Shown piece after piece: positions 1 through 64,000 of a stretch of DNA of 64,000 bases. Numbering within the stretch: position 1 is the first letter of the stretch; every line of letters begins with the position of its first letter. The stretch lies in IMG/VR virus record IMGVR_UViG_3300026097_001200, positions 32,001-96,000 of that record; one strand, written 5' to 3'. Position numbers and translations under genes: made by a program. The notes beneath the pieces were generated by a model. It searched no databases. It saw only the letters and a list, made by a program, of their open reading frames with translations, and was not told the DNA's origin. Origin of the DNA: a virus.

Positions 1-948
1 ATTGGCGGTGAATACAAATGTCCGGACCTTGATTGGAATTATGTCGAAGCCAAGATTCGTGATACAGTAAAAGAAATTGGCTACGAGCAGGAAGGATTTC
101 ACTGGAGAAACTTTGAGTTCAGCAATCTCATGCACGATCAAAGTTCCGACATTGCACTAGGCACAGATACGTTCGGTGCCGGTGACCAAGGCTTGATGTT
201 TGGATATGCCTGTGACGAAACCAAGGAATACATGCCAAGTGCTATTTACTGGAGTCATGTGATTACACAAGCTCTTACAGATTATCGCAAACAGATGAAA
301 GGCTATGAATGGCTGGGACCAGACAATAAGAGCCAGGTCACAATGCAGTATGACAACAACGGAAAACCTGTTGGCATTGATCGCATTGTTTGCAGTACCC
401 AGCACAGCGAAGATGCAGAGCAGGCATTTGTTAAACATGAAGTAGAAAAAATTATTCGCAGTGTTGTACCACCGCATTTGTTAGAAAACACCTGGTTTTA
501 TATCAATCCAACTGGACGATTTGTGATTGGCGGACCGGACGGCGATGCAGGCGTTACTGGACGAAAGATCATTGTAGACACCTATGGCGGATACAGTCCA
601 CACGGCGGCGGTGCATTCAGTGGCAAGGATCCGAGCAAGGTAGACCGTAGTGCAGCCTACATGGCCCGTTGGCTGGCAAAAAATATTGTAGCCAGTGGCG
701 AAGCCACAGTGTGCACAGTGCAAATTGCTTATGCAATTGGAGAAGCAGAGCCAATGAGTGTGTACGTTAACAGTGACGGCGACAACGATAAACTTACACG
801 TAATATTCGAGAATATGTGGATCTTACTCCTAAAGGAATCATCGATCAGTTTCAACTGTTTCGACCAATTTATCGTAATACAACCAACTACGGTCACTTC
901 GGCAAATCAGATTTACCATGGGAGAAGTTAGATCTCTATGATTACTAA
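1..948 (+). CDS. metK: S-adenosylmethionine synthetase (5'-truncated by window edge)
   Basis: GAGDQGLMFGYA, GGGAFSGKD and NPTGRFVIGGPDGDAG signatures; frame open from base 1 (IGGEYKCP...). Confidence 0.97.
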   Translation: MGGEYKCPDLDWNYVEAKIRDTVKEIGYEQEGFHWRNFEFSNLMHDQSSDIALGTDTFGAGDQGLMFGYACDETKEYMPSAIYWSHVITQALTDYRKQMKGYEWLGPDNKSQVTMQYDNNGKPVGIDRIVCSTQHSEDAEQAFVKHEVEKIIRSVVPPHLLENTWFYINPTGRFVIGGPDGDAGVTGRKIIVDTYGGYSPHGGGAFSGKDPSKVDRSAAYMARWLAKNIVASGEATVCTVQIAYAIGEAEPMSVYVNSDGDNDKLTRNIREYVDLTPKGIIDQFQLFRPIYRNTTNYGHFGKSDLPWEKLDLYDY

Positions 949-2356
949 TACTGCGTATCTATGTAGAAAAGATATTACAATTCAACACAATGATCAAATA
1001 CTGTATCCCGAGCAGATCAATGATCTTATTGAATATTATATGGAGCAGTTCTATGATGCGTTCCACGGAGATACACTGGGCAAAAGTGTACTACTTAATC
1101 CTAACAATTTAGAAATTGTGTATCCAGTGGTTATGGCTGCATGGCGACTGGGCATGGCTACAGCACAGCATGAATTTAACATACTGCAAGCAAATCATCC
1201 AGCATGGCGAGATTTTTATGAATACATTGATTGCTATGTAACAGATGCTACTGACTATGAAATAAACAAGCTAGAGCTCAAGCGTCCTATAATTCATGCA
1301 CAGAGAATTATCACACCCAACGGCTTGCAACCTATACAAAAAGCCACACGTAGAATAGCAGATGTTGAAATAGAATCAACTACAGCAGCAGTGAAAACAC
1401 ACACCAGTGGTACCACTGGCTTTCCTAAAGTGTTAGAGATTTCGCATCACAGTGTGCAGGAAAATGCCCGTGCAATCATCAAAATGTATGATCACAACGA
1501 TCAGGATATCGTCTTGCATCACAAAACCATGCATCACGGTAGTTTGTTTTTAAATTTCGGATTACCCAGTTGGATGATGACCAACAAGCATCATTGTATA
1601 CAAAAAGACAGTAAAGACAGCGGTCGCGATGCATTTTTAACAAAAGCTGTAGAGTATTGTAATAAAAATAAAATCACAAAATGGATGGTTGTGTACAATT
1701 GGATTCGCAGACTGCCAGACCTGGATTTAGAATTTGGTCACGATATTGATCTAGTTACTATACTAGGTCCTACATCAGATGAAATGCATCGTTTACTGCA
1801 AAAAACAAAACCAAGGCGTGTGTATCACAACTTTGGTAACACCGAAGTTGGCAATTTATTTTTAAGTGTCACTGATCTCGGCAACGTCAAAGATTATAAT
1901 CCAAATAGATTTCCTATTCAAAACCCTAGCAGTGAAGTGGTAATACACGATCAAACGTTTGATTGCCGAACAACAGGAAGCGAACGCTGGTACAAAATTG
2001 GGGACAAGCTTGATATGATTAACGGTGTTATGTGGTGGCGCGGGCGCACTGATGCTGTGATCAAACACGATAAAAAAATTAAAGTGCTAGATGTACAAGG
2101 ATTTTTAGAAAAGCATTACAACAGCAGAGAATTTTATGTGGTTGGCAACTATCTAACCAATCAAATGTTTCTAGCATTGTTCGATGACTTGGACACAAGC
2201 AATCTTAACACTGTGTTAAAAGAAGAGTTTGGTATACCAGATCTCCTGGACGATATCAAGCAAGTTCCTTATACAGAATACCTACATGGACAAAAACCAA
2301 GTATGCCACTGTTGTTATACTTGTTTAAAATCGACGAGGATCCAGAATATGTTTGA
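938..2356 (+). CDS. AMP-binding (ANL superfamily) adenylate-forming enzyme, divergent
   Basis: P-loop HTSGTTGFPK, FGNTE, GD and GRTD motifs. Confidence 0.75.
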   Translation: MITNTAYLCRKDITIQHNDQILYPEQINDLIEYYMEQFYDAFHGDTLGKSVLLNPNNLEIVYPVVMAAWRLGMATAQHEFNILQANHPAWRDFYEYIDCYVTDATDYEINKLELKRPIIHAQRIITPNGLQPIQKATRRIADVEIESTTAAVKTHTSGTTGFPKVLEISHHSVQENARAIIKMYDHNDQDIVLHHKTMHHGSLFLNFGLPSWMMTNKHHCIQKDSKDSGRDAFLTKAVEYCNKNKITKWMVVYNWIRRLPDLDLEFGHDIDLVTILGPTSDEMHRLLQKTKPRRVYHNFGNTEVGNLFLSVTDLGNVKDYNPNRFPIQNPSSEVVIHDQTFDCRTTGSERWYKIGDKLDMINGVMWWRGRTDAVIKHDKKIKVLDVQGFLEKHYNSREFYVVGNYLTNQMFLALFDDLDTSNLNTVLKEEFGIPDLLDDIKQVPYTEYLHGQKPSMPLLLYLFKIDEDPEYV

Positions 2357-2717
2357 AAAATTGTTTGGTAACAAAAAACCTAAAAAACCTGCAGAGATTA
2401 AAGAAAAACCTAAAAAGGTAACAAAATCTGCTAAAGAAGTTGCAACAGAAAAAGGCGAACCGTATGTTGCAGTACTCGGGCTAGAACTAGATGAAATGGA
2501 TCCAAGTCAAGGTGCATTCGAACTAGACTGGAACGAAAAATTTGTTGCAAATTTAGTAAGAGCCGGATACCAAGGCAAGACAGATGCTGATATTGTAGAT
2601 CAGTGGTTTCAGAATGTATGTAGACATGTGGTTATGGAGACTTGGGAACAAGATCAAGCACAGCAAGGCACAGGAAACAAGCGAGACCTAGGCGACGGGT
2701 ATACAGAGGTAAGATAA
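2349..2717 (+). CDS. conserved hypothetical phage protein
   Basis: ATG at 2349 (MFEKLFG...) overlapping the upstream gene end is more plausible than 2229; FELDWN motif. Confidence 0.7.
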   Translation: MFEKLFGNKKPKKPAEIKEKPKKVTKSAKEVATEKGEPYVAVLGLELDEMDPSQGAFELDWNEKFVANLVRAGYQGKTDADIVDQWFQNVCRHVVMETWEQDQAQQGTGNKRDLGDGYTEVR

Positions 2718-3391
2718 TGCATATATATTTCAACGGCGATAGCAACATGAGCGGTGCCGAACTAGAAAAAGACGCACCTACTATTGCTAGTACAATATCA
2801 CGCAGACTGCGAGCTACTGAATCTGTAAATCATGCCCGTGGAGGAGCCAGTAACGATTACATATATCGAACCACAGTAGAGTATTTACAAAATAATACGC
2901 CAGATTTTGTTGTTATTGGTGTTACAGAAATGGGACGCGGTGAATGGTTGGTTCCATGGTACGGCGAATTGCAGTATATGCAGGTAAACAATCTCGAAAT
3001 GGTAGATGACGCTATGATTGACGGCAGCGGACTACGTAATCGATACAATCATTGGAAGGAATTCCAGCAACAAACGAAACCATTCCACGAGAGTCAGGCC
3101 TGGTATTGGCACGAAAAATACTATAACCTGCATACCATGTTGCAATATATGAAAATTCCGCACATATTTTTTCATGCTTTTCACACATTTAGAATTTATT
3201 CAAAAGCGTACCAGTTAGATTGGCACGGAAGTTTTGTCGAGCCGTACACCATTGGCGAAACCTATATAAAATGGTGCGAAAAGCATGGATACGAAGAAAT
3301 TACCCCAGGCTGGCATCATTACAACAGCGATGCACAAAGAGCCTGGGCAGATAGATTGTTATCACACGCTACCAAAGAAGGCATACTATGA
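2717..3391 (+). CDS. SGNH/GDSL hydrolase-like protein
   Basis: TAATG-coupled start; FNGDS block I, GGASN block II, C-terminal His (GWHHY). Confidence 0.7.
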   Translation: MHIYFNGDSNMSGAELEKDAPTIASTISRRLRATESVNHARGGASNDYIYRTTVEYLQNNTPDFVVIGVTEMGRGEWLVPWYGELQYMQVNNLEMVDDAMIDGSGLRNRYNHWKEFQQQTKPFHESQAWYWHEKYYNLHTMLQYMKIPHIFFHAFHTFRIYSKAYQLDWHGSFVEPYTIGETYIKWCEKHGYEEITPGWHHYNSDAQRAWADRLLSHATKEGIL

Positions 3392-4083
3392 TACTGTATG
3401 TCAACGGCGACAGTCACACAGCGGCAGCTGAAGCGGTACATCCTGCAGCATTTGCAGAAGACGATCCAGACTATGGACATCTATTGCGTAGACCGCATCC
3501 TGCTAATCTTGCTGTAAGCTGGGGCAGACAGTTAGCAACAATACTGAGTTGCAAATTTACCTGTGATGCCGAGAGTGCTAGCAGTAACGATAGAATCATT
3601 CGTACCACTCGATCTTGGATGCAGCGTAACCGAGACCGAGCTTTGATTATAATTCAGTGGAGTACCTGGGAACGTGAAGAATGGCTGATTGATGATGTAT
3701 ACTACCAGGTTAATGCCAGTGGTGTCGACGAAGTGCCCGAGAGCCATCAGGAGCAGTACAAACAGTTTGTAATAGACGTGGACTGGCAGAAAAAAACTGC
3801 CGAAGCCCATGACAAAATTTGGAACTTTCACTTGGATCTAGAGCAAGCGGGACTAGATCATATTTTCTTCAATGGCAATACCAGTTTTAGCAGTATCAAA
3901 CAAAGAAAAGACTGGGGCACTTGTTATATGGATCCTTACTCAGACCATGGCACATTTCACAATCAGTTGCAAAATGCCGGAGTTCGCACAGTGAATCCGC
4001 ATAGCTATCACTATGGCGAAGACGGCCATAGACAATGGGCAGATATTGTGTTACAGTATATTAGAACTAACAATCTATACTAG
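3388..4083 (+). CDS. SGNH/GDSL hydrolase-like protein
   Basis: VNGDSH, ASSNDRI, SYHYG; paralog of the preceding gene. Confidence 0.7.
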   Translation: MILYVNGDSHTAAAEAVHPAAFAEDDPDYGHLLRRPHPANLAVSWGRQLATILSCKFTCDAESASSNDRIIRTTRSWMQRNRDRALIIIQWSTWEREEWLIDDVYYQVNASGVDEVPESHQEQYKQFVIDVDWQKKTAEAHDKIWNFHLDLEQAGLDHIFFNGNTSFSSIKQRKDWGTCYMDPYSDHGTFHNQLQNAGVRTVNPHSYHYGEDGHRQWADIVLQYIRTNNLY

Positions 4084-4090
4084 GTAGAAT

Positions 4091-5101
4091 ATGAAATATT
4101 TGCTTATTGACACTGCTAATATGTTTTTCCGTGCAAGACACACAGCATACAGAGCCGCCGACGCAGAAGAAAAAGTAGGATGGGCACTGCATGTTACTAT
4201 GAGCAGTGTAAACAAAGTAGTTCAACAGTTTGGTGCAGATCATGTGATATTTGCACTAGAAGGTCGTAGTTGGCGCAAGGATGTCTACGAACCTTATAAA
4301 AAGAATCGCAGTGTAGCAAGAGCCGCACTGTCAGACGCAGAACTTGAAGAAGACAAGATGTTTTGGGAAACTCTAGACGATCTTGTTGATTATCTGCGCA
4401 CACAAACCAATTGCAGTGTTATCCGGCAGCCGGAATCAGAAGCAGATGACATAATTGCAAGATGGATTGATCTGCATCCAGAAGACAAGCACGTTATTGT
4501 CAGCAGTGACACAGACTTTGTGCAACTGTTAAATGATCGTGTTACGCAGTACAATGGCATTGCAGATCAATTGATTTCCACAGAAGGTGTATTTGACGGC
4601 AAAGGCAAGCCTGTTATTGACAAGAAAACCAAAGCCCCAAAAGAAACACCTGATCCAGGTTGGTTGCTTTTCGAAAAATGTATGAGAGGCGACAGCAGTG
4701 ACAATATCTTTTCAGCATATCCTGGTGTACGCAAAAAAGGCACTAAAAACAAAGTGGGACTGTTAGAGGCATACGAAGATCGCGAAAAGCGAGGCTATGC
4801 CTGGAACAATCTCATGCTAAGTCGATGGACTGATCACAACGGCGATGAACATCGTGTGTTAGACGATTACGAACGCAATCGTGCACTCATTGACTTGCAA
4901 GCACAACCGCAACATATCAAGGACGCAGTTGATGTAGCTATTGTGCAAGAATTGGAACAAAAGGAAGTGCCACAAGTAGGCGTGAGATTTATGAAATTTT
5001 GCGGCAAGCACAACTTGGCAAAACTCAGCGAAAGTGCAGAACAGTATGCCAAATGGCTAACAGCCAAATACCAAGGAGATCTTTTAAATGTTAAAAGCTA
5101 A
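4091..5101 (+). CDS. rnh: 5'-3' exonuclease / T4-type RNase H (FEN family)
   Basis: LLID, WRK..Y..YK.NR, EADD, SSDTDF.QL and GDSSDNI motifs. Confidence 0.9.
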   Translation: MKYLLIDTANMFFRARHTAYRAADAEEKVGWALHVTMSSVNKVVQQFGADHVIFALEGRSWRKDVYEPYKKNRSVARAALSDAELEEDKMFWETLDDLVDYLRTQTNCSVIRQPESEADDIIARWIDLHPEDKHVIVSSDTDFVQLLNDRVTQYNGIADQLISTEGVFDGKGKPVIDKKTKAPKETPDPGWLLFEKCMRGDSSDNIFSAYPGVRKKGTKNKVGLLEAYEDREKRGYAWNNLMLSRWTDHNGDEHRVLDDYERNRALIDLQAQPQHIKDAVDVAIVQELEQKEVPQVGVRFMKFCGKHNLAKLSESAEQYAKWLTAKYQGDLLNVKS

Positions 5102-5552
5102 GACAGTGATAGCTGATCGTTATTGGATACTACAAAGCGATTCTAATAAAGTAGGTGAGATTGAACGCAACGACGAAGGCAGTTACAATCTAAAAGTACA
5201 AGGAAGGATAGAACAGTTTAAAACGCTGAACATGATCAATCAGCGACTGTCTACACCTATTAGTTTTGTTGACAGCAAACAAGAAAAACAAAATCAAGAA
5301 TATCAAGTTCACGGATATCCAACCAGTTGCAAACCTTATAATCCATTGTTTAACGTGGTTGACCAACTGCCGATCTTTACCAAAGGGGAACACAGCAAGA
5401 GCTGGTTTGCGGCAGGATGGTATCAGGTAAAGCAAAAAAGCAAATGGAAAACCATTCTTTGTCCTAAACTGATCATGCTAGATCGCTATGAGCACAGAGG
5501 TCCTTTTCGCAGCAAGGACGAAATCATCAGTTCTATCAAGGACAGACTATGA
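5088..5552 (+). CDS. hypothetical phage protein
   Basis: 154-aa ORF coupled to neighbours, AGGAG upstream. Confidence 0.7.
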   Translation: MLKAKTVIADRYWILQSDSNKVGEIERNDEGSYNLKVQGRIEQFKTLNMINQRLSTPISFVDSKQEKQNQEYQVHGYPTSCKPYNPLFNVVDQLPIFTKGEHSKSWFAAGWYQVKQKSKWKTILCPKLIMLDRYEHRGPFRSKDEIISSIKDRL

Positions 5553-5752
5553 GTTTGTATATCAAGCGTTTTGCAGAGCGGGTGCAAACACTTGACAGCA
5601 GACAGGCCAAGGATTTTACTTGGCCTATCCGTGATGCAAAAAATCTGCAAACTGAGTTGTTAAAGTTACTCAGTGACTTAGATGAACTGCGTAACAGTGA
5701 AAAAGAGCAGATTGACACCATTGAAGTTCAAGTACAGGGCGGAAAGTGGTAA
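5549..5752 (+). CDS. hypothetical protein
   Basis: ATGA overlap with upstream gene. Confidence 0.65.
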   Translation: MSLYIKRFAERVQTLDSRQAKDFTWPIRDAKNLQTELLKLLSDLDELRNSEKEQIDTIEVQVQGGKW

Positions 5753-5776
5753 TAAATATGCTTACAAGGTGATAAA

Positions 5777-6070
5777 GTGAGTAGACCAAAACCGCAGGTA
5801 CTGGCGGAAAAAGCCAACAAAGACAGCTATAAAAACGAGCAGGTTCTTGCCAGCGACGGTATCTGGGCAGTGTTCTACGACGGTACACCTATTAATCTCA
5901 AAACTAGTAATCTTCTCACACAGTACCCGGGTCCGAAATATAAAAAAGTTAGTTTTAGTAACCCAGGGCATGCTATTAACTTGGCTAAAAAACTCAACAG
6001 TCAGTTTGACACCGATCTATTTTCTGTATACCTGTTGCGTGATGGCGAAAAAATCTACCCTGAAAAATGA
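5777..6070 (+). CDS. conserved hypothetical phage protein
   Basis: GTG start after AAGGTG; TAAATA at 5753. Confidence 0.7.
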   Translation: MSRPKPQVLAEKANKDSYKNEQVLASDGIWAVFYDGTPINLKTSNLLTQYPGPKYKKVSFSNPGHAINLAKKLNSQFDTDLFSVYLLRDGEKIYPEK

Positions 6071-6428
6071 AATCTTCTGGGAAGCATTCGACCAGTGGGA
6101 ACAGAAAGATTGCACGTGGACAGAAGCCTGGGCTCGATGGTGGCAGGACAAAAGAAGCAACGACAATCTTCACCTTGCTTGGCCTGGCATAAAAGCATTC
6201 ACTAAAGATCTTAAACGTCCGCATTGGTACATTCCGTTTAACACTGTTAACAAAACACCTAGAGATATGCTGGCAGTCAAACAGCATGTTCGAGGACCTT
6301 ACGGATTTGTGTCGCACGGCAATCCTAGAACCATGTGCCTAATAGTGTTTGACGCTAAAACTGCTAGCCTACTGAGTCTTTATGATTCTGCTGATAAATG
6401 GCTTGACAGCCTGCGAGATTCCAAGTAA
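6042..6428 (+). CDS. hypothetical protein
   Basis: ATG at 6042 (MAKKSTLKN...) avoids the long overlap implied by the 5847 start. Confidence 0.55.
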   Translation: MAKKSTLKNEIFWEAFDQWEQKDCTWTEAWARWWQDKRSNDNLHLAWPGIKAFTKDLKRPHWYIPFNTVNKTPRDMLAVKQHVRGPYGFVSHGNPRTMCLIVFDAKTASLLSLYDSADKWLDSLRDSK

Positions 6429-6431
6429 ACT
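6403..6431 (+). promoter_or_regulatory. sigma70-type early promoter
   Basis: TTGACA-17 bp-TAAACT, followed by AGGA RBS and ORF 6464. Confidence 0.7.
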
Positions 6432-6463
6432 AAGTGTAAATTGGAAATACAGGACTAGACACC

Positions 6464-6664
6464 TTGACTTTATCCGAAGATAGATTGGCTGTTGCCGAAG
6501 CAGTGCTGTGCGGAGATATCAGTGCTGACTATTTGACCGACCGAGAAATTGTGTTGCTTGCAATGAGAGCACAGGAGTTGGCATTTGAACGACAGCTGGA
6601 AAAGCACTACAAACAAAATCCTGGTTTGACATTTTCTGGCACTGAAACGGAGCAAAGGCACTGA
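6464..6664 (+). CDS. hypothetical protein
   Basis: TTG start after AGGA; stop overlaps next ATG. Confidence 0.55.
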   Translation: MTLSEDRLAVAEAVLCGDISADYLTDREIVLLAMRAQELAFERQLEKHYKQNPGLTFSGTETEQRH

Positions 6665-8421
6665 TGAAAACATTCAACTATCACAGCACCAACCTGCACT
6701 ACAGCGAACTGGCAAGTGATCCGCAGTACAGCAATGTGGAGTTTCAGTTTTCGCAGCAATATGTCATCCGTGATGACGTCAATGGTGACGGCTATCTGGA
6801 CATAGTGAATTTTCCAAACTTGGGCAATGAACCATTGATCGAAGAGCCACGACCAAAGCCCATTGCCTGGATCTGGGAGCCAACAACAGGCGAATACGTT
6901 GATCAAAGCGAAACCATCTTTGAGAATTGGGATGCAGTGGACTTGGCTTTTGTTCGAGACATTGCACAAGGTGACTTTGACGGCGATGGCGATCAGGACT
7001 ATGTGTTACTGGACCCTGGATTCGAAAACAGAATTCTATATCCGATCGCAAGAAATAAGCCCGGCGGCGAATTGCACTATATCGAAAATACAGAATCAGG
7101 ACTGCGATGGGCAGACGAAGTATTTGATCAGTCCAGTCGAAGCTTTAACCACATTGGCGATTCGGCTGATTTCGACGGTGATGGTGATATTGATATTGGC
7201 ATTGCAAAGTTTACTCATAAAACCACACATGCGCCTCATATTGCTATTAACAACGGCGATGGCAGTTGGACCGTAGAAAAAGACATGTTTTCTGGCAATC
7301 CAGCAAAACCAGTCAGTGGCATGGGGTTTGTGGAACTGGCCGATGGCAGAACAGCAGTGGCAGCCGGCTTTTACTTCAACGAAAATGCCAATACCGAAAA
7401 CCAATTGTGGGTTTATAACAGCAGCACTGAACAGTTTGAGTTCTACGATACATACAAGCAGATTCCAAATCGCGGCGCGGTGGATCACGTTAACATTGAC
7501 GTAAACAACGACGGTCTCAAAGACCTAGTGATTATGTACGAGGGATATATTGAAATTGACAATCAAACAAGCGATTACTACCAGATTCTACTCCAAAACG
7601 AAGACAGCGAATTTGTAGAGCACCAGGTAATTGCAAACGATGCAGGTAATCACGTCAGCGGGCACCTACAGTTCGATGACTTGAACAATGATGGCTATGT
7701 TGATTTCATTATTGATAAATGGCGTATTGAGTTTAACAACGACGCAGAGTGGCAACAGGCAAACCGTGTGTTCTATGTAAACAACGGAGACGGCAGTTTC
7801 TCACAGGCACCTGCTACAAACTTCAACTTCACTGATGTGTCCGGTGAGTTCGTCTACAGTGAAAACGGTGTGCAACTAACGGACGGCATCGAAGAGTACA
7901 ATTTCAACATGTACCACGATGTAAACCAGGATGGACTGGTGGACCTGATTCAGTTTGGAACCGAGACTCCGGTGGACACACACTGGGCAGAAAAACAGGT
8001 AGGAGAACGAGCCACAGTGTACCTAGGGTCACTGACCATGGAACAGCTGGTTGACGATGTGGAACATGAACCGCTCAGCAGTGATCAAGGCTGGGTGGTC
8101 AAGCTCATAGACACACTGTTCACAGACCAAGAACAGCAGCAGTTTGAGTTGGTGCAAACCGGTGTGGATTTTCTCAATCAAGGCATGAGCAAACAGGAGA
8201 TTGCTGCTGCCGCCGCATCTTTCACCAGCGGCGACGACAACAGTGTATTGATGGAAAAGATCTGGCTTGAACTGTTTGGAACAGAAATCAGCACTGGTGA
8301 CCTGGCATATTGGAGCAACGCCATTGACAGTGGCTTGTACTCACAGGGCGATATTGCATTGTTAGCTGTTGACTATTACAACCTTGGCACTGCAAGTCTC
8401 AGCGATTTGTTTTATTCATGA
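6664..8421 (+). CDS. FG-GAP/VCBS-repeat Ca-binding beta-propeller protein with C-terminal DUF4214-like region
   Basis: DVNGDGYLD, DFDGDGDQD, DFDGDGDID, DVNNDGLKD, DLNNDGYVD, DVNQDGLVD and NNGDG repeats; LAYWSNAIDSG tail. Confidence 0.8.
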   Translation: MKTFNYHSTNLHYSELASDPQYSNVEFQFSQQYVIRDDVNGDGYLDIVNFPNLGNEPLIEEPRPKPIAWIWEPTTGEYVDQSETIFENWDAVDLAFVRDIAQGDFDGDGDQDYVLLDPGFENRILYPIARNKPGGELHYIENTESGLRWADEVFDQSSRSFNHIGDSADFDGDGDIDIGIAKFTHKTTHAPHIAINNGDGSWTVEKDMFSGNPAKPVSGMGFVELADGRTAVAAGFYFNENANTENQLWVYNSSTEQFEFYDTYKQIPNRGAVDHVNIDVNNDGLKDLVIMYEGYIEIDNQTSDYYQILLQNEDSEFVEHQVIANDAGNHVSGHLQFDDLNNDGYVDFIIDKWRIEFNNDAEWQQANRVFYVNNGDGSFSQAPATNFNFTDVSGEFVYSENGVQLTDGIEEYNFNMYHDVNQDGLVDLIQFGTETPVDTHWAEKQVGERATVYLGSLTMEQLVDDVEHEPLSSDQGWVVKLIDTLFTDQEQQQFELVQTGVDFLNQGMSKQEIAAAAASFTSGDDNSVLMEKIWLELFGTEISTGDLAYWSNAIDSGLYSQGDIALLAVDYYNLGTASLSDLFYS

Positions 8422-9127
8422 AATCTAGGATTTCAGCAGACAGTTGCTCATGTGCTTCTCGACCGGGATGTACACCGTCAGGAAATAACAAGCTTTCTTC
8501 CATGGCGGCAAAAATTTGTGCTACATTAGACAGTTCAGTATTTTTTGTTTCGGCACTGTCTAGATTTTTTCCGAACTCAAAAATATTAATGTTCAACAAA
8601 TTTTGAGTTTCAGGCAAATCTGGCATATTTAAAAGTTTGTTTCTCCAAGAGTTTACGGTATATACTGGATCTGGAATATATTCTGAGAATTCTGGTTGCA
8701 CAACAGGTGCTTGTCCTTCAATTAGCATAATATTGTTTATTTTATATTTTTCTATAATCTTTTTAATTTTGCCATATGATTCGTTTGCGGCTTCTTTTAT
8801 TGAAGATTGGAACATCCATTCTTTATTATTTTGCCATATATCTTGCATATTATTTTTATAGTCTCTGAGAATTTCAGCGTGGAACCATATGACTAAATCT
8901 GAATCATTGAAAATAGCTTCTTCGCTACCGTCGATAAAATTTTCCATGTATGTCCAAGACTTAAGATTGCCCTCTCCTATAAAGCCGAAATTATACACTC
9001 TGTAACCATGTTTTTCTAATATACCATGTATATGTCCGTTAACTAATGTGTCAGTGCCTTCTATTCGCCACATTGATTCTGCCCAGCTATCACCTAATAT
9101 AAAAATTGCAGGCTTACGTGTATTCAT
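8399..9127 (-). CDS. SGNH/GDSL hydrolase-like protein
   Basis: ILGDSW and FPDGVHP (DxxH). Confidence 0.75.
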   Translation of the reverse strand: MNTRKPAIFILGDSWAESMWRIEGTDTLVNGHIHGILEKHGYRVYNFGFIGEGNLKSWTYMENFIDGSEEAIFNDSDLVIWFHAEILRDYKNNMQDIWQNNKEWMFQSSIKEAANESYGKIKKIIEKYKINNIMLIEGQAPVVQPEFSEYIPDPVYTVNSWRNKLLNMPDLPETQNLLNINIFEFGKNLDSAETKNTELSNVAQIFAAMEESLLFPDGVHPGREAHEQLSAEILDFMNKTNR

Positions 9128-9857
9128 TATGTGTCATCCTATTTAAAAAATTAATAATTCTATCAGCTAATTGTTTATACGGCCTTGGCCCAGGATGTGC
9201 ATTATCTGGAAACATTGGACTATCGTTCATAGCTTTTAGTATTTGTATTTGATTTTCTAGTTCTTTTACCTTAGTTTCGTTACTATCCAAATTTAATCCC
9301 ATCTCGAACATGTCGCTTGGTAGTCCTAAAAATTTAGAATCAGGCAGGTTTGGCATATCGAGTATTTTATTTCTCCAGGATTTAACTGTATAAACTGGTT
9401 CTGGTATATATTTAGAAAATTCAGGCTCTACCACTGACGCCTGCCCTTCTACTAAAAAGATATTATCAATTTTAAATTCAGAAATAATATCACTTATTTC
9501 TCGATAAACTTTTTTAGCTGTAATATGTACTAGGTCATGTAATTTCCATTCCCAATTGTCAATTGGCCATCCATTTTTTTCCTGTGATGGATTAATTAGA
9601 AAACTATTTAAATCTCTGATTGGTGTAGTATGAAACCATACTATTAAATCAGGTTTTTCCAATTTTAAAATAAAATTTTTATATAAGTTCCATGAGTGAT
9701 AATTGGACATACCAATTGTACCAAAATTATAAACAGCGCATCCTTTTTTTTCTAATAAACCAGTTAAATGTCCATTTACCAAAGTGGTAGTTCCGGCACA
9801 GCGCCACATCGATTCTGCCCAACAATCACCTAGTATTACAATTTTTTTTTGATTCAC
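9114..9857 (-). CDS. SGNH/GDSL hydrolase-like protein (GDC variant)
   Basis: ILGDCW and FPDNAHP; tandem paralog of 8399-9127. Confidence 0.72.
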   Translation of the reverse strand: MNQKKIVILGDCWAESMWRCAGTTTLVNGHLTGLLEKKGCAVYNFGTIGMSNYHSWNLYKNFILKLEKPDLIVWFHTTPIRDLNSFLINPSQEKNGWPIDNWEWKLHDLVHITAKKVYREISDIISEFKIDNIFLVEGQASVVEPEFSKYIPEPVYTVKSWRNKILDMPNLPDSKFLGLPSDMFEMGLNLDSNETKVKELENQIQILKAMNDSPMFPDNAHPGPRPYKQLADRIINFLNRMTHNEYT

Positions 9858-9994
9858 CCTTGTCCTCGGTAGCGTTTTTTAACTGTGTTTTTACCTTTAT
9901 AACTGCTACGAGGACTATGTCCTATACTGGTACGTTTTTTTACACTGCGTTCACTGATTAATGTACTTTGCGTTGAAGATTTTTTTGTTGCCAT
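9854..9994 (-). CDS. small basic protein (46 aa, ends KKRYRGQG), absent from ORF track
   Basis: Hand translation MATKKSSTQSTLISERSVKKRTSIGHSPRSSYKGKNTVKKRYRGQG; fills the gap exactly, GTGA overlap with next gene. Confidence 0.75.
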   Translation of the reverse strand: MATKKSSTQSTLISERSVKKRTSIGHSPRSSYKGKNTVKKRYRGQG

Positions 9995-9997
9995 AAT

Positions 9998-10672
9998 TTA
10001 CCTATTTTTTAATAATACTGTTAGACCTAATAGCATGCTGTATCTATCTTGTCTTGTACGATTCCACCCATCGTGCCATGTATTCCAGTCATTTGCATGA
10101 AACCACCCTTGGCCAAAATCACTAGGAACCTGTAGTGGGTTATTTCTTTGTGGGTCGTCGTAAAACATAGTACAATGATCTATGCTATCGTGATCTGTAA
10201 AATATACCATGCCGGTGCCAATTAGCAATCGATAATCACAGTGAATACCATTTTCAAATCCTGGTTTGTCCAGTGTAAACTCGGCGTGTAGTTCACTGTT
10301 TTCCATCATCATATCAGATGTCATGCCCCAGCGACTGGTAAATTCTTCTTTTTGAGAGTATAGTGCATCAATTACTTTGCGTTTTGCTATATCTGTGCCA
10401 AAATAACGAATAACCTGTTGTAGCATTGGGCTATCAGGGCGATGTACTTTGTAGCGATACCCTCCCCACATGTCATGGTCGATTTTAGTTTCCACGCCAT
10501 ATGGATTCCATGATTCTTTTTTAAGCTCATCGACTATATCGGGCTGGGTGTGACCGTTACTAAAAGATATCTGTAGAACCTTGCTATCAATAGGTTCTAA
10601 ATCAAAAAAGATGTTGTCTAATGTATTAAAATAATCGTACATGCTTCTACGTCCTTTGTAAGTGTGCTCCAA
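9998..10672 (-). CDS. 2OG-Fe(II) oxygenase-like protein
   Basis: HCD...WHDG...RYS facial triad plus RxS. Confidence 0.7.
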   Translation of the reverse strand: MEHTYKGRRSMYDYFNTLDNIFFDLEPIDSKVLQISFSNGHTQPDIVDELKKESWNPYGVETKIDHDMWGGYRYKVHRPDSPMLQQVIRYFGTDIAKRKVIDALYSQKEEFTSRWGMTSDMMMENSELHAEFTLDKPGFENGIHCDYRLLIGTGMVYFTDHDSIDHCTMFYDDPQRNNPLQVPSDFGQGWFHANDWNTWHDGWNRTRQDRYSMLLGLTVLLKNR

Positions 10673-11264
10673 TGTTATTTTCTTCTTGACTTGAATTATA
10701 CAACCATATCAATATACTGTATCGATCGTCGTTGGTGTTATTTTTTCCAGCATGCCATATTTTTTCTGGGATTGCCCAACCTTTACTGAATTCAGTACTA
10801 CTAATATAAATTGGGATATTATCATGTTCATTGGCGTAAAACTCAGTAGCTCTGTTACTATCTAATTCTTGATTTAAATAGATCATAGCAGACAGCCATA
10901 CGCGATCAGGATCGTAGTGTTTGCCGACGTGATACCCAGGCTTGTCTTTTGTTAATGAAACATATAGTTTTCCGTACTCATTGATTTCATTTAAACTTAT
11001 ATCAAGATTATGTGATACTACAATCTCAGATAAAATCGCCTTTACAGTATCACTACCGAGATATTGTATTATTTGTTGTAATTTTGTGCAGGATATATCT
11101 GTACAACGCTGTCTGTAGCATGCAATATATGTATTCTGATCTAAGTCCTCCCATGATTCCGAACGCAACGAATCATGCAATTCTTCTTTGGTAAAAGGAC
11201 AGCAAAGAGATAGTTCTAACGGGAGGCCATTGCCGTTATCTATGCATGTTAAAGAAAAATCCAT
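10647..11264 (-). CDS. 2OG-Fe(II) oxygenase-like protein
   Basis: HYD...WHAG...RYS; tandem paralog of 9998-10672. Confidence 0.7.
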   Translation of the reverse strand: MDFSLTCIDNGNGLPLELSLCCPFTKEELHDSLRSESWEDLDQNTYIACYRQRCTDISCTKLQQIIQYLGSDTVKAILSEIVVSHNLDISLNEINEYGKLYVSLTKDKPGYHVGKHYDPDRVWLSAMIYLNQELDSNRATEFYANEHDNIPIYISSTEFSKGWAIPEKIWHAGKNNTNDDRYSILIWLYNSSQEENNIGAHLQRT

Positions 11265-12521
11265 TTACTCTTGTCTCCATTCACGATCCAGCCAAGGAAA
11301 TAAAGATCGCCAATCTGTGCCGCGTCTGCGGTCGATTTCATCTAGATATACCTGTAGATCTTGTATTCTCTCAACTCGTCGTATGCTGTTACTTATCTGC
11401 TGTTTAATGCCTTTCATGTGATCTTGTGCGTTGGTGTCTTTCATTTCGGCGATAATAGCATCTATGTCGTCCTCAAAAACTCCAGCTCCAAATATTGCTG
11501 GATCCATATGCGGCGGTGCCATTACTGTCATAAAACTGTAGTTGATTGGATTGTGAGGCGGTCTTTTTTGATTCCATTCGTTGATTTTTCTAACCAATTC
11601 GGGAGCAGTTTTTATTGTAAGAGGACTGATTGCAGCATTGACACACTGCACTACCCAGGGCTTTTCTAACAAATATGTAAAGTTATCTTCCCATTCTTGT
11701 AAATCCAATCCCCAGCGAACATACTCTTCCTGCGGTCCCCAGCTGTCTAGACTTCCGGTTATTTGCAGTCTTTTAAGAGCACCTTTTTCTACCATCTGCT
11801 CGAACCGATCTATATATGCACGAAACTTTTTAGTTGGCACCTTGAGATTGGTAATAATATTAAAAGTGAGTTCAGGATTTGGGTGGCTTTCCCAGAAGTC
11901 AATGCTGAGATCAAACTCCTTTTGAAAAAAGGGTTCACCTCCTAATATTTGATAGTAGCGTATCTTTTTGTATCTGTCTTTGTCATGTAGATACTGCCAA
12001 AAGTCTGCCAGCTGTTGCTCGTAGTTTTCGTTTTTTTGACTCCAGTTGGCTATGTGTACACTGCCGTGTTTGAAGTCTCCAAACCGTTTAGTTTCTTCTT
12101 CCCACTTGGTACTGAAGTGCCCGCCGCAGTAGAGACAGGCCATGTTACATACATTGTTAAAATAAACTTCTAGTATTGTAGGCACTACTTCGTTGGTTTC
12201 TGGGTCTTCAAACAGTTCTTCTGGCGTTCTGTCTTGGTCGTGTCCTGCTTGCAGTTGATACAGTCTGTCACTGACACCTCCTGCTTCTTCGATTTTTTGG
12301 CAGTACTGACAGCCCTCTTGCGGCCATTCACCGCGGCGCATTATTTCTCTGGCACGGACCTTGTTAGGAAGATTATGAAAACTTGCAAAGTCATCCAGTG
12401 GAATAGCTGCTTGATCAGTTCTGTGACAACTACTGCTAGTGCCTTGTCCTAGATATACTGTGCTCCATGCCCACTTTAACAAGCAAGCTGTATCACCTTT
12501 TACTGGAAATATTTTTGACAT
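11265..12521 (-). CDS. radical SAM protein with N-terminal Twitch/SPASM-like domain
   Basis: CNMACLYC, GGEP; N-terminal CLLKW...SCHR...CQYC. Confidence 0.9.
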   Translation of the reverse strand: MSKIFPVKGDTACLLKWAWSTVYLGQGTSSSCHRTDQAAIPLDDFASFHNLPNKVRAREIMRRGEWPQEGCQYCQKIEEAGGVSDRLYQLQAGHDQDRTPEELFEDPETNEVVPTILEVYFNNVCNMACLYCGGHFSTKWEEETKRFGDFKHGSVHIANWSQKNENYEQQLADFWQYLHDKDRYKKIRYYQILGGEPFFQKEFDLSIDFWESHPNPELTFNIITNLKVPTKKFRAYIDRFEQMVEKGALKRLQITGSLDSWGPQEEYVRWGLDLQEWEDNFTYLLEKPWVVQCVNAAISPLTIKTAPELVRKINEWNQKRPPHNPINYSFMTVMAPPHMDPAIFGAGVFEDDIDAIIAEMKDTNAQDHMKGIKQQISNSIRRVERIQDLQVYLDEIDRRRGTDWRSLFPWLDREWRQE

Positions 12522-12528
12522 GTTGTAA

Positions 12529-13659
12529 TTATGAGCTTTCTATTTGATGAATAACTTCTTGTAACTGTTGATCAAAATTTAAAAACGCATTATGCAAAAT
12601 TTTGTTTCGATTAACAAGTAATTTTAAATTATGATAATGTATACGTTCTAACTCAGGTATCACCGACTCCCAGTCAAACTCTGATAAATGTTGCATCAGT
12701 TCAACAATAGCATCGGCTCTTTCTTGGTAGGTAGGCAGTGAGTCATAGTCTTCACTCCAAAGAGATTCATAAGTCATAAATCCCATTTTGCGCAGGTTTG
12801 TTATGAAGTGTTTTGCCCCATATATTACAAAAGGAATACCAGTAAAAAGTGCTTTTGTAGTTTTTTCTGTTATAGCAAAATTATCTACTTGGTCATCTGC
12901 AATCTGTGTTTCCACAACAAGGTACAGTCTAGCCTGATTATATAGATCAATTGGCGGCGACTCGCTAATGGCAATTGTATCTTGTAATTGCTGTCTATCG
13001 CTCCAGTTAAAATCGGGCGTCCTTTCAAATTGTATATCATGCTTAAATATAGTGACGTTACCTCGGAGATTATTACAAATACTCAAAGCAAAAGAATCTT
13101 CGGGTATCTTGTTTTTTATTTTCTTAACTAAGTAGGTTCGCTCTGGTCTCCCGGATCCTATCAACGAAACAAAATCAACAGTTTTTTCACTACGGAAATC
13201 GTAAAATTTATCATTGTTTTGATTAGGAAAATTGAAAACTGGATCGAAAAAATCTACGGTAGCCAGTTGATACAGAAGGAAAGGCCAGTAAATGTTTACG
13301 TAATGTATTTTTTCCCCGAGCCAATTGAATATCGGATGGTCGTCAGCAGAAAACTTATCACCAGTAACAAATATATAAACACAGTCTGATTTTAATTTAA
13401 ACAAGGTAGGCATGTGTTCAGCACTAAAACGACGAACTCCTTCAGACATGTTGAAAAAAAATTTTATCTTTGCAGGATCGTTATTAATTGTTTCAGCAGA
13501 ATCTTGTACAGAAAAAACTGGATAGTGTCTGTTGTTAAAAATCTCAGGCACTGAGTGTGTAGTTGAATATAAGTTAGAATATTTGTGCCACCTGGCATAA
13601 ACCTTTATAAACAGGTTAGCTAAATGCGAATCACTGACATTGTTTAACGGAAGTAACAT
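12529..13659 (-). CDS. glycosyltransferase-like protein (GT10/exostosin-like GT-B C-terminus)
   Basis: VVET...ITEKTTKAL..GIPFVIYG...L..MGF.T....WSEDYD. Confidence 0.55.
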   Translation of the reverse strand: MLLPLNNVSDSHLANLFIKVYARWHKYSNLYSTTHSVPEIFNNRHYPVFSVQDSAETINNDPAKIKFFFNMSEGVRRFSAEHMPTLFKLKSDCVYIFVTGDKFSADDHPIFNWLGEKIHYVNIYWPFLLYQLATVDFFDPVFNFPNQNNDKFYDFRSEKTVDFVSLIGSGRPERTYLVKKIKNKIPEDSFALSICNNLRGNVTIFKHDIQFERTPDFNWSDRQQLQDTIAISESPPIDLYNQARLYLVVETQIADDQVDNFAITEKTTKALFTGIPFVIYGAKHFITNLRKMGFMTYESLWSEDYDSLPTYQERADAIVELMQHLSEFDWESVIPELERIHYHNLKLLVNRNKILHNAFLNFDQQLQEVIHQIESS

Positions 13660-13712
13660 GAAAAATATTTAGTGCTTTGTTTTTACTGTCTTAACAAACA
13701 AATAAGTACACT

Positions 13713-14315
13713 ATGCATACTATTTTTAAAAATAATCATCCTGCGCTGACGTTTTTTTATATTCCAAAAACTGCTAGTGTGTCATTGGGAGCAGCGTTGT
13801 ATACTGCGTTCTCGCCAGGATTAAAAAATATCAAATTGAAGAAAATTTCTGACGTACCTCATGCTAATATGCACAATCTGACTAGCAAAGACGATGTTGC
13901 AAACAATAGAGTATGTGTTCTGCGACACCCGTACGATCGAGCAAAAAGTCTATGGCAACATTCTTCTAGAAGAGTTGATACTGCGTGGGCAAGTGATTCA
14001 TTTGAACTATTCTTAATAAAACGATTTCACGAAACACACACATTGCTGCCAAACACTGAACTTGACTTAGATAATTTTAATTTTTTTGCACCTCAATGGC
14101 ACTGGGCACAACATTGCAATATACGTCTAGACTTTAACAATCTACATCACGACTTTAACAATATTTTAACTGAATATGTATCTCCAGGCACTTACAATTT
14201 ACCTAGGAAAAACGTGTTGAACAGCAAGGACAGTGTTGATCTAAAACGATATCATAAAACTCTAATACGAAAAATATACGCAGATGACTTTGAACATTTA
14301 GGCTTTATACCTTAA
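13713..14315 (+). CDS. sulfotransferase family 2 (carbohydrate sulfotransferase-like)
   Basis: IPKTASVS (5'-PSB), LRHPYDRAKSLW (3'-PB), YADDFEHLGF tail. Confidence 0.85.
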   Translation: MHTIFKNNHPALTFFYIPKTASVSLGAALYTAFSPGLKNIKLKKISDVPHANMHNLTSKDDVANNRVCVLRHPYDRAKSLWQHSSRRVDTAWASDSFELFLIKRFHETHTLLPNTELDLDNFNFFAPQWHWAQHCNIRLDFNNLHHDFNNILTEYVSPGTYNLPRKNVLNSKDSVDLKRYHKTLIRKIYADDFEHLGFIP

Positions 14316-14358
14316 CACACTAAATACGATTCGTATTGCAATATTAGAGAGAGATCTT

Positions 14359-15318
14359 ATGACAACTTATAACCTAAACTGGGTGATTGCCCATGAACCA
14401 AAATACCTCTTTTACAGAGTGGCAGAAGACTTTGCTAACCTGGTTAAAGAGTACGCCGGCGATGATCTTGACATCAATGTCAATGTACTAACCGACGAAG
14501 AATACAATGCCAAGTACGATCCTAAAGTACCAGTAAACAGACACAATCTCTGGAAGCTGTTACAAGACGGTGATGTGCAAATTGCACAGATGCAGACAAC
14601 CAGTCTTGCACGTCAGTTCAATCCAGAAATGCATGTGCTTGATCTGCCATATCTTTTCCGTGACCACGATCACGCTGCAAAAGTTCTGGAAGGTGATGTT
14701 GGTGTTGAACTGTTAAACAAGTTTGACGAAGACAGCAAGATCAAGGGTCTGGCTTACACCTACAGCGGAGGCTATAGACTGCTTCCGAGTACTCAGCGTG
14801 TAACCAGCCTAGGCGAACTGGCTGGACTGCCAATTCGTGCAGGACTCAGCCAACAGGCTAGAGAAGCTATTGAAATGCTAGGCGGTGAAGCTGTGCCAGC
14901 TGACACAGAACAAACCTGGGAACTGGCCAAAACCGGTAAAGTACAGGCTGCTGAATATGTTACACAGCGCATCTACCCAGATCGTTGTGACGAGTGGATC
15001 AAGAGCATTGTTCACACAGAGCACAGCTTGTTCCTTACCAGCATTGTTGTAAACCAAGATTGGTTCAACAGCCTGCCGCAAGCTGTTCAAGATGTGTTCA
15101 TGAAGGCCGCATTACAAGCAGCTCGCAACGAACGTGAACTAAGTTTAAAAGACGGCGAAACAAACCTACGCAAACTGGAAAGCGAAGGTGTAAACATTGT
15201 TTACCTTAGCGAAGAAGAAGAAGCAGAATTACATGCACGAGCGGCAGAAATCCGCAAAACTCATGCTGAAACTGTGTTCTCTCCAGGCTTGGTAGACAGT
15301 ATAGAAAATACCCATTGA
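14359..15318 (+). CDS. dctP: TRAP transporter substrate-binding protein (DctP family) lacking a signal peptide
   Basis: LDLPYLFRDHDHA, GLPIR, WFNSLP...Q.VF..AA; no N-terminal hydrophobic segment. Confidence 0.85.
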   Translation: MTTYNLNWVIAHEPKYLFYRVAEDFANLVKEYAGDDLDINVNVLTDEEYNAKYDPKVPVNRHNLWKLLQDGDVQIAQMQTTSLARQFNPEMHVLDLPYLFRDHDHAAKVLEGDVGVELLNKFDEDSKIKGLAYTYSGGYRLLPSTQRVTSLGELAGLPIRAGLSQQAREAIEMLGGEAVPADTEQTWELAKTGKVQAAEYVTQRIYPDRCDEWIKSIVHTEHSLFLTSIVVNQDWFNSLPQAVQDVFMKAALQAARNERELSLKDGETNLRKLESEGVNIVYLSEEEEAELHARAAEIRKTHAETVFSPGLVDSIENTH

Positions 15319-15343
15319 CAAAGACCAATCTCCCACGTATACT
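15315..15343 (+). promoter_or_regulatory. sigma70-type early promoter
   Basis: TTGACA-17 bp-TATACT. Confidence 0.85.
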
Positions 15344-15375
15344 ACATGTAATATGTTGTGTACTGGGAGATTACT

Positions 15376-15579
15376 ATGAGTGCTATGAGTGCAACTATTT
15401 TCGAAATTCAAGAATATCTACGTGAAGGCAAGCTTGGTCACAAGCAAATTGCCGAAAAGCTGGGTGTATCATTGACCTGGGTAACAGACGAAGCAAATGC
15501 CATGTATGGTGCTACCAGCAGTGAACCAGACTTTGGTCCAGTGGAATACGTATATCCAGGATCAGATCCACAAATCTAA
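15376..15579 (+). CDS. small helix-turn-helix protein
   Basis: GGGAG RBS; HKQIAEKLGVSLTWV HTH pattern. Confidence 0.65.
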   Translation: MSAMSATIFEIQEYLREGKLGHKQIAEKLGVSLTWVTDEANAMYGATSSEPDFGPVEYVYPGSDPQI

Positions 15580-15591
15580 ATATCAAAAAGG

Positions 15592-15620
15592 TTGACCTTT
15601 TTCGTAACTGATCATATACT
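15592..15620 (+). promoter_or_regulatory. sigma70-type early promoter
   Basis: AAAAAGG-TTGACC-17 bp-TATACT. Confidence 0.8.
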
Positions 15621-15650
15621 ATATGTATAGTGAAGTTACGAGGGTTAAGC

Positions 15651-16022
15651 ATGTTGCAAGTAAAAGACACCACCGAATCCACAAACAAGCGTTTTTCTGT
15701 AATAGATATCAACAGTCGTGCTCGTGCAGCGTATCGCGCTAATCGCAGTTTTTTCGACAGTCAAGCACATCAAGCAAAAGTAAACGCTGTAGATAATATA
15801 CTTCGCAATTTGGTATTTGCCTATACCAATGCTTACCAAACAGCTCGTCCTCAAACACGCCGTAAACCAGCCCACACAGAAGTCAAATACGATCGTGTAG
15901 TGCAGTACAGCGTAAAAGAGCACAATACACGCAAACAAACTGCACTAGCTCAATTAGAGGAGCTAGGGTTAACACTTGTTTACAAACCACGCACCAACAG
16001 CTACAGTGTTCATGTAGCATAA
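15651..16022 (+). CDS. hypothetical early protein
   Basis: GAGGG RBS then ATG at 15651. Confidence 0.65.
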   Translation: MLQVKDTTESTNKRFSVIDINSRARAAYRANRSFFDSQAHQAKVNAVDNILRNLVFAYTNAYQTARPQTRRKPAHTEVKYDRVVQYSVKEHNTRKQTALAQLEELGLTLVYKPRTNSYSVHVA

Positions 16023-16035
16023 CAGGAGCTAGTAA

Positions 16036-16224
16036 ATGTCATATCTATCAACAGATGAAATGATCAAAATCTTGATCGATCGCATTGGAGATCATCTGCA
16101 TGATCCAGAACCACAATCAGATCAGTGTTTGGAGGAACTCCCACAGCCAACCAAGTTGATGTTGTTGCGAGAACTGCGAAACACATACAATCAATATCGT
16201 GCAATCATGTCGGGTGATCAATGA
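16036..16224 (+). CDS. hypothetical protein
   Basis: AGGAG RBS. Confidence 0.65.
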   Translation: MSYLSTDEMIKILIDRIGDHLHDPEPQSDQCLEELPQPTKLMLLRELRNTYNQYRAIMSGDQ

Positions 16225-16805
16225 AAGACAAGGTAATCTTAGTAGACTGCGACGGTGTGTTGCTGGACTGGGAATATGCGTTTGATCAATGGATGAAACG
16301 TCATGGATACTCAGTGAACTCCGTTGGGCATTACAAGATGCACTACAAATACGGTATTGATGGCCGTGAAGCTAAACGACTGATTCGCATGTTCAACGAA
16401 AGCGCACAGATTCGCAAACTACCGCCCCTGCGTGATGCTATCCATTATGTAAAACGATTGCACCAAGAACACGGCTATATTTTTCACGCTATCACAAGCC
16501 TCAGCAACGAAGTGTATGCACAGCATCTACGCACCAAGAATCTGCGTGAGATGTTTGGCGACAGCGTGTTTGAACGTTACGTGTATTTGGATACTGGTGC
16601 AGACAAAGACTCAGCACTGGCTGAGTATACTAACACTGGCTGTTGGTGGGTAGAAGACAAGCCTGAGAATGCAGTAGAAGGCGCCAGGTGCGGATTAGAA
16701 TCAGTGTTAATGCATCATGAGCATAATGCAGACTTTGACACAACCAATCTCAATATAACTCGAGTAAGAAACTGGAAGGGAATTTATGAACTTGTCACTG
16801 CTTGA
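16221..16805 (+). CDS. HAD-superfamily phosphatase (5'(3')-deoxyribonucleotidase-like)
   Basis: DCDGVLLDW, ITSLS, K and EDKPEN motifs I-IV. Confidence 0.8.
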   Translation: MKDKVILVDCDGVLLDWEYAFDQWMKRHGYSVNSVGHYKMHYKYGIDGREAKRLIRMFNESAQIRKLPPLRDAIHYVKRLHQEHGYIFHAITSLSNEVYAQHLRTKNLREMFGDSVFERYVYLDTGADKDSALAEYTNTGCWWVEDKPENAVEGARCGLESVLMHHEHNADFDTTNLNITRVRNWKGIYELVTA

Positions 16806-17047
16806 TCGTGTAGTAGAAACTGGTGTACGACTGTATGCCGAAGGGGAAAACAGCTCAACTGTGTGGCAGTTTGTGGATCGAAAACTTCACCAGATCCAGG
16901 CCCAGCGACCAGCCTTTTGCTGAATTCAATCTAGCAAGAGATACTGCGTACACTCGCTTGATCAGCATGGGCGTAATGGATCAAGAGCCAACCTGGACAG
17001 AAATTTTAGACTCTATAAACAGCATGCTGGACCGCGAAAAAGTTTAA
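16786..17047 (+). pseudogene. small gene apparently split by a +1 frameshift at TTTT 16915-16918
   Basis: RBS-led ORF 16786-16923 stops at GCC TTT TGC TGA; +1 frame continues AEFNLARD... to 17047. Confidence 0.45.
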
Positions 17048-17065
17048 TTCTTTTTCTTAAAAAGG

Positions 17066-17094
17066 TTGACACACAGCCCGGGTTTTAGTATTAT
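17066..17094 (+). promoter_or_regulatory. sigma70-type early promoter
   Basis: AAAAAGG-TTGACA-17 bp-TATTAT. Confidence 0.85.
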
Positions 17095-17126
17095 GTATAT
17101 GTAGGGTTTGAAATAAGGTTTTTGAT

Positions 17127-17240
17127 ATGTCAGATTTAGCTTACACTCAAAATTTTATCGATGTTGCTATTTTAAGCAGTATCTTAATAGCTGGTGTTGT
17201 TTATCTTGCCAACAAAGGTGAGTTATTTAAAAAATGGTAA
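17127..17240 (+). CDS. 37-aa single-TM membrane peptide (absent from ORF track)
   Basis: TAAGG RBS; MSDLAYTQNFIDVAILSSILIAGVVYLANKGELFKKW. Confidence 0.65.
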   Translation: MSDLAYTQNFIDVAILSSILIAGVVYLANKGELFKKW

Positions 17241-17389
17241 TGCGTAAGATCAAGATAGCAAAAACATTTGTGTTTTTTGACGACAAGTTTTCATTGATTG
17301 TAAGCGCACCAAAAGACCAATTCAGCCTGCTTCCAACTTGGAAAGCCAGAGTGTTAGAAATTCGTGAGTATCAAGGAGAGTTAATATGA
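17240..17389 (+). CDS. 49-aa hypothetical protein (absent from ORF track)
   Basis: TAATG and ATGA coupling on both sides; MRKIKIAKTF... Confidence 0.6.
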   Translation: MRKIKIAKTFVFFDDKFSLIVSAPKDQFSLLPTWKARVLEIREYQGELI

Positions 17390-17790
17390 CCTTATTGCAG
17401 CACATCGAGTCACTGAATGCCAAAGCGGATCTGATGATGGAGCAGGAGCCTGGACTGTGGATGAGCAAGTACACTGATGACTTGAGTCATTGGGCTGAGA
17501 TGGGTGTCTACACTGTAGAGGACTTCAAACGTAATGAGCTGATCAATGGCATCAGTGATGCGTCGAAAGACCTCTATGGTTGCCGCATGCGTCTTGCTTG
17601 GGACGAAATGGATATTGAGGATCTGGAACAGACCTACGAGAATATCTGTTACCAGCTCCGTCTTCAGTTTGAGCAAGAGCAGGAGTGGGAGCGCGAGCAG
17701 GCTGAAGAAGCTCGGATCGCCGCACAAGGTTTACAGCCAGACTGCGAGCCATTGCCTTACGAAGAATATGCTGATTTGGAGACTGCATAA
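17386..17790 (+). CDS. hypothetical early protein
   Basis: AAGGAG RBS; 134 aa, acidic. Confidence 0.75.
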   Translation: MTLLQHIESLNAKADLMMEQEPGLWMSKYTDDLSHWAEMGVYTVEDFKRNELINGISDASKDLYGCRMRLAWDEMDIEDLEQTYENICYQLRLQFEQEQEWEREQAEEARIAAQGLQPDCEPLPYEEYADLETA

Positions 17791-18026
17791 TGAAAAGCGA
17801 ACTTGAACTTGCAATTGATCGCATGATCGATGCACAAAAAAAACTGTACGGAGCAGATGCATACCTGTATGCCACAGCCAATCTACAAGGTGCGTTGGTA
17901 GGATCTGCCGCTGCACTCAGTGACTTTATGGTTGACAGCTTGATTGAAACATTTAACGATCGTGCAAAAAAAGTTGAACAAGAAGCAATCATCAAAGCAT
18001 TTAATCAAGAGGTTCCAATTGTATGA
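17790..18026 (+). CDS. hypothetical protein
   Basis: TAATG coupling. Confidence 0.65.
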   Translation: MKSELELAIDRMIDAQKKLYGADAYLYATANLQGALVGSAAALSDFMVDSLIETFNDRAKKVEQEAIIKAFNQEVPIV

Positions 18027-18223
18027 GTTATTTGCTCTTATCGGTTGCGCTAGGATTAGAAATTTCTTATACTAGCAAGAATGTTTGTCAAGAAGCACTT
18101 GAACAGGTGCGAGAGCAGGACAGCAAAGCAATTTGTATTCCTGCAGGCAAAGACAAAACCAGTGAACAGTTTGATCTATTTTTAAACATGATTGAACAGT
18201 TACAAAAAGTTGAACAGAAATAG
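18023..18223 (+). CDS. hypothetical protein
   Basis: ATGA coupling; hydrophobic N-terminus, two Cys. Confidence 0.6.
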   Translation: MSYLLLSVALGLEISYTSKNVCQEALEQVREQDSKAICIPAGKDKTSEQFDLFLNMIEQLQKVEQK

Positions 18224-18296
18224 CCGAGTTGGTCTAATGGTATGACAGGGGTCTCCAAAACCCTTAGCGGAGGTTCGATTCCTTCACTCGGTGCCA
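18223..18296 (+). tRNA. tRNA-Trp (CCA)
   Basis: Acceptor GCCGAGT/ACTCGGT, anticodon loop CT-CCA-AA, GGTTCGATTCC T-arm, encoded CCA end. Confidence 0.93.
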
Positions 18297-18309
18297 GTTT
18301 TAAAAGTTT

Positions 18310-18385
18310 TGGGATATAGCTCAGTTGGTAGAGCAGCGGACTGTTAATCCGCTTGTCGCAGGTTCGAGCCCTGCTATCCCAGCCA
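18310..18385 (+). tRNA. tRNA-Asn (GTT)
   Basis: Acceptor TGGGATA/TATCCCA, loop CT-GTT-AA, GGTTCGAGCCC, CCA end. Confidence 0.95.
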
Positions 18386-18390
18386 TTTTT

Positions 18391-18466
18391 GCTACGGTGG
18401 CTCGAATGGTTAGGCAGAGGACTGCAAATCCTTTTCACGCAGGTTCGAATCCTGTCCGTAGCTCCA
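18391..18466 (+). tRNA. tRNA-Cys (GCA)
   Basis: Acceptor GCTACGG/CCGTAGC, loop CT-GCA-AA, U discriminator, CCA end. Confidence 0.95.
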
Positions 18467-18482
18467 ATTTACAAGGAAAAAT

Positions 18483-19103
18483 ATGTCACTAATTCCAATG
18501 GTAGTAGAAAGCACAGCAAAAGGCGAACGTGCTTATGATATCTACAGTAGACTGCTCAAAGAACGCATTGTCATGCTCAACGGTGTGGTAGAAGATCACA
18601 TGGCCAATACCGTGGTAGCCCAACTGTTGTTTTTAGAATCAGAAAATCCAAACAAAGAGATCAGTTTGTTTATCAACAGTCCAGGTGGCGGAGTCACAGC
18701 AGGTCTCAGTATCTATGATACCATGCAGTTTATTAAACCTGATGTAGCAACCTATGTGATGGGGCAGGCAGCCAGTATGGGATCGTTTCTAGCGCAAGCC
18801 GGTGCTCCGGGTAAACGCTATGTGTTGCCCGAATCACGTACAATGATTCACAGAGTCAGCTCAGGTACACGTGGCACATCAGGCAGTGTGCATGTGCAGG
18901 AACTGGAGTTTGAAGATCAAAAGCGACACCTAGACGAAAGCAAGAGAATCAATCAACGTTTGACTGAACTGTACGCACAGCACAACACCGCAGGAAAAAC
19001 CTACGAAGATCTCTATGAAGACATGAAGTTTGACACTTTCTTAAGTGCACAGGAAGCGGTAGACTACGGTTTGGCAGATCAATTGGTAGAAAAGAGAACG
19101 TGA
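18483..19103 (+). CDS. clpP: ATP-dependent Clp protease proteolytic subunit
   Basis: [23 protein letters not shown] (catalytic Ser), [11 protein letters not shown]. Confidence 0.95.
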
Positions 19104-19471
19104 AATTCACAGCCGTTCGTGGCAGGTATCTACCAAAAAATCCAGAAAAATACACAGGAAATGTAAACTGTATTACATACCGTAGTCTCTGGGAGAGAAG
19201 ATTCATGCTCTACTGCGACAGGTCTCCAAAAATACTGAAATGGAGTTCTGAAGAATTACACATACCTTACGTGGGCGTAGACGATCGGATACACAACTAT
19301 TATCCAGACTTTGTTGTCGAGACACATGACGATAGAACCATTGTAGTAGAAATAAAGCCTGGCTTTCAACGAGGCTGGAAGATAAACAAAGCAAAGTGGA
19401 AAAGTGCCAAAAGTTTTTGTAGTGCACTTGGGTATGAATTTAAAGTACTAACAGAAAAGGAGTTGTTCTAG
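19100..19471 (+). CDS. head-completion nuclease (T4 gp4-like, TnsA-N PD-(D/E)xK fold)
   Basis: KNPEKY.G...YRSLWE...WSSEE..IPY...YYPDF...EIKP. Confidence 0.85.
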
Positions 19472-19671
19472 TGACCTTGCCAGTTGAACGAAAAAATGCA
19501 GTTTTAAATGTTGAACAGTTTTTAATGGACCTTCGAGATCCTAAAAAATATCCACGTGTGCCCGGAGCAGTGCGTGAACAGGCAAGCAGATTGCTCAAGC
19601 ATTATCCTAGCAAGTTTGATATGGAATCTGCGGCGGAATCCGCCCCTGATGTTTTTGGAGATAAACTTTGA
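19471..19671 (+). CDS. hypothetical phage protein
   Basis: Coupled ORF; PRVP..VR..A..LLKHYP pattern. Confidence 0.65.
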   Translation: MTLPVERKNAVLNVEQFLMDLRDPKKYPRVPGAVREQASRLLKHYPSKFDMESAAESAPDVFGDKL

Positions 19672-20069
19672 TTACCTACAGCACCAACTGGATGGGTCCG
19701 GTCAATATGCAATGGTTTGAAGAACGTGGGTTGGTTGAAAATAACAAAATCACCACATACTATTCAGCAGGTCGTATTGATATTCGTGACAGTAGTAAAG
19801 AAGGTTATGATGGCTGGAATGAATACAGTCTACCTCCTATGCACGGTGAAGACTGGAATGACTTCAGTAGTTGGTTAGAAAGTTTTCAAACACACGAACT
19901 GTGGGAGTTTGATGACATCATAAAGTTGTATGAAAGTGCAAGTGGTAGAAAGATCCGGTGGGCAGAGGACACTTGGTATAAGTGTTATGAATGTGGATTG
20001 GTCACAGACTTACGAAAAACTACAGTGCATATTCACAAGATGGGTTGTAGTAGGAACTGGGATGAATAA
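19668..20069 (+). CDS. hypothetical protein with C-terminal CxxC...H...C
   Basis: Coupled ORF, GGAG RBS. Confidence 0.6.
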   Translation: MITYSTNWMGPVNMQWFEERGLVENNKITTYYSAGRIDIRDSSKEGYDGWNEYSLPPMHGEDWNDFSSWLESFQTHELWEFDDIIKLYESASGRKIRWAEDTWYKCYECGLVTDLRKTTVHIHKMGCSRNWDE

Positions 20070-20340
20070 AAAAGAAATCAATCAGATGGAATCCAAACTC
20101 AGAGAGAAACTGATGAGGGAGCGGTGGGAGCTGACCGCCAAACAAGAAGCATATGACAAGGTGAAGATGGAAAGTTTCAAAGCGAGTTCTGCTCTGGAAG
20201 GTATTAACTACAGCGAAGAAGTGTCATGTAAAGATCATCCTGATGCACCACATGGATTTGATCGCGACTCAAGTCACGCACTGGGTCGCTATGTTTGCGA
20301 GTGTGAAGGCTGGGAGCCAGAAGATGAAAACGATCACTGA
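20062..20340 (+). CDS. hypothetical protein
   Basis: ATG 20062 (MNKKEINQ...); C..HPDAPHGF...CEC. Confidence 0.6.
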   Translation: MNKKEINQMESKLREKLMRERWELTAKQEAYDKVKMESFKASSALEGINYSEEVSCKDHPDAPHGFDRDSSHALGRYVCECEGWEPEDENDH

Positions 20341-20545
20341 CGAAGAATACGAGTTGTTTGAGAGACTCAAAAACATTTGGATGCACAGTGCTCCTAAACA
20401 GAGCGGACGGTATTTTGTCTGTGGTGAAGGTGGTGATCGAGATACGGTGGGATTGCCTGAGAAAATTCTAGTGTGTCCAGCCTATGGGTCAGATGGCTTC
20501 GCCATATACACCAAGACCACAGACTATTCAGCACCAGGATATTGA
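20324..20545 (+). CDS. hypothetical protein
   Basis: ATG 20324 after GGGAG. Confidence 0.6.
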   Translation: MKTITDEEYELFERLKNIWMHSAPKQSGRYFVCGEGGDRDTVGLPEKILVCPAYGSDGFAIYTKTTDYSAPGY

Positions 20546-20555
20546 GGATTAGAAA

Positions 20556-20762
20556 ATGATTGAGATCAATGAAAGAACAGCTAAATTCACAGAACTTAAA
20601 CCATACGACTTCACTGCCAAACCAGATGACTACATGGAAGTCTGTGAGTGGTCAAACGGCGAAGGGGTTGATGTTAACATTAACTCAAACGGTGACCAAC
20701 GATTCAGTTTAACTTGGGGTCAGTGGGAAGCGTTAAATGCATTGATAGCATACAAGGAGTAG
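20556..20762 (+). CDS. hypothetical protein
   Basis: GAGGA RBS. Confidence 0.65.
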   Translation: MIEINERTAKFTELKPYDFTAKPDDYMEVCEWSNGEGVDVNINSNGDQRFSLTWGQWEALNALIAYKE

Positions 20763-20765
20763 AGC

Positions 20766-21089
20766 ATGGAAATTGAATCAATGGAAGCAGAACAAGGCAT
20801 CACTCCTAACAGTTGGGTTATCCTAGAAATCAATCATGAAGGCAAGCAGTTTCAAAAGATTCTGAGTGGCTGGAGTGGTGGCTATCTCGATGGTGATACA
20901 TGGCGTCTGAGCAGCCCTATCAAGGAACTGAATATACAAATCGACAGTGAGTGGATAACAGCAATCACAGAAACTGGCAGCACATATAAATTGTTAAAAG
21001 AATCTCAAGGATTGCGTATGAGCAATGCTGGAATATACAACCGACTGAAAGAACGGTTCGGTGATATGGTAGAGATAGTGGAGTTATAA
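20766..21089 (+). CDS. hypothetical phage protein
   Basis: AAGGAG RBS; GWSGGYLDGDTWR motif. Confidence 0.7.
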   Translation: MEIESMEAEQGITPNSWVILEINHEGKQFQKILSGWSGGYLDGDTWRLSSPIKELNIQIDSEWITAITETGSTYKLLKESQGLRMSNAGIYNRLKERFGDMVEIVEL

Positions 21090-21364
21090 TGTTTGAATCA
21101 GGAAAGACGTATACCAATCGATATGGAGACGAGTATTCGTGGATTGTGATCAATGATAATACCTATCGATTTGATATGACTAATAATGGTCCTAATTATG
21201 CTCGATGGGGTGGAAAAGAGGGACAAGAAAAGATGGACATGAATGATCTAGGAATGTATGACCCAAGTGGTGGCCCATATATCACGATCGGGATGGAAAT
21301 TGATGGACGTCCGATCAAAAGACTTTTTATTCTAAAAGGTGTATTTGTAGAGGTGAGTGATTAA
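21089..21364 (+). CDS. hypothetical protein
   Basis: TAATG coupling; DPSGGPYI motif. Confidence 0.65.
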   Translation: MFESGKTYTNRYGDEYSWIVINDNTYRFDMTNNGPNYARWGGKEGQEKMDMNDLGMYDPSGGPYITIGMEIDGRPIKRLFILKGVFVEVSD

Positions 21365-21536
21365 ACTTCCTAAACGTAAAATATTCCGCTTTCTGGTTAA
21401 TACTTTTGATCAAGTAAACTTTTTGATTCAAGATCGATTCAATCTCAATCCAAAGCGCACAATTCTAGAAGCACAGCAAGACCTTGTGACTCTCAATGAA
21501 CTTGAAAGGACCATTGGCAAAAGTCTTGGCCTATAA
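21357..21536 (+). CDS. 59-aa hypothetical protein (absent from ORF track)
   Basis: GAGGT RBS, GTG start, open frame MIKLPKRKIF... fills the gap. Confidence 0.55.
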   Translation: MIKLPKRKIFRFLVNTFDQVNFLIQDRFNLNPKRTILEAQQDLVTLNELERTIGKSLGL

Positions 21537-21539
21537 ATA
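21532..21539 (+). promoter_or_regulatory. T4-type late promoter motif
   Basis: Exact TATAAATA ending 6 nt before an ATG that has no RBS. Confidence 0.6.
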
Positions 21540-21545
21540 CTGCTC

Positions 21546-22511
21546 ATGAAATTAGAAAGAGTAGTACTTGAAGTTTTCGGCGGTTGTAACTACACCTGCG
21601 ACATGTGTCCGCAAAGCACAGGACGTGGTCGCGACTTCACTCGCAAAATGCCGCTGGACCTGTTTGAATCTGTGCTTGATCAAATCACTCCACGCTACGG
21701 TACTCCTGTAATCAACCTTGAAGGTTCTGGTGAGCCTACGCTAGCACAGGACCTACCACTGTATGTAGAAGCTTGCACTCGCCGTGGATTGCCCAGCTTT
21801 ATGTACTGCAACGGCGCACTGCTAAAAGGCACATTCATGCAGGATGTGGTAGACGCTGGCATTGACTTTGTGAGATTCAGCTGCATTGGCTACAACAAAG
21901 AACTGTATGCCAAGTGGATGAGCACTGACAACTTTGACTTGGTTAAACAAAACGCTGTTGACGCACAAGCCTATATAAAACAAACCAACAGCAGTTGCGA
22001 AATCAGCAGCTATCATCTCATACTCGATCCTGACCGCATGGACTACGAAATTTCACAGTATCAAACCAACTTTATTGATCCTGTTGGCAGTGTGGGTTAT
22101 ATTTGGAAAATGCACAACTGGAGTGGCAACTACCAACCATTGTACTTTAGAAATCCCAAACAGAGAAAAACCTGCGGAAGACCATTTGCACCTGAACTCA
22201 CTGTGAGAGCAGGAGGACTAGATGGCAAGCAAGGAGCAGTTACACCCTGTTGTCAGACCATGGGCCCACCAAACGAAGCACTCAGTGTACTAGGACACTT
22301 TGAAGACCAAAGATTCGAAGATATCTACTGGGGAGATGCATACGAACAGCTGAGATCTGCTCACAGCGAAGGCAGATTTGACGACATTGAATATTGCAAA
22401 AACTGTGATTTTTTGTACGATGATCCCGAAGTACTGGTATGGAGCAATGATCCAAATGCCAGTGTCAACTACATGCTGGGCACTGACTTTAAACTCAGTG
22501 ACTATCAATGA
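21546..22511 (+). CDS. radical SAM protein with C-terminal SPASM/Twitch domain
   Basis: CNYTCDMC, GSGEP; CGRPF...PCC...CKNC. Confidence 0.9.
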   Translation: MKLERVVLEVFGGCNYTCDMCPQSTGRGRDFTRKMPLDLFESVLDQITPRYGTPVINLEGSGEPTLAQDLPLYVEACTRRGLPSFMYCNGALLKGTFMQDVVDAGIDFVRFSCIGYNKELYAKWMSTDNFDLVKQNAVDAQAYIKQTNSSCEISSYHLILDPDRMDYEISQYQTNFIDPVGSVGYIWKMHNWSGNYQPLYFRNPKQRKTCGRPFAPELTVRAGGLDGKQGAVTPCCQTMGPPNEALSVLGHFEDQRFEDIYWGDAYEQLRSAHSEGRFDDIEYCKNCDFLYDDPEVLVWSNDPNASVNYMLGTDFKLSDYQ

Positions 22512-23341
22512 CCGACGCAGACTTTGTATGGGCAGAACCAGAACGCATTAACACTCGTGTAGGCAGCACTCTTACTAGATCAAAAAATTCATTAAATGAA
22601 ATCTGGTGGTATAAAAAACCGGGTTATATAGATGAAACTGTGGCATATATTAAACAAGTTTGCGAGTTTACAGATTCAGACAGTTATGTTATTGAAACTA
22701 CTAGCGATGCACTAAAAAACTTAGTGGATACAGTAAACTACATGAGTGTTTACAGAATGTTCTCGGATACCATGTGGGGACTACTTGCAAATGATAAAAG
22801 GCCACGATGCTATAGATATGACTCAGACTACATGCCGCTTCACAACAAGTCAGACAAATCTTTTTTTTACAATCTAACTAAATTACACCAGTTTTACACC
22901 GATCCTCCGTTACTTTTTCGGACGCCTTTTAGTATTGGCGCCTTGCAGAAAAAACCTCCGTTTATGCTTGCTATTCATCCTGGGTCTTATAGACTTTTTT
23001 CTACTCTTTTTTTGCCTGAAAATATTTATTGTTGTTTGTTACTGCCAGTAGACGCACATGCATTAATCAATAATTTAAATATAGAATTCAATAAAACAAA
23101 AACTATTCTTTCAATAAACAACAAAGAATTAATTAAAACACTGAATATTAATCTTTACAGTAACTTGCATATTTCTTGGAGTTCTCAAACAGGAATACAA
23201 CTTGTCGAAAATCACTCCGAGTTAGCAGAATACGCAAAGCAATACGAAATCAAATGGACTGGTAGACAGTTTGTGGTAAATGATGTTATAATTGCAACAC
23301 TTAAAAATAATATTTTTATTCCACCTGGCCCAATAGGATAA
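22508..23341 (+). CDS. hypothetical protein (AT-rich)
   Basis: 277-aa ORF, ATGA coupling. Confidence 0.6.
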   Translation: MTDADFVWAEPERINTRVGSTLTRSKNSLNEIWWYKKPGYIDETVAYIKQVCEFTDSDSYVIETTSDALKNLVDTVNYMSVYRMFSDTMWGLLANDKRPRCYRYDSDYMPLHNKSDKSFFYNLTKLHQFYTDPPLLFRTPFSIGALQKKPPFMLAIHPGSYRLFSTLFLPENIYCCLLLPVDAHALINNLNIEFNKTKTILSINNKELIKTLNINLYSNLHISWSSQTGIQLVENHSELAEYAKQYEIKWTGRQFVVNDVIIATLKNNIFIPPGPIG

Positions 23342-23345
23342 TAGC

Positions 23346-24056
23346 ATGGCAACAATTGAAGAGAAAGAAGAACTTGTAGATACACTCAAAGGACCAAAGT
23401 ACTATCGTATCCAGATATCTGGCTATGGCGGCGAGAGTTCCTACATGAAAATCAGCAAACAAGCACATGATTTTTGGCAACAGGTTACAGAAGAAAACGG
23501 CGAAGATGATCTTGTTCAGTACATGCTCAACGCTGAAGATGGCAATCTCGACGACCTAGAAGTAGTAGTGCCACCTGAGGCTATGTTTATGGTAGATGAA
23601 GACGGCGACGGTCGGCCATGGTACGAGCCGGTAGAAGAAATTGATCACTCGTTTGGTGCTAGTCTTCAATCCAGTTGGATCACAGTAGACGAAATTGACT
23701 CAGATGACTACAATGCAAATTATGTTGCTGAAGTCATCAACCGACAAGATATTTTAGAATTAAATGATCAACTGTGCGAAGATCACGAAATTGAGATCAT
23801 ATCCATGAGCTGTTGTGACGAACCCGAAGATGCACCTTATATTGCTCAAATGTATTCAATGGAAAAGGGCTGTTTTTGGGAAAGCATTATTGAAACAACA
23901 GGCAAATTTGATCCTAAAAAACTTGTAATTTATACTGTGGAATTTCTCAACGGCGAAGACACTATAACCGAAGTACACTACGACGGTATAGAAACAGAAA
24001 ATTTCGGAGGTGATACCAACGGAAAGGGATACACAGCCGCAGTTTGGAGTAGCTAG
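23346..24056 (+). CDS. acidic hypothetical phage protein
   Basis: 236 aa; GYGGE...EKG.F...DTNGK. Confidence 0.7.
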   Translation: MATIEEKEELVDTLKGPKYYRIQISGYGGESSYMKISKQAHDFWQQVTEENGEDDLVQYMLNAEDGNLDDLEVVVPPEAMFMVDEDGDGRPWYEPVEEIDHSFGASLQSSWITVDEIDSDDYNANYVAEVINRQDILELNDQLCEDHEIEIISMSCCDEPEDAPYIAQMYSMEKGCFWESIIETTGKFDPKKLVIYTVEFLNGEDTITEVHYDGIETENFGGDTNGKGYTAAVWSS

Positions 24057-24138
24057 TGTACTGACTCGCTAAATACTCTTGGCAACAGGAGTATACCATG
24101 TCCATTCAATTTGTTGTCCGGAGTCGGTGATCTGGACC

Positions 24139-24606
24139 ATGCGTGATATAAACTTAAATCAAGTTATTGAATATATCAATGCACAAGGTCCAGAAACCAG
24201 AATCTATCTCGGAGCCGATTCAGCTCGAATTAACAAAAACAGCACGTGGTACGCTGAATATACCGTAGCAGTGGTAGTACACATCAATGGATGCAACGGT
24301 TGTAAAATCTTTGGAGAAGTTTCTAGAGAACGAGACTTTGACAAACGAATAAATCGGCCCGCTCTGCGCTTGATGACCGAAGTATATAAGGTCAGCGACA
24401 TGTACCAACGATTAAATCCACACATTGCACAAGATATAGAAGTGCACTTAGATATCAATCCTTCTGATAAATATGCCAGTAGTGCAGTAATTCAGCAGGC
24501 AATTGGCTATATAAAAGGCACATGCAATACAACCCCTAAGGTTAAGCCGGATGCCTGGGCAGCATCCAGTGCTGCTGACAATCTCACATCAATTTTAGCA
24601 GCATAA
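24139..24606 (+). CDS. RNase H-like YkuK/DUF458 family protein
   Basis: IYLGADS, LRLMTEV, EVHLDIN and KPDAWAAS.AAD; ATG 24139. Confidence 0.8.
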   Translation: MRDINLNQVIEYINAQGPETRIYLGADSARINKNSTWYAEYTVAVVVHINGCNGCKIFGEVSRERDFDKRINRPALRLMTEVYKVSDMYQRLNPHIAQDIEVHLDINPSDKYASSAVIQQAIGYIKGTCNTTPKVKPDAWAASSAADNLTSILAA

Positions 24607-24610
24607 ATCT

Positions 24611-26137
24611 ATGAAAAATCATGCATTAATATTCCAAGTTTTTGGCAGGCCCGATGAGTGGTCAGGACGACCACTGGGCGGTCACCGTATTGCTAGCTAT
24701 CTTCGCAATGAACATGATTGGGACATAGAGGTTCTTGATTTTTTCAATCAGTGGACTATCGAAGAGCTACAACAATATGTAGACAGTAGGATAAACAGTC
24801 ATACCAAATTTATTGGATTCAGTTTACTGTTTAGTATATGGCCGGATACAGCAGAACAACTGTGTGCGTATGTTAAAACAAAACACCCTTACATTAAGAT
24901 TCTAACAGGCGGTGCAGTCCACCCGCAGTACAAAAGCAATCTCATTGATTTCTATGTAAAAGGCTTTGGCGAAAAAGCAGTTGAAATACTGTTACAATGG
25001 CTGTTTGGCAACGGGCCTCGGCCTGTGTTTATGTTACTCGATGCAGAAAATAGAAAAGTCATTGATGCCAACGACCAGTATCCAGCTTTTCCAATGCGCA
25101 GTTTGATGATTCAATACGAGGATAGAGACTTTATTACACCCGAGGACACCCTGGGTATTGAGTTCAGTAGAGGCTGCAAGTTTAGCTGTGCATTTTGTAA
25201 TTTTCCTGTGCTAGGAGTTAAAGGTGATTACAGTCGTGATGCAGAAGATGCATACAGACATCTCAAAGAAGCCTATGACAGATTTGGTGTGTGGCACTAT
25301 GCTATTGCAGACGAAACGTTCAATGACGATATTAACAAAATAAGAAAATTTGCTGATGTGGTAGAACGGTTACCGTTTACTCCATGGTTCGACGGCTTTG
25401 TGCGAGCAGATTTACTGTCAAGACCTCATGACAACGAAGAACTTGCACGAATGAATGTGCGAGGTCAATTCTATGGTATTGAATCTTTTAATCATGCATC
25501 TGCAAAAGCAGTTGGCAAGGGCATGCATCCAGACAAAGTCAAACAGATTCTGTTGGATACAAAAAAATACATGGAAAGTGTAGGCACTAAAAACTATAGA
25601 GGCACAATAAGCCTGATCATAGGGCTGCCGCACGAAAGTATTGACAGTGTGCTAGCAACAAAACAATGGTTGTTTGATAATTGGCAAACAGAAAGTTATC
25701 ACGGCTTTGCACTTGAATTAACAGCCGATCCAGGAATAAAGAAAAGTAAAATAAGTGCTGAATATGAACAGTACGGATATAAACTGGTGTCGGAGAATAC
25801 CAAGAACAGTTATCAAGGACGAGATGTTGCAAGAAATGGTGCTAAAATGTCTGACCATATCTTAGAGTGGGAAAATCCATACATGACCTACAATGATGCA
25901 GTGGCGCTAACAGACGAGTTTGCAAGACAAAATCTAACAAATGATTTTAGATGCACAAACTATCATTTATCAGCATTTGGTCATTTAAATGACATAAACA
26001 AAATATTGGCTGTTCCTCGTGGGGTAACAGTAGATCATCCTGATACCTATGGTGCTCACCTGCGTCCTAAGATACAGGAAGAAATGCTACGCCTCCTAAA
26101 TCAATACAAAAGTAAAAAACTTAACTGGATGTCATGA
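24611..26137 (+). CDS. B12-binding-domain radical SAM protein
   Basis: N-terminal Rossmann-like domain (IGFS, GG.HP, G.GE), SRGCKFSCAFC, DETFND, GIESF, IIGLPHE. Confidence 0.88.
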   Translation: MKNHALIFQVFGRPDEWSGRPLGGHRIASYLRNEHDWDIEVLDFFNQWTIEELQQYVDSRINSHTKFIGFSLLFSIWPDTAEQLCAYVKTKHPYIKILTGGAVHPQYKSNLIDFYVKGFGEKAVEILLQWLFGNGPRPVFMLLDAENRKVIDANDQYPAFPMRSLMIQYEDRDFITPEDTLGIEFSRGCKFSCAFCNFPVLGVKGDYSRDAEDAYRHLKEAYDRFGVWHYAIADETFNDDINKIRKFADVVERLPFTPWFDGFVRADLLSRPHDNEELARMNVRGQFYGIESFNHASAKAVGKGMHPDKVKQILLDTKKYMESVGTKNYRGTISLIIGLPHESIDSVLATKQWLFDNWQTESYHGFALELTADPGIKKSKISAEYEQYGYKLVSENTKNSYQGRDVARNGAKMSDHILEWENPYMTYNDAVALTDEFARQNLTNDFRCTNYHLSAFGHLNDINKILAVPRGVTVDHPDTYGAHLRPKIQEEMLRLLNQYKSKKLNWMS

Positions 26138-26841
26138 TAGTCAAACAACCTTATAATATTCAGCTTTGGAAACAGAACTGGCAACAGTTACCTCAAGCTA
26201 AACAAATAGAAGACAGTACAGATCATTACTGTTGGAGCTATAGAGATCTATCATTTCTCAAGGCCTGGCTCAACGACACTGTGTATATACATTCAAGAGA
26301 ATTTTGCATCAAGCACAATGTTACTGACATGCAAAGTTGGTACTATCTTAGTCACTTAGAAATACAAGATTCTGACACTGCTATAGATATTGGCTGCGGA
26401 TTGCACCCATGGAAGCAATATTTTCCTAACTTGATTGGCATGGACAGCTGGAAGGATATAAATCCCGACATAGTTGATGTCTTTGACAAAGAGTTTTGTT
26501 TAAACAGAACAGAATTATTTGATAAAATTGTTGCAGTTAACAGTATCCATTTTGCTAGTGCATTAGAAATGGCAGATAGAATACAGTGGATTTACAACAT
26601 GTTAAAACCAGGCGGACGAGCATGGATCGGCACCAATCTTGAAACATGGTTGATGTACACCAGCCCGGAAGATTTTCCTATTATGACTCTAGAATCTGCT
26701 GTTTCTTACATTCAATCTATACTTGGAATGTGGCAAGATCTAGCAATTGTAGTTGATTATCAATTGTCTGCAGATAAACACAGCAGTATACGCAACGATC
26801 TCAACGGCAACCTCCACTTGGTATTACAGAAGCCTGTCTAG
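26134..26841 (+). CDS. class I SAM-dependent methyltransferase
   Basis: IDIGCG, NSIHF, LKPGG. Confidence 0.8.
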   Translation: MIVKQPYNIQLWKQNWQQLPQAKQIEDSTDHYCWSYRDLSFLKAWLNDTVYIHSREFCIKHNVTDMQSWYYLSHLEIQDSDTAIDIGCGLHPWKQYFPNLIGMDSWKDINPDIVDVFDKEFCLNRTELFDKIVAVNSIHFASALEMADRIQWIYNMLKPGGRAWIGTNLETWLMYTSPEDFPIMTLESAVSYIQSILGMWQDLAIVVDYQLSADKHSSIRNDLNGNLHLVLQKPV

Positions 26842-26873
26842 CGTCTAGGCTAAATATGTAACAGGAGTCACGA

Positions 26874-29309
26874 ATGCCATATATCATTAATAACACTCGC
26901 GGAGAAATTGTTGCTGTCATCCCTGACGGTACTACCGACACAGAAGCTACTAGTTTAAGCCTTGTAGGCAAAAATGTTACACCCTACGGCGAAATTGAAA
27001 CTGAAAATCTTGTAAAACATCTAGAGAATTTTGCTGACACTAACAGCCCAGAAAATCCACTAGAAGGACAAATTTGGTACGACACTTCAGAAGGCTATAT
27101 CAAAACCTACACAGGTGTTCAATGGAAAAATGTCAGCGGATTATATGTAAGTTCTACCGCGCCGAGTGTTGAGCCAAAAGTAGGCGAGTTATGGCTTGAC
27201 ACTGTTAACTTTCAAGTAAAGGTATATGCAGAAACAGACAGAGGACTAGAGTGGATTACCAACAACCGGGTGCCGTTCGTGACCAGCGCACCTGACGCAG
27301 GGCTAGCCGGAGACTTTTACTTTAACGAAACATCGCAACAGCTTTTTATCAGCGACGGTGCCAGTTGGAGTCTTATTGGTCCGCCGGCTGCCACTGGTTT
27401 TCCAGGCACACTGTGGGAGAGTGCTAGTCTAAGAGATCTCAACGGTGATCCCGAGCCGGTTATTCTTGGCAAGGTTAATAACATTGTTGTAGCTGTGGCT
27501 GCCAAAAGAGACTTTATAATTCTACCAGATGATCGTCCCACAGGATTTACGGAATTGGTAAAAGGCATGACCTATGCCAGTGATGCTAGCATACTGGGCA
27601 CACTAGAGCACGGTCTCACTCCTGGCAGTTATATATCCGGCAACGTGTACAATGCCAACAGTGCACAAACTTGGAACATCAATGCAAGTACCAGTAGTGT
27701 AGCAAACACTGTGGTAGCTAGAGACAGCGCAGGAAGTTTCAGTGCAAACATTATTACAGGTAACCTTGCTGGCATTGCCAACAATGTGAACGGAATTGTT
27801 GCTGTTACAAACGGCGGAACAGGCGAAACAGTGTACGGCAACGGACAGTTACTGATCGGCGACGATGGCGGTCTTAGCAAAGGTACCATATCAGGGTCCG
27901 GCTCAATCACAGTAACAAACACCGCTGGTGCTATCTCTATTGGGTACAGTGGAGGTACAGGCAACGGCACTGTGAGCAGTGTGGGTATTAGTGCAGGGCC
28001 AGGCATTTCAGTGTCAGACTCGCCAGTTACTGGATCAGGCAACATCACTGTGAACAATACTGGAGTACTTGCTGTGTCGGCAGGCTCTGGCATTGATGTG
28101 TCCGAAAGCGGCGGTACTGTTACAATCAGTGCCACTGGCAGTGGAGTAACCAGTATTAATGCTGGGTCAGGCATAAGTGTATCACAGAGTACTGGCGACG
28201 TTACTATCAGTGCCACTGGAGGCGGTGGCGGTGGCGACGGTGACATGGTGCTAGCAGATGAACAGACTGTCACAGGACGCAAGACATTTACCGGTTATGA
28301 CAATATTGTAGCAGGTGCATATAGGTTTACCTATCCAGAGGACAATGGGTTTTGGTATGACACCAACAATGGCAACGCTTATATTGCAGTAGCATTTGAA
28401 AACGATACTTCAAGTATTAGATTTTACCGTGATGCTTTTCACACCGACGGGGACTCAGACCTTGGACCGCCTCCTGCACGTGGTAGTATTATCACTGCAG
28501 CAGATTTAGGGCCGGCTGTAAAAGGAGGATCTGCTATTCTTGGTGTTACCCACGCCAGTACGCCAGGATTTGGGGTAGGACTTCGCGGACAGGCAGTGAA
28601 TGCTAATTTTACAGGATGCATGGTACAAAGCGAAATCGGTGCTTTAAAAGGCAAACCATACTTGCATTTCCGCGGTTATAGTGATGCATTTAGTCCGACT
28701 GTAGATGCTGTGTTCACAGTGGACAGCGGCGGTAATGTACGTTTCGACGGTGTTGCAGCTACACCAGCAGGAGACTATGCAGAATTTTTCGAATGGTCTG
28801 ATGGTAACCCTGAAAACCAAGACAGAACGGGCATGTCAGTGGTACTGGAAGGCAACAAGGTTCGCATTGCACAGTCAGACGAAACTCCTGTTGGCATAGT
28901 AAGTGCTGTTCCAGGAGTGCTAGGCGACGCACCAGAACACAGTTGGCAAGGAAAATATCTCAAAGACGACTTTGGACGTCCTGTAATGCAGGAATATACA
29001 ATATATTCTTGGAAGGAAACAGTCAACGGTAGAACACTAGAGCAAACAGCAACCAGTTTAGATGATGTTGAAATTCCCGAAGATGCCGTAGCAACCACGC
29101 ACGACGAAGACGGACGTCCATTCAAGACACCAATGGTAAATCCCGACTACGATCCAGAAGCAGAATACAACCCCCGCAGTGAAAGACCAGAGTGGGCACC
29201 GATTGGCTTGCTGGGCAAATTAAGAATACTCAAGGATCAACCCGTGAACCCTCGCTGGATATACATGCGCAACATCAGTGACACTGTTGCAGAATATCTT
29301 TTGATATAG
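26874..29309 (+). CDS. tail fibre/spike with C-terminal intramolecular chaperone (peptidase G2-like)
   Basis: N-terminal GKN..YGE...ENFA...P.EGQIWYD; Gly/Ser/Thr beta repeats; C-terminal DYAEFFEWSDGNP...PRSERPEW..IGLLGK; TAAATA and AGGAG upstream. Confidence 0.85.
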   Translation: MPYIINNTRGEIVAVIPDGTTDTEATSLSLVGKNVTPYGEIETENLVKHLENFADTNSPENPLEGQIWYDTSEGYIKTYTGVQWKNVSGLYVSSTAPSVEPKVGELWLDTVNFQVKVYAETDRGLEWITNNRVPFVTSAPDAGLAGDFYFNETSQQLFISDGASWSLIGPPAATGFPGTLWESASLRDLNGDPEPVILGKVNNIVVAVAAKRDFIILPDDRPTGFTELVKGMTYASDASILGTLEHGLTPGSYISGNVYNANSAQTWNINASTSSVANTVVARDSAGSFSANIITGNLAGIANNVNGIVAVTNGGTGETVYGNGQLLIGDDGGLSKGTISGSGSITVTNTAGAISIGYSGGTGNGTVSSVGISAGPGISVSDSPVTGSGNITVNNTGVLAVSAGSGIDVSESGGTVTISATGSGVTSINAGSGISVSQSTGDVTISATGGGGGGDGDMVLADEQTVTGRKTFTGYDNIVAGAYRFTYPEDNGFWYDTNNGNAYIAVAFENDTSSIRFYRDAFHTDGDSDLGPPPARGSIITAADLGPAVKGGSAILGVTHASTPGFGVGLRGQAVNANFTGCMVQSEIGALKGKPYLHFRGYSDAFSPTVDAVFTVDSGGNVRFDGVAATPAGDYAEFFEWSDGNPENQDRTGMSVVLEGNKVRIAQSDETPVGIVSAVPGVLGDAPEHSWQGKYLKDDFGRPVMQEYTIYSWKETVNGRTLEQTATSLDDVEIPEDAVATTHDEDGRPFKTPMVNPDYDPEAEYNPRSERPEWAPIGLLGKLRILKDQPVNPRWIYMRNISDTVAEYLLI

Positions 29310-29310
29310 G

Positions 29311-29339
29311 TTGACACGTCGGGCGTAATCAACTATTAT
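29311..29339 (+). promoter_or_regulatory. sigma70-type early promoter
   Basis: TTGACA-17 bp-TATTAT. Confidence 0.85.
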
Positions 29340-29371
29340 AATAAAACATTCACTAAAAAAGGATACGCCCT

Positions 29372-30472
29372 ATGTCCACTTCTACAGAACATCGCAGTGT
29401 TACCTCTGTAGGTGCACGTAAACTTATTAAAAAATGCTTTGCTAAAAAACGTCCAATCTTTCTCTGGGGTCCTCCAGGAATTGGCAAATCTGAACTTGTC
29501 GAAGGCATTGCCAAAGAATCAAATGGTCTACTATTAGACCTACGGTTAGGGTTAATGGACCCAACAGATGTACGTGGCATGCCCTATTACAACAAAGAAT
29601 CAGGTAAAATGGAGTGGGCTCCTCCTATTGACCTTCCAACTGAAGAACTTGCTAGTCAATATCCAGTGGTAGTGCTGTTCCTTGACGAGATGAACGTTGC
29701 GGCACCTAGTGTGCAAGCCGCGGCATATCAGTTGATTCTCAATCGTCGAATTGGACAGTATACGCTGCCAGACAATGTTGTAGTAGTTGCCGCAGGTAAC
29801 CGTGAAAGCGATAAAGGTGTTACATATCGCATGCCCACTCCGCTTGCCAACCGTTTTGTACACGTTGAAATGCGTGTGGATTATACCAGCTGGTTAGACT
29901 GGGCCACTGAGAAGGCTATTCACAAAGATGTTATTGGTTATATTTCGTTTGCCAAGCAGGATCTCTACGACTTTGATGCAAAAGCCGCTAGTAGAGCATT
30001 TGCTACACCACGGTCTTGGACCTTTGTAAGCGAGCTAATCGAAGACAACGATTTAGACGAGCAAAGCCTAACTGATCTTATTGCAGGCACGGTAGGCGAA
30101 GGACTTGCAGTCAAGTTCATGGCGCACCGTAAGGTTGCAAGTCAAATGCCTAACCCAACTGACATTCTAGCTGGTAAAGTTAAAAACCTGGAAATCAACG
30201 AAATTTCCGCAATGTACAGTTTGGTTATTGCCATGTGTTACGAACTGCGCGAGTCGCTCGACAACGACAAAGTTAACGATAAGCAGTTCCACAAGATGGC
30301 AGATCTTTTCTTCCGCTTTATGATGGATAACTTTGAAACTGAGTTGGTTGTAATGGGTGCACGAACTGCTCTCAACAACTATCAGTTGCCTGTTCAGCCC
30401 ACCAAGCTTAAAAACTTTGACGAGTTTCACGAGCGTTACGGCAAATACATTTTAGCCGCTAACGAATCGTAA
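29372..30472 (+). CDS. MoxR-like AAA+ ATPase
   Basis: GPPGIGKS, LFLDE, AAGN, LANRF, TPRSW. Confidence 0.9.
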   Translation: MSTSTEHRSVTSVGARKLIKKCFAKKRPIFLWGPPGIGKSELVEGIAKESNGLLLDLRLGLMDPTDVRGMPYYNKESGKMEWAPPIDLPTEELASQYPVVVLFLDEMNVAAPSVQAAAYQLILNRRIGQYTLPDNVVVVAAGNRESDKGVTYRMPTPLANRFVHVEMRVDYTSWLDWATEKAIHKDVIGYISFAKQDLYDFDAKAASRAFATPRSWTFVSELIEDNDLDEQSLTDLIAGTVGEGLAVKFMAHRKVASQMPNPTDILAGKVKNLEINEISAMYSLVIAMCYELRESLDNDKVNDKQFHKMADLFFRFMMDNFETELVVMGARTALNNYQLPVQPTKLKNFDEFHERYGKYILAANES

Positions 30473-30478
30473 CCAGGT

Positions 30479-30533
30479 CAGGGCCGGTCTGTTAAATAAC
30501 ATAGGGCGAATGTTAGACCGGCCCTGTTTTTTT
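30479..30533 (+). terminator. intrinsic terminator-like hairpin with long structured loop
   Basis: CAGGGCCGGTCT/AGACCGGCCCTG 12-bp stem followed by T7. Confidence 0.7.
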
Positions 30534-30543
30534 GGAATAAACA

Positions 30544-31671
30544 ATGATTTACGACATACCGCAAGATTTTGTTGGGACATACGATACCACACAAATAGAC
30601 TTTTCTGCTTGGGCACTAAAAACAATTCAGAAAAAATGGCCTCATGTAACTGATCTATCTACTATCCATGAAGTTTTATCTGTTAAAGAAATTGCACAAG
30701 TAACCAGATATGTACAAGACGAGACTAGTAAATGCACAGAATTTATGTCTATGCTGGATCAATTCTTCGCTGATAATGTTTCTCCTTTACTAGACAACAA
30801 TGACTATCTTGTACAACGCCAGCCTAATCTTAGATTGGTCATTCCGGATCAAGAAATACACGGACAACGCATTAATTTTCACTGCGATGCTATAGTAGGT
30901 GGCGGAAGAGGCAGCATGACTGCATGGATTCCTATCACTGATGCATACGACACCAATTCTCTGTGGATAGCAGACGTAGATATAAGCAGAGAATTGGTTA
31001 CAAATTTTATACAAAAGCAATGGACTGCTGAGAAATTTGATAGTGAATGTTTAAAAGCGGCAAAAAATATTTCGCTACAACCTGGAAAATTTTTATTGTT
31101 TGATCAAGAAAGAGTGCATGGATCTATCAATAACACTACCAATAAAACTCGTCTTAGTTTTGATGCTAGGTTTCTAGTTAAGGGGCAAGAAACTTATAAA
31201 AGAATACCTGGTGGTTATTTTCGTTTACCTGAGGATTATAAAAGAGATCAAACCACTTTACAGGATTATAACCTGCTGGTATATCTTAATCGCAACACTG
31301 AATTTACAAAACACATACCGTTTAACATGCAAAGAGCATTTATAGACTCTTATTCCAGAAAGAAAAATTTATCAAATGTAAGTGTAGATTTTTTGCCACA
31401 ACAGATACACGAAGGAATGTTTTTGCACTGGCTTCCGGGTTTAGAGAATTTTATTCCGTTAAAATTTGATGGAATAATGATGTTGAGTATTTTTGCACTG
31501 CCTGATGACAAGACTCGTAGAGAATTTTTATGTAATCTTGCTGTACAACACAATAAGAAATTATTTTTTGCCAACGAAGAATTATGCATCGAAACAGCAG
31601 AAGATATTGAAAAAATCAATGAATATTATGAATACGCAGTATGGCAAGATGGAGATTTTCCCTGGGAATGA
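30544..31671 (+). CDS. 2OG-Fe(II) oxygenase (PhyH/StrG-like) fused to a C-terminal carbohydrate-cluster-type domain
   Basis: FHCD...WIP.T...HG...N.T..TRLSFD.RF; C-terminal DGIMMLSIFALP...R...FFANE. Confidence 0.7.
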   Translation: MIYDIPQDFVGTYDTTQIDFSAWALKTIQKKWPHVTDLSTIHEVLSVKEIAQVTRYVQDETSKCTEFMSMLDQFFADNVSPLLDNNDYLVQRQPNLRLVIPDQEIHGQRINFHCDAIVGGGRGSMTAWIPITDAYDTNSLWIADVDISRELVTNFIQKQWTAEKFDSECLKAAKNISLQPGKFLLFDQERVHGSINNTTNKTRLSFDARFLVKGQETYKRIPGGYFRLPEDYKRDQTTLQDYNLLVYLNRNTEFTKHIPFNMQRAFIDSYSRKKNLSNVSVDFLPQQIHEGMFLHWLPGLENFIPLKFDGIMMLSIFALPDDKTRREFLCNLAVQHNKKLFFANEELCIETAEDIEKINEYYEYAVWQDGDFPWE

Positions 31672-31931
31672 TACTTAATAGTCAAGTAATACACGTTCCC
31701 AAAGAATGGCAAGACTCTTCATTGCCTGCTGTTGAACGTTATTACAACAACAGTGATGATTTATTAAAACAAAATCTTTGGAAAATACGACAAGAGTTTG
31801 GCACCAAAGGCCAACGTTGGTGGTGGAAAACTGTTTTTGTAACCAACGATGAAACAAAGACTTTAGAATGGCATGTAAGGTATATCTTTAAGTGCGCACA
31901 TGATGCTGTGTTATTTCAGCTTAAATATTAA
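31668..31931 (+). CDS. hypothetical protein
   Basis: ATGA-coupled start 31668; ends DAVLFQLKY. Confidence 0.55.
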   Translation: MILNSQVIHVPKEWQDSSLPAVERYYNNSDDLLKQNLWKIRQEFGTKGQRWWWKTVFVTNDETKTLEWHVRYIFKCAHDAVLFQLKY

Positions 31932-31953
31932 ACAATATTTAAGAACTATAACA

Positions 31954-32310
31954 ATGAAGTACACTGTGCAACGTCTTGACAAAAGATTCAACTATTTTGA
32001 GTGGTTTAAGTATCATATCAGCTTCAGTGCCCGCATCACTGTGAGTCAAGGACCTTTACATTTTATTGAATCGCAACAATGGTTTACAAACACATATGGA
32101 TTCAGTGCTGAAATACGCATATGGCAGGAGATAAAAACTCACTACGCAATGCGCAATCAATTCAATCTCACATCTGGGCCAGGCGATTTTAGCGACAATT
32201 TACCTTTTGCTGTAAATCCTCACTGGAGTTGGAGTAATGCTTATCGTGATTTACGAATTTATATCGCCGATGATCAAGAACTCAGTTTGTTCAAACTAGC
32301 AATAGGTTGA
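31954..32310 (+). CDS. hypothetical protein
   Basis: ATG 31954; ends ELSLFKL. Confidence 0.6.
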   Translation: MKYTVQRLDKRFNYFEWFKYHISFSARITVSQGPLHFIESQQWFTNTYGFSAEIRIWQEIKTHYAMRNQFNLTSGPGDFSDNLPFAVNPHWSWSNAYRDLRIYIADDQELSLFKLAIG

Positions 32311-32335
32311 CAGCATAACCAAAATCAACTATACT
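32307..32335 (+). promoter_or_regulatory. sigma70-type early promoter
   Basis: TTGACA-17 bp-TATACT. Confidence 0.85.
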
Positions 32336-32361
32336 ATATACATAGAAAGTGAGGAGCATGC

Positions 32362-33627
32362 ATGTCTACTACAGCCACAAAAGACAAAAACAAACTTGCC
32401 GATCTCGTTGGTCCCACTGACCCAGATTTAGATAGAGAAGTTCGAGAAATTCTTGTTGGCGCACGTATTGGCATGCTGTTACGTGCCAGCTTCTTTGGCA
32501 ATCTTGCCACTCGACTCAAGCTAGTAAACGCCGACGAGTGGTGTCCTACTGCGGCAACAGACGGACGGCATTTTTATTACAACACTAGATTTATCAAGAT
32601 GCTGAAGCCGCGAGAAGTCGAGTTTCTTTTTGGACATGAAGTATTGCATGTGGTCTATGATCACTTAGAGCGCACAGGCGATCGCGACAGAATGCTGAGC
32701 AATATTGCACAGGACTATTGTGTAAACAGCGACCTAAAGAAACACGGTGTAGGCGAGTTTATTACCACTGTGGAATGTTTGTATGACAGCAAGTACGAAG
32801 ACTGGAGTTTTGAACAGGTCTACGATGATTTGCTAGAAAATGCAGACGAATCAGCAACACAAAAAATGCTAGATAAAGTGTTAGACGAACACTTGGAAGA
32901 CATCTTAGATGGCGCAGGCTCTGGACAAGACACCAATGACGAAGGTAAACCTGGACCGGTGAAACTCACAGATGAAGAACGTCAGCAGATCAAAGATGAG
33001 ATCAAAGAAGCAATGATCAGTGCAGCGCAAACTGCCAAAGCTAGCGATATCCCTGGCAACGTTCAACGCATGATTCAGAATCTCACTGAACCTAAGATGA
33101 ACTGGCGAGATCTTTTGCAACAGCAGTTGCAAAGCACCATTAAAAATGATTATACATTTTCACGTACAAGTCGTCGCAGTTGGCACATGGATGCTATTTT
33201 ACCCGGTATGGATACCACAGATGCTATCGATATTGCTGTAGCAATTGATATGAGTGGTAGTATCTCCGAAGAGCAAGGACGCGACTTCTTGAGTGAAGTG
33301 CAGGGTATTATGGATACGTTTACTGATTATCGTATTCACTTGTTTACGTTTGACACACAGGTTTACAATCCACAGGACTTTAACAGCGATAACATATCAG
33401 ACATAACCGAATATCAATGTCAAGGTTGGGGCGGTACTAGTTTCGAATGCATCTTTGACTATCTCAAAGAAGCAGACATTGAACCCAAGAAACTGGTTAC
33501 ATTTACAGACGGTTATCCGTTTGGCAGTTGGGGTGATCCAGACTATTGCGATACTGTTTGGATTATTCACAGCAACGATGATCCAAATCCTCCATTTGGT
33601 ACCTGGGCCAAATACGAATCACAGTAA
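32362..33627 (+). CDS. HExxH metallopeptidase plus VWA domain protein (DUF2201-like), MoxR partner
   Basis: TAATDG, HEVLH, DMSGS MIDAS, GGTSF, FTDG. Confidence 0.88.
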   Translation: MSTTATKDKNKLADLVGPTDPDLDREVREILVGARIGMLLRASFFGNLATRLKLVNADEWCPTAATDGRHFYYNTRFIKMLKPREVEFLFGHEVLHVVYDHLERTGDRDRMLSNIAQDYCVNSDLKKHGVGEFITTVECLYDSKYEDWSFEQVYDDLLENADESATQKMLDKVLDEHLEDILDGAGSGQDTNDEGKPGPVKLTDEERQQIKDEIKEAMISAAQTAKASDIPGNVQRMIQNLTEPKMNWRDLLQQQLQSTIKNDYTFSRTSRRSWHMDAILPGMDTTDAIDIAVAIDMSGSISEEQGRDFLSEVQGIMDTFTDYRIHLFTFDTQVYNPQDFNSDNISDITEYQCQGWGGTSFECIFDYLKEADIEPKKLVTFTDGYPFGSWGDPDYCDTVWIIHSNDDPNPPFGTWAKYESQ

Positions 33628-33668
33628 AAAAATACAATACGGGCATACAGGCGGTTAAATAACAAACT

Positions 33669-33917
33669 ATGGAAAACACTGAATCAGAAATCAATCTAAA
33701 AGTCGAAGATCTTGCAGTAATCAAGAGTATTATTGAAGTAGTAAGCCAACGTGGAGCAATCCAGCCTGACGAAATGTCAACAGTTGGTGTTGTCTACGAC
33801 AAGCTTAATATATTCTTGTCATCGCTTGCATCAGACCCACAAGCAGAAGTGTCCAGGGAACAACCCGAAGCTGAAAAACCAGTTACACGTTCTGCTAAAA
33901 AAACACCCAAGGAGTAA
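33669..33917 (+). CDS. hypothetical phage protein
   Basis: TAAATA 7 nt upstream; RGAI..DEM..VG..Y.KL. Confidence 0.7.
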   Translation: MENTESEINLKVEDLAVIKSIIEVVSQRGAIQPDEMSTVGVVYDKLNIFLSSLASDPQAEVSREQPEAEKPVTRSAKKTPKE

Positions 33918-33920
33918 AAC

Positions 33921-34562
33921 ATGTTTGTAAAACACATCGGTAAACACGGTGACCGAAAGGTTGCGGTGGTGTTTCGTAAAGTGCCAAATGAAGATCACAT
34001 GGCATTAGTATGTTACACAGAAACATTAAAAACAGAAATGCAAGACGCTCTCATGCGAGCCGTAGAAAGTGAGCCAGGGCAACAAGCACTTGACCTGGGC
34101 GAAGCACTGCAACGAGCAATGAGTCCAGATGGACGCCCAATTCTAGAAGTATTGCATGTAGAAGGCAAAATCAAAAAAGTGTCCTGTAACCAAGTAATCA
34201 TGACACCAAGTCCTAACAACACTGTTAGATTAGATGAGCTTAATACTATTCTGGATCAACTTGAGCAAGGTGGCGAAGCAGTACAAAAGCTTGCTGAAAT
34301 TGATCAAAACAGCGGACTGGTTGATCCAAGTGCACAGCGCAGAGCACAGGAAATTATAGGAGCCGCAAACAACACACTGAATCCAAACGATGGATTATCT
34401 GATGAAGCACTTGCCGAAAACTTTGAGAGTCAAGCGGCAAAAATGGAAGCAGAAGCAAAAGGTCTACTAGAGGAAGCCAAACGACTAAAAGGCGAAGCCA
34501 AGGCACTAAAGCCAAAGCGCACTACCACTAGAAAGAAAAAGACCGCAGATGTATCTCAGTGA
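33921..34562 (+). CDS. conserved hypothetical phage protein with coiled-coil C-terminus
   Basis: AAGGAG RBS; 213 aa. Confidence 0.75.
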   Translation: MFVKHIGKHGDRKVAVVFRKVPNEDHMALVCYTETLKTEMQDALMRAVESEPGQQALDLGEALQRAMSPDGRPILEVLHVEGKIKKVSCNQVIMTPSPNNTVRLDELNTILDQLEQGGEAVQKLAEIDQNSGLVDPSAQRRAQEIIGAANNTLNPNDGLSDEALAENFESQAAKMEAEAKGLLEEAKRLKGEAKALKPKRTTTRKKKTADVSQ

Positions 34563-34851
34563 TGACTTCATTGAACGATGGGAAAGTTTGATTCAAGAAA
34601 TTGAAGTCACAACTATTCCCATTGAATGTATTGCTAAAATTCTACTCAAGCTGGAAGGTCGTCGACAAAAGACTATTAATGTAACAAAATTAGTCAAAGA
34701 CGGCTTGAGCTACGAGGATGTCGAAGATTATGTCAACACCACAATGATCGAACTCGATGACGAGATAACTAGCATGAAGTTTACTCTCAATGTTGAACGT
34801 GTTGCAGAAATGGTTCAACCTTTAACAGATAAATTATTAGAAAAATTATGA
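34549..34851 (+). CDS. hypothetical protein
   Basis: Coupled ORF. Confidence 0.7.
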   Translation: MYLSDDFIERWESLIQEIEVTTIPIECIAKILLKLEGRRQKTINVTKLVKDGLSYEDVEDYVNTTMIELDDEITSMKFTLNVERVAEMVQPLTDKLLEKL

Positions 34852-35537
34852 ATGTAAAACTTGTAAGTTACAGTCAGCCAAGCTCTGGCTTTTTAAATGA
34901 AGGACTAGAAGATGTTCAGGATCTTATTGCATTTGCGGCAAGAGTATCTAACCCATCAAATCAACTTAATACTGAGACCTCTGAGCGGTTACTCAACTAC
35001 CTTGCAAAGCATAAACACTGGAGCCCATTTGAAATGGTATCTGCTTGCCTAGAGATTGAAACCACTCGCGACATTGCAAGACAGATCCTACGTCATCGAT
35101 CGTTTTCATTCCAAGAGTTTAGTCAGCGTTATGCTGATCCGACAAAAGACCTTGCATTTGAAATACGAGAAGCAAGATTGCAGGATAAGCAAAATCGTCA
35201 AAATTCAATTGAATTAGACGAGGACAGTCGGTATGATACTGAATTGAAAACAGAATGGGCATTGGCTCAAGAACGTGTTATCATTGAATCTAGAAAAGCA
35301 TACACCTGGGCCATCGAAAACGGCATTGCAAAAGAACAAGCTAGGGCAGTATTGCCAGAAGGGTTAACTGTGAGTCGCATGTACATGAATGGCACGATTC
35401 GTAGTTGGATTCACTATATTGAATTACGTGGAGACAACGGCACACAAAAAGAACACATGGAAATTGCCCGTGCTGTTGCAAAAGTAATTGCAGATATTTT
35501 TCCTTTAAGTTCACAGTATGTTGACTCCTCTATATAA
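34848..35537 (+). CDS. thyX: FAD-dependent thymidylate synthase
   Basis: HWSPFE, RHRSFSFQEFSQRY, EQARAVLP. Confidence 0.97.
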   Translation: MNVKLVSYSQPSSGFLNEGLEDVQDLIAFAARVSNPSNQLNTETSERLLNYLAKHKHWSPFEMVSACLEIETTRDIARQILRHRSFSFQEFSQRYADPTKDLAFEIREARLQDKQNRQNSIELDEDSRYDTELKTEWALAQERVIIESRKAYTWAIENGIAKEQARAVLPEGLTVSRMYMNGTIRSWIHYIELRGDNGTQKEHMEIARAVAKVIADIFPLSSQYVDSSI

Positions 35538-36387
35538 CAAAAAACCTGACAGAATATTTGCGTTTGGGTGTAGTTTCACAAGTTACAAATGGTCAATGTG
35601 GCCAGAGATTATTCATTATGCCACTGGCATTCCTACATATAACTACGGTCGTATGGGAGCAACCAATCACTATATTGTGAATCAAATAGTGCTTGCAAAC
35701 AAGCTGCATAAATTTTCCAGTAATGATCTTGTGATTGTGGTCTGGACTGAGCCAAACAGACACGAAAACCTGCATAATCACAGCGGAAAATCTTTCTTAA
35801 AGTGGGAAAGATACCCTAGCATAGAAATTTTAGATTATGCGATAGGAAAAATGATTAATCAACTTAACGACGTTGCAACAACAATGTCGTATCTCGATGC
35901 TACAAGAGCACAGGTTCATTACTCTTCATTGAATGATTTCAGAGTAGGTCCTGAAATAGGTAAGTTCCCGGAAAGATCAACCATACTCAAGGTTTATGAC
36001 AGTGAGGGTGACAGGTTTTTACCGTCGTTTAACAATATTGTAAACTTTGATGTACGCGAAAGAGAATTAGAGCTAAAACAAGTATTCAAAGGAAAATTTT
36101 TCGATTTGCATCCTTTTCCTAATCAATCTTTACGTTGGCTTACAACTTTATTTGACTATGACTTTTCGGCAGTTGAACGTCGAGTGCACGATCATGAGCA
36201 GGAAATCATTGACAGTATCAGGAAAGTGGTACTAGATCCAGGTTATAGTCCTGGTCCAGAATTTCCTGGAATAAATCCTAAGGAATTACCCGACTCAGTG
36301 TTCTTATGCCCAAAAATTAATGCGTACCACAATGATATTAGTTGGCATACGATTCTTCGTAACGGCGGCTTACCCACTCCCAACTAA
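35518..36387 (+). CDS. SGNH-like protein
   Basis: FAFGCSFT, GATN, VWTEPNR, DLHP. Confidence 0.65.
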   Translation: MLTPLYNKKPDRIFAFGCSFTSYKWSMWPEIIHYATGIPTYNYGRMGATNHYIVNQIVLANKLHKFSSNDLVIVVWTEPNRHENLHNHSGKSFLKWERYPSIEILDYAIGKMINQLNDVATTMSYLDATRAQVHYSSLNDFRVGPEIGKFPERSTILKVYDSEGDRFLPSFNNIVNFDVRERELELKQVFKGKFFDLHPFPNQSLRWLTTLFDYDFSAVERRVHDHEQEIIDSIRKVVLDPGYSPGPEFPGINPKELPDSVFLCPKINAYHNDISWHTILRNGGLPTPN

Positions 36388-39346
36388 ATGAATCTTGTAG
36401 TTTATTTGAGTCGCCGTTGACACTAGAAAAATAATCAAGTGCAGACTCAACTGCATGCTGTGTTACTTTACTTTCACAGGCTTTCCACTGTGATAGTCTA
36501 TACTCGTTTTCTATATCAGGCAAGCTAGCTTGTAGTTTGATCGTTTCACGGAATGCAGTGCGCCATTCTGTAATCTCATCACCATACACCGCAGTGCCAC
36601 TTACAACAGGTACCACTTCGTGCGCTTTTTCCATTGTAAGGTCTAACTCTGTGCCAGTACTACTGAGTAAAAGATCTTTGTTATAAGCAACAGCGGCCAT
36701 GTGCCCATAGGTCAATCCTGTTGTAGGATTGTGCGCATGGAAAATATAGTGCTTGGGCTGTTGCATTCTGTCAGGTTGCCAGTTCCAGTCAAAGTCTTCG
36801 GCTACATTTAGCTTTGCAGGCACTAGAATAAACCAATCAGTGCTTGCTAGCTCTGCGGCTTTTTTAAATGCTTCTAGTCGTCCGTTGATGCCTTCTACTA
36901 CATGCAACTGTTGATTGTTTGGTAACACCGCACGTAGACGCTGTAAATGCGTCTGTGACACCGTTTCACCGTTGCTTACAAACACTACATCCAGTGCCGA
37001 TACTGGGTTATTAGCTTGTGTTTTATCTATATAAGCATAGTCATACAACTGTGTTTTCACAACTCCGTGTGCTTCTTTTGGCACAATCACAGTGGTGGCA
37101 CCACTGTCCAACGGCATAACGGTTTTAGTTTTATCTCTCCACAAGCTAACAGTAGGTATCTTGGTCGGCACAGTACCTACTGTAAACACGGTCAGCGGAG
37201 CAGCGGCAGTGTGAGTCTTTACACGATCTACATGACTGTTATCAGAATGCTCCACAACTGGCATTGGCCAGCGAGGCACAGATTGATCTGTTGCGTAGTT
37301 TACTGTTTCAAACCAATCCAATATCTCAATGTTTTCTATTCCATGTTTAAAGCTAGGCACATGCAGGAAGAACGTATCACCGAATTTTTGCTCGTTGCTA
37401 GGAAACACATGTAGCATGTGCTTTTGCCATGCTTCTGGCTGCCAAGAAAAATCAAAAGACTGATAATCACACACTGTGCTTGTTACCCAGATATACTCAT
37501 CTGCCGCACTGTCTACTAGACGTTTAAGTGTGTCAAGATAATTGTCAAAGTACCGAGCTTGCTTAACCACGCGATAATTGTTTTGTAAATGATCAAACAC
37601 TTGATCTCTTTCTGGATTGCCGTGGTCAATCACATAAATGCTATATGCATCAGCAGGTGCATGCACTGTTTGATTTTCAACAAAATTCAAATTAGGAAAC
37701 TGTTCGATACTGTCAGCCCAGCGGCAGTGCCTATCAAACTCCCAGCGGTTGATCAAAAACGTATCACTCCACTTGTTCCACTGACTGCCAAACACATGTG
37801 TCATTGATCTCTGCCAAGGCTCTGGATGCCAGTCAAAGTCAAATTCACTGTAGTCATTTTCACTGCCGATTACCCAAAAACGCTGTGTTGTGCTTTTCTT
37901 GGCACAGCGTTTCACAGTGTCTAGCACAGAGTTAAAATAGCGCACACGTTGTATACCTGGATACCTTTCTGCTAGTGCATCAAATCTGGCACCAGAACTG
38001 GCATTACTGCGATCCATGTAAAAAATATCCAGTGTTTTTATTGTTTTACTTTCTAGTGTACGCTGAGGAATATCACCTGCAAATTTGATCTCGGTGGCGC
38101 CAGGCACGGTGTAGGTTAAATTCACACTGCTTTGATAGTCTGTGCCAAAATGATATATGTATGGAGGATCGCCTGGATCAGGTATCCAGCTAAAGTCTAC
38201 TGCATCTGCATCTACTTCTTCGGGTACTGTCCAGCGCCGCTGATCGGGCTGTAGTGTTGCAACAGGATCCATTATGAATTTTCTTTCTGTTGCTCCTGGC
38301 ATATGATATTCAATGGTACTCATTATTTCTGCATTATGCCATTGATTACCAAACACGTAAATGTAAGGCGGATCACCAGGGTCCGGGCACCAACTACGGT
38401 CGAACTCAAACTCGAATCCGTGTTCTGGAACATGCCAATTTGTGTTTGTTTCTAGCAGTGTTGCACGAGGATAATCAACAAACTTGCGTTCACTGGCACC
38501 GGGCATGTGGTATTCCATGGTGGGCATAATTTCTGCATCGTGCCACTGATTGCCAAACACATAGATGTACGGTGGATCGTCAGGGTCGGGTTCCCAACTA
38601 AGGTCAAACCTGCACGGACTATACAGCCATTGCCATAATTCTCCGTTGCTTGCACAGCGAGTGGCCTTTACTTCGTTTACATATTTGCGTTCAACTGCGC
38701 CTGGCACAGTGTAGGTTGCACTTGTTCTTTTTTCAGCAGGCCACCACTGATTGCCAAACACATAGATATAAGGTGGATCTGTTGGGTTTGGTCTCCAACG
38801 GAACAGTGGATCTTCCAGCAATAAGTTGTCTTGTATTTCAAACAAAGAACTGTCGTGCTTGGTTGTAACAGTAAAATCGCTTACAAACTTTCTGCCGATT
38901 GCATCTGGCATTCTGTATTCTGCGCCGCCTATTCTATCCCAACCCCATTCAACTGGAAATTCATAGATATACGGCGGGTCCATTGGATCAGGACTCCACT
39001 GTGAATCAATGCTAGCAGGATCAATATAATCCGGAATATACCAAAAAGCTGGATCACTGTATCTATGAAGAACTGGCAATTCATGCCACGTGGTTTCGGT
39101 GTAACCTGCCTTGGGCACTAGATATGTGCCGCCATCCAGCTGATGTTGATTAGGCCAGGCATGTCGTTGATGTGACTGCCACGGCGCAGGTTCCCAAAGA
39201 AAATCCCAGTTACTGTAATCAGATAAGTAATCAACAATCCAACAATATCGAGTACGAGACATTTCACACGCATGATCTATATCTCTAGCACGAACAGCAT
39301 GTACACCCTCGGGTGCACGATTTCCTAGGTAAAATATATCAAACAT
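36338..39346 (-). CDS. 1002-aa multi-module protein: degenerate GT-A-like modules plus five ~68-aa DPPYIY repeats
   Basis: C-terminal module resembles 59238-60161 (GL.YG, WR..FRE..K); repeated FDF.W.P..WQ. Confidence 0.7.
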   Translation of the reverse strand: MFDIFYLGNRAPEGVHAVRARDIDHACEMSRTRYCWIVDYLSDYSNWDFLWEPAPWQSHQRHAWPNQHQLDGGTYLVPKAGYTETTWHELPVLHRYSDPAFWYIPDYIDPASIDSQWSPDPMDPPYIYEFPVEWGWDRIGGAEYRMPDAIGRKFVSDFTVTTKHDSSLFEIQDNLLLEDPLFRWRPNPTDPPYIYVFGNQWWPAEKRTSATYTVPGAVERKYVNEVKATRCASNGELWQWLYSPCRFDLSWEPDPDDPPYIYVFGNQWHDAEIMPTMEYHMPGASERKFVDYPRATLLETNTNWHVPEHGFEFEFDRSWCPDPGDPPYIYVFGNQWHNAEIMSTIEYHMPGATERKFIMDPVATLQPDQRRWTVPEEVDADAVDFSWIPDPGDPPYIYHFGTDYQSSVNLTYTVPGATEIKFAGDIPQRTLESKTIKTLDIFYMDRSNASSGARFDALAERYPGIQRVRYFNSVLDTVKRCAKKSTTQRFWVIGSENDYSEFDFDWHPEPWQRSMTHVFGSQWNKWSDTFLINRWEFDRHCRWADSIEQFPNLNFVENQTVHAPADAYSIYVIDHGNPERDQVFDHLQNNYRVVKQARYFDNYLDTLKRLVDSAADEYIWVTSTVCDYQSFDFSWQPEAWQKHMLHVFPSNEQKFGDTFFLHVPSFKHGIENIEILDWFETVNYATDQSVPRWPMPVVEHSDNSHVDRVKTHTAAAPLTVFTVGTVPTKIPTVSLWRDKTKTVMPLDSGATTVIVPKEAHGVVKTQLYDYAYIDKTQANNPVSALDVVFVSNGETVSQTHLQRLRAVLPNNQQLHVVEGINGRLEAFKKAAELASTDWFILVPAKLNVAEDFDWNWQPDRMQQPKHYIFHAHNPTTGLTYGHMAAVAYNKDLLLSSTGTELDLTMEKAHEVVPVVSGTAVYGDEITEWRTAFRETIKLQASLPDIENEYRLSQWKACESKVTQHAVESALDYFSSVNGDSNKLQDSFSWEWVSRRYEESYAN
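38065..39090 (-). repeat. five tandem ~201-204 bp coding repeats
   Basis: W.P(D/N)P.DPPYIY.F...Y..P.A...KF recurs near 38970, 38770, 38570, 38365 and 38160; boundaries approximate. Confidence 0.85.
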
Positions 39347-40472
39347 GATTAGAATTGACGAACTTTATAACAATGTGTTTTGGCCGTGGATAAGTCAAAA
39401 TATACCTTTGTGTAGAATGTATTTTTGTGATCCTCCCGGACAAAGTGATCCGGATAGTTTATATAATTATGGACATGATCTCCATGAACTACATTATATA
39501 TACTTTCACGACCAAGAGCCAATTCATTTGGACCTACACAGACCACTTTTTAACGAAGTAGCAGAACGCAGCAGAGATCTTGACTTTGACCGAGAAGCTT
39601 TTGGTAAAGCAGTTGTTACCAGTGAGCACAACAGCGAGTTTGTTGATCAAATCTGCGAAGACTACGGCTGGCGACAATACTATTACTTTTTCCATGGCTG
39701 GGCAGCAATGGATTGGTACCGAGGATACAATCGATCTTGGTTGATGCCCAAGCCAGAAGACAGGAAAATGAAACGCAGTTTTATTTGTCCAACTCGCATC
39801 GTAGGCGGTAAGCGTGATCATAGAGTATTGCTGGTATATCAGTTTATTAAACAGCAAATTGAAAATGCTTGGCTGAGCTGCCCAAGAACATGCCCGGTGG
39901 AAAACATTAACATAGAAGACATTGCTGCAAAGTTTAGCATGCACTATCCAGACATCGAGCAAACATTAAAAGATGCTGACTTGCCCTGGCAATTTCCTGG
40001 TGAAACAGATCACCCAATGCACAGTTGCTGGCTGAGCTTGTTTGATGAGTGTGCCGAAAGTTTAGCATATGTTGTTACTGAAACAGTGTTTTCAGGTCGT
40101 AGGCATCATTTAACTGAAAAAACATTTAAACCAATATGTTTACAAATGCCATTTATACTGGTTGCACCGCAAGGCAGCCTAGAATATCTTAAACTCTACG
40201 GCTTTAGAACCTTTGATGATTTTTGGGACGAAAGCTACGACCAAGAACCAGACGATTATCGCAGACTAGAAAAAGTAGCTGAGCTGTGTAAAAAGATAGA
40301 TAGTATGACATCTGCAGAAAGAACAGATATGTACAAGGCAATGATGCCAATCATTGAACACAATTACAATCATTTCTACCACGGAGGATTTGAAACTGTG
40401 CTTTGGACAGAACTGGAACAAATGCTAGAACAGATGCAGAAAGATTTTAAAATAAAGGGTATTGATAGATGA
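39345..40472 (+). CDS. glycosyltransferase-like protein (GT10/exostosin-like)
   Basis: VVTET...LTEKTFKPI...PFI...L..YGFRTF..FWDESYD. Confidence 0.55.
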   Translation: MIRIDELYNNVFWPWISQNIPLCRMYFCDPPGQSDPDSLYNYGHDLHELHYIYFHDQEPIHLDLHRPLFNEVAERSRDLDFDREAFGKAVVTSEHNSEFVDQICEDYGWRQYYYFFHGWAAMDWYRGYNRSWLMPKPEDRKMKRSFICPTRIVGGKRDHRVLLVYQFIKQQIENAWLSCPRTCPVENINIEDIAAKFSMHYPDIEQTLKDADLPWQFPGETDHPMHSCWLSLFDECAESLAYVVTETVFSGRRHHLTEKTFKPICLQMPFILVAPQGSLEYLKLYGFRTFDDFWDESYDQEPDDYRRLEKVAELCKKIDSMTSAERTDMYKAMMPIIEHNYNHFYHGGFETVLWTELEQMLEQMQKDFKIKGIDR

Positions 40473-41509
40473 CATCACAAATAAAAGCGTATACTAGTTG
40501 GCAACCACTGGAAGAAGTAATTGTAGGCAATGTGTTTACGCCAGAACACTTTGAATTTATCGAAGATCGGCAGGTATTCAATCAGCTTAGTCAGATACTT
40601 GAGGAAAGTGCCGAGGACCTGGATAATTTACAAAAAACCATCGAAGAATACGGTGCACGAGTACGACGCCCGGATCTACCTAATGTACATCGTTTTCATG
40701 AGCAACAGATTGCCGACCAAGGTGCTCCACTGCCTCCATTGACTCCAAGAGACTGGCAGATTACACTGGGCGATAAACTATTGCGTGTATTGCCTGTACA
40801 AGAACTGGATAATATCTGTGCAGACCTAGAAACCCATAACCCTGGACAGGTAATAAACCCGCATCAAGGAGAATGGGACGAAAATTGTGTACTCAACGGC
40901 GCAAGTGCAAGTTGCATTGTACGAGTAGGCAAAGACGTTTTCTTTGACAATTCAGACTATTTAAAACCAGAACAAACTCGCTGGATTGTCGACAATGTTC
41001 TAGGCTCAGAATATCGTATACACGAAGCTGTTACTGACGGGCACGGCGATGCTGTGTTTGCTATTCTCAAACCAGGTGTGCTATTGAGCAGCAAATGGGA
41101 TGATCAGCTGGATCTAGCAGGCGACTTTCCTGGATGGGATGTTTGTAAAATCTGGGATAGTTCAATATGGGCAGCAATGGAAGTTGGCAAATTTAAACAG
41201 GAAAACTTTAACGGTCGTTGGTATGTTACAGGACAAACGCCTACTCCAGAATTTTCAAACTTTGTAGACAGTTACCTGAGTCAATGGGTAGGATTTGTGG
41301 AAGATACAGTGTTCGATGTAAACTGTTTGGTGCTGGACGAAGAAAATGTTATTTTTAGTGCATACAACAAACAGGTATTTGACTACTGCGAAAAACACAA
41401 GATCAATCCTATTGTCAGTGAACTACGACACAGTTATTTCTGGGACGGAGGAATCAGTTGTTGTACGCAAGACCTACGTAGAAAAGGTGAGTTAGAGAGC
41501 TATCTCTAG
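40469..41509 (+). CDS. amidinotransferase (glycine/inosamine amidinotransferase-like, pentein fold)
   Basis: [31 protein letters not shown] (catalytic Cys). Confidence 0.85.
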
Positions 41510-41847
41510 CTCTCCATATAATGCTGTATATATTGTACCTTGCCGGGCACATCTGTCCATGATTTGTGATCTGACAACGGGTCTATTTTTTGAGTAATAT
41601 TGTTATCTGCCCATTTTGCTGATAGCTCTGCATTTATTTTAAACCAGTCAATTCCGTCATCGGGTACTTCGTCTTCTGCAACAATGGCATCCACAGGACA
41701 CTCTGGAATACAAACTGCACAGTCAATGCACTCATCAGGGTTGATTACAAGAAAGTCAGGACCTTCGTAAAAACAGTCCACTGGGCATACATCAACACAG
41801 TCTGTGTGTTTGCATTTAATACAATTGTCAGTTACTAAGTGTGTCAT
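41506..41847 (-). CDS. fdxA: 7Fe ferredoxin (FdxA family)
   Basis: [18 protein letters not shown]...[12 protein letters not shown]. Confidence 0.95.
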
Positions 41848-41854
41848 AAGTCTC

Positions 41855-42562
41855 CTAGGTTACAAATGCACGTTCAAGTACAAACGTGCCTGGATTTTTC
41901 TTATTGCCTTCAGTGTATCCATTGGATACTAAAAGATTTTTCATGTCTTGGTTGAATGCCATACTGCCGCATAACATCACTCTATCTGTTTCTGGGTTAC
42001 TATTAGTCATTATAGCGCCAGATTCAATATGTTTTTGTATACGTCCTGTGTTAACAAATTCTTCCTGAGTTACTGTCGGGAAATAATCTATGTCAAGATC
42101 TTGCAAAAACTCGTGATAACTTAATAATTCAGCAGGTGTTCTCACAGTCCAGGTTACATGTACTCGTTTGTAAATATTGAAGATTTCTCCGTCTCGTAAC
42201 AAACTGATAAAAGGTGCAATGCCAGTTCCAGTTGCCATTAGCCAAAGATCGTGTCCTGGTTGCACAAATTGTGTTGTTAAACTTCCTGTTGGTCGATCGC
42301 CTACTTCTATAGTATCACCAGGTTGTACATGTTGTAGTCTACTTGTTAACGGACCATCGGGTACCTTAATACTGTAAAATTCCAGAAACGGATCTCCTGG
42401 TGCACTGGTAATACTGTAAGCTCTCATGAGATCATTATCTCCCATTCCTATCATTGTAAACTCACCAGCACGAAAAGTAAAGTCATTTGGCTTTTCTGTT
42501 CGGATCCTAAACAGTCGATCTGTGTAGTGTTCTACTTCTGTTATTTTTAATATTTCTGACAT
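41855..42562 (-). CDS. fpr: ferredoxin-NADP+ reductase
   Basis: [28 protein letters not shown]. Confidence 0.93.
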
Positions 42563-43272
42563 AACAACCTCTGTTTGACTTCCTCAGCATAATCCTGCTG
42601 ATATTGCCCGGGGCAGTGATACGTAGGAAGTTTTAATTGATCATGATTTTTAAAATTTTCTATCCAAATCTTTTGAAGATTTGTTTCTGTTTCTAATGAA
42701 TAATATTTTTCAAAAAACAGTTTATCAACATCATCGCCGTAGGTTTTAAAAAATTTTTTACTCTCGGTACGATAAAACATTCTATATACAGCATCGTTGG
42801 TCGGTATCTGCAATACAGTTCTACTCCATGCTATTGCTTTGGAATTTTCACATGCTATTTCTAATGCCTTTGCAGCTACTGACATAGCTGCAAAGTCTTG
42901 CGCAGGAGTATGTGCTAATTTGTTGTAATATTCTATGCAATCTTTATGTTCTTGAGTCTGATATTCTTTGTTACAGCTTGTAAACCATCTGTAGGTGAGT
43001 TTTTTATAAAACGGATCTTGTCCTGGTGCAAAACTAAAATCTGTTCTATAACAATCAGTAAACCCTAAAAAAATATAATCAGGATTAATTTTTAATCCTT
43101 CAAGCAGTTGACTGAGTATTCCAGTATTACTTGCGCCAGGTATTGCATAATTAGTTACTTCAAAATCACTGTTTAACAATTCACTCCAATGAGTGTTGCG
43201 ATATTTTGGTGTTTGATCTTCGGCATGAAAGCTGTCACCTACTACTAGCAGTCTAGGTTTCATGGTGTACAC
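42547..43272 (-). CDS. SGNH-like protein
   Basis: VVGDSF, PGASN, TYH near C-terminus. Confidence 0.65.
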   Translation of the reverse strand: MYTMKPRLLVVGDSFHAEDQTPKYRNTHWSELLNSDFEVTNYAIPGASNTGILSQLLEGLKINPDYIFLGFTDCYRTDFSFAPGQDPFYKKLTYRWFTSCNKEYQTQEHKDCIEYYNKLAHTPAQDFAAMSVAAKALEIACENSKAIAWSRTVLQIPTNDAVYRMFYRTESKKFFKTYGDDVDKLFFEKYYSLETETNLQKIWIENFKNHDQLKLPTYHCPGQYQQDYAEEVKQRLLCQKY

Positions 43273-44768
43273 ACTCGTGTGTTATATAATTTCTCGAATC
43301 TTTGTGCATCTTCAACCGTATCAACCATCGGTTCGCCACGGATATTCAAGCTGGTGTTAAGCAACATAGGACAGTCTGTTAACACGTACCATTTCTCTAA
43401 AAGCTTTCTTATACCACTGGCGCTGTCCTTGGGTACAGTTTGTACTCTGCTGGTGCCGTCTACATGCACAATAGCAGGATACAATTCAGGATGTTTACAA
43501 TAGGCAGTAACCTGCATGTAAGGACTGCTGGAAAATCCTTTGGGCATTGCAAAGTATTGATCTGCATATTCTTCCAAGATCACAGGTGCAAATGGACGAA
43601 ACTTTTGACGTTTCTTAATAGTGTTTACTAGATCTTTGATATCGTCGCCTCTAGGATCTGCTAGTAGACTTCTGTTGCCTAAAGCTCTAGGACCAAATTC
43701 AGCACCTCCGGCAGCTACACCTACAATGCGATTTGTTAGCAATTCGTCAAGTAGTTCGTTAACTGGGTATTCACCTTCGATGCATGTACCGATGTAAGGG
43801 TGTTGCCAATTCACACGCTTACCGTAGCGCAATGCTGCACAGCCAAGTCCGCTGCCGGCATCACCAGGATTGGGCATGATCCATACATTGTCAAAGTTGA
43901 ATCCAACATTGCGATTTGCAACACAATTAAGTGCTACGCCTCCCATGTACACTAGATTCTTGCTTTTTCCCAGTTCAGCAGCTATACACATAACATCTTG
44001 AATTAATTCTTCGGTAATGGTTTGAGCTGCAAATGCTATTTCTTCGTTGCTGTAGTCTTCCCAGTGACTGGCATCTATGCCTGTGTGAAAATTTTCTCGA
44101 AACTGTAGTTTGTTGTCTTCATAGAAATAACGCTGTTTCATCTGTGATTCAAGCATGTTGTTGCTCATAAGCGACTTGGCTTTTTCGTGTCCAAACGCTG
44201 CCATGCCCATGGTAATATATTCTTCGTCCATTGGACGTAGACCTACACGTTGCGTAATAGCACTGTAAAACAATCCAATACTGTGAGGATATCTTTGCCC
44301 CCAGAGTTTTTTATAACGTGCTCGTCCGTTGCGATCATAGTATGCATGATATATGCTGATGGTGTCAAGTTCGCCAATGGCATCAATAACAACCACTGTG
44401 GCATCGTCATAAGGAGAAGTTTGAAATCCTGCGGCTGCATGACTGAGGTGATGCGGATAACAGCTGGTGGTTAAATTGCTGTTCCAGTGATCTCCGAGCA
44501 TGAATTTTAATGTGCCGTTTAGGCTCCATTCAGACCGGGTTGGTTGTCCACTGATCCATTGTTGCATATTGTGCATCCATGGACGTTCGTAGTATGCAAC
44601 ATGTTCAATTGGATATTCAAAACAACGATCCATTATGGATTTACAGAGATGCCGGTCGTGTTTATTCTTGCTGAATCTTTCACTGTGTGTTGCAAATTGG
44701 ATATTGCCATCACGATCAAGCACACACACACCTGCATCATGGAATCCTGCACTAATTCCTAGTATCAT
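43260..44768 (-). CDS. O-carbamoyltransferase (NodU/CmcH/TobZ family)
   Basis: FHD, HHLSHA, GGVALN, GDAG, EFGPRALGNRS, RPFAP, HVDGTSRVQTV, LNTS. Confidence 0.95.
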   Translation of the reverse strand: MILGISAGFHDAGVCVLDRDGNIQFATHSERFSKNKHDRHLCKSIMDRCFEYPIEHVAYYERPWMHNMQQWISGQPTRSEWSLNGTLKFMLGDHWNSNLTTSCYPHHLSHAAAGFQTSPYDDATVVVIDAIGELDTISIYHAYYDRNGRARYKKLWGQRYPHSIGLFYSAITQRVGLRPMDEEYITMGMAAFGHEKAKSLMSNNMLESQMKQRYFYEDNKLQFRENFHTGIDASHWEDYSNEEIAFAAQTITEELIQDVMCIAAELGKSKNLVYMGGVALNCVANRNVGFNFDNVWIMPNPGDAGSGLGCAALRYGKRVNWQHPYIGTCIEGEYPVNELLDELLTNRIVGVAAGGAEFGPRALGNRSLLADPRGDDIKDLVNTIKKRQKFRPFAPVILEEYADQYFAMPKGFSSSPYMQVTAYCKHPELYPAIVHVDGTSRVQTVPKDSASGIRKLLEKWYVLTDCPMLLNTSLNIRGEPMVDTVEDAQRFEKLYNTRVCTP

Positions 44769-44776
44769 GTACGGCC

Positions 44777-44905
44777 TTACTTGTAGATGAAAGGATCTCT
44801 TTTACGAAGTTCCTTGAGTTTTCGCTTATATTGAATATGCAGTTTGATTCTGCGATATGTGTCAAGCACCCAGCGAAATGTAATAATATATTTTAACGTG
44901 TTCAT
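44777..44905 (-). CDS. 42-aa basic peptide ending RDPFIYK (absent from ORF track)
   Basis: AAGGGG RBS; MNTLKYIITFRWVLDTYRRIKLHIQYKRKLKELRKRDPFIYK. Confidence 0.75.
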   Translation of the reverse strand: MNTLKYIITFRWVLDTYRRIKLHIQYKRKLKELRKRDPFIYK

Positions 44906-44929
44906 GGTTTTCCCCTTGCACTGTAATTA

Positions 44930-45997
44930 TCAATGATCGGCCAGTGCCCGAATTTGTTGAGCCATGTAGTCTTGATCACTCCAGTGATACGAATACTCTG
45001 CATGTTGATCATTGGTACTAACACTGTGTACATCTAAATAATCGTTAAGCAGTGCCCAAATGGTTTCAAAATTATCTGTGCCAAAGCTAGCATGCAAGTC
45101 TACTTGCCCTATCTGCGGATGCCCAATTGTGAGACTTTTGTCCTCAGGATCAAATCCGTTTGCTATTAGCCAACTTCTAAAATCTGCCATTTCACGTTGA
45201 AAAAATTCATAGTTGCCAGGATTGTTTGCCCATTCGATATCAAAGTCTCCGGCAGCTTCGGTTTGACTGTTCAACGATGTAGTAACCAACTCGTCAATTC
45301 TGCTGTCTCGTCCTTCGTCGTGAAATACTTCCCAGTGATGTTTACCTACAGCTTTGTTAACTCCTACAAATACACCGCCCAATGGTCTGGCCAGTGTTTC
45401 TACTCCAAACAGTTCATAGTCACTTTCGTCTAATGTAAATCTCGGAGCATTGAGCCAGCACATCAATTGACTAGGTCTACGCCACTCAGGTGCATGTAGT
45501 TTTTTACGCATGCTTAGTACAAGACTTTCGTATTCATGGCACAGCAAATTCAGCTGACGTATGTGCCAGCGAGTCATGTCGTTTGCCTGTTTGTAATAAG
45601 GGCTGATATCTGCACTGGTTCCTTGTAGATCTTCAAAGTATCTATGCAACCAATTCATTTTTTCCTGAACCAGTTTGTGCCCGGGTAAATCCTCACCTAC
45701 TGGTCCAGTGGTTATTGTGTTTTCAACTGTGAAGTGGTCATGAATAGCATAGTCCAAGTTGCTAGCGTTGATTGCTGCAATGCTGCGATTGATTTGATCG
45801 CAGATGTATTCTGCACTGCGTTCACCGTCAGGAAAGCCAAAAAAGCAATAGTTCTTTTCTAGATGTAGATCTCTGCTTAGTATTGTGTTTAGTGCGTCAA
45901 GCCATTTTCTCGACAGGCCGTTGTCGTATACATCAATGTGCACCGGCAACAGTGATCCTGATGTACGATTCTTTAGCTCGATTGAAATTTTATCCAA
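44930..45997 (-). CDS. hypothetical protein
   Basis: Long ORF; TTG at 45997 overlapping the upstream stop favoured over 46075; N.LH..FE, LN..CH..E and GK motifs. Confidence 0.7.
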   Translation of the reverse strand: MDKISIELKNRTSGSLLPVHIDVYDNGLSRKWLDALNTILSRDLHLEKNYCFFGFPDGERSAEYICDQINRSIAAINASNLDYAIHDHFTVENTITTGPVGEDLPGHKLVQEKMNWLHRYFEDLQGTSADISPYYKQANDMTRWHIRQLNLLCHEYESLVLSMRKKLHAPEWRRPSQLMCWLNAPRFTLDESDYELFGVETLARPLGGVFVGVNKAVGKHHWEVFHDEGRDSRIDELVTTSLNSQTEAAGDFDIEWANNPGNYEFFQREMADFRSWLIANGFDPEDKSLTIGHPQIGQVDLHASFGTDNFETIWALLNDYLDVHSVSTNDQHAEYSYHWSDQDYMAQQIRALADH

Positions 45998-47306
45998 TAA
46001 TTGGAATTGATTGCCACCAGTCATAAATGTCTCTGTTGTGTTCCTGTAAAATATCGCCGTATCCATAGTTATCACTGCGGATACTCTCTAGTCGTAATAC
46101 TCGCTTTTTACCTGCGACCAATCCTGACTGCCAGTCATCTGGCCATTGTTCTTGAAAGGTTGGCCTGTTTTTTAGCTGTAATAGTACGTCTTTTAGTGCG
46201 CCATTGGGTACGCTCTGTGATAAGCTGTCAACTTGTTTATCTAACAATTCTCGAGGCAATGCCAATGGACTTAGCACAATATCCGGAGAGAATCCAAATA
46301 CAACTTTTGCTAGTATATCCACACCCAGATCGTCGGCTAGCTGTTGCATAGGCTCTACTTCAAACAGCCCCGGCAGTGTGAGTGTGAAGTCTAATCGCAT
46401 TTGTCTGCGATTTTTCTGTAGGTCTACACCTTGTTTAAAGTTATCTAAAAACTGTTGATAATTCAAGCCAGTGCGTATGTATTCGCCGATTTTACCAGTG
46501 CCATCTATGCTAGCACATATCTGCCAGTCTCGTATGTTACTGATAATGTCTTGATATAGATGCGCACCTTTGTACTCAATTCTACTGAGATTTGTATTGT
46601 ACCGAGCATAAAGTCCAGGACCGTCTCCCAATTCTACGATCCTGGACATATACCTCCAATGTTGCTCATACATTAGAGGTTCTCCGCCTACCCAATAAAC
46701 TTCTTGCACCCTGTGTTCTTCAACAGCTTGAGCAAATTCAGCTTCAATCTGAGTGTCTTGAAATTTGGATATTTCTGCACGGACTTCGGGACGCATCCAA
46801 TTGTTTTTAGGATTGTCCCAATCGATCATGTTGTGTTTTCGTTGTTCAGTTTCCCAGGCTGAACTCAACATGTCCCCGCAGGTTCTGCATTTAAAGTTGC
46901 AGAGATTACTGAAACGATAGTCCCAGCTAACAGGTTGCATACTGGTATGTCCTGATTCGTCTGTGTTTTCCCATATATCGTCGTAGTGATGCTTAAACAG
47001 ATGCCAGAAATAATCTCTATATACATCAGTGTTTAATAGTTTGTCATTGCACACTTCGCACTCGCTGAGGGTTTCGCCTGACATCATTCTACGGCGCACA
47101 CTTTTCATGTGCTCGCTGTTCCAGTGTTCTTCTAGAGTGCTTGGTTGGTATTCGCCAGTGCCTGCGTCTGTGTCAATGTACTGTTTGAAATTCTGCGCAG
47201 GTTCTCTGCTGGCACAACACATTCTGCGCTCTGTTTGTGGACTGAGATAGGTGTGTGTCCACGGAGCCATACACAGACTGTGCGGTTTTTCTTTAGGTTT
47301 TGTCAT
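45990..47306 (-). CDS. radical SAM protein with N-terminal Twitch/SPASM-like domain
   Basis: CMAPW...CC...CEVC; CNFKCRTC; GGEP. Confidence 0.9.
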   Translation of the reverse strand: MTKPKEKPHSLCMAPWTHTYLSPQTERRMCCASREPAQNFKQYIDTDAGTGEYQPSTLEEHWNSEHMKSVRRRMMSGETLSECEVCNDKLLNTDVYRDYFWHLFKHHYDDIWENTDESGHTSMQPVSWDYRFSNLCNFKCRTCGDMLSSAWETEQRKHNMIDWDNPKNNWMRPEVRAEISKFQDTQIEAEFAQAVEEHRVQEVYWVGGEPLMYEQHWRYMSRIVELGDGPGLYARYNTNLSRIEYKGAHLYQDIISNIRDWQICASIDGTGKIGEYIRTGLNYQQFLDNFKQGVDLQKNRRQMRLDFTLTLPGLFEVEPMQQLADDLGVDILAKVVFGFSPDIVLSPLALPRELLDKQVDSLSQSVPNGALKDVLLQLKNRPTFQEQWPDDWQSGLVAGKKRVLRLESIRSDNYGYGDILQEHNRDIYDWWQSIPIIG

Positions 47307-47715
47307 TGTGTAAAGAGGCTACTCTGCGTCTTAGATCGCTGCTGCTGAACCGATGTTCTCTTTTATTGAAGTATAACTGAATACCACGCTTTTTGCAAAT
47401 ATCTTTGCCAGTGAAGTCATGCTCTCTGTATTCTTCTCCAAGTATGCGCACATCTATGTGCATCATTTCTAAGATGTCTTCTAAATCTCTTTCATTTTCG
47501 TACACAACAATTTCATCTACATAGCGCACAGCCTGTAGCTGTGTATATCTTTCTACCAGTGTTTGCACAGGAGAGTTTTTGTTAGCACGGTCGCGGCTTG
47601 GATCCACTTGAAGTCCTACCATTAAGTAATCGCACTGTTCCTTTGCTTCGCGCAGCATTGCTACATGTCCTGCATGTAACAGGTCAAATGTACTACAGGT
47701 AAATCCTACTTTCAT
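47293..47715 (-). CDS. cytidylyltransferase (TagD-like HxGH nucleotidyltransferase)
   Basis: TFDLLHAGH, YVDE, RFSSSDLR. Confidence 0.9.
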   Translation of the reverse strand: MKVGFTCSTFDLLHAGHVAMLREAKEQCDYLMVGLQVDPSRDRANKNSPVQTLVERYTQLQAVRYVDEIVVYENERDLEDILEMMHIDVRILGEEYREHDFTGKDICKKRGIQLYFNKREHRFSSSDLRRRVASLHNDKT

Positions 47716-48935
47716 TGCACACCCTCATACTCAATCCATTCTGCTAATTCACTGTGATGATCTCTAAGGTCTTGACTGCGCTTGAAATCCAAGTCTCTTA
47801 CCTTCATGCGTAGTATTTGTCCGTCGTGACTTGGGCCGCCGTTCATAAAATCAATTATACGCTCGAACTCTTGTTTATGCTTGGGTCCAACATCGGCACT
47901 GCGAAGTCGCTGTTCGATTTCATGTTTTGCACGACTAGGTAATGTGCTAATACTGAAATAATAAGCTTCGTGCATCATGTTCCAGTATACAAAATCAAAC
48001 TCCTGCTGGTCAATCCAATTAGCCAGTGTTTCTAGATATGTAACATTGAACACATTTACTGTGCTACATACCTGAAGTTGTATTATATCAGGGTAACGTT
48101 GTTTAAGCTCCCGGAAACGAGAGATATTCTCGTTTACTAGATTCCACTCAGCATTACTGCGTTGATACTCAAAGCGATCTTCTACATCATCTATGCTGAA
48201 TGCAATCTCAACAGTCTTAAAGTGCTTCCAAAGATCTTCGCCGGATTCTGGATAAATTGTACCGTTTGTGTTGTAGTGAATTTCTACATTGTTTGCGATG
48301 CCTTTGTCAACCAAGCTTTGCAAGATGCCAAAGTGTTCTTGAATCATAAACGGTTCGCCGCCTGTGAATTCAATATAGCGTATATCATCGCTTACATTAT
48401 CAAATTGATCCCAGAACGTTTCAGTTTCTTTTGGCCAGGCACCTTTTTTCAACATCTCATAGTGATAGCTGTCTTTTTTATCGCCTTCTTCTCTTCTATG
48501 AAATTGCAATTCCTCGGCAGCAAACTGTGAACTAGACCATGAACCACAAATTCTGCACTTGAGATTACAGATGTTGCCAAGTTTGAGATCAAGAAACATC
48601 AAAGGTTTAGCATCCACAGTCCATTCCTGTTCCGGTAGCACATGTTTCAAGCGATCCAAAGTGTGCATGCGTTTACTGGTACGGCCTGCACGTTCTTCCT
48701 TCCAGCATTTCCTACATGTGCGAGGTTGCTTGCCATCTAGAAACTGTTGTCTTAAATCCTGCATGTAATCGCTGCGTTGTATTTCACCCAAGTCGCTGGC
48801 AATAAGTTCAAATTTTTCACCGTTGTTGTCTTTGATTTCGTCTTCGGCAAGACAACAAGGTCGAACTGTACCAATGGGACTGGTTTCTAAACTAATCCAT
48901 GGTAATACACAAAACTGTTCGTGTGGTAAATTCAT
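47712..48935 (-). CDS. radical SAM protein with N-terminal Twitch/SPASM-like domain
   Basis: CVLPW...PCC...CRKC; CNLKCRIC; GGEP. Confidence 0.9.
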   Translation of the reverse strand: MNLPHEQFCVLPWISLETSPIGTVRPCCLAEDEIKDNNGEKFELIASDLGEIQRSDYMQDLRQQFLDGKQPRTCRKCWKEERAGRTSKRMHTLDRLKHVLPEQEWTVDAKPLMFLDLKLGNICNLKCRICGSWSSSQFAAEELQFHRREEGDKKDSYHYEMLKKGAWPKETETFWDQFDNVSDDIRYIEFTGGEPFMIQEHFGILQSLVDKGIANNVEIHYNTNGTIYPESGEDLWKHFKTVEIAFSIDDVEDRFEYQRSNAEWNLVNENISRFRELKQRYPDIIQLQVCSTVNVFNVTYLETLANWIDQQEFDFVYWNMMHEAYYFSISTLPSRAKHEIEQRLRSADVGPKHKQEFERIIDFMNGGPSHDGQILRMKVRDLDFKRSQDLRDHHSELAEWIEYEGVQ

Positions 48936-50653
48936 CGTAGTGCCTCTAATTCTGGAATTTGTTCTAGTATGTTTTCGTTTCTTATTTGATCAAGCTGATC
49001 GGTCTTGGACCAAAACTCATCTATTAGTGCTGTGTTGTCTGTGCTGTTCATAAACCGTATTGCACTTTCGAAGCCTTGGGTAGCACGTTGTAGATCATCC
49101 TGCGGACGCAACCATTCCAGGTGTTGTTCCCATTTGTGTTGTAGTTTTGCTTTGTACTCTGCAGGTGCAATGTCAATCCTGTAATGCCTTGGATCTTGTA
49201 GTATGTTAACATTGAGATCCTGTGCACGTAACAAACCTTTGTTGACCCAGTCTTGGTGGAAATCAGTAATATGCCATGCATTCATTATACTCAGTGTAGG
49301 ACTAATATAAAAGTCCACGTCAGGACAGATTTCCAGCATCTGCTGTCTGTTGCGTTCCACGTTTGCCCAGGTAGTGCCTTTGCGAATATACTCTGCGTGA
49401 TTACCCATTGCATCGAGACTGGCACCGACAGCTACACTGTCAAACTTTTTCCAGTAGTCAAACACCAGTCTATCCTTGAGTTTGACTTCAGTAAAGTTGC
49501 TGTTGTAGATTAAACGTACATCAAATCTGCCGCGACGTTCAAGTTCTTCTAAAATGTTGTAGTGTTCTATCATCAACAGAGGCTCACCGCCAGCAAAATA
49601 AATTTGCTCTACGTCGTCGATGTGCTCGACCAACTGTTCCCACATATCAGTTTCGTGTCTGCCAGCATAGATAAGCACACTGTTTTGTTTTTTCCAATCG
49701 TCACCTGCTAGCTTGGCTTGATCTTGATACCAACTACTAGAGAATATATGTCCGCAACTTCGACAGCTTAGATTACAGAGATTACTAAAACGTATGTCCC
49801 AGTAGGTCATTGAAAATTGGTCTACACTACCGTCTTGTTTGGTATCTTTGATGCGTTTAATATGGTGACCATGGTGCTTGTTTGCGCTTTGTCTTCCTGA
49901 GAAAAATCCTGCATCTTCTTGCTCATAGCATCGAGTGCACCAAGAGTTTTCTTTTTCAGATAACATGTCTCTGCGAAGTTCGCGCATGCGCTCGCTGTTG
50001 TTTATATTCTCTAGTGTGTCCTGCTTGGCATTACCTGCAGGGCCTTCACGCATTTCAGCATGACAGCATGGGTACACATCACCAGTGGGATATGCATGTA
50101 AATGAATCCATGGATATATACAAAAGCGTTTACTGCCAGTGAGATAAAACTGTTCACTGTCAGTTACGTCATTGAGATTAATTTTAATTGGATTTAGACT
50201 ACCGTAACGATATTCGTCTTTTTTACTAGTGGGTAATCTTTCTAATATTCTTCTATGATGTAGATCTTGTTCAACGTAGACAAATTCAACTGACACAGGG
50301 TCATTGCTTAGATCTTTTAATCGACTTTGTTGTTCTTGCCAGTGTGAGCTATTAGTTACTATTATAACAAAAAAATTGCTAATGTCAACATGGTTTAATG
50401 CCAGTTGCAGATTTTGCAACACCAGGCCCACAGTATCATCTTGTACATAACTGTCAGTGGTAGTTGTAAACACCAGGCGTTCTTGGTCACTGTAAGCATC
50501 CTTTCGTAGTCGTGCAAGCAATTCAACCAACTGTTGTTGCATGTCTTCGTAGTGCAATTCAACATAATAATCAAGATCAACAGTGGACACAACTGTGTAG
50601 GTTTTTTCTATACTGTTTAAGGTATTTTCATATTTCATAAATTGTTGTACCAT
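48932..50653 (-). CDS. radical SAM protein with Twitch/SPASM-like domain and extra ~170-aa N-terminal domain
   Basis: CIYPW...PCC...CTRC; CNLSCRSC; GGEP. Confidence 0.9.
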   Translation of the reverse strand: MVQQFMKYENTLNSIEKTYTVVSTVDLDYYVELHYEDMQQQLVELLARLRKDAYSDQERLVFTTTTDSYVQDDTVGLVLQNLQLALNHVDISNFFVIIVTNSSHWQEQQSRLKDLSNDPVSVEFVYVEQDLHHRRILERLPTSKKDEYRYGSLNPIKINLNDVTDSEQFYLTGSKRFCIYPWIHLHAYPTGDVYPCCHAEMREGPAGNAKQDTLENINNSERMRELRRDMLSEKENSWCTRCYEQEDAGFFSGRQSANKHHGHHIKRIKDTKQDGSVDQFSMTYWDIRFSNLCNLSCRSCGHIFSSSWYQDQAKLAGDDWKKQNSVLIYAGRHETDMWEQLVEHIDDVEQIYFAGGEPLLMIEHYNILEELERRGRFDVRLIYNSNFTEVKLKDRLVFDYWKKFDSVAVGASLDAMGNHAEYIRKGTTWANVERNRQQMLEICPDVDFYISPTLSIMNAWHITDFHQDWVNKGLLRAQDLNVNILQDPRHYRIDIAPAEYKAKLQHKWEQHLEWLRPQDDLQRATQGFESAIRFMNSTDNTALIDEFWSKTDQLDQIRNENILEQIPELEALR

Positions 50654-52053
50654 TCGGCTAGACGGGGGAACGTTACTGCAAAGTTCTTGTTACGTCTTCT
50701 GTCATACTGCTCAAAGAAACGTTTGAAATCTTGTTGTAAAAGCTTGATATCATTCTGCCCTTGTTGAAGTTCATAGGGCGTAAGATCATGTTTAGTTACA
50801 TCTTCCTTGTGCGGATCTACTACATTGCGTATGTATTTGCTGATACGCTGAATATGGTCTCTTTCCAAATGGTCGATTACATCTAACACATCAGTACTGG
50901 CCATGAATTCATCAATTTCATTTGCAATGGTTTCTCGGACATCTTCGGGCAACACAACAATGTTTTGAAATGTTGGGAAACGTACTGGATTAATAGTAAA
51001 CATCAAATTTTTGCCCTGAGGTTTGGCGGTTTTTTTCTTTTCTACCAGCCACTTTAAAAAATCAACAAAGCCATCAGCATTTGGTGCATTAATAGTGCCA
51101 ATAATACTGATATCCCCTATGTCTTTGCTTGCAATTAAACGATCAAGATTTCGTTCCCATTGTTGCCAATCCAGACCGTCCCTCACATACTCGCCCTGAG
51201 CACCAACACTTTCACTGCTAACATAAGTCCACACAGGTAAATCTATCCTGCTGATTTTGTCTAGCATTTTGTCAACCACTTTATCGTCGTATGCAAGATT
51301 GGTTGTGATTTCAATCCTGCATGTTGCCTTGCTTGGATTTTTCTCTAGCCAGTCCAACAGTCTCCACATATGAGGGCTCATCATCGGCTCACCGCCTGTG
51401 ATACGCAGTTGTTTTAAACTGGCAGCTAAACTGTCTTCCCACCACTGAAAAAATGCTTCTGCGTACTGGTTAACTTCGTTGGGTCCACTGGTCATGCTGT
51501 CATCGCAAGGCGAAACATAATGTTGTCTGCGATCAGTTTCCAGCCCTTCATATGCGCCGTTATTGCGCACATCAGTTGCCCAACTGCTGCTGATACTAGG
51601 ACAACAATAGCTGCATGCCAACTGACAGGTTCTATCAAACGCAATTTCTAAATATAGTAAATCAACATCTTGATCAGCTGGAGCATCAAATGCTGACTGT
51701 AATTGTTCTTCACTGGCAATAGTACTTAACCAATACCTATCTGCAAGATTATTAGGATCTGTTTCTTCCATAACCCAACAAAATTGACAGTTAGCTGGTT
51801 TCTCGCCACGTTGCATCATTGCACGTTCATTTTTCTTAACTGAGGTATTGTGCAATGCTCGGGGATTTTTTTTAATCTCTTCTATATCAATTGCATGCGG
51901 TGGATTGTGATGGCAACTTGTAGTCCACCCTTGCTGAAGCCACACACTGGCATTATACCACTTAGCACCACAGAAGCTAGGACTCTTGCTGTTAAGCACT
52001 CGATCTTTCCACTCTCGGTATTCAGTGTTGTTGTAGAGTTTTATTTTTTTCAT
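50635..52053 (-). CDS. radical SAM protein with N-terminal Twitch-like domain
   Basis: CGAKW...SCHH...CQFC; CQLACSYC; GGEP. Confidence 0.9.
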   Translation of the reverse strand: MKKIKLYNNTEYREWKDRVLNSKSPSFCGAKWYNASVWLQQGWTTSCHHNPPHAIDIEEIKKNPRALHNTSVKKNERAMMQRGEKPANCQFCWVMEETDPNNLADRYWLSTIASEEQLQSAFDAPADQDVDLLYLEIAFDRTCQLACSYCCPSISSSWATDVRNNGAYEGLETDRRQHYVSPCDDSMTSGPNEVNQYAEAFFQWWEDSLAASLKQLRITGGEPMMSPHMWRLLDWLEKNPSKATCRIEITTNLAYDDKVVDKMLDKISRIDLPVWTYVSSESVGAQGEYVRDGLDWQQWERNLDRLIASKDIGDISIIGTINAPNADGFVDFLKWLVEKKKTAKPQGKNLMFTINPVRFPTFQNIVVLPEDVRETIANEIDEFMASTDVLDVIDHLERDHIQRISKYIRNVVDPHKEDVTKHDLTPYELQQGQNDIKLLQQDFKRFFEQYDRRRNKNFAVTFPRLAEWYNNL

Positions 52054-53402
52054 AGTTGGGAGTACCAGCTGTTTAGATCAGGAAATGCTGTAGCAAAATC
52101 CAAGTCTCTGCGCTCGTCATACTGCGAATAAAACTTTTTAAAGTCGTTTAAAAGTTTTGGATGTTCAAAGGTTTCTGAGTGCGGAGTTTTTACAACATCT
52201 AAGTAATCTATTAAACGTTGTAGGTGATTGATTTCGTGTTGATGTAGCAGTGTATTGTTCTTGTGAGTATTTAACCATGATTCAAGATCTTGTTTATATT
52301 TTGTGCGTATGTGGTCAGGAAATATCAACGGACTCTGAAAACTAGGAAAACGTAAAATATTCAATGTAAAGTTAGGACGGTCCTTGCCAAACTCTGCTTT
52401 CCATTCTAGTACCCGATCTAAAAATTCAGGTAGACTGTCCAGGCATAGTGCATTGATTGTGCACATGTTATGCAAACTGCGTATTTGCGGACTGCGTACC
52501 AATAGGTCCATATTGCGTAACCATAGATTCCAATTTAATCCGTGGCGGATGTACTCAGCTTGCTGATCCATACTTTCGTTACTGGTGTAAATATCCAGTT
52601 CGATATCTTTGCAAGCATCCAGTAGTTCTTGAATCTTTTCAGTAGGCAGGCTCAAGTTGCTGTTGATAGCCAGGCGAGTTTTACTTTTTCCACGATTTTG
52701 TTTAAACCATTCAATCAGTCTCCAGGTATATCCGCTCATCAATGGTTCGCCGCCAGTGATCCTCAATTCTTTCAGTGTGCGGTGAAGATCACTTTCCCAC
52801 CAACGAAAAAATGCTTCTACATATGGGTTTTCTTCATTGATAGTAAATAGTTGTGCACTGTCATGTGGATGTGTAAAGTGATTACGACCGTCACTGACCA
52901 GTCCGTTGTATGCGCCATTGCGTTTTACGTCCTTTACCCACGTACTGGAAAATGCAGGATTACAATAGCTGCATGCCAGTTGACAGGTTCTATCAAAACT
53001 AATCTCCAGTGTTTGCAGATCTATATCTGCATCCGGGTCTGTTTCAAAAGCAGTTTGCAGATCATTGTCGTTATAAATCACACTTTTATACACACGATCG
53101 CTGACTGCGTCACGACCCATGTCTTCTATTTTCCAACAGTACTCGCACCCAGGTGGACGCTCGCCACGCTGCATCATTGCTCGATCTTCTTTTTTCTCTG
53201 GCGTGTTGTGCAATAGCTTGGGATTATCAGTGATATCCTTTACAGGCACCAGATGCGCAGGTGGATGATGACAACTAGTAGTCATGCCCGACCCAAGCCA
53301 GATAGTAGCATTGTACCACTTGGCTCCGCAAAAACTAGCACTTTTACTGTCTAGTACTCGCTTGCGAAATTCTAAGTCTGATTCGTTGTTAAGTCTTGTC
53401 AT
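52050..53402 (-). CDS. radical SAM protein with N-terminal Twitch-like domain
   Basis: CGAKW...SCHH...CEYC; CQLACSYC; GGEP. Confidence 0.9.
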   Translation of the reverse strand: MTRLNNESDLEFRKRVLDSKSASFCGAKWYNATIWLGSGMTTSCHHPPAHLVPVKDITDNPKLLHNTPEKKEDRAMMQRGERPPGCEYCWKIEDMGRDAVSDRVYKSVIYNDNDLQTAFETDPDADIDLQTLEISFDRTCQLACSYCNPAFSSTWVKDVKRNGAYNGLVSDGRNHFTHPHDSAQLFTINEENPYVEAFFRWWESDLHRTLKELRITGGEPLMSGYTWRLIEWFKQNRGKSKTRLAINSNLSLPTEKIQELLDACKDIELDIYTSNESMDQQAEYIRHGLNWNLWLRNMDLLVRSPQIRSLHNMCTINALCLDSLPEFLDRVLEWKAEFGKDRPNFTLNILRFPSFQSPLIFPDHIRTKYKQDLESWLNTHKNNTLLHQHEINHLQRLIDYLDVVKTPHSETFEHPKLLNDFKKFYSQYDERRDLDFATAFPDLNSWYSQL

Positions 53403-53403
53403 G

Positions 53404-54528
53404 TTAATATGTTACCCAGCCGTATTCAAATTCAGGCAATACTTTAAGTATATTCCGTTTCCTAATATTATCTCTTAGTTTTATTTCCTTACAAAACTCA
53501 TCCCAGAGTCCTCTATTAAAAAAATATTTTTGGTCAAGGAACTGTTTAAGTCCTGGATGCAAATCCTTAACTAATTCAATCTTGTTAACTGCACCAGCGT
53601 AAATTTCCGGGGGTAGATTGTTCCAAGTGTATATTCGCGGAGTAAACAGTTTTGCAAAATGACAATTTAATTGTTTTTTATTTGCATATTCTACAACTTC
53701 TATTATACGACAGAAATTTAAATTTGTCACTGTACAATTAAGTGTAATGGCATTTAGATTATCAATTGTTTTAAAAGTATCTATATTGGAGTCAATGTCA
53801 TTCCACTTACTAGGAAATCTAATATACTCATTTACAGGTCCTACTCCATCAATACTTATCATGATGTCAACACTGTTGAATTTTGAAAAAATCTCCTGCC
53901 ACTTTTCAGGAAACACTGTTCCGTTTGTCTGAATGCGCAAGTGTATTTCTGAACACCAATCAGGATCAGCATCAATCAGTAACTGTTGTATCTCAGGCAC
54001 AATCAAGGTTTCGCCTCCACGAAGATCCAACACTTCTATGTCTTGCTCGACAACACTAGCAAAAATTTCACCAAGTCGCTCTGAAGTGTATTGACAATCG
54101 CTCTGTCGTGGTGTTGACTTACCTATAAGTCTGTCTTCTGCTAGTAACATAGAACTGTCTTGAGGAACACACATTAAGCATTTCAGATTGCAAAGATTGC
54201 TTACGTGAAATTCTATACGTCGAGGGAACTCGATATTTAAGTCTGCATCTGTGATATTAATAGCAGCTAGAGCTTCTGTTCTTGGTGATGTTCCGCTAGC
54301 TTCTTCCTGTACATAGCATCCATTGCAATAGCTGTTCTTTTTACCAGCAATCATGTCACTACGAAGACTAGTCATTTGGTCACTTAAGAAAAAATCTTGT
54401 ATACTGTGATTATTCAATGAGTAGTCTGGCTTAGCAAAGCAACATGGTGATTGTTTTTTGTCGTTGCGAATTACTACGCTGGTAAATGCATATGGACAAA
54501 TAGCTTCATTATTCTCGGTGTTTATCAC
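53404..54528 (-). CDS. radical SAM protein with N-terminal Twitch/SPASM-like domain
   Basis: CPYAF...PCC...CNGC; CNLKCLMC; GGET. Confidence 0.88.
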   Translation of the reverse strand: MINTENNEAICPYAFTSVVIRNDKKQSPCCFAKPDYSLNNHSIQDFFLSDQMTSLRSDMIAGKKNSYCNGCYVQEEASGTSPRTEALAAINITDADLNIEFPRRIEFHVSNLCNLKCLMCVPQDSSMLLAEDRLIGKSTPRQSDCQYTSERLGEIFASVVEQDIEVLDLRGGETLIVPEIQQLLIDADPDWCSEIHLRIQTNGTVFPEKWQEIFSKFNSVDIMISIDGVGPVNEYIRFPSKWNDIDSNIDTFKTIDNLNAITLNCTVTNLNFCRIIEVVEYANKKQLNCHFAKLFTPRIYTWNNLPPEIYAGAVNKIELVKDLHPGLKQFLDQKYFFNRGLWDEFCKEIKLRDNIRKRNILKVLPEFEYGWVTY

Positions 54529-56011
54529 TGTAATCCTCGATATGCTGTATTATTTTTTTATGTTTTGCGTAAGAAGCAAATCCACCATGCGCATTATCAT
54601 ATTCATGGTCTATGTTTTTGTATTCTTCAACATGCCAGTAAGGATGTAATGTATTACAACTGTCAATTGATTTTTTCATTGGCAACTCTAACCATGTACA
54701 TATATGTGCTAAGGTTTCCTGCGGCGAAAAAATTATGTCTTTTAAAAGAATTTTCTTAATGTTTCTGTTTTCAATGGCGTCGTTGAAGTGCGCAGGAAAG
54801 GCAAACAAATTGTTGGCAAAATTCAGTGCAGATTCTTTGTGCAAGACAGTGTGTAAAGTGCGCAATACATCTTCTAATTCAAAATTTTTATTTTGTATTA
54901 CAATCAAATTTTTTACTCGGGTTTGTAAATAGCCAAACCATTCGTTGATGTTTATCTTGTGTTGCTCTAAGAGCTTATTATGACTTTCGATTGATGTTTC
55001 ATAAAACAGATTATCACTGTCAGTAATATGATGTAAAACCTCCGTTAAGCATTGGCTAGCTACGCTGGTATTATGTACAATTAAATTACAGTCTGCAAGG
55101 GTTTTGTTGACTACCTGATCGTAAATCTCATTTAATATTTTTTCTTTTTTTTCTGCAATGTAAAATACAGCAGGATAAATGTTTCTAACTTTTGGAGTAG
55201 CCAACAAGTCTACAAATTCTTGACTCTGTATTGGTAACTGTTTTAAACAGTCATGATAAATTATGCTGTCAGTACTTGATATTGATTTTAATTGTGTTAA
55301 ATGTTGCCTTATTTTTTGTTTATGTATATCTGGAATTTTTTCACGCAACACTGGATTTTTATCTCTGAACAAAGTTAGAATTTTTTCATCTTGATCTAGG
55401 TACGCCTGTCTATCCTGCCAAAAATTGATAGATTCTTCTATCTCCTTGGTAGATCGTGCACTATTCTTATGTTTCCACCATTGACATAAGGTAGTTAACG
55501 TCTTCACTGGTCTGTTAACCAACTGTTTCATTTTAACTACATGTAAGTTGCAGTGTTCGATACTGTTAATCTGGTTTGATGCATTTTGAAAAGTAGAGAT
55601 TGCTCTTGCTAGTTCAATAACATTTGTAACTTTTGTAAAACTGCAAAAGGGCATTTCGGGTTGTCTATTGTTGAGCAATTCTAGTATGCAGTTTGTAGGA
55701 TCAATGACCACTGTAGGACCCGTGTCTGCAATTTCTAGAATGTCAGATTCTATGTCATTGACATTGTAATGTAATCTCACTATGCTACTTGTTGTGTTTG
55801 TATTTGTAAGATGATATTCATCGTGTCTATTGATAAAATTATCACGATAATTGTGTACGCTACCGTTTTCGGTTATAACGTCTTCAATGCTTTGGTAATT
55901 TAGATCATCTAACCATCCTAGTGCCCAGCATAAAAAGTTTCCGTAATCTCCGCCTGTATGTACTACACGGAGATCAAACTGTTCGAGATATTTCAAATAG
56001 TCGTCATGCAT
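54509..56011 (-). CDS. hypothetical protein with two tandem degenerate sulfotransferase-like halves
   Basis: GGDYGNFL N-terminus; LVNRPVKTLTTLCQW and IIFSPQETLAHICTWL repeats. Confidence 0.5.
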   Translation of the reverse strand: MHDDYLKYLEQFDLRVVHTGGDYGNFLCWALGWLDDLNYQSIEDVITENGSVHNYRDNFINRHDEYHLTNTNTTSSIVRLHYNVNDIESDILEIADTGPTVVIDPTNCILELLNNRQPEMPFCSFTKVTNVIELARAISTFQNASNQINSIEHCNLHVVKMKQLVNRPVKTLTTLCQWWKHKNSARSTKEIEESINFWQDRQAYLDQDEKILTLFRDKNPVLREKIPDIHKQKIRQHLTQLKSISSTDSIIYHDCLKQLPIQSQEFVDLLATPKVRNIYPAVFYIAEKKEKILNEIYDQVVNKTLADCNLIVHNTSVASQCLTEVLHHITDSDNLFYETSIESHNKLLEQHKININEWFGYLQTRVKNLIVIQNKNFELEDVLRTLHTVLHKESALNFANNLFAFPAHFNDAIENRNIKKILLKDIIFSPQETLAHICTWLELPMKKSIDSCNTLHPYWHVEEYKNIDHEYDNAHGGFASYAKHKKIIQHIEDYSDKHRE

Positions 56012-57428
56012 GATTGTTTTTACTCCTATACTCGCACAGCTTCCACCAGTCGCTCATCTCTGGAAAAGTTTCCTGGAAGTTTGTATTTCTTCTTCGATCA
56101 TGCTCGCTGAAAAATCTATAAAAGTCAGCCTGTGCACAATGTAGAAATTCTGTGTCTAAATCTTGCCCGTTTCGCATCCAGGCAATGTCACGATCCAATC
56201 TCTGTATTTCGTAGTCCTTAAATCCTTTAAGTCGTGTGTCTGCTGTTTCGGCTTGTGCAATCATCCAGCTCCACAATCTTTCCAGTTGTACTACATAGCT
56301 TTCTGGCAGTATCTGCAGGCTCTGCCACTCAGGTTGTCTTAGCACAGGAGTATCAAACCAAACTCGCTGATAGGTCTCGCTGTACACTTTACGCAAGCCC
56401 AGTATACCAGCAAATAGATCACCTAGGCTAGGAACACTGAGATTGTTCATAGTTACAATAAAAGTAAGACTGCTACGCTCTGGCACTTCATTTAAAAATT
56501 GATTGCATCTATCCCACATGAGATCAAAGTCAAGACCGTTGCGCATGTATTCTGCTTGCTTGCCCCAGCCGTCGACACTGACAAACTGCATATAGTGTTC
56601 AACATGTCCTTCGTTGCACAAACGCTTGACATATTCTAAATATTTTTTCCACAAACGTTCATCAACGCTGAAATTACTAGTAACATTTAAATGCAATTTG
56701 GGATTAGGATTTTCCAACACATAATCAAATACACGATAGGTATTTTTATCCATCAACGGCTCGCCACCGGTCATACGAAAGTGTTCTAGTTCTGGATATA
56801 GTTCAGGCCACCATTTCCAAAATGCTTCTACATAAGGATTGTGTTCTCTTGCAGGTATCGGGCGGCGATCTCCTTGAAAGTGTTTTGGGTCGTTGTGCGG
56901 TGTACTAGTAGGCCATGCACCATGTTTTTCAGTTTCTTCCATCCACGAACTACTAAACTGCGGACTGCAATAGCTGCACCGCAGATTGCATGCACTGTTA
57001 AAGTTTACTTCTACATATGCAGGATTCACATCTTCGTCACCGGTGCTGGCAATAATATTATCAAAATCTTTGGCGGCCCACGGCTCACCTGATCTATAGT
57101 GTCTGTCGCTGAGTTTACCGTTATCCTCCATTGCCCAACAATAGCTGCATTCTTCTGGACGTTCTCCGGCAAGCATACGTTTACGCTGTTGTTTTTTCCA
57201 AGCAGTGTTGTGCAGTGCGCTGGGATTGTTTTCGAGTTCAAGTGCATCAATTCTATGCAAAGGAGGATGATAACAACTGTTGTTATAGCCATTGGTGAGG
57301 TGTAAACTAACCTGTTTCCACTTTGCTAGACACATGCCAGGGCCAACCTGATTCAGTGCGTCTCGCATGTCTTCTGCGTTGGTAATAAACCCACTGCGAA
57401 AGTCTTTGTTTACTTCGTCACCTTTCAT
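56004..57428 (-). CDS. radical SAM protein with N-terminal Twitch-like domain
   Basis: CLAKW...SCYH...CSYC; CNLRCSYC; GGEP. Confidence 0.9.
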   Translation of the reverse strand: MKGDEVNKDFRSGFITNAEDMRDALNQVGPGMCLAKWKQVSLHLTNGYNNSCYHPPLHRIDALELENNPSALHNTAWKKQQRKRMLAGERPEECSYCWAMEDNGKLSDRHYRSGEPWAAKDFDNIIASTGDEDVNPAYVEVNFNSACNLRCSYCSPQFSSSWMEETEKHGAWPTSTPHNDPKHFQGDRRPIPAREHNPYVEAFWKWWPELYPELEHFRMTGGEPLMDKNTYRVFDYVLENPNPKLHLNVTSNFSVDERLWKKYLEYVKRLCNEGHVEHYMQFVSVDGWGKQAEYMRNGLDFDLMWDRCNQFLNEVPERSSLTFIVTMNNLSVPSLGDLFAGILGLRKVYSETYQRVWFDTPVLRQPEWQSLQILPESYVVQLERLWSWMIAQAETADTRLKGFKDYEIQRLDRDIAWMRNGQDLDTEFLHCAQADFYRFFSEHDRRRNTNFQETFPEMSDWWKLCEYRSKNNHA

Positions 57429-58276
57429 AGATCTTTTTTATACTCTGCGTAGATTTGATCGCCGTTGTACTTTTCTGGACAGAATTTGCACTGCGGTATA
57501 CTATTGCCGATATTGGCAAAGAACTGTTCTTTGTTTTCTGCGTCTACTGTTAGCGGTTGATAACTTTGCATGAGTTTTCTGTCACTGTTACTTAATTGTA
57601 ATTGATACTGCGAGTCAAATTCTGGCAGCAGTGCTACCACGCCACACTTGTAGAGTTTTCCGTCTATCCAGTGGTGACAATTTTTCATGTGGCAATTGCT
57701 GTGAGCCAATTCTGGATCGCTGTTGTGTAACCGCTTTACACCAAGTTGATCTATTATAGATCCTTGATGAAACCACCAGTTGTATTCAATCCGGGTAGCA
57801 ATGCCATTGCAGTCTCGCAAAATTCTGTAAACATTGTACGGATCATCGTTGTTTACAGTATCGATCACTGGCCCTTCTAACCATTGATGAACTCTAGAAA
57901 CCACATCCGGTACATGATTTTCGTTGTGTATACCAACCCATACGCTAAATCTGTCTTTGTACTCTCTATTGAGATCGTAAAGATCTTGTCTGTGTTCAAT
58001 TCTATAGCCATTGGTAATCAATCGCAAGTATGTGTCGGGCCAAAGCTCAAGTATGCCGCGGCACCAATCAATTACATCTGGATTAAGCAAAGGTTCTCCA
58101 CCAAGCACTGCACAGTGTCTAATAGACACAGATTTACTCCACTCTCGGTACACAGGTTCTAAATCTGCCCAGCGTTGGCGTCCACGGAAGTTGTAGTTGT
58201 TGAATCTGTTGCAACCAGGGCAACTGAGATTGCACACATTGGTAATGTAAAATTCAGAATAATCTAATTGGTGCAT
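57425..58276 (-). CDS. radical SAM protein (short, C-terminal Cys domain)
   Basis: CNLSCPGC; GGEP; C...C...KC...CKFC. Confidence 0.88.
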   Translation of the reverse strand: MHQLDYSEFYITNVCNLSCPGCNRFNNYNFRGRQRWADLEPVYREWSKSVSIRHCAVLGGEPLLNPDVIDWCRGILELWPDTYLRLITNGYRIEHRQDLYDLNREYKDRFSVWVGIHNENHVPDVVSRVHQWLEGPVIDTVNNDDPYNVYRILRDCNGIATRIEYNWWFHQGSIIDQLGVKRLHNSDPELAHSNCHMKNCHHWIDGKLYKCGVVALLPEFDSQYQLQLSNSDRKLMQSYQPLTVDAENKEQFFANIGNSIPQCKFCPEKYNGDQIYAEYKKDL

Positions 58277-59244
58277 GGTATACTTGCTATAAAATCTTTG
58301 TTCATATCCAGCAAAAGCTGCCTATTGTGCTCTAGTGTGGGCAACATTTCGTTGTAGATTTTTTTGATTTCGTCGGCGGGTTTTTTGGCTAGACGATCAA
58401 TTACTTTTTTAATCTCGCCTGGCTGCCAGTCAGCTGGATCTTCGGCATAACCTTCGTCCCACCATTGATTAAAAGTTTTGAATCCTAATTTTTGTAATCT
58501 ATGTAAAAAATGCTGGGACCCTTGTACTATAAACGGAGTTTGCATTATGATAGGTCTCCAGATTTTTTCTGTTGGGAAAAATGTATTTCCTACATAGGAA
58601 GTTTCGCACACAATTTCTACAAAAAAATTTCTGTATTGCGAATACATGTTACAGTGTTGATTCATTAAAATTGGATACTCTACTGTTTCCTGTAATCTGA
58701 TTGGACAATGCCGTAAAAAGTTTGATATAGACGCAAGATCACCGGTTCCTTGTATTTCTACTAGAGTGTCAAGTCCAAGGTTGTTCTTATGATAATCGTC
58801 TGAGTAATCATAATGAAAAGTTTGATTTGTTTGCTGTCTATACTTGTTGAACAAGTAACTGCTTAGATCCAGTCTATGACAATTACTACGTCCTACAAAA
58901 ATACCAAATGTTTTTGTAATATCTTTGTTGATTGGTTTGTTTTCTAGTTTTTTAACAGTGTTAAAAACAAAATGATTAGGAAAAACAGTTTCGAAATTGA
59001 TTTGATCAACAGACTGCTGATAGGTATTGCAACTTGTAACAGTGATATTATCGAGATTATAATTGTGTTCTTTGCAGATACGTATCAATGAATCGAATAT
59101 ATCTAGATTTTCAAAAGCAGGTCCTTCAGACAGAAGATCAATACACACAGGTTGATTGTTGCAAACAGCCGATGTAAATTGCGAAACAACTTCTATTTTG
59201 TTCCACACATAGCTGTCGCTGGTAATCAATCGTATTGTTACCAC
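58264..59244 (-). CDS. glycosyltransferase-like protein (GT10/exostosin-like)
   Basis: IVCET...PTEKIWRPI...PFI.QG...L..LGFKTF..WWDEGY. Confidence 0.55.
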   Translation of the reverse strand: MVTIRLITSDSYVWNKIEVVSQFTSAVCNNQPVCIDLLSEGPAFENLDIFDSLIRICKEHNYNLDNITVTSCNTYQQSVDQINFETVFPNHFVFNTVKKLENKPINKDITKTFGIFVGRSNCHRLDLSSYLFNKYRQQTNQTFHYDYSDDYHKNNLGLDTLVEIQGTGDLASISNFLRHCPIRLQETVEYPILMNQHCNMYSQYRNFFVEIVCETSYVGNTFFPTEKIWRPIIMQTPFIVQGSQHFLHRLQKLGFKTFNQWWDEGYAEDPADWQPGEIKKVIDRLAKKPADEIKKIYNEMLPTLEHNRQLLLDMNKDFIASIPCTN

Positions 59245-60161
59245 CCTTCGATCTGCCTAATTACATCAATTTCACGGACCATTATACCGCGATTGACCCA
59301 ATCGCTGCGATAGTGCTGTTTAAAAAATGCACTGGCAGTGTCAGAAAAGTCAGCCAGTGGCAACTCCAGTTGTGTTGCTAGATCTTCACTTACACTGCCG
59401 ATTACTTCTCTTGGATGCCGATCTTCAACTGTGGTCCACAATTCAGCTAGTTTGTCAAAGTCTTGCACATCTTTATAGTTCCAGTTGGTTAACATGGTCA
59501 TGTAAGTGCCTTGCCTGGCACCTGCAATTGCCCATTCACCGTTTTCCACATCGTAGCCAACGTTGTGCCAGATAGTCAAATGATCAAGATTTCTTTTGTG
59601 AACGCTATCTTTGAATTCATCAACACTGGGCTTTGTGCCTTTGTTGAGGCACATTTTTACACCTTCTCTGAATCCTGCCCGCCATGCATGAAAAGCACTG
59701 CCATTGGGATAAGTTACACTGTAACAGTCATGCATTGCCCAGTACAATGGATCAAAGCAAAACTCAACATCAGTGTCATCGGAGCCTGTGCTGTTTTCGT
59801 GTGTGTTCATATTAAACACAAAGTCTTTGGTCCATGAACTAACACCGCCGTTGCCGTACATCAATCCATTGACAACATTTCTAGCTCGCCAACGATAAAC
59901 AGCACGTTGATATTCTTCTGTGGGCATGTCCAGCGTTTGATTGAAAAAATCAGCTTCTGGAATATTGTCACCATCAATGAGAATAAAGCGATCAGTATCT
60001 GATTCTTCAGCGGCAGCTTTGTGGGCAGCATCGCTGCCTTTAACACCGTCTACTCGTTTGGCCCAAGGAATCATGTTTTTGATCTGAACCCAGAACTCTT
60101 CTTTCAGTGGCTCGTCGTAGGTAAGAAAAATACAGTCTAAATCTGCTACATCTACTTTCAT
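59238..60161 (-). CDS. GT-A fold glycosyltransferase-like protein
   Basis: IFLTYDEP, RVDGVKG...AH, LIDGD (DxD), NGLMYGNGG, AWRAGFREGVK. Confidence 0.65.
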   Translation of the reverse strand: MKVDVADLDCIFLTYDEPLKEEFWVQIKNMIPWAKRVDGVKGSDAAHKAAAEESDTDRFILIDGDNIPEADFFNQTLDMPTEEYQRAVYRWRARNVVNGLMYGNGGVSSWTKDFVFNMNTHENSTGSDDTDVEFCFDPLYWAMHDCYSVTYPNGSAFHAWRAGFREGVKMCLNKGTKPSVDEFKDSVHKRNLDHLTIWHNVGYDVENGEWAIAGARQGTYMTMLTNWNYKDVQDFDKLAELWTTVEDRHPREVIGSVSEDLATQLELPLADFSDTASAFFKQHYRSDWVNRGIMVREIDVIRQIEGW

Positions 60162-60162
60162 A

Positions 60163-60813
60163 TTAATGTCCTAAAATAAATCTCACACTGCCGTTGCAAT
60201 TAAAGTATCCCCGTCCGTGCCAGTCATGTCCTCTTAGTTTAGGACAATCAAACATTTTTAACTTGTACCCACTCTGCGCCACTGTGTTGTAAAACTTGGT
60301 TAGTACTATATCCAAGTTATCACTGGGCAAGTTTTGCATTTGATCGAAATTAAAAGTAAACAAAAAGTCACGTTTAACAACACGCATTGCGTTGTGTATC
60401 TGCTTAGGCAAACTTTGCCAGTCGCAGTAGTGTAGACTGCCCAGTGCCATGCCAGCGTCCCAGAAGTTTTCATTGATGTCTGCATAATCTGTATCAAAGT
60501 ATGCTATGTCATCCACTGTGCCGCCCGGCCATTCTTCAGTGTCCACTCCTATAATGCCAGGAAACCAGTTTGCGAATATGTTTTCACCACAGCCTATGTC
60601 AACCACACTGTCTGGTTCACAGGTATACAGTCGATCAATATACCAGAAGATATCTCTAAAGCCAATTTTCAATCCGCTTTCATATCTATATCTAGGAGTG
60701 CTTTTTGGAATCTCTACGTCCAGTGACACATAGTCATAGTGTTGATGTAGTCTAGCATCTAGATCAGGAAAAACTGCAAAAGTCTTTTCAGGTGAATAAT
60801 TATTTACAAGCAC
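60163..60813 (-). CDS. class I SAM-dependent methyltransferase-like protein
   Basis: VDIGCG, GSLHY; paralog of 26134-26841. Confidence 0.7.
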   Translation of the reverse strand: MLVNNYSPEKTFAVFPDLDARLHQHYDYVSLDVEIPKSTPRYRYESGLKIGFRDIFWYIDRLYTCEPDSVVDIGCGENIFANWFPGIIGVDTEEWPGGTVDDIAYFDTDYADINENFWDAGMALGSLHYCDWQSLPKQIHNAMRVVKRDFLFTFNFDQMQNLPSDNLDIVLTKFYNTVAQSGYKLKMFDCPKLRGHDWHGRGYFNCNGSVRFILGH

Positions 60814-61136
60814 TGCTTTAACTCCCAGTGATAATCTGTATCTGCAATTACCATTACATTGTTTGGTAATGTACTTGTGCCCGATGTACCTGGTACAAGT
60901 TTTGTTGGCACAGTATCATTTATCTCGACTATTTGATTGTTTTTTATAATCACATTGTAGTTGCCTTGAGCATACTGTGCCTTGCTGATGTTAATATATT
61001 TAAAATTCAAGTCTTCCATGCTATAGCATATAGGTTCACCGGTGCTTTCATTATAATACAATCTATATTCAACTTCAACTGAATTGAGTTGAATTTTTGC
61101 AAACTCTTGTAAAAAATCATTCATAATACGGCTCAA
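60804..61136 (-). CDS. hypothetical protein
   Basis: EYRLYY...G...YSM; coupled on both sides. Confidence 0.65.
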   Translation of the reverse strand: MSRIMNDFLQEFAKIQLNSVEVEYRLYYNESTGEPICYSMEDLNFKYINISKAQYAQGNYNVIIKNNQIVEINDTVPTKLVPGTSGTSTLPNNVMVIADTDYHWELKQCL

Positions 61137-61926
61137 ACTGCTTGGCTAATTCTTTACAGTGATAGTGCCACAATGCACACTGTGTATATCCATTGACTCT
61201 TACTTGCCCGCTGTCGATTTCCCAGGTTAGGCTTTTATGCCACTCAGTGGGTGTGCGAACAATGTCACTTTTCATGTGAACTATCCTGGGTGATAGATTG
61301 TGCGGTAAGGTACATTTTTCGATACCACAGATCAGTGTTGCTAGACTGTATGCAAGATCAGTGTTAGGCAATTCACCACGTGCATATTTAACAGCAGTCA
61401 TTGCATCTGACCAATTATCAAAAAGCTTTTTCACTGTTACAAAAAATTTCTTTGCCATCTCGCTTTGTCGCCAATAGGTAAATGCGTTGTAAGTGTCAGG
61501 AAGATTGTTTTTATGTATTACATTTCTATAACGACGGCACTCTACTGATTCGCCTTTAAAGTCCAGTGCACCTGTGCTTACTACTATATCTCGATGACGC
61601 AGCATATCCCAATAATGGTCAATTGGTTGTGCAATCAACATGTCAGCTTCTAACTTGATGGTTTCATGAAAAGGACTTGCAATATAACATTGCCAATCAT
61701 TAGCATAGGGATTATCATCTGTGCGCAGATCACCATAGGGCAATGTTTTAACTATGTCAAAATCGTTGTCTGCTGGTAGCTGTTTATCTGTTAGTAAACA
61801 AACAACGGCATTCTTGTGCCAGTGCTTTAAACTACGACTTAACACACGAGCACATGTTGTATAATCCGAGTCCTGCGAATCTATAGCAACAATGAGATAT
61901 CCTCGATCATGTGCGTATGCTGTCAC
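61117..61926 (-). CDS. GT-A (GT8/mannosyltransferase-like) glycosyltransferase
   Basis: A..L..S, SPFHETIKLEAD (ExD), TD, VHMK, WHYH. Confidence 0.65.
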   Translation of the reverse strand: MTAYAHDRGYLIVAIDSQDSDYTTCARVLSRSLKHWHKNAVVCLLTDKQLPADNDFDIVKTLPYGDLRTDDNPYANDWQCYIASPFHETIKLEADMLIAQPIDHYWDMLRHRDIVVSTGALDFKGESVECRRYRNVIHKNNLPDTYNAFTYWRQSEMAKKFFVTVKKLFDNWSDAMTAVKYARGELPNTDLAYSLATLICGIEKCTLPHNLSPRIVHMKSDIVRTPTEWHKSLTWEIDSGQVRVNGYTQCALWHYHCKELAKQFEPYYE

Positions 61927-62695
61927 ACTGTGCCCCTAAACTGATTTTGTCAGATATGTGAATATCATTGTAGACTATAATTCTTTTTTTCTTGTCGTTG
62001 AGAGTGTAGGTAACTTCTGTGCTATAGTCTAGCAATTTAAAGTCACAGTGATGCGACACTGTGGTCATGCTCCAAGGTATATTAGTAAACTCTGGTATAC
62101 GACCGCCGTTGACCATTAATAATGCCAGTGTTAGTGCATAGTCGTTTCTAAAAGGAGATTTATTAAATCTAAACAAATCACTGTAATGGCCATAGTTTTG
62201 TTCTATCATCTGCCAGGCGCTGAACACTGACTCTGCAAATCTATTTCTTGTAAATTGACACACTGTAGCCCATACATGAGGTGTATTGGTTTTGCCGAAT
62301 GTTTCTTCTTGCATGGTCAAAGGCAGATACTGATTGTTGTGAAAGCACAAAAACTCATTTTCTGAATCTAGCACTGATTTCAACTCATTACCATTGAGAA
62401 AATAATCACAGTCTAGTAACAGTGTATTTTCATAGGGCGATAATGTGTATGCACTGCTACGAGAACGATTATACCACTGATCTCGATGTTCACTAGCATG
62501 CCAGTATCGATCTCCGCCAGAAGACTTTTCAGAATGTATTACAGTATCAAACACTGAGTTGTCGACATCAACATCACTGACCAATGTCACAGGAATATCT
62601 AGATATTTTTTTACACGTCTAGCACATTCACTGGCTATGCTAACATAATCAATGCTGTGATTGTTGAATGCAAAAATTAGTGCGCCGGTACTCAT
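61907..62695 (-). CDS. GT-A (GT8/mannosyltransferase-like) glycosyltransferase
   Basis: SPYENTLLLDCD (DxD), WAT, FRNDYA, DIH..DK; paralog of 61117-61926. Confidence 0.65.
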   Translation of the reverse strand: MSTGALIFAFNNHSIDYVSIASECARRVKKYLDIPVTLVSDVDVDNSVFDTVIHSEKSSGGDRYWHASEHRDQWYNRSRSSAYTLSPYENTLLLDCDYFLNGNELKSVLDSENEFLCFHNNQYLPLTMQEETFGKTNTPHVWATVCQFTRNRFAESVFSAWQMIEQNYGHYSDLFRFNKSPFRNDYALTLALLMVNGGRIPEFTNIPWSMTTVSHHCDFKLLDYSTEVTYTLNDKKKRIIVYNDIHISDKISLGAQCDSIRT

Positions 62696-62997
62696 CTTTC
62701 CTGCTGAATTTTTTCATACTCGGCAAGCCACACATTCATTTGTTCTTGCCATCGCTGTTGTGCGGCCAATTCAAGTTCTGTTACATCAATCCTAACAGGA
62801 TTAGCATGAACATCTAATATCACTGCTGATTCATCAGGACATGCTTGCAGCACATTGAGTAATTCTGGACCTGCACACCACATGCCGCCATTGTATGCAA
62901 AATGCAACTTAGCAAGCATGCGTTCTTTGAGTACTTGTTTAGCTGTTTCGTGGTCGAAACGAGATCGAATTTGATTAGAAATATCTGTAGAATTCAT
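62692..62997 (-). CDS. hypothetical phage protein
   Basis: YNGGMW, ILD..ANP; first gene of the minus-strand block. Confidence 0.7.
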   Translation of the reverse strand: MNSTDISNQIRSRFDHETAKQVLKERMLAKLHFAYNGGMWCAGPELLNVLQACPDESAVILDVHANPVRIDVTELELAAQQRWQEQMNVWLAEYEKIQQER

Positions 62998-63023
62998 GTA
63001 AGTAATTATACATGAATTCTACA
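62986..63023. repeat. perfect 15-bp inverted repeat covering a start codon and promoter
   Basis: TGTAGAATTCATGTA-8 nt-TACATGAATTCTACA. Confidence 0.9.
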
Positions 63024-63033
63024 CGTTATGCAA
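63005..63033 (-). promoter_or_regulatory. promoter for the minus-strand enzyme block
   Basis: TTGCAT-17 bp-TATAAT ending 7 nt before the ATG; overlaps a TAATTAC late-type motif. Confidence 0.65.
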
Positions 63034-63041
63034 GTTTTAAA

Positions 63042-64000
63042 TTAGCTAGTTGACCAGCTCGCGCTTTGCATTGATGGAGTGCCCCAAGATGCTGTCAAAT
63101 AAGTTGTGCTTGGAGGACGAATTACATGTGTACCTGTTAGCGTACCATTTACAGTATCATCAAAATCATCGGCTCTATCGTCGTCTAATGTGGTTGTTAT
63201 TGTGATTGTTGTTGGAGTTGTGTCATTGTTTACTCGTGCTTGTATCTGGATATAGTTCGTAGTATAGGGCGATGTATCGGCAAACTGCTTGAACAATACG
63301 GTATTAGAAGTTGTTAAATCATAAGCACCTGTACTGGTTGCAAGTGTATCGGCAGTTCCGCTGCCACCTATTTTCGTTGTTCCAGTATAGTCAGTGCCAG
63401 CAATATTTTTTGTTGATCCTAGACCTGTGAGAGCAATTGTTCCAGTTTTAGTTAACAAGTCGGTCCACTCGGCATTTTTACTGTGTCCTGATCCGCCAGC
63501 TCTGCTGTATGCTAATCGTATCATGCCGCCGGCATTGAAGAAATAACGAAACTGGTCAGGAGTGCCGAAGTCAAATGTCTGCTCCAATATTGCAGTGTTC
63601 GTCCAACTATTGGTTGTAGATATTGTACCATTTGATGTAATATCACTGCCACTAGCAGCAGCGTTTGCACTGCTGTTGAACAGTGTGGTTAAATCTGCTT
63701 CAAATGTTGAGATTGCTTCAATGGTGTCGCCAGTGGTTGGATTAGAGATACTGGTCACAGTTGTACCAGTGTGATTTGCAATACCTGTGAATGTTCCAAA
63801 CAAACTGGCCCACTGTGTTGCAGTAATGGTTGTACCTGCACTGACTGCACTGACATTACCTGTTTGTCCATATCCTTTTGCGCCACTGCCTGTTGCCCAG
63901 ATAGTGTTTACATTAGGTACACTTATGTTACCAGTGCCGTCTGCACTTCCTGTAACAAATGTGTTATACTCGTCGTCTAGAATTAAATTGCCAGCACTAT
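63042..64000 (-). CDS. Thr/Ser/Gly-rich virion structural (fibre/baseplate-type) protein, 5'-truncated
   Basis: Frame open to the window edge (SAGNLILDDEYN...GYGQT...ITATQW); RYFFNAGG motif. Confidence 0.7.
   Translation of the reverse strand, partial: SAGNLILDDEYNTFVTGSADGTGNISVPNVNTIWATGSGAKGYGQTGNVSAVSAGTTITATQWASLFGTFTGIANHTGTTVTSISNPTTGDTIEAISTFEADLTTLFNSSANAAASGSDITSNGTISTTNSWTNTAILEQTFDFGTPDQFRYFFNAGGMIRLAYSRAGGSGHSKNAEWTDLLTKTGTIALTGLGSTKNIAGTDYTGTTKIGGSGTADTLATSTGAYDLTTSNTVLFKQFADTSPYTTNYIQIQARVNNDTTPTTITITTTLDDDRADDFDDTVNGTLTGTHVIRPPSTTYLTASWGTPSMQSASWSTS

Follow-up and report, generated by a model that had tools for sequence, protein, structure and literature searches.

An array of radical SAM paralogs with a predicted N-terminal twitch domain in uncultured jumbo phages

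Why would a virus carry seven related radical SAM genes within a single operon? The question is raised by a 64,000-nt stretch of a viral contig (IMG/VR record IMGVR_UViG_3300026097_001200, positions 32,001 to 96,000; hereafter the window). An earlier note, made from the letters alone, had noticed that seven ORFs at 45990-57428, together with one at 11265-12521, share a layout in which an auxiliary Fe-S domain precedes the radical SAM core. All eight ORFs, named here by their lower coordinate, are present at these positions on the minus strand, and both their profile matches and their invariant cysteines confirm the common layout.

A catalogued family with the twitch domain first

The eight ORFs match the NCBIfam family NF033640 (N_Twi_rSAM, 'twitch domain-containing radical SAM protein' in the catalogue) over their full length, with 224-403 bits and E values of 4e-66 to 1e-120. 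The curated cut-off is 170 bits, and such scores lie far beyond chance. A ninth member (252 bits) is found on the same contig beyond the window, at contig 16982-18109 (L001:4956-6320). The permuted order of domains is not new, because NF033640 already curates this twitch-first layout; what is new with respect to the family definition is the five-paralog phage cassette, the split into CC and SC subtypes and the fusions between neighbours. As to whether the proteins fall within a subfamily that has been characterised, NF033640 is a catalogued family for which our literature search found no characterisation, neither a paper on it nor one on the activity of any member. With 9,176 clusters at 50% identity (profile search, E <= 1e-30), it is a large family that, as far as the literature found goes, is unstudied.

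In the alignment of the eight window paralogs (45990 numbering), four cysteines N-terminal of the core (C12, C31, C83 and C86) are invariant, as are the core C136-x3-C140-x2-C143, the GGE motif, N239, S266, E275-Y276-x-R278 and the C-terminal R410. The radical SAM hallmarks CxxxCxxC and GGE are invariant across 78 sequences and, outside the core, only four Cys positions are invariant or nearly so. Twitch domains have 3-4 conserved auxiliary Cys, compared with 7-8 in SPASM domains, which hold two clusters (PMC9477430). The count of four would therefore place these proteins with the twitch type, with one auxiliary cluster, rather than with SPASM. Pfam agrees on the position of the domain: in the CC subtype, the N-terminal match is to SPASM and Radical_SAM follows (residues 9-87, then 109-316). 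Three CC proteins pass the SPASM cut-off of 21.5 bits (23.9, 25.9 and 47.9), and 53404 stays below it with 18.9. None of the four SC proteins matched Pfam SPASM; they align to the CC proteins through NF033640, with the same four Cys. The earlier note's picture of an expanded family whose auxiliary domain, of twitch type, comes first is supported, and the ORF at 21546-22511, cited there as an example of the usual arrangement, does carry a C-terminal SPASM (Pfam).

The array and its surroundings contain the following genes, with the number of related viral loci, out of 80, in which each was found where this was counted.

59238-60161, minus strand: candidate GT-A (GT2-like) glycosyltransferase, from ESM Atlas neighbours, heading the core cassette; 62/80 loci
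57425-58276, minus strand: 283-aa radical SAM protein without N-terminal twitch, accessory; Pfam Radical_SAM E 4e-11, NF033640 only 27 bits
56004-57428, minus strand: N_Twi_rSAM, SC (SCYH), core member 1; NF033640 330 bits; 72/80 loci, 64-74% identity
54509-56011, minus strand: 500-aa accessory protein with no candidate function; no Pfam or PHROG match; relative in 1/80 loci
53404-54528, minus strand: N_Twi_rSAM, CC, rare accessory; 257 bits; ortholog in 0/80 loci
52050-53402, minus strand: N_Twi_rSAM, SC (SCHH), core member 2; 303 bits; 78/80 loci
50635-52053, minus strand: N_Twi_rSAM, SC, accessory sister duplicate of 52050; 277 bits; 3/80 loci
48932-50653, minus strand: N_Twi_rSAM, CC, core member 3; 403 bits at residues 174-571; 79/80 loci
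47712-48935, minus strand: N_Twi_rSAM, CC, core member 4; 337 bits; 80/80 loci, 63-94% identity
47293-47715, minus strand: cytidylyltransferase-like nucleotidyltransferase, accessory; Pfam CTP_transf_like E 6e-15; 1/80 loci
45990-47306, minus strand: N_Twi_rSAM, CC, core member 5; 292 bits; 74/80 loci
44930-46024, minus strand: conserved protein between the array and the carbamoyltransferase; AlphaFold2 pLDDT 83.6; 70/80 loci
43260-44768, minus strand: NodU/CmcH-type carbamoyltransferase; Pfam Carbam_trans_N E 2e-38, Carbam_trans_C E 4e-49; 67/80 loci
41855-42562, minus strand: ferredoxin-NADP reductase-like flavoprotein (Pfam FAD_binding_6 and NAD_binding_1), operon end
41506-41847, minus strand: ferredoxin of 113 aa with two CxxCxxCxxxCP motifs, operon end
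40469-41509, plus strand: amidinotransferase-family enzyme (ortholog profile), divergently transcribed; 50/80 loci
11265-12521, minus strand: N_Twi_rSAM, SC (SCHR), separate locus, inside the SC clade; 224 bits; 7/80 loci

Gene overlaps of 4-20 nt in the array are in line with paralogs that work together, and the two non-family genes 47293-47715 and 54509-56011 sit within it. The protein encoded by 48932 has a 170-aa N-terminal extension, most of its orthologs being 420-440 aa long. The ortholog profile of 40469 matches AGAT (3e-18) and StrB1, SxtG and HsvA (around 1e-14), and the ferredoxin and FNR-like genes (41506-42562) are rare among relatives. For 44930 there was no Atlas neighbour, no PDB sequence match and no Foldseek match; its model (VIA) reached only Z 7-9, against cyclophilin-like barrels (Z 7-8) and helical bundles, with no clear fold match. 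Pfam, PHROG and PDB profile searches returned nothing for 59238, 61117, 61907, 39345 and 58264. The nearest ESM Atlas clusters of 59238 are viral, one of them auto-named GT2-like (score 0.99), and several candidate glycosyltransferases of the operon are named from motifs or language-model neighbours alone. We do not claim the labels 'GT8-like' and 'GT10-like' that motifs had suggested, because hhalign showed no relation of the 61117 profile to a GT8 of Vibrio phage K566 or to a DUF6071 protein of Ralstonia phage RsoM2USA.

A conserved cassette with two subtypes

The five core paralogs (56004, 52050, 48932, 47712 and 45990) are only about 20% identical to one another, copies in the alignment sharing 18-24%. 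Orthologs of each, at 63-75% conservation, recur in an unchanging order in 72-80 of the 80 related viral loci. Some of these loci are on complete jumbo-phage contigs, and complete relatives of 337-353 kb have 6-9 copies each. The presence of the other copies (53404, 50635, 11265 and the ninth), which are accessory, varies between relatives. The closest non-self relatives of 53404 are only 37% identical, and 50635 is the sister of the 52050 group in both trees. We read the core paralogs as an ancient, non-redundant cassette with fixed order. A widespread clade of uncultured jumbo phages of about 340-350 kb has it as a core feature and keeps it strongly conserved. A megablast of the entire span found no match among cultured phages. 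RsoM2USA has two family copies only, of which gp202 is 48% identical to 52050.

The two subtypes distinguished in the earlier note hold up in the tree, where the SC proteins form a single bipartition (SH-aLRT 99) that takes in bacterial members too; the 56004 clade contains two Bdellovibrionales proteins. Within the 'CC' signature only the second Cys is invariant, and six relatives have C[S/T/L] at this site. The suggestion that the subtypes differ in the ligation of the auxiliary cluster was rejected on Cys count, because CC and SC proteins retain the same four invariant cysteines. We also rejected a recent, phage-only burst of duplication, because the paralogs are only about 20% identical and every lineage groups with bacterial proteins.

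Fused neighbours and the sugar reading

Do the paralogs work together? Lengths of 700 aa or more occur in 39 of the best 150 representatives of the family, and 30 of these proteins resolve into two or three complete modules with a CxxxCxxC in every one. Long relatives of 47712 (n=72) comprise 49 that join a 48932-type to a 47712-type module and 18 that join a 47712-type to a 45990-type module, counted as clusters. In these fused relatives the linkers are 1-12 residues long and the order of modules is always that of the genes. A fusion of 56004-type and 52050-type modules was seen in four assemblies. Neighbouring paralogs are thus far known to be joined repeatedly, in three or more distinct pairings. 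Such fusions were confirmed at the DNA level in six IMG/VR contigs in which a single ORF of 837-857 aa lies in an otherwise identical operon; a fused form on a 343 kb contig (P0450) was not found in IMG/VR, and P0412 was taken instead. Not many radical SAM proteins are known to have two cores; the methanopterin methylase MJ0619 is one. Because neighbours are fused into one protein in related phages, the paralogs very likely act as a team. The fusions show functional coupling, though they do not by themselves prove a complex, and they give strong indirect support to the idea, voiced in the earlier note, that the paralogs may be subunits of a hetero-oligomer. They predict that neighbouring paralogs associate and share one substrate.

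What might this substrate be? A sugar-related role would fit four independent gene contexts. The first is the array operon itself, with its GT2-like, cytidylyltransferase and carbamoyltransferase genes. The second is the region of the ninth paralog on the same contig, which has two SDR NDP-sugar epimerase/dehydratases; a GT1-like gene and a B12 radical SAM enzyme were also seen there. In Vibrio phage K566, the third, the family copies and two GT8 genes are intermixed. The fourth is that of bacterial arrays, mainly from Bdellovibrionota and Chitinophagales (CC-type copies only in the latter), which adjoin GT2, PfkB, carbamoyltransferase and AsnB-like genes; the bacterial tally is small, with 6 GT2 and 2 carbamoyltransferases among 123 neighbouring proteins. 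The association with glycosyltransferases and carbamoyltransferases was sampled at 16 loci, and in RsoM2USA a carbamoyltransferase lies three genes away from a family member. Of the earlier proposal of BtrN-like sugar dehydrogenases or epimerases, the sugar part is thus consistent with these contexts, but the likeness to BtrN is not supported, since the PDB sequence search matched BtrN weakly and in the twitch region alone (E 0.0067), and the two domains come in the opposite order. Searched against PDB sequences, a profile limited to the N-terminal domains gave too weak a signal (BtrN E 2, ChlB 0.08) and was dropped as evidence.

Building on the observed family membership, motifs, conservation, synteny, fusions and gene contexts, we infer cluster binding, physical association, a sugar substrate and a type of chemistry, and arrive at a co-operating, probably hetero-oligomeric radical SAM set that tailors a sugar, a reading to which we give a probability of about 0.55. 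The cassette belongs to a minus-strand operon of some 21 kb whose genes are translationally coupled. Each four-Cys N-terminal domain of twitch type is predicted to hold one auxiliary [4Fe-4S] cluster which, being fully Cys-ligated, would serve as an electron conduit, and the ferredoxin/FNR pair could supply electrons to the clusters. Working together, probably as a hetero-oligomeric multi-enzyme, the paralogs would all attack the same substrate, which is most likely a nucleotide-sugar or a sugar, each using a 5'-deoxyadenosyl radical to remove another of its hydrogens. The product would next receive a carbamoyl group and be transferred, to serve as an unusual glycan decoration. A bolder version, which we advance tentatively and would sooner expect to fail than to hold, makes the five core paralogs an obligate hetero-oligomeric 'radical SAM assembly line'. 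The sugar intermediate would be passed between active sites to yield a novel type of multiply remodelled, carbamoylated (perhaps amidinated) sugar displayed on the surface by the 350 kb phage clade and by Bdellovibrio-like predators.

Comparison with known structures points both ways. Against the 47712 model (AlphaFold2 pLDDT 92.3), the radical SAM cores of BlsE, viperins, anSME and DesII score alike (Z 12-13), and three of them (BlsE 12.9, viperin-like 12.6, DesII 12.1) use nucleoside- or nucleotide-linked substrates, in favour of a sugar. Against it, the peptide enzyme anSME ties on structure and the best PDB sequence matches include RiPP maturases: 8vpo, a cyclopropyl synthase (PMC10878394), comes first at 1.5e-12, followed by SkfB and anSME. 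The paralogs could then be RiPP-type maturases, introducing crosslinks or epimerisations into a phage protein that the glycosyltransferases also glycosylate. Candidate targets would be the Ser/Thr-rich 253-aa protein (63042-63803) that heads the operon and the 1002-aa repeat protein at 36338-39346. Weak matches of 53404 to many RiPP maturase models, and a pilin-like protein (weak N_methyl motif) found behind one bacterial array, would suit this explanation too. We nevertheless consider it unlikely. The matches are confined to the core common to radical SAM enzymes and fall far under every family cut-off; no RRE family is among the Pfam or NCBIfam matches, the N-terminus being occupied by the twitch domain; no obvious short precursor-like ORF was noticed within 41480-41900 and 60800-63050; and the neighbours are carbamoyl-, amidino- and cytidylyl-transferases and SDR epimerases, that is, small-molecule and sugar enzymes.

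The presence of viperin-like enzymes and BlsE among the tied structural matches would also agree with enzymes acting on nucleotides or DNA, in a pathway of base hypermodification, with protection of the phage genome as its role. This seems to us slightly more improbable again. Neither the viperin nor the MoaA model exceeds 37 bits (cut-offs 180-284), and the chromosomal arrays of Bdellovibrionota and Chitinophagales adjoin GT2/AsnB-like rather than DNA-modification genes, one DNA methylase near one array excepted. Least probable of all is that the paralogs are independent, each with its own substrate, and clustered by co-regulation alone with neither complex nor shared pathway: the gain and loss of accessory copies, the two copies that suffice in RsoM2USA and the CC-only Chitinophagales arrays would allow it, but the fixed order of the five core copies and the repeated fusions in gene order argue against it.

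For the sugar-tailoring set that we prefer, RsoM2USA and K566 are cultured phages with a reduced system and offer a practical route to the product. They could reveal whether giant phages put unusual sugars on their virions or hosts.

Comparison with known radical SAM systems

How does the family compare with radical SAM enzymes that carry, or lack, an auxiliary domain? The core fold is shared with anSME, SkfB, CteB and 8vpo (Z around 12, E down to 1.5e-12). Unlike the family, anSME and the SPASM RiPP maturases have a C-terminal SPASM domain with 7-8 Cys and two auxiliary clusters (PMC9477430), act on peptides and often have an RRE domain, features that were not seen here. MiaB/RimO methylthiotransferases and class D methyltransferases resemble the family in having extra conserved Cys before the barrel (PMC9477430), but their N-terminal domains are not homologs of SPASM/twitch, whereas the family N-terminus matches Pfam SPASM. 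BlsE, DesII and viperin give the best structural matches to the core and keep similar genomic company of sugar enzymes; in contrast to the family, they are without an N-terminal twitch. DesII and viperin are not known to have an auxiliary cluster. The scores of the family are far below the NCBIfam cut-offs for such enzymes, as none of the viperin, MoaA and sulfatase maturase models was reached (<=35 vs 180, <=37 vs 284 and <=26 vs 349 bits). BtrN, the founding twitch enzyme, has a single four-Cys auxiliary cluster domain, as predicted for the family, and acts on a sugar-like substrate, but its twitch is C-terminal, it acts alone and not in arrays, and overall similarity is marginal. The closest correspondence is with NF033640 itself, which all nine proteins resemble in the twitch-then-core order, in the conserved Cys and in an end-to-end match above the cut-off.

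Family membership and domain order

All eight ORFs described in the earlier note are present on the minus strand, and each of them is matched from end to end by NF033640, the NCBIfam family entitled 'N_Twi_rSAM, twitch domain-containing radical SAM protein' (224-403 bits vs a curated cut-off of 170). The source contig carries nine genes of this type, the ninth being of the CC type and lying outside the window. When the eight ORFs, named here by their start coordinates, are aligned, four Cys residues (C12, C31, C83 and C86, numbering of 45990) are invariant before the invariant CxxxCxxC, downstream of which lie GGE, an E-Y-x-R motif and a C-terminal Arg. In CC-type proteins Pfam places the SPASM model at the N-terminus and Radical_SAM after it; in the control ORF 21546-22511, SPASM occupies the usual C-terminal position. 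Both the twitch-first layout and the conventional layout of the comparator, first read from the sequence alone, are thus confirmed. The permuted layout is not new, since it is already curated as NF033640; a literature search found no papers mentioning the family. Twitch domains, which hold one cluster, are told apart from SPASM domains by the number of conserved auxiliary Cys (PMC9477430). Because only four are conserved in the eight ORFs, the usual Cys-count criterion marks the N-terminal domain as a predicted twitch rather than SPASM domain.

Three further radical SAM features were observed. Outside the window, contig 13717-14772 (+; L001:1718-2773, in the region of the ninth copy) encodes a shorter protein of 351 aa that also has an N-terminal Pfam SPASM match (residues 42-108) and may represent a further, more divergent twitch-first lineage, because it scores only 38 bits against NF033640. 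The 283-aa radical SAM protein at 57425-58276 (-) has no N-terminal twitch domain, and its Cys/His-rich C-terminal stretch (CHMKNCHH...C...CKFC) could be a putative site for an extra cluster of its own. Finally, ORF 48932 starts with a 170-aa extension (window 50146-50653, -; residues 1-170) without any family match; its orthologs are mostly 420-440 aa, with long forms of 554-637 aa in a subset of relatives.

A fixed cassette and the fusion of neighbours

The genes that accompany the paralogs are the following:

63042-63803, minus strand: Ser/Thr-rich protein of 253 aa, heading the enzyme operon
59238: GT2-like protein
47293: cytidylyltransferase, within the array operon
44930: no assigned family
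43260: carbamoyltransferase, within the array operon
41506-42562, minus strand: 2x[4Fe-4S]-type ferredoxin and FNR-like flavoprotein, at the operon end
40469-41509, plus strand: amidinotransferase-family enzyme (ortholog profile: AGAT 3e-18; StrB1, SxtG and HsvA ~1e-14)

Metagenomic relatives of 47712 number in the thousands at ~70% identity, and 80 viral loci were fetched around such relatives. All 80 contain three to seven NF033640 members. Five paralogs are found in 72-80 of the loci with 63-75% identity each, the identity among the five themselves being 18-24%, and the order 59238, 56004, 52050, 48932, 47712, 45990, 44930, 43260 is invariable. Accessory in the same sample are copies 50635, 53404 and 11265, the plain radical SAM gene 57425, the cytidylyltransferase, gene 54509 and the ferredoxin/FNR pair. 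Copy numbers above the cut-off are 6, 7 and 9 in complete relatives and 2 in Ralstonia phage RsoM2USA; Vibrio phage K566 also reaches 2, with 3 more that match less well. The cassette is a real, strongly conserved feature of a catalogued but unstudied family.

Searching 1.84 billion cluster representatives with a family profile retrieved 9,176 clusters at E <= 1e-30. Among the best 150 representatives of these clusters, 39 reach at least 700 aa, and in 30 of the 39 two or three full modules can be told apart, every one bearing a CxxxCxxC. The 72 long relatives of 47712 comprise 49 in which a 48932-type module is followed by a 47712-type one, 18 joining 47712-type to 45990-type and four with two 47712-like modules, with linkers of 1-12 residues. 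One 56004-type plus 52050-type fusion was seen in four separate assemblies. In every case, module order equals gene order in the array. These fusions are not gene-calling artefacts, because on six sister-lineage IMG/VR contigs a single ORF of 837-857 aa replaces 48932 and 47712 in an otherwise identical operon. Together with the overlaps of 4-20 nt between array genes in the window, fusion in gene order argues that neighbouring paralogs would function jointly, probably in physical contact. Of the hetero-oligomer proposed in the earlier note as one alternative, joint action is therefore favoured, and contact between subunits is probable. The recurrent fusion of neighbours is our main new result and, with the fixed five-paralog cassette, it defines an unstudied multi-enzyme system.

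Source phage and descent of the paralogs

The source contig (105,331 bases, IMG/VR viral; the window is bases 32001-96000) is ~30% complete according to CheckV. Since relatives bearing terminal repeats span 337-353 kb, it represents part of a jumbo phage genome of ~350 kb. Megablast found no near relative among cultured phages; one ATPase encoded on the contig shares 50% identity with its counterparts in PA5oct-like phages. The whole phage cassette also occurs, at 55-70% identity, on two contigs of Haliscomenobacter sp. MAG EUL_031 (L084 and L085, 183 and 148 kb) and on a Legionellales MAG contig (L086), all three of which are probably phage sequences that were placed in bacterial bins. The assignment of two of them to Haliscomenobacter may point to a host within the Saprospiraceae, or it may be an artefact of binning.

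Across the phage clade, 78 family members were compared at the second ligand site: 39 have CC, 33 have SC and 6 have C[S/T/L]. The two subtypes are borne out: SC proteins (56004, 52050, 50635, 11265) form one bipartition (SH-aLRT 99 in an IQ-TREE quick tree, 100 in FastTree) and carry additional subtype-specific motifs. The suggestion that the subtypes differ in auxiliary-cluster ligation is unsupported; because one Cys is kept at the second site in both, each has the same four predicted Cys ligands. The SC bipartition takes in two Bdellovibrionales proteins and RsoM2USA gp202, and the CC paralogs 47712 and 48932 each cluster with bacterial proteins. The paralogs are therefore old lineages common to phage and bacteria, and a recent duplication burst in the phage is rejected.

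Bacterial members occur mainly in Bdellovibrionota, and in Chitinophagales and others as well; on chromosomes of 1.9-3 Mb, as many as seven stand in tandem. Arrays of 6-7 members were seen in a Bdellovibrionales chromosome (L142, 1.89 Mb) and two Chitinophagales loci (L106 and L107); that of L142 sets four or five recent near-copies beside older, distinct members.

Gene context and candidate chemistry

What might these enzymes act on? Because no NF033640 member has been characterised, the substrate has to be drawn from gene context, which most favours a sugar or nucleotide-sugar, a guess with about even odds of being right. The operon's GT2-like protein was assigned by language-model neighbours, and another operon protein has a methyltransferase-like VVDIGCG motif, read from sequence. 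The ninth paralog adjoins two SDR NDP-sugar epimerase/dehydratases (E 1e-48 and 4e-43), beside a GT1-like gene, a B12 radical SAM gene and the shorter N-terminal-SPASM radical SAM gene. Family members of Vibrio phage K566 are interleaved with two GT8 genes, and in RsoM2USA a carbamoyltransferase lies three genes from gp202. Bacterial neighbour proteins include GT2 (6/123), PfkB kinases (3), carbamoyltransferases (2) and one AsnB-like amidotransferase. The amidinotransferase-family protein 40469-41509, missed at the Pfam threshold of E 0.01, keeps a C-terminal 'GGISCCT' Cys motif; its gene lies beside the operon, is transcribed divergently from the array and is conserved in 50/80 related loci. 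The ferredoxin/FNR pair, found in few relatives only (L002 and the 'Legionellales' contig), could plausibly serve the radical SAM enzymes as a dedicated source of reductant.

In RsoM2USA (L082, record 125035-129043), three paralogous DUF6071 proteins, all hypothetical in the record annotation, flank gp202 and the carbamoyltransferase. Relatives of 39345-40472 (+) and 58264-59244 (-) cross-match in BLAST at 24-36%, and both have a 'TEK...P(F/I)...G' motif near the C-terminus; they look like distant paralogs, and the motif reminded us of GT-B fucosyltransferase-type enzymes.

47712 was modelled with confidence (pLDDT 92.3), but the protein has no close solved relative. BlsE (Z 12.9), viperin-like (12.6), anSME (12.2) and DesII (12.1) are tied and confined to the core. 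Core similarity to 8vpo and SkfB would also suit a RiPP-like protein maturation, as would the Ser/Thr-rich protein heading the operon, which has weak relatives (29-43%) at the same position in related loci and could itself be glycosylated or have a structural role; against this, no RRE domain was seen, nor any obvious precursor-like ORF in 41480-41900 and 60800-63050. The resemblance to viperin and BlsE suggests a nucleotide or DNA as target, with which the bacterial gene contexts do not agree. That the enzymes are independent and merely co-regulated is contradicted by the fixed gene order and the fusions.

Candidate reactions on a sugar or nucleotide-sugar are oxidation, epimerisation, dehydration and C-C bond formation. 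In BtrN and anSME, the auxiliary cluster has an electron-transfer role. By analogy, the putative, fully Cys-ligated auxiliary cluster of the NF033640 proteins would fit such a role.
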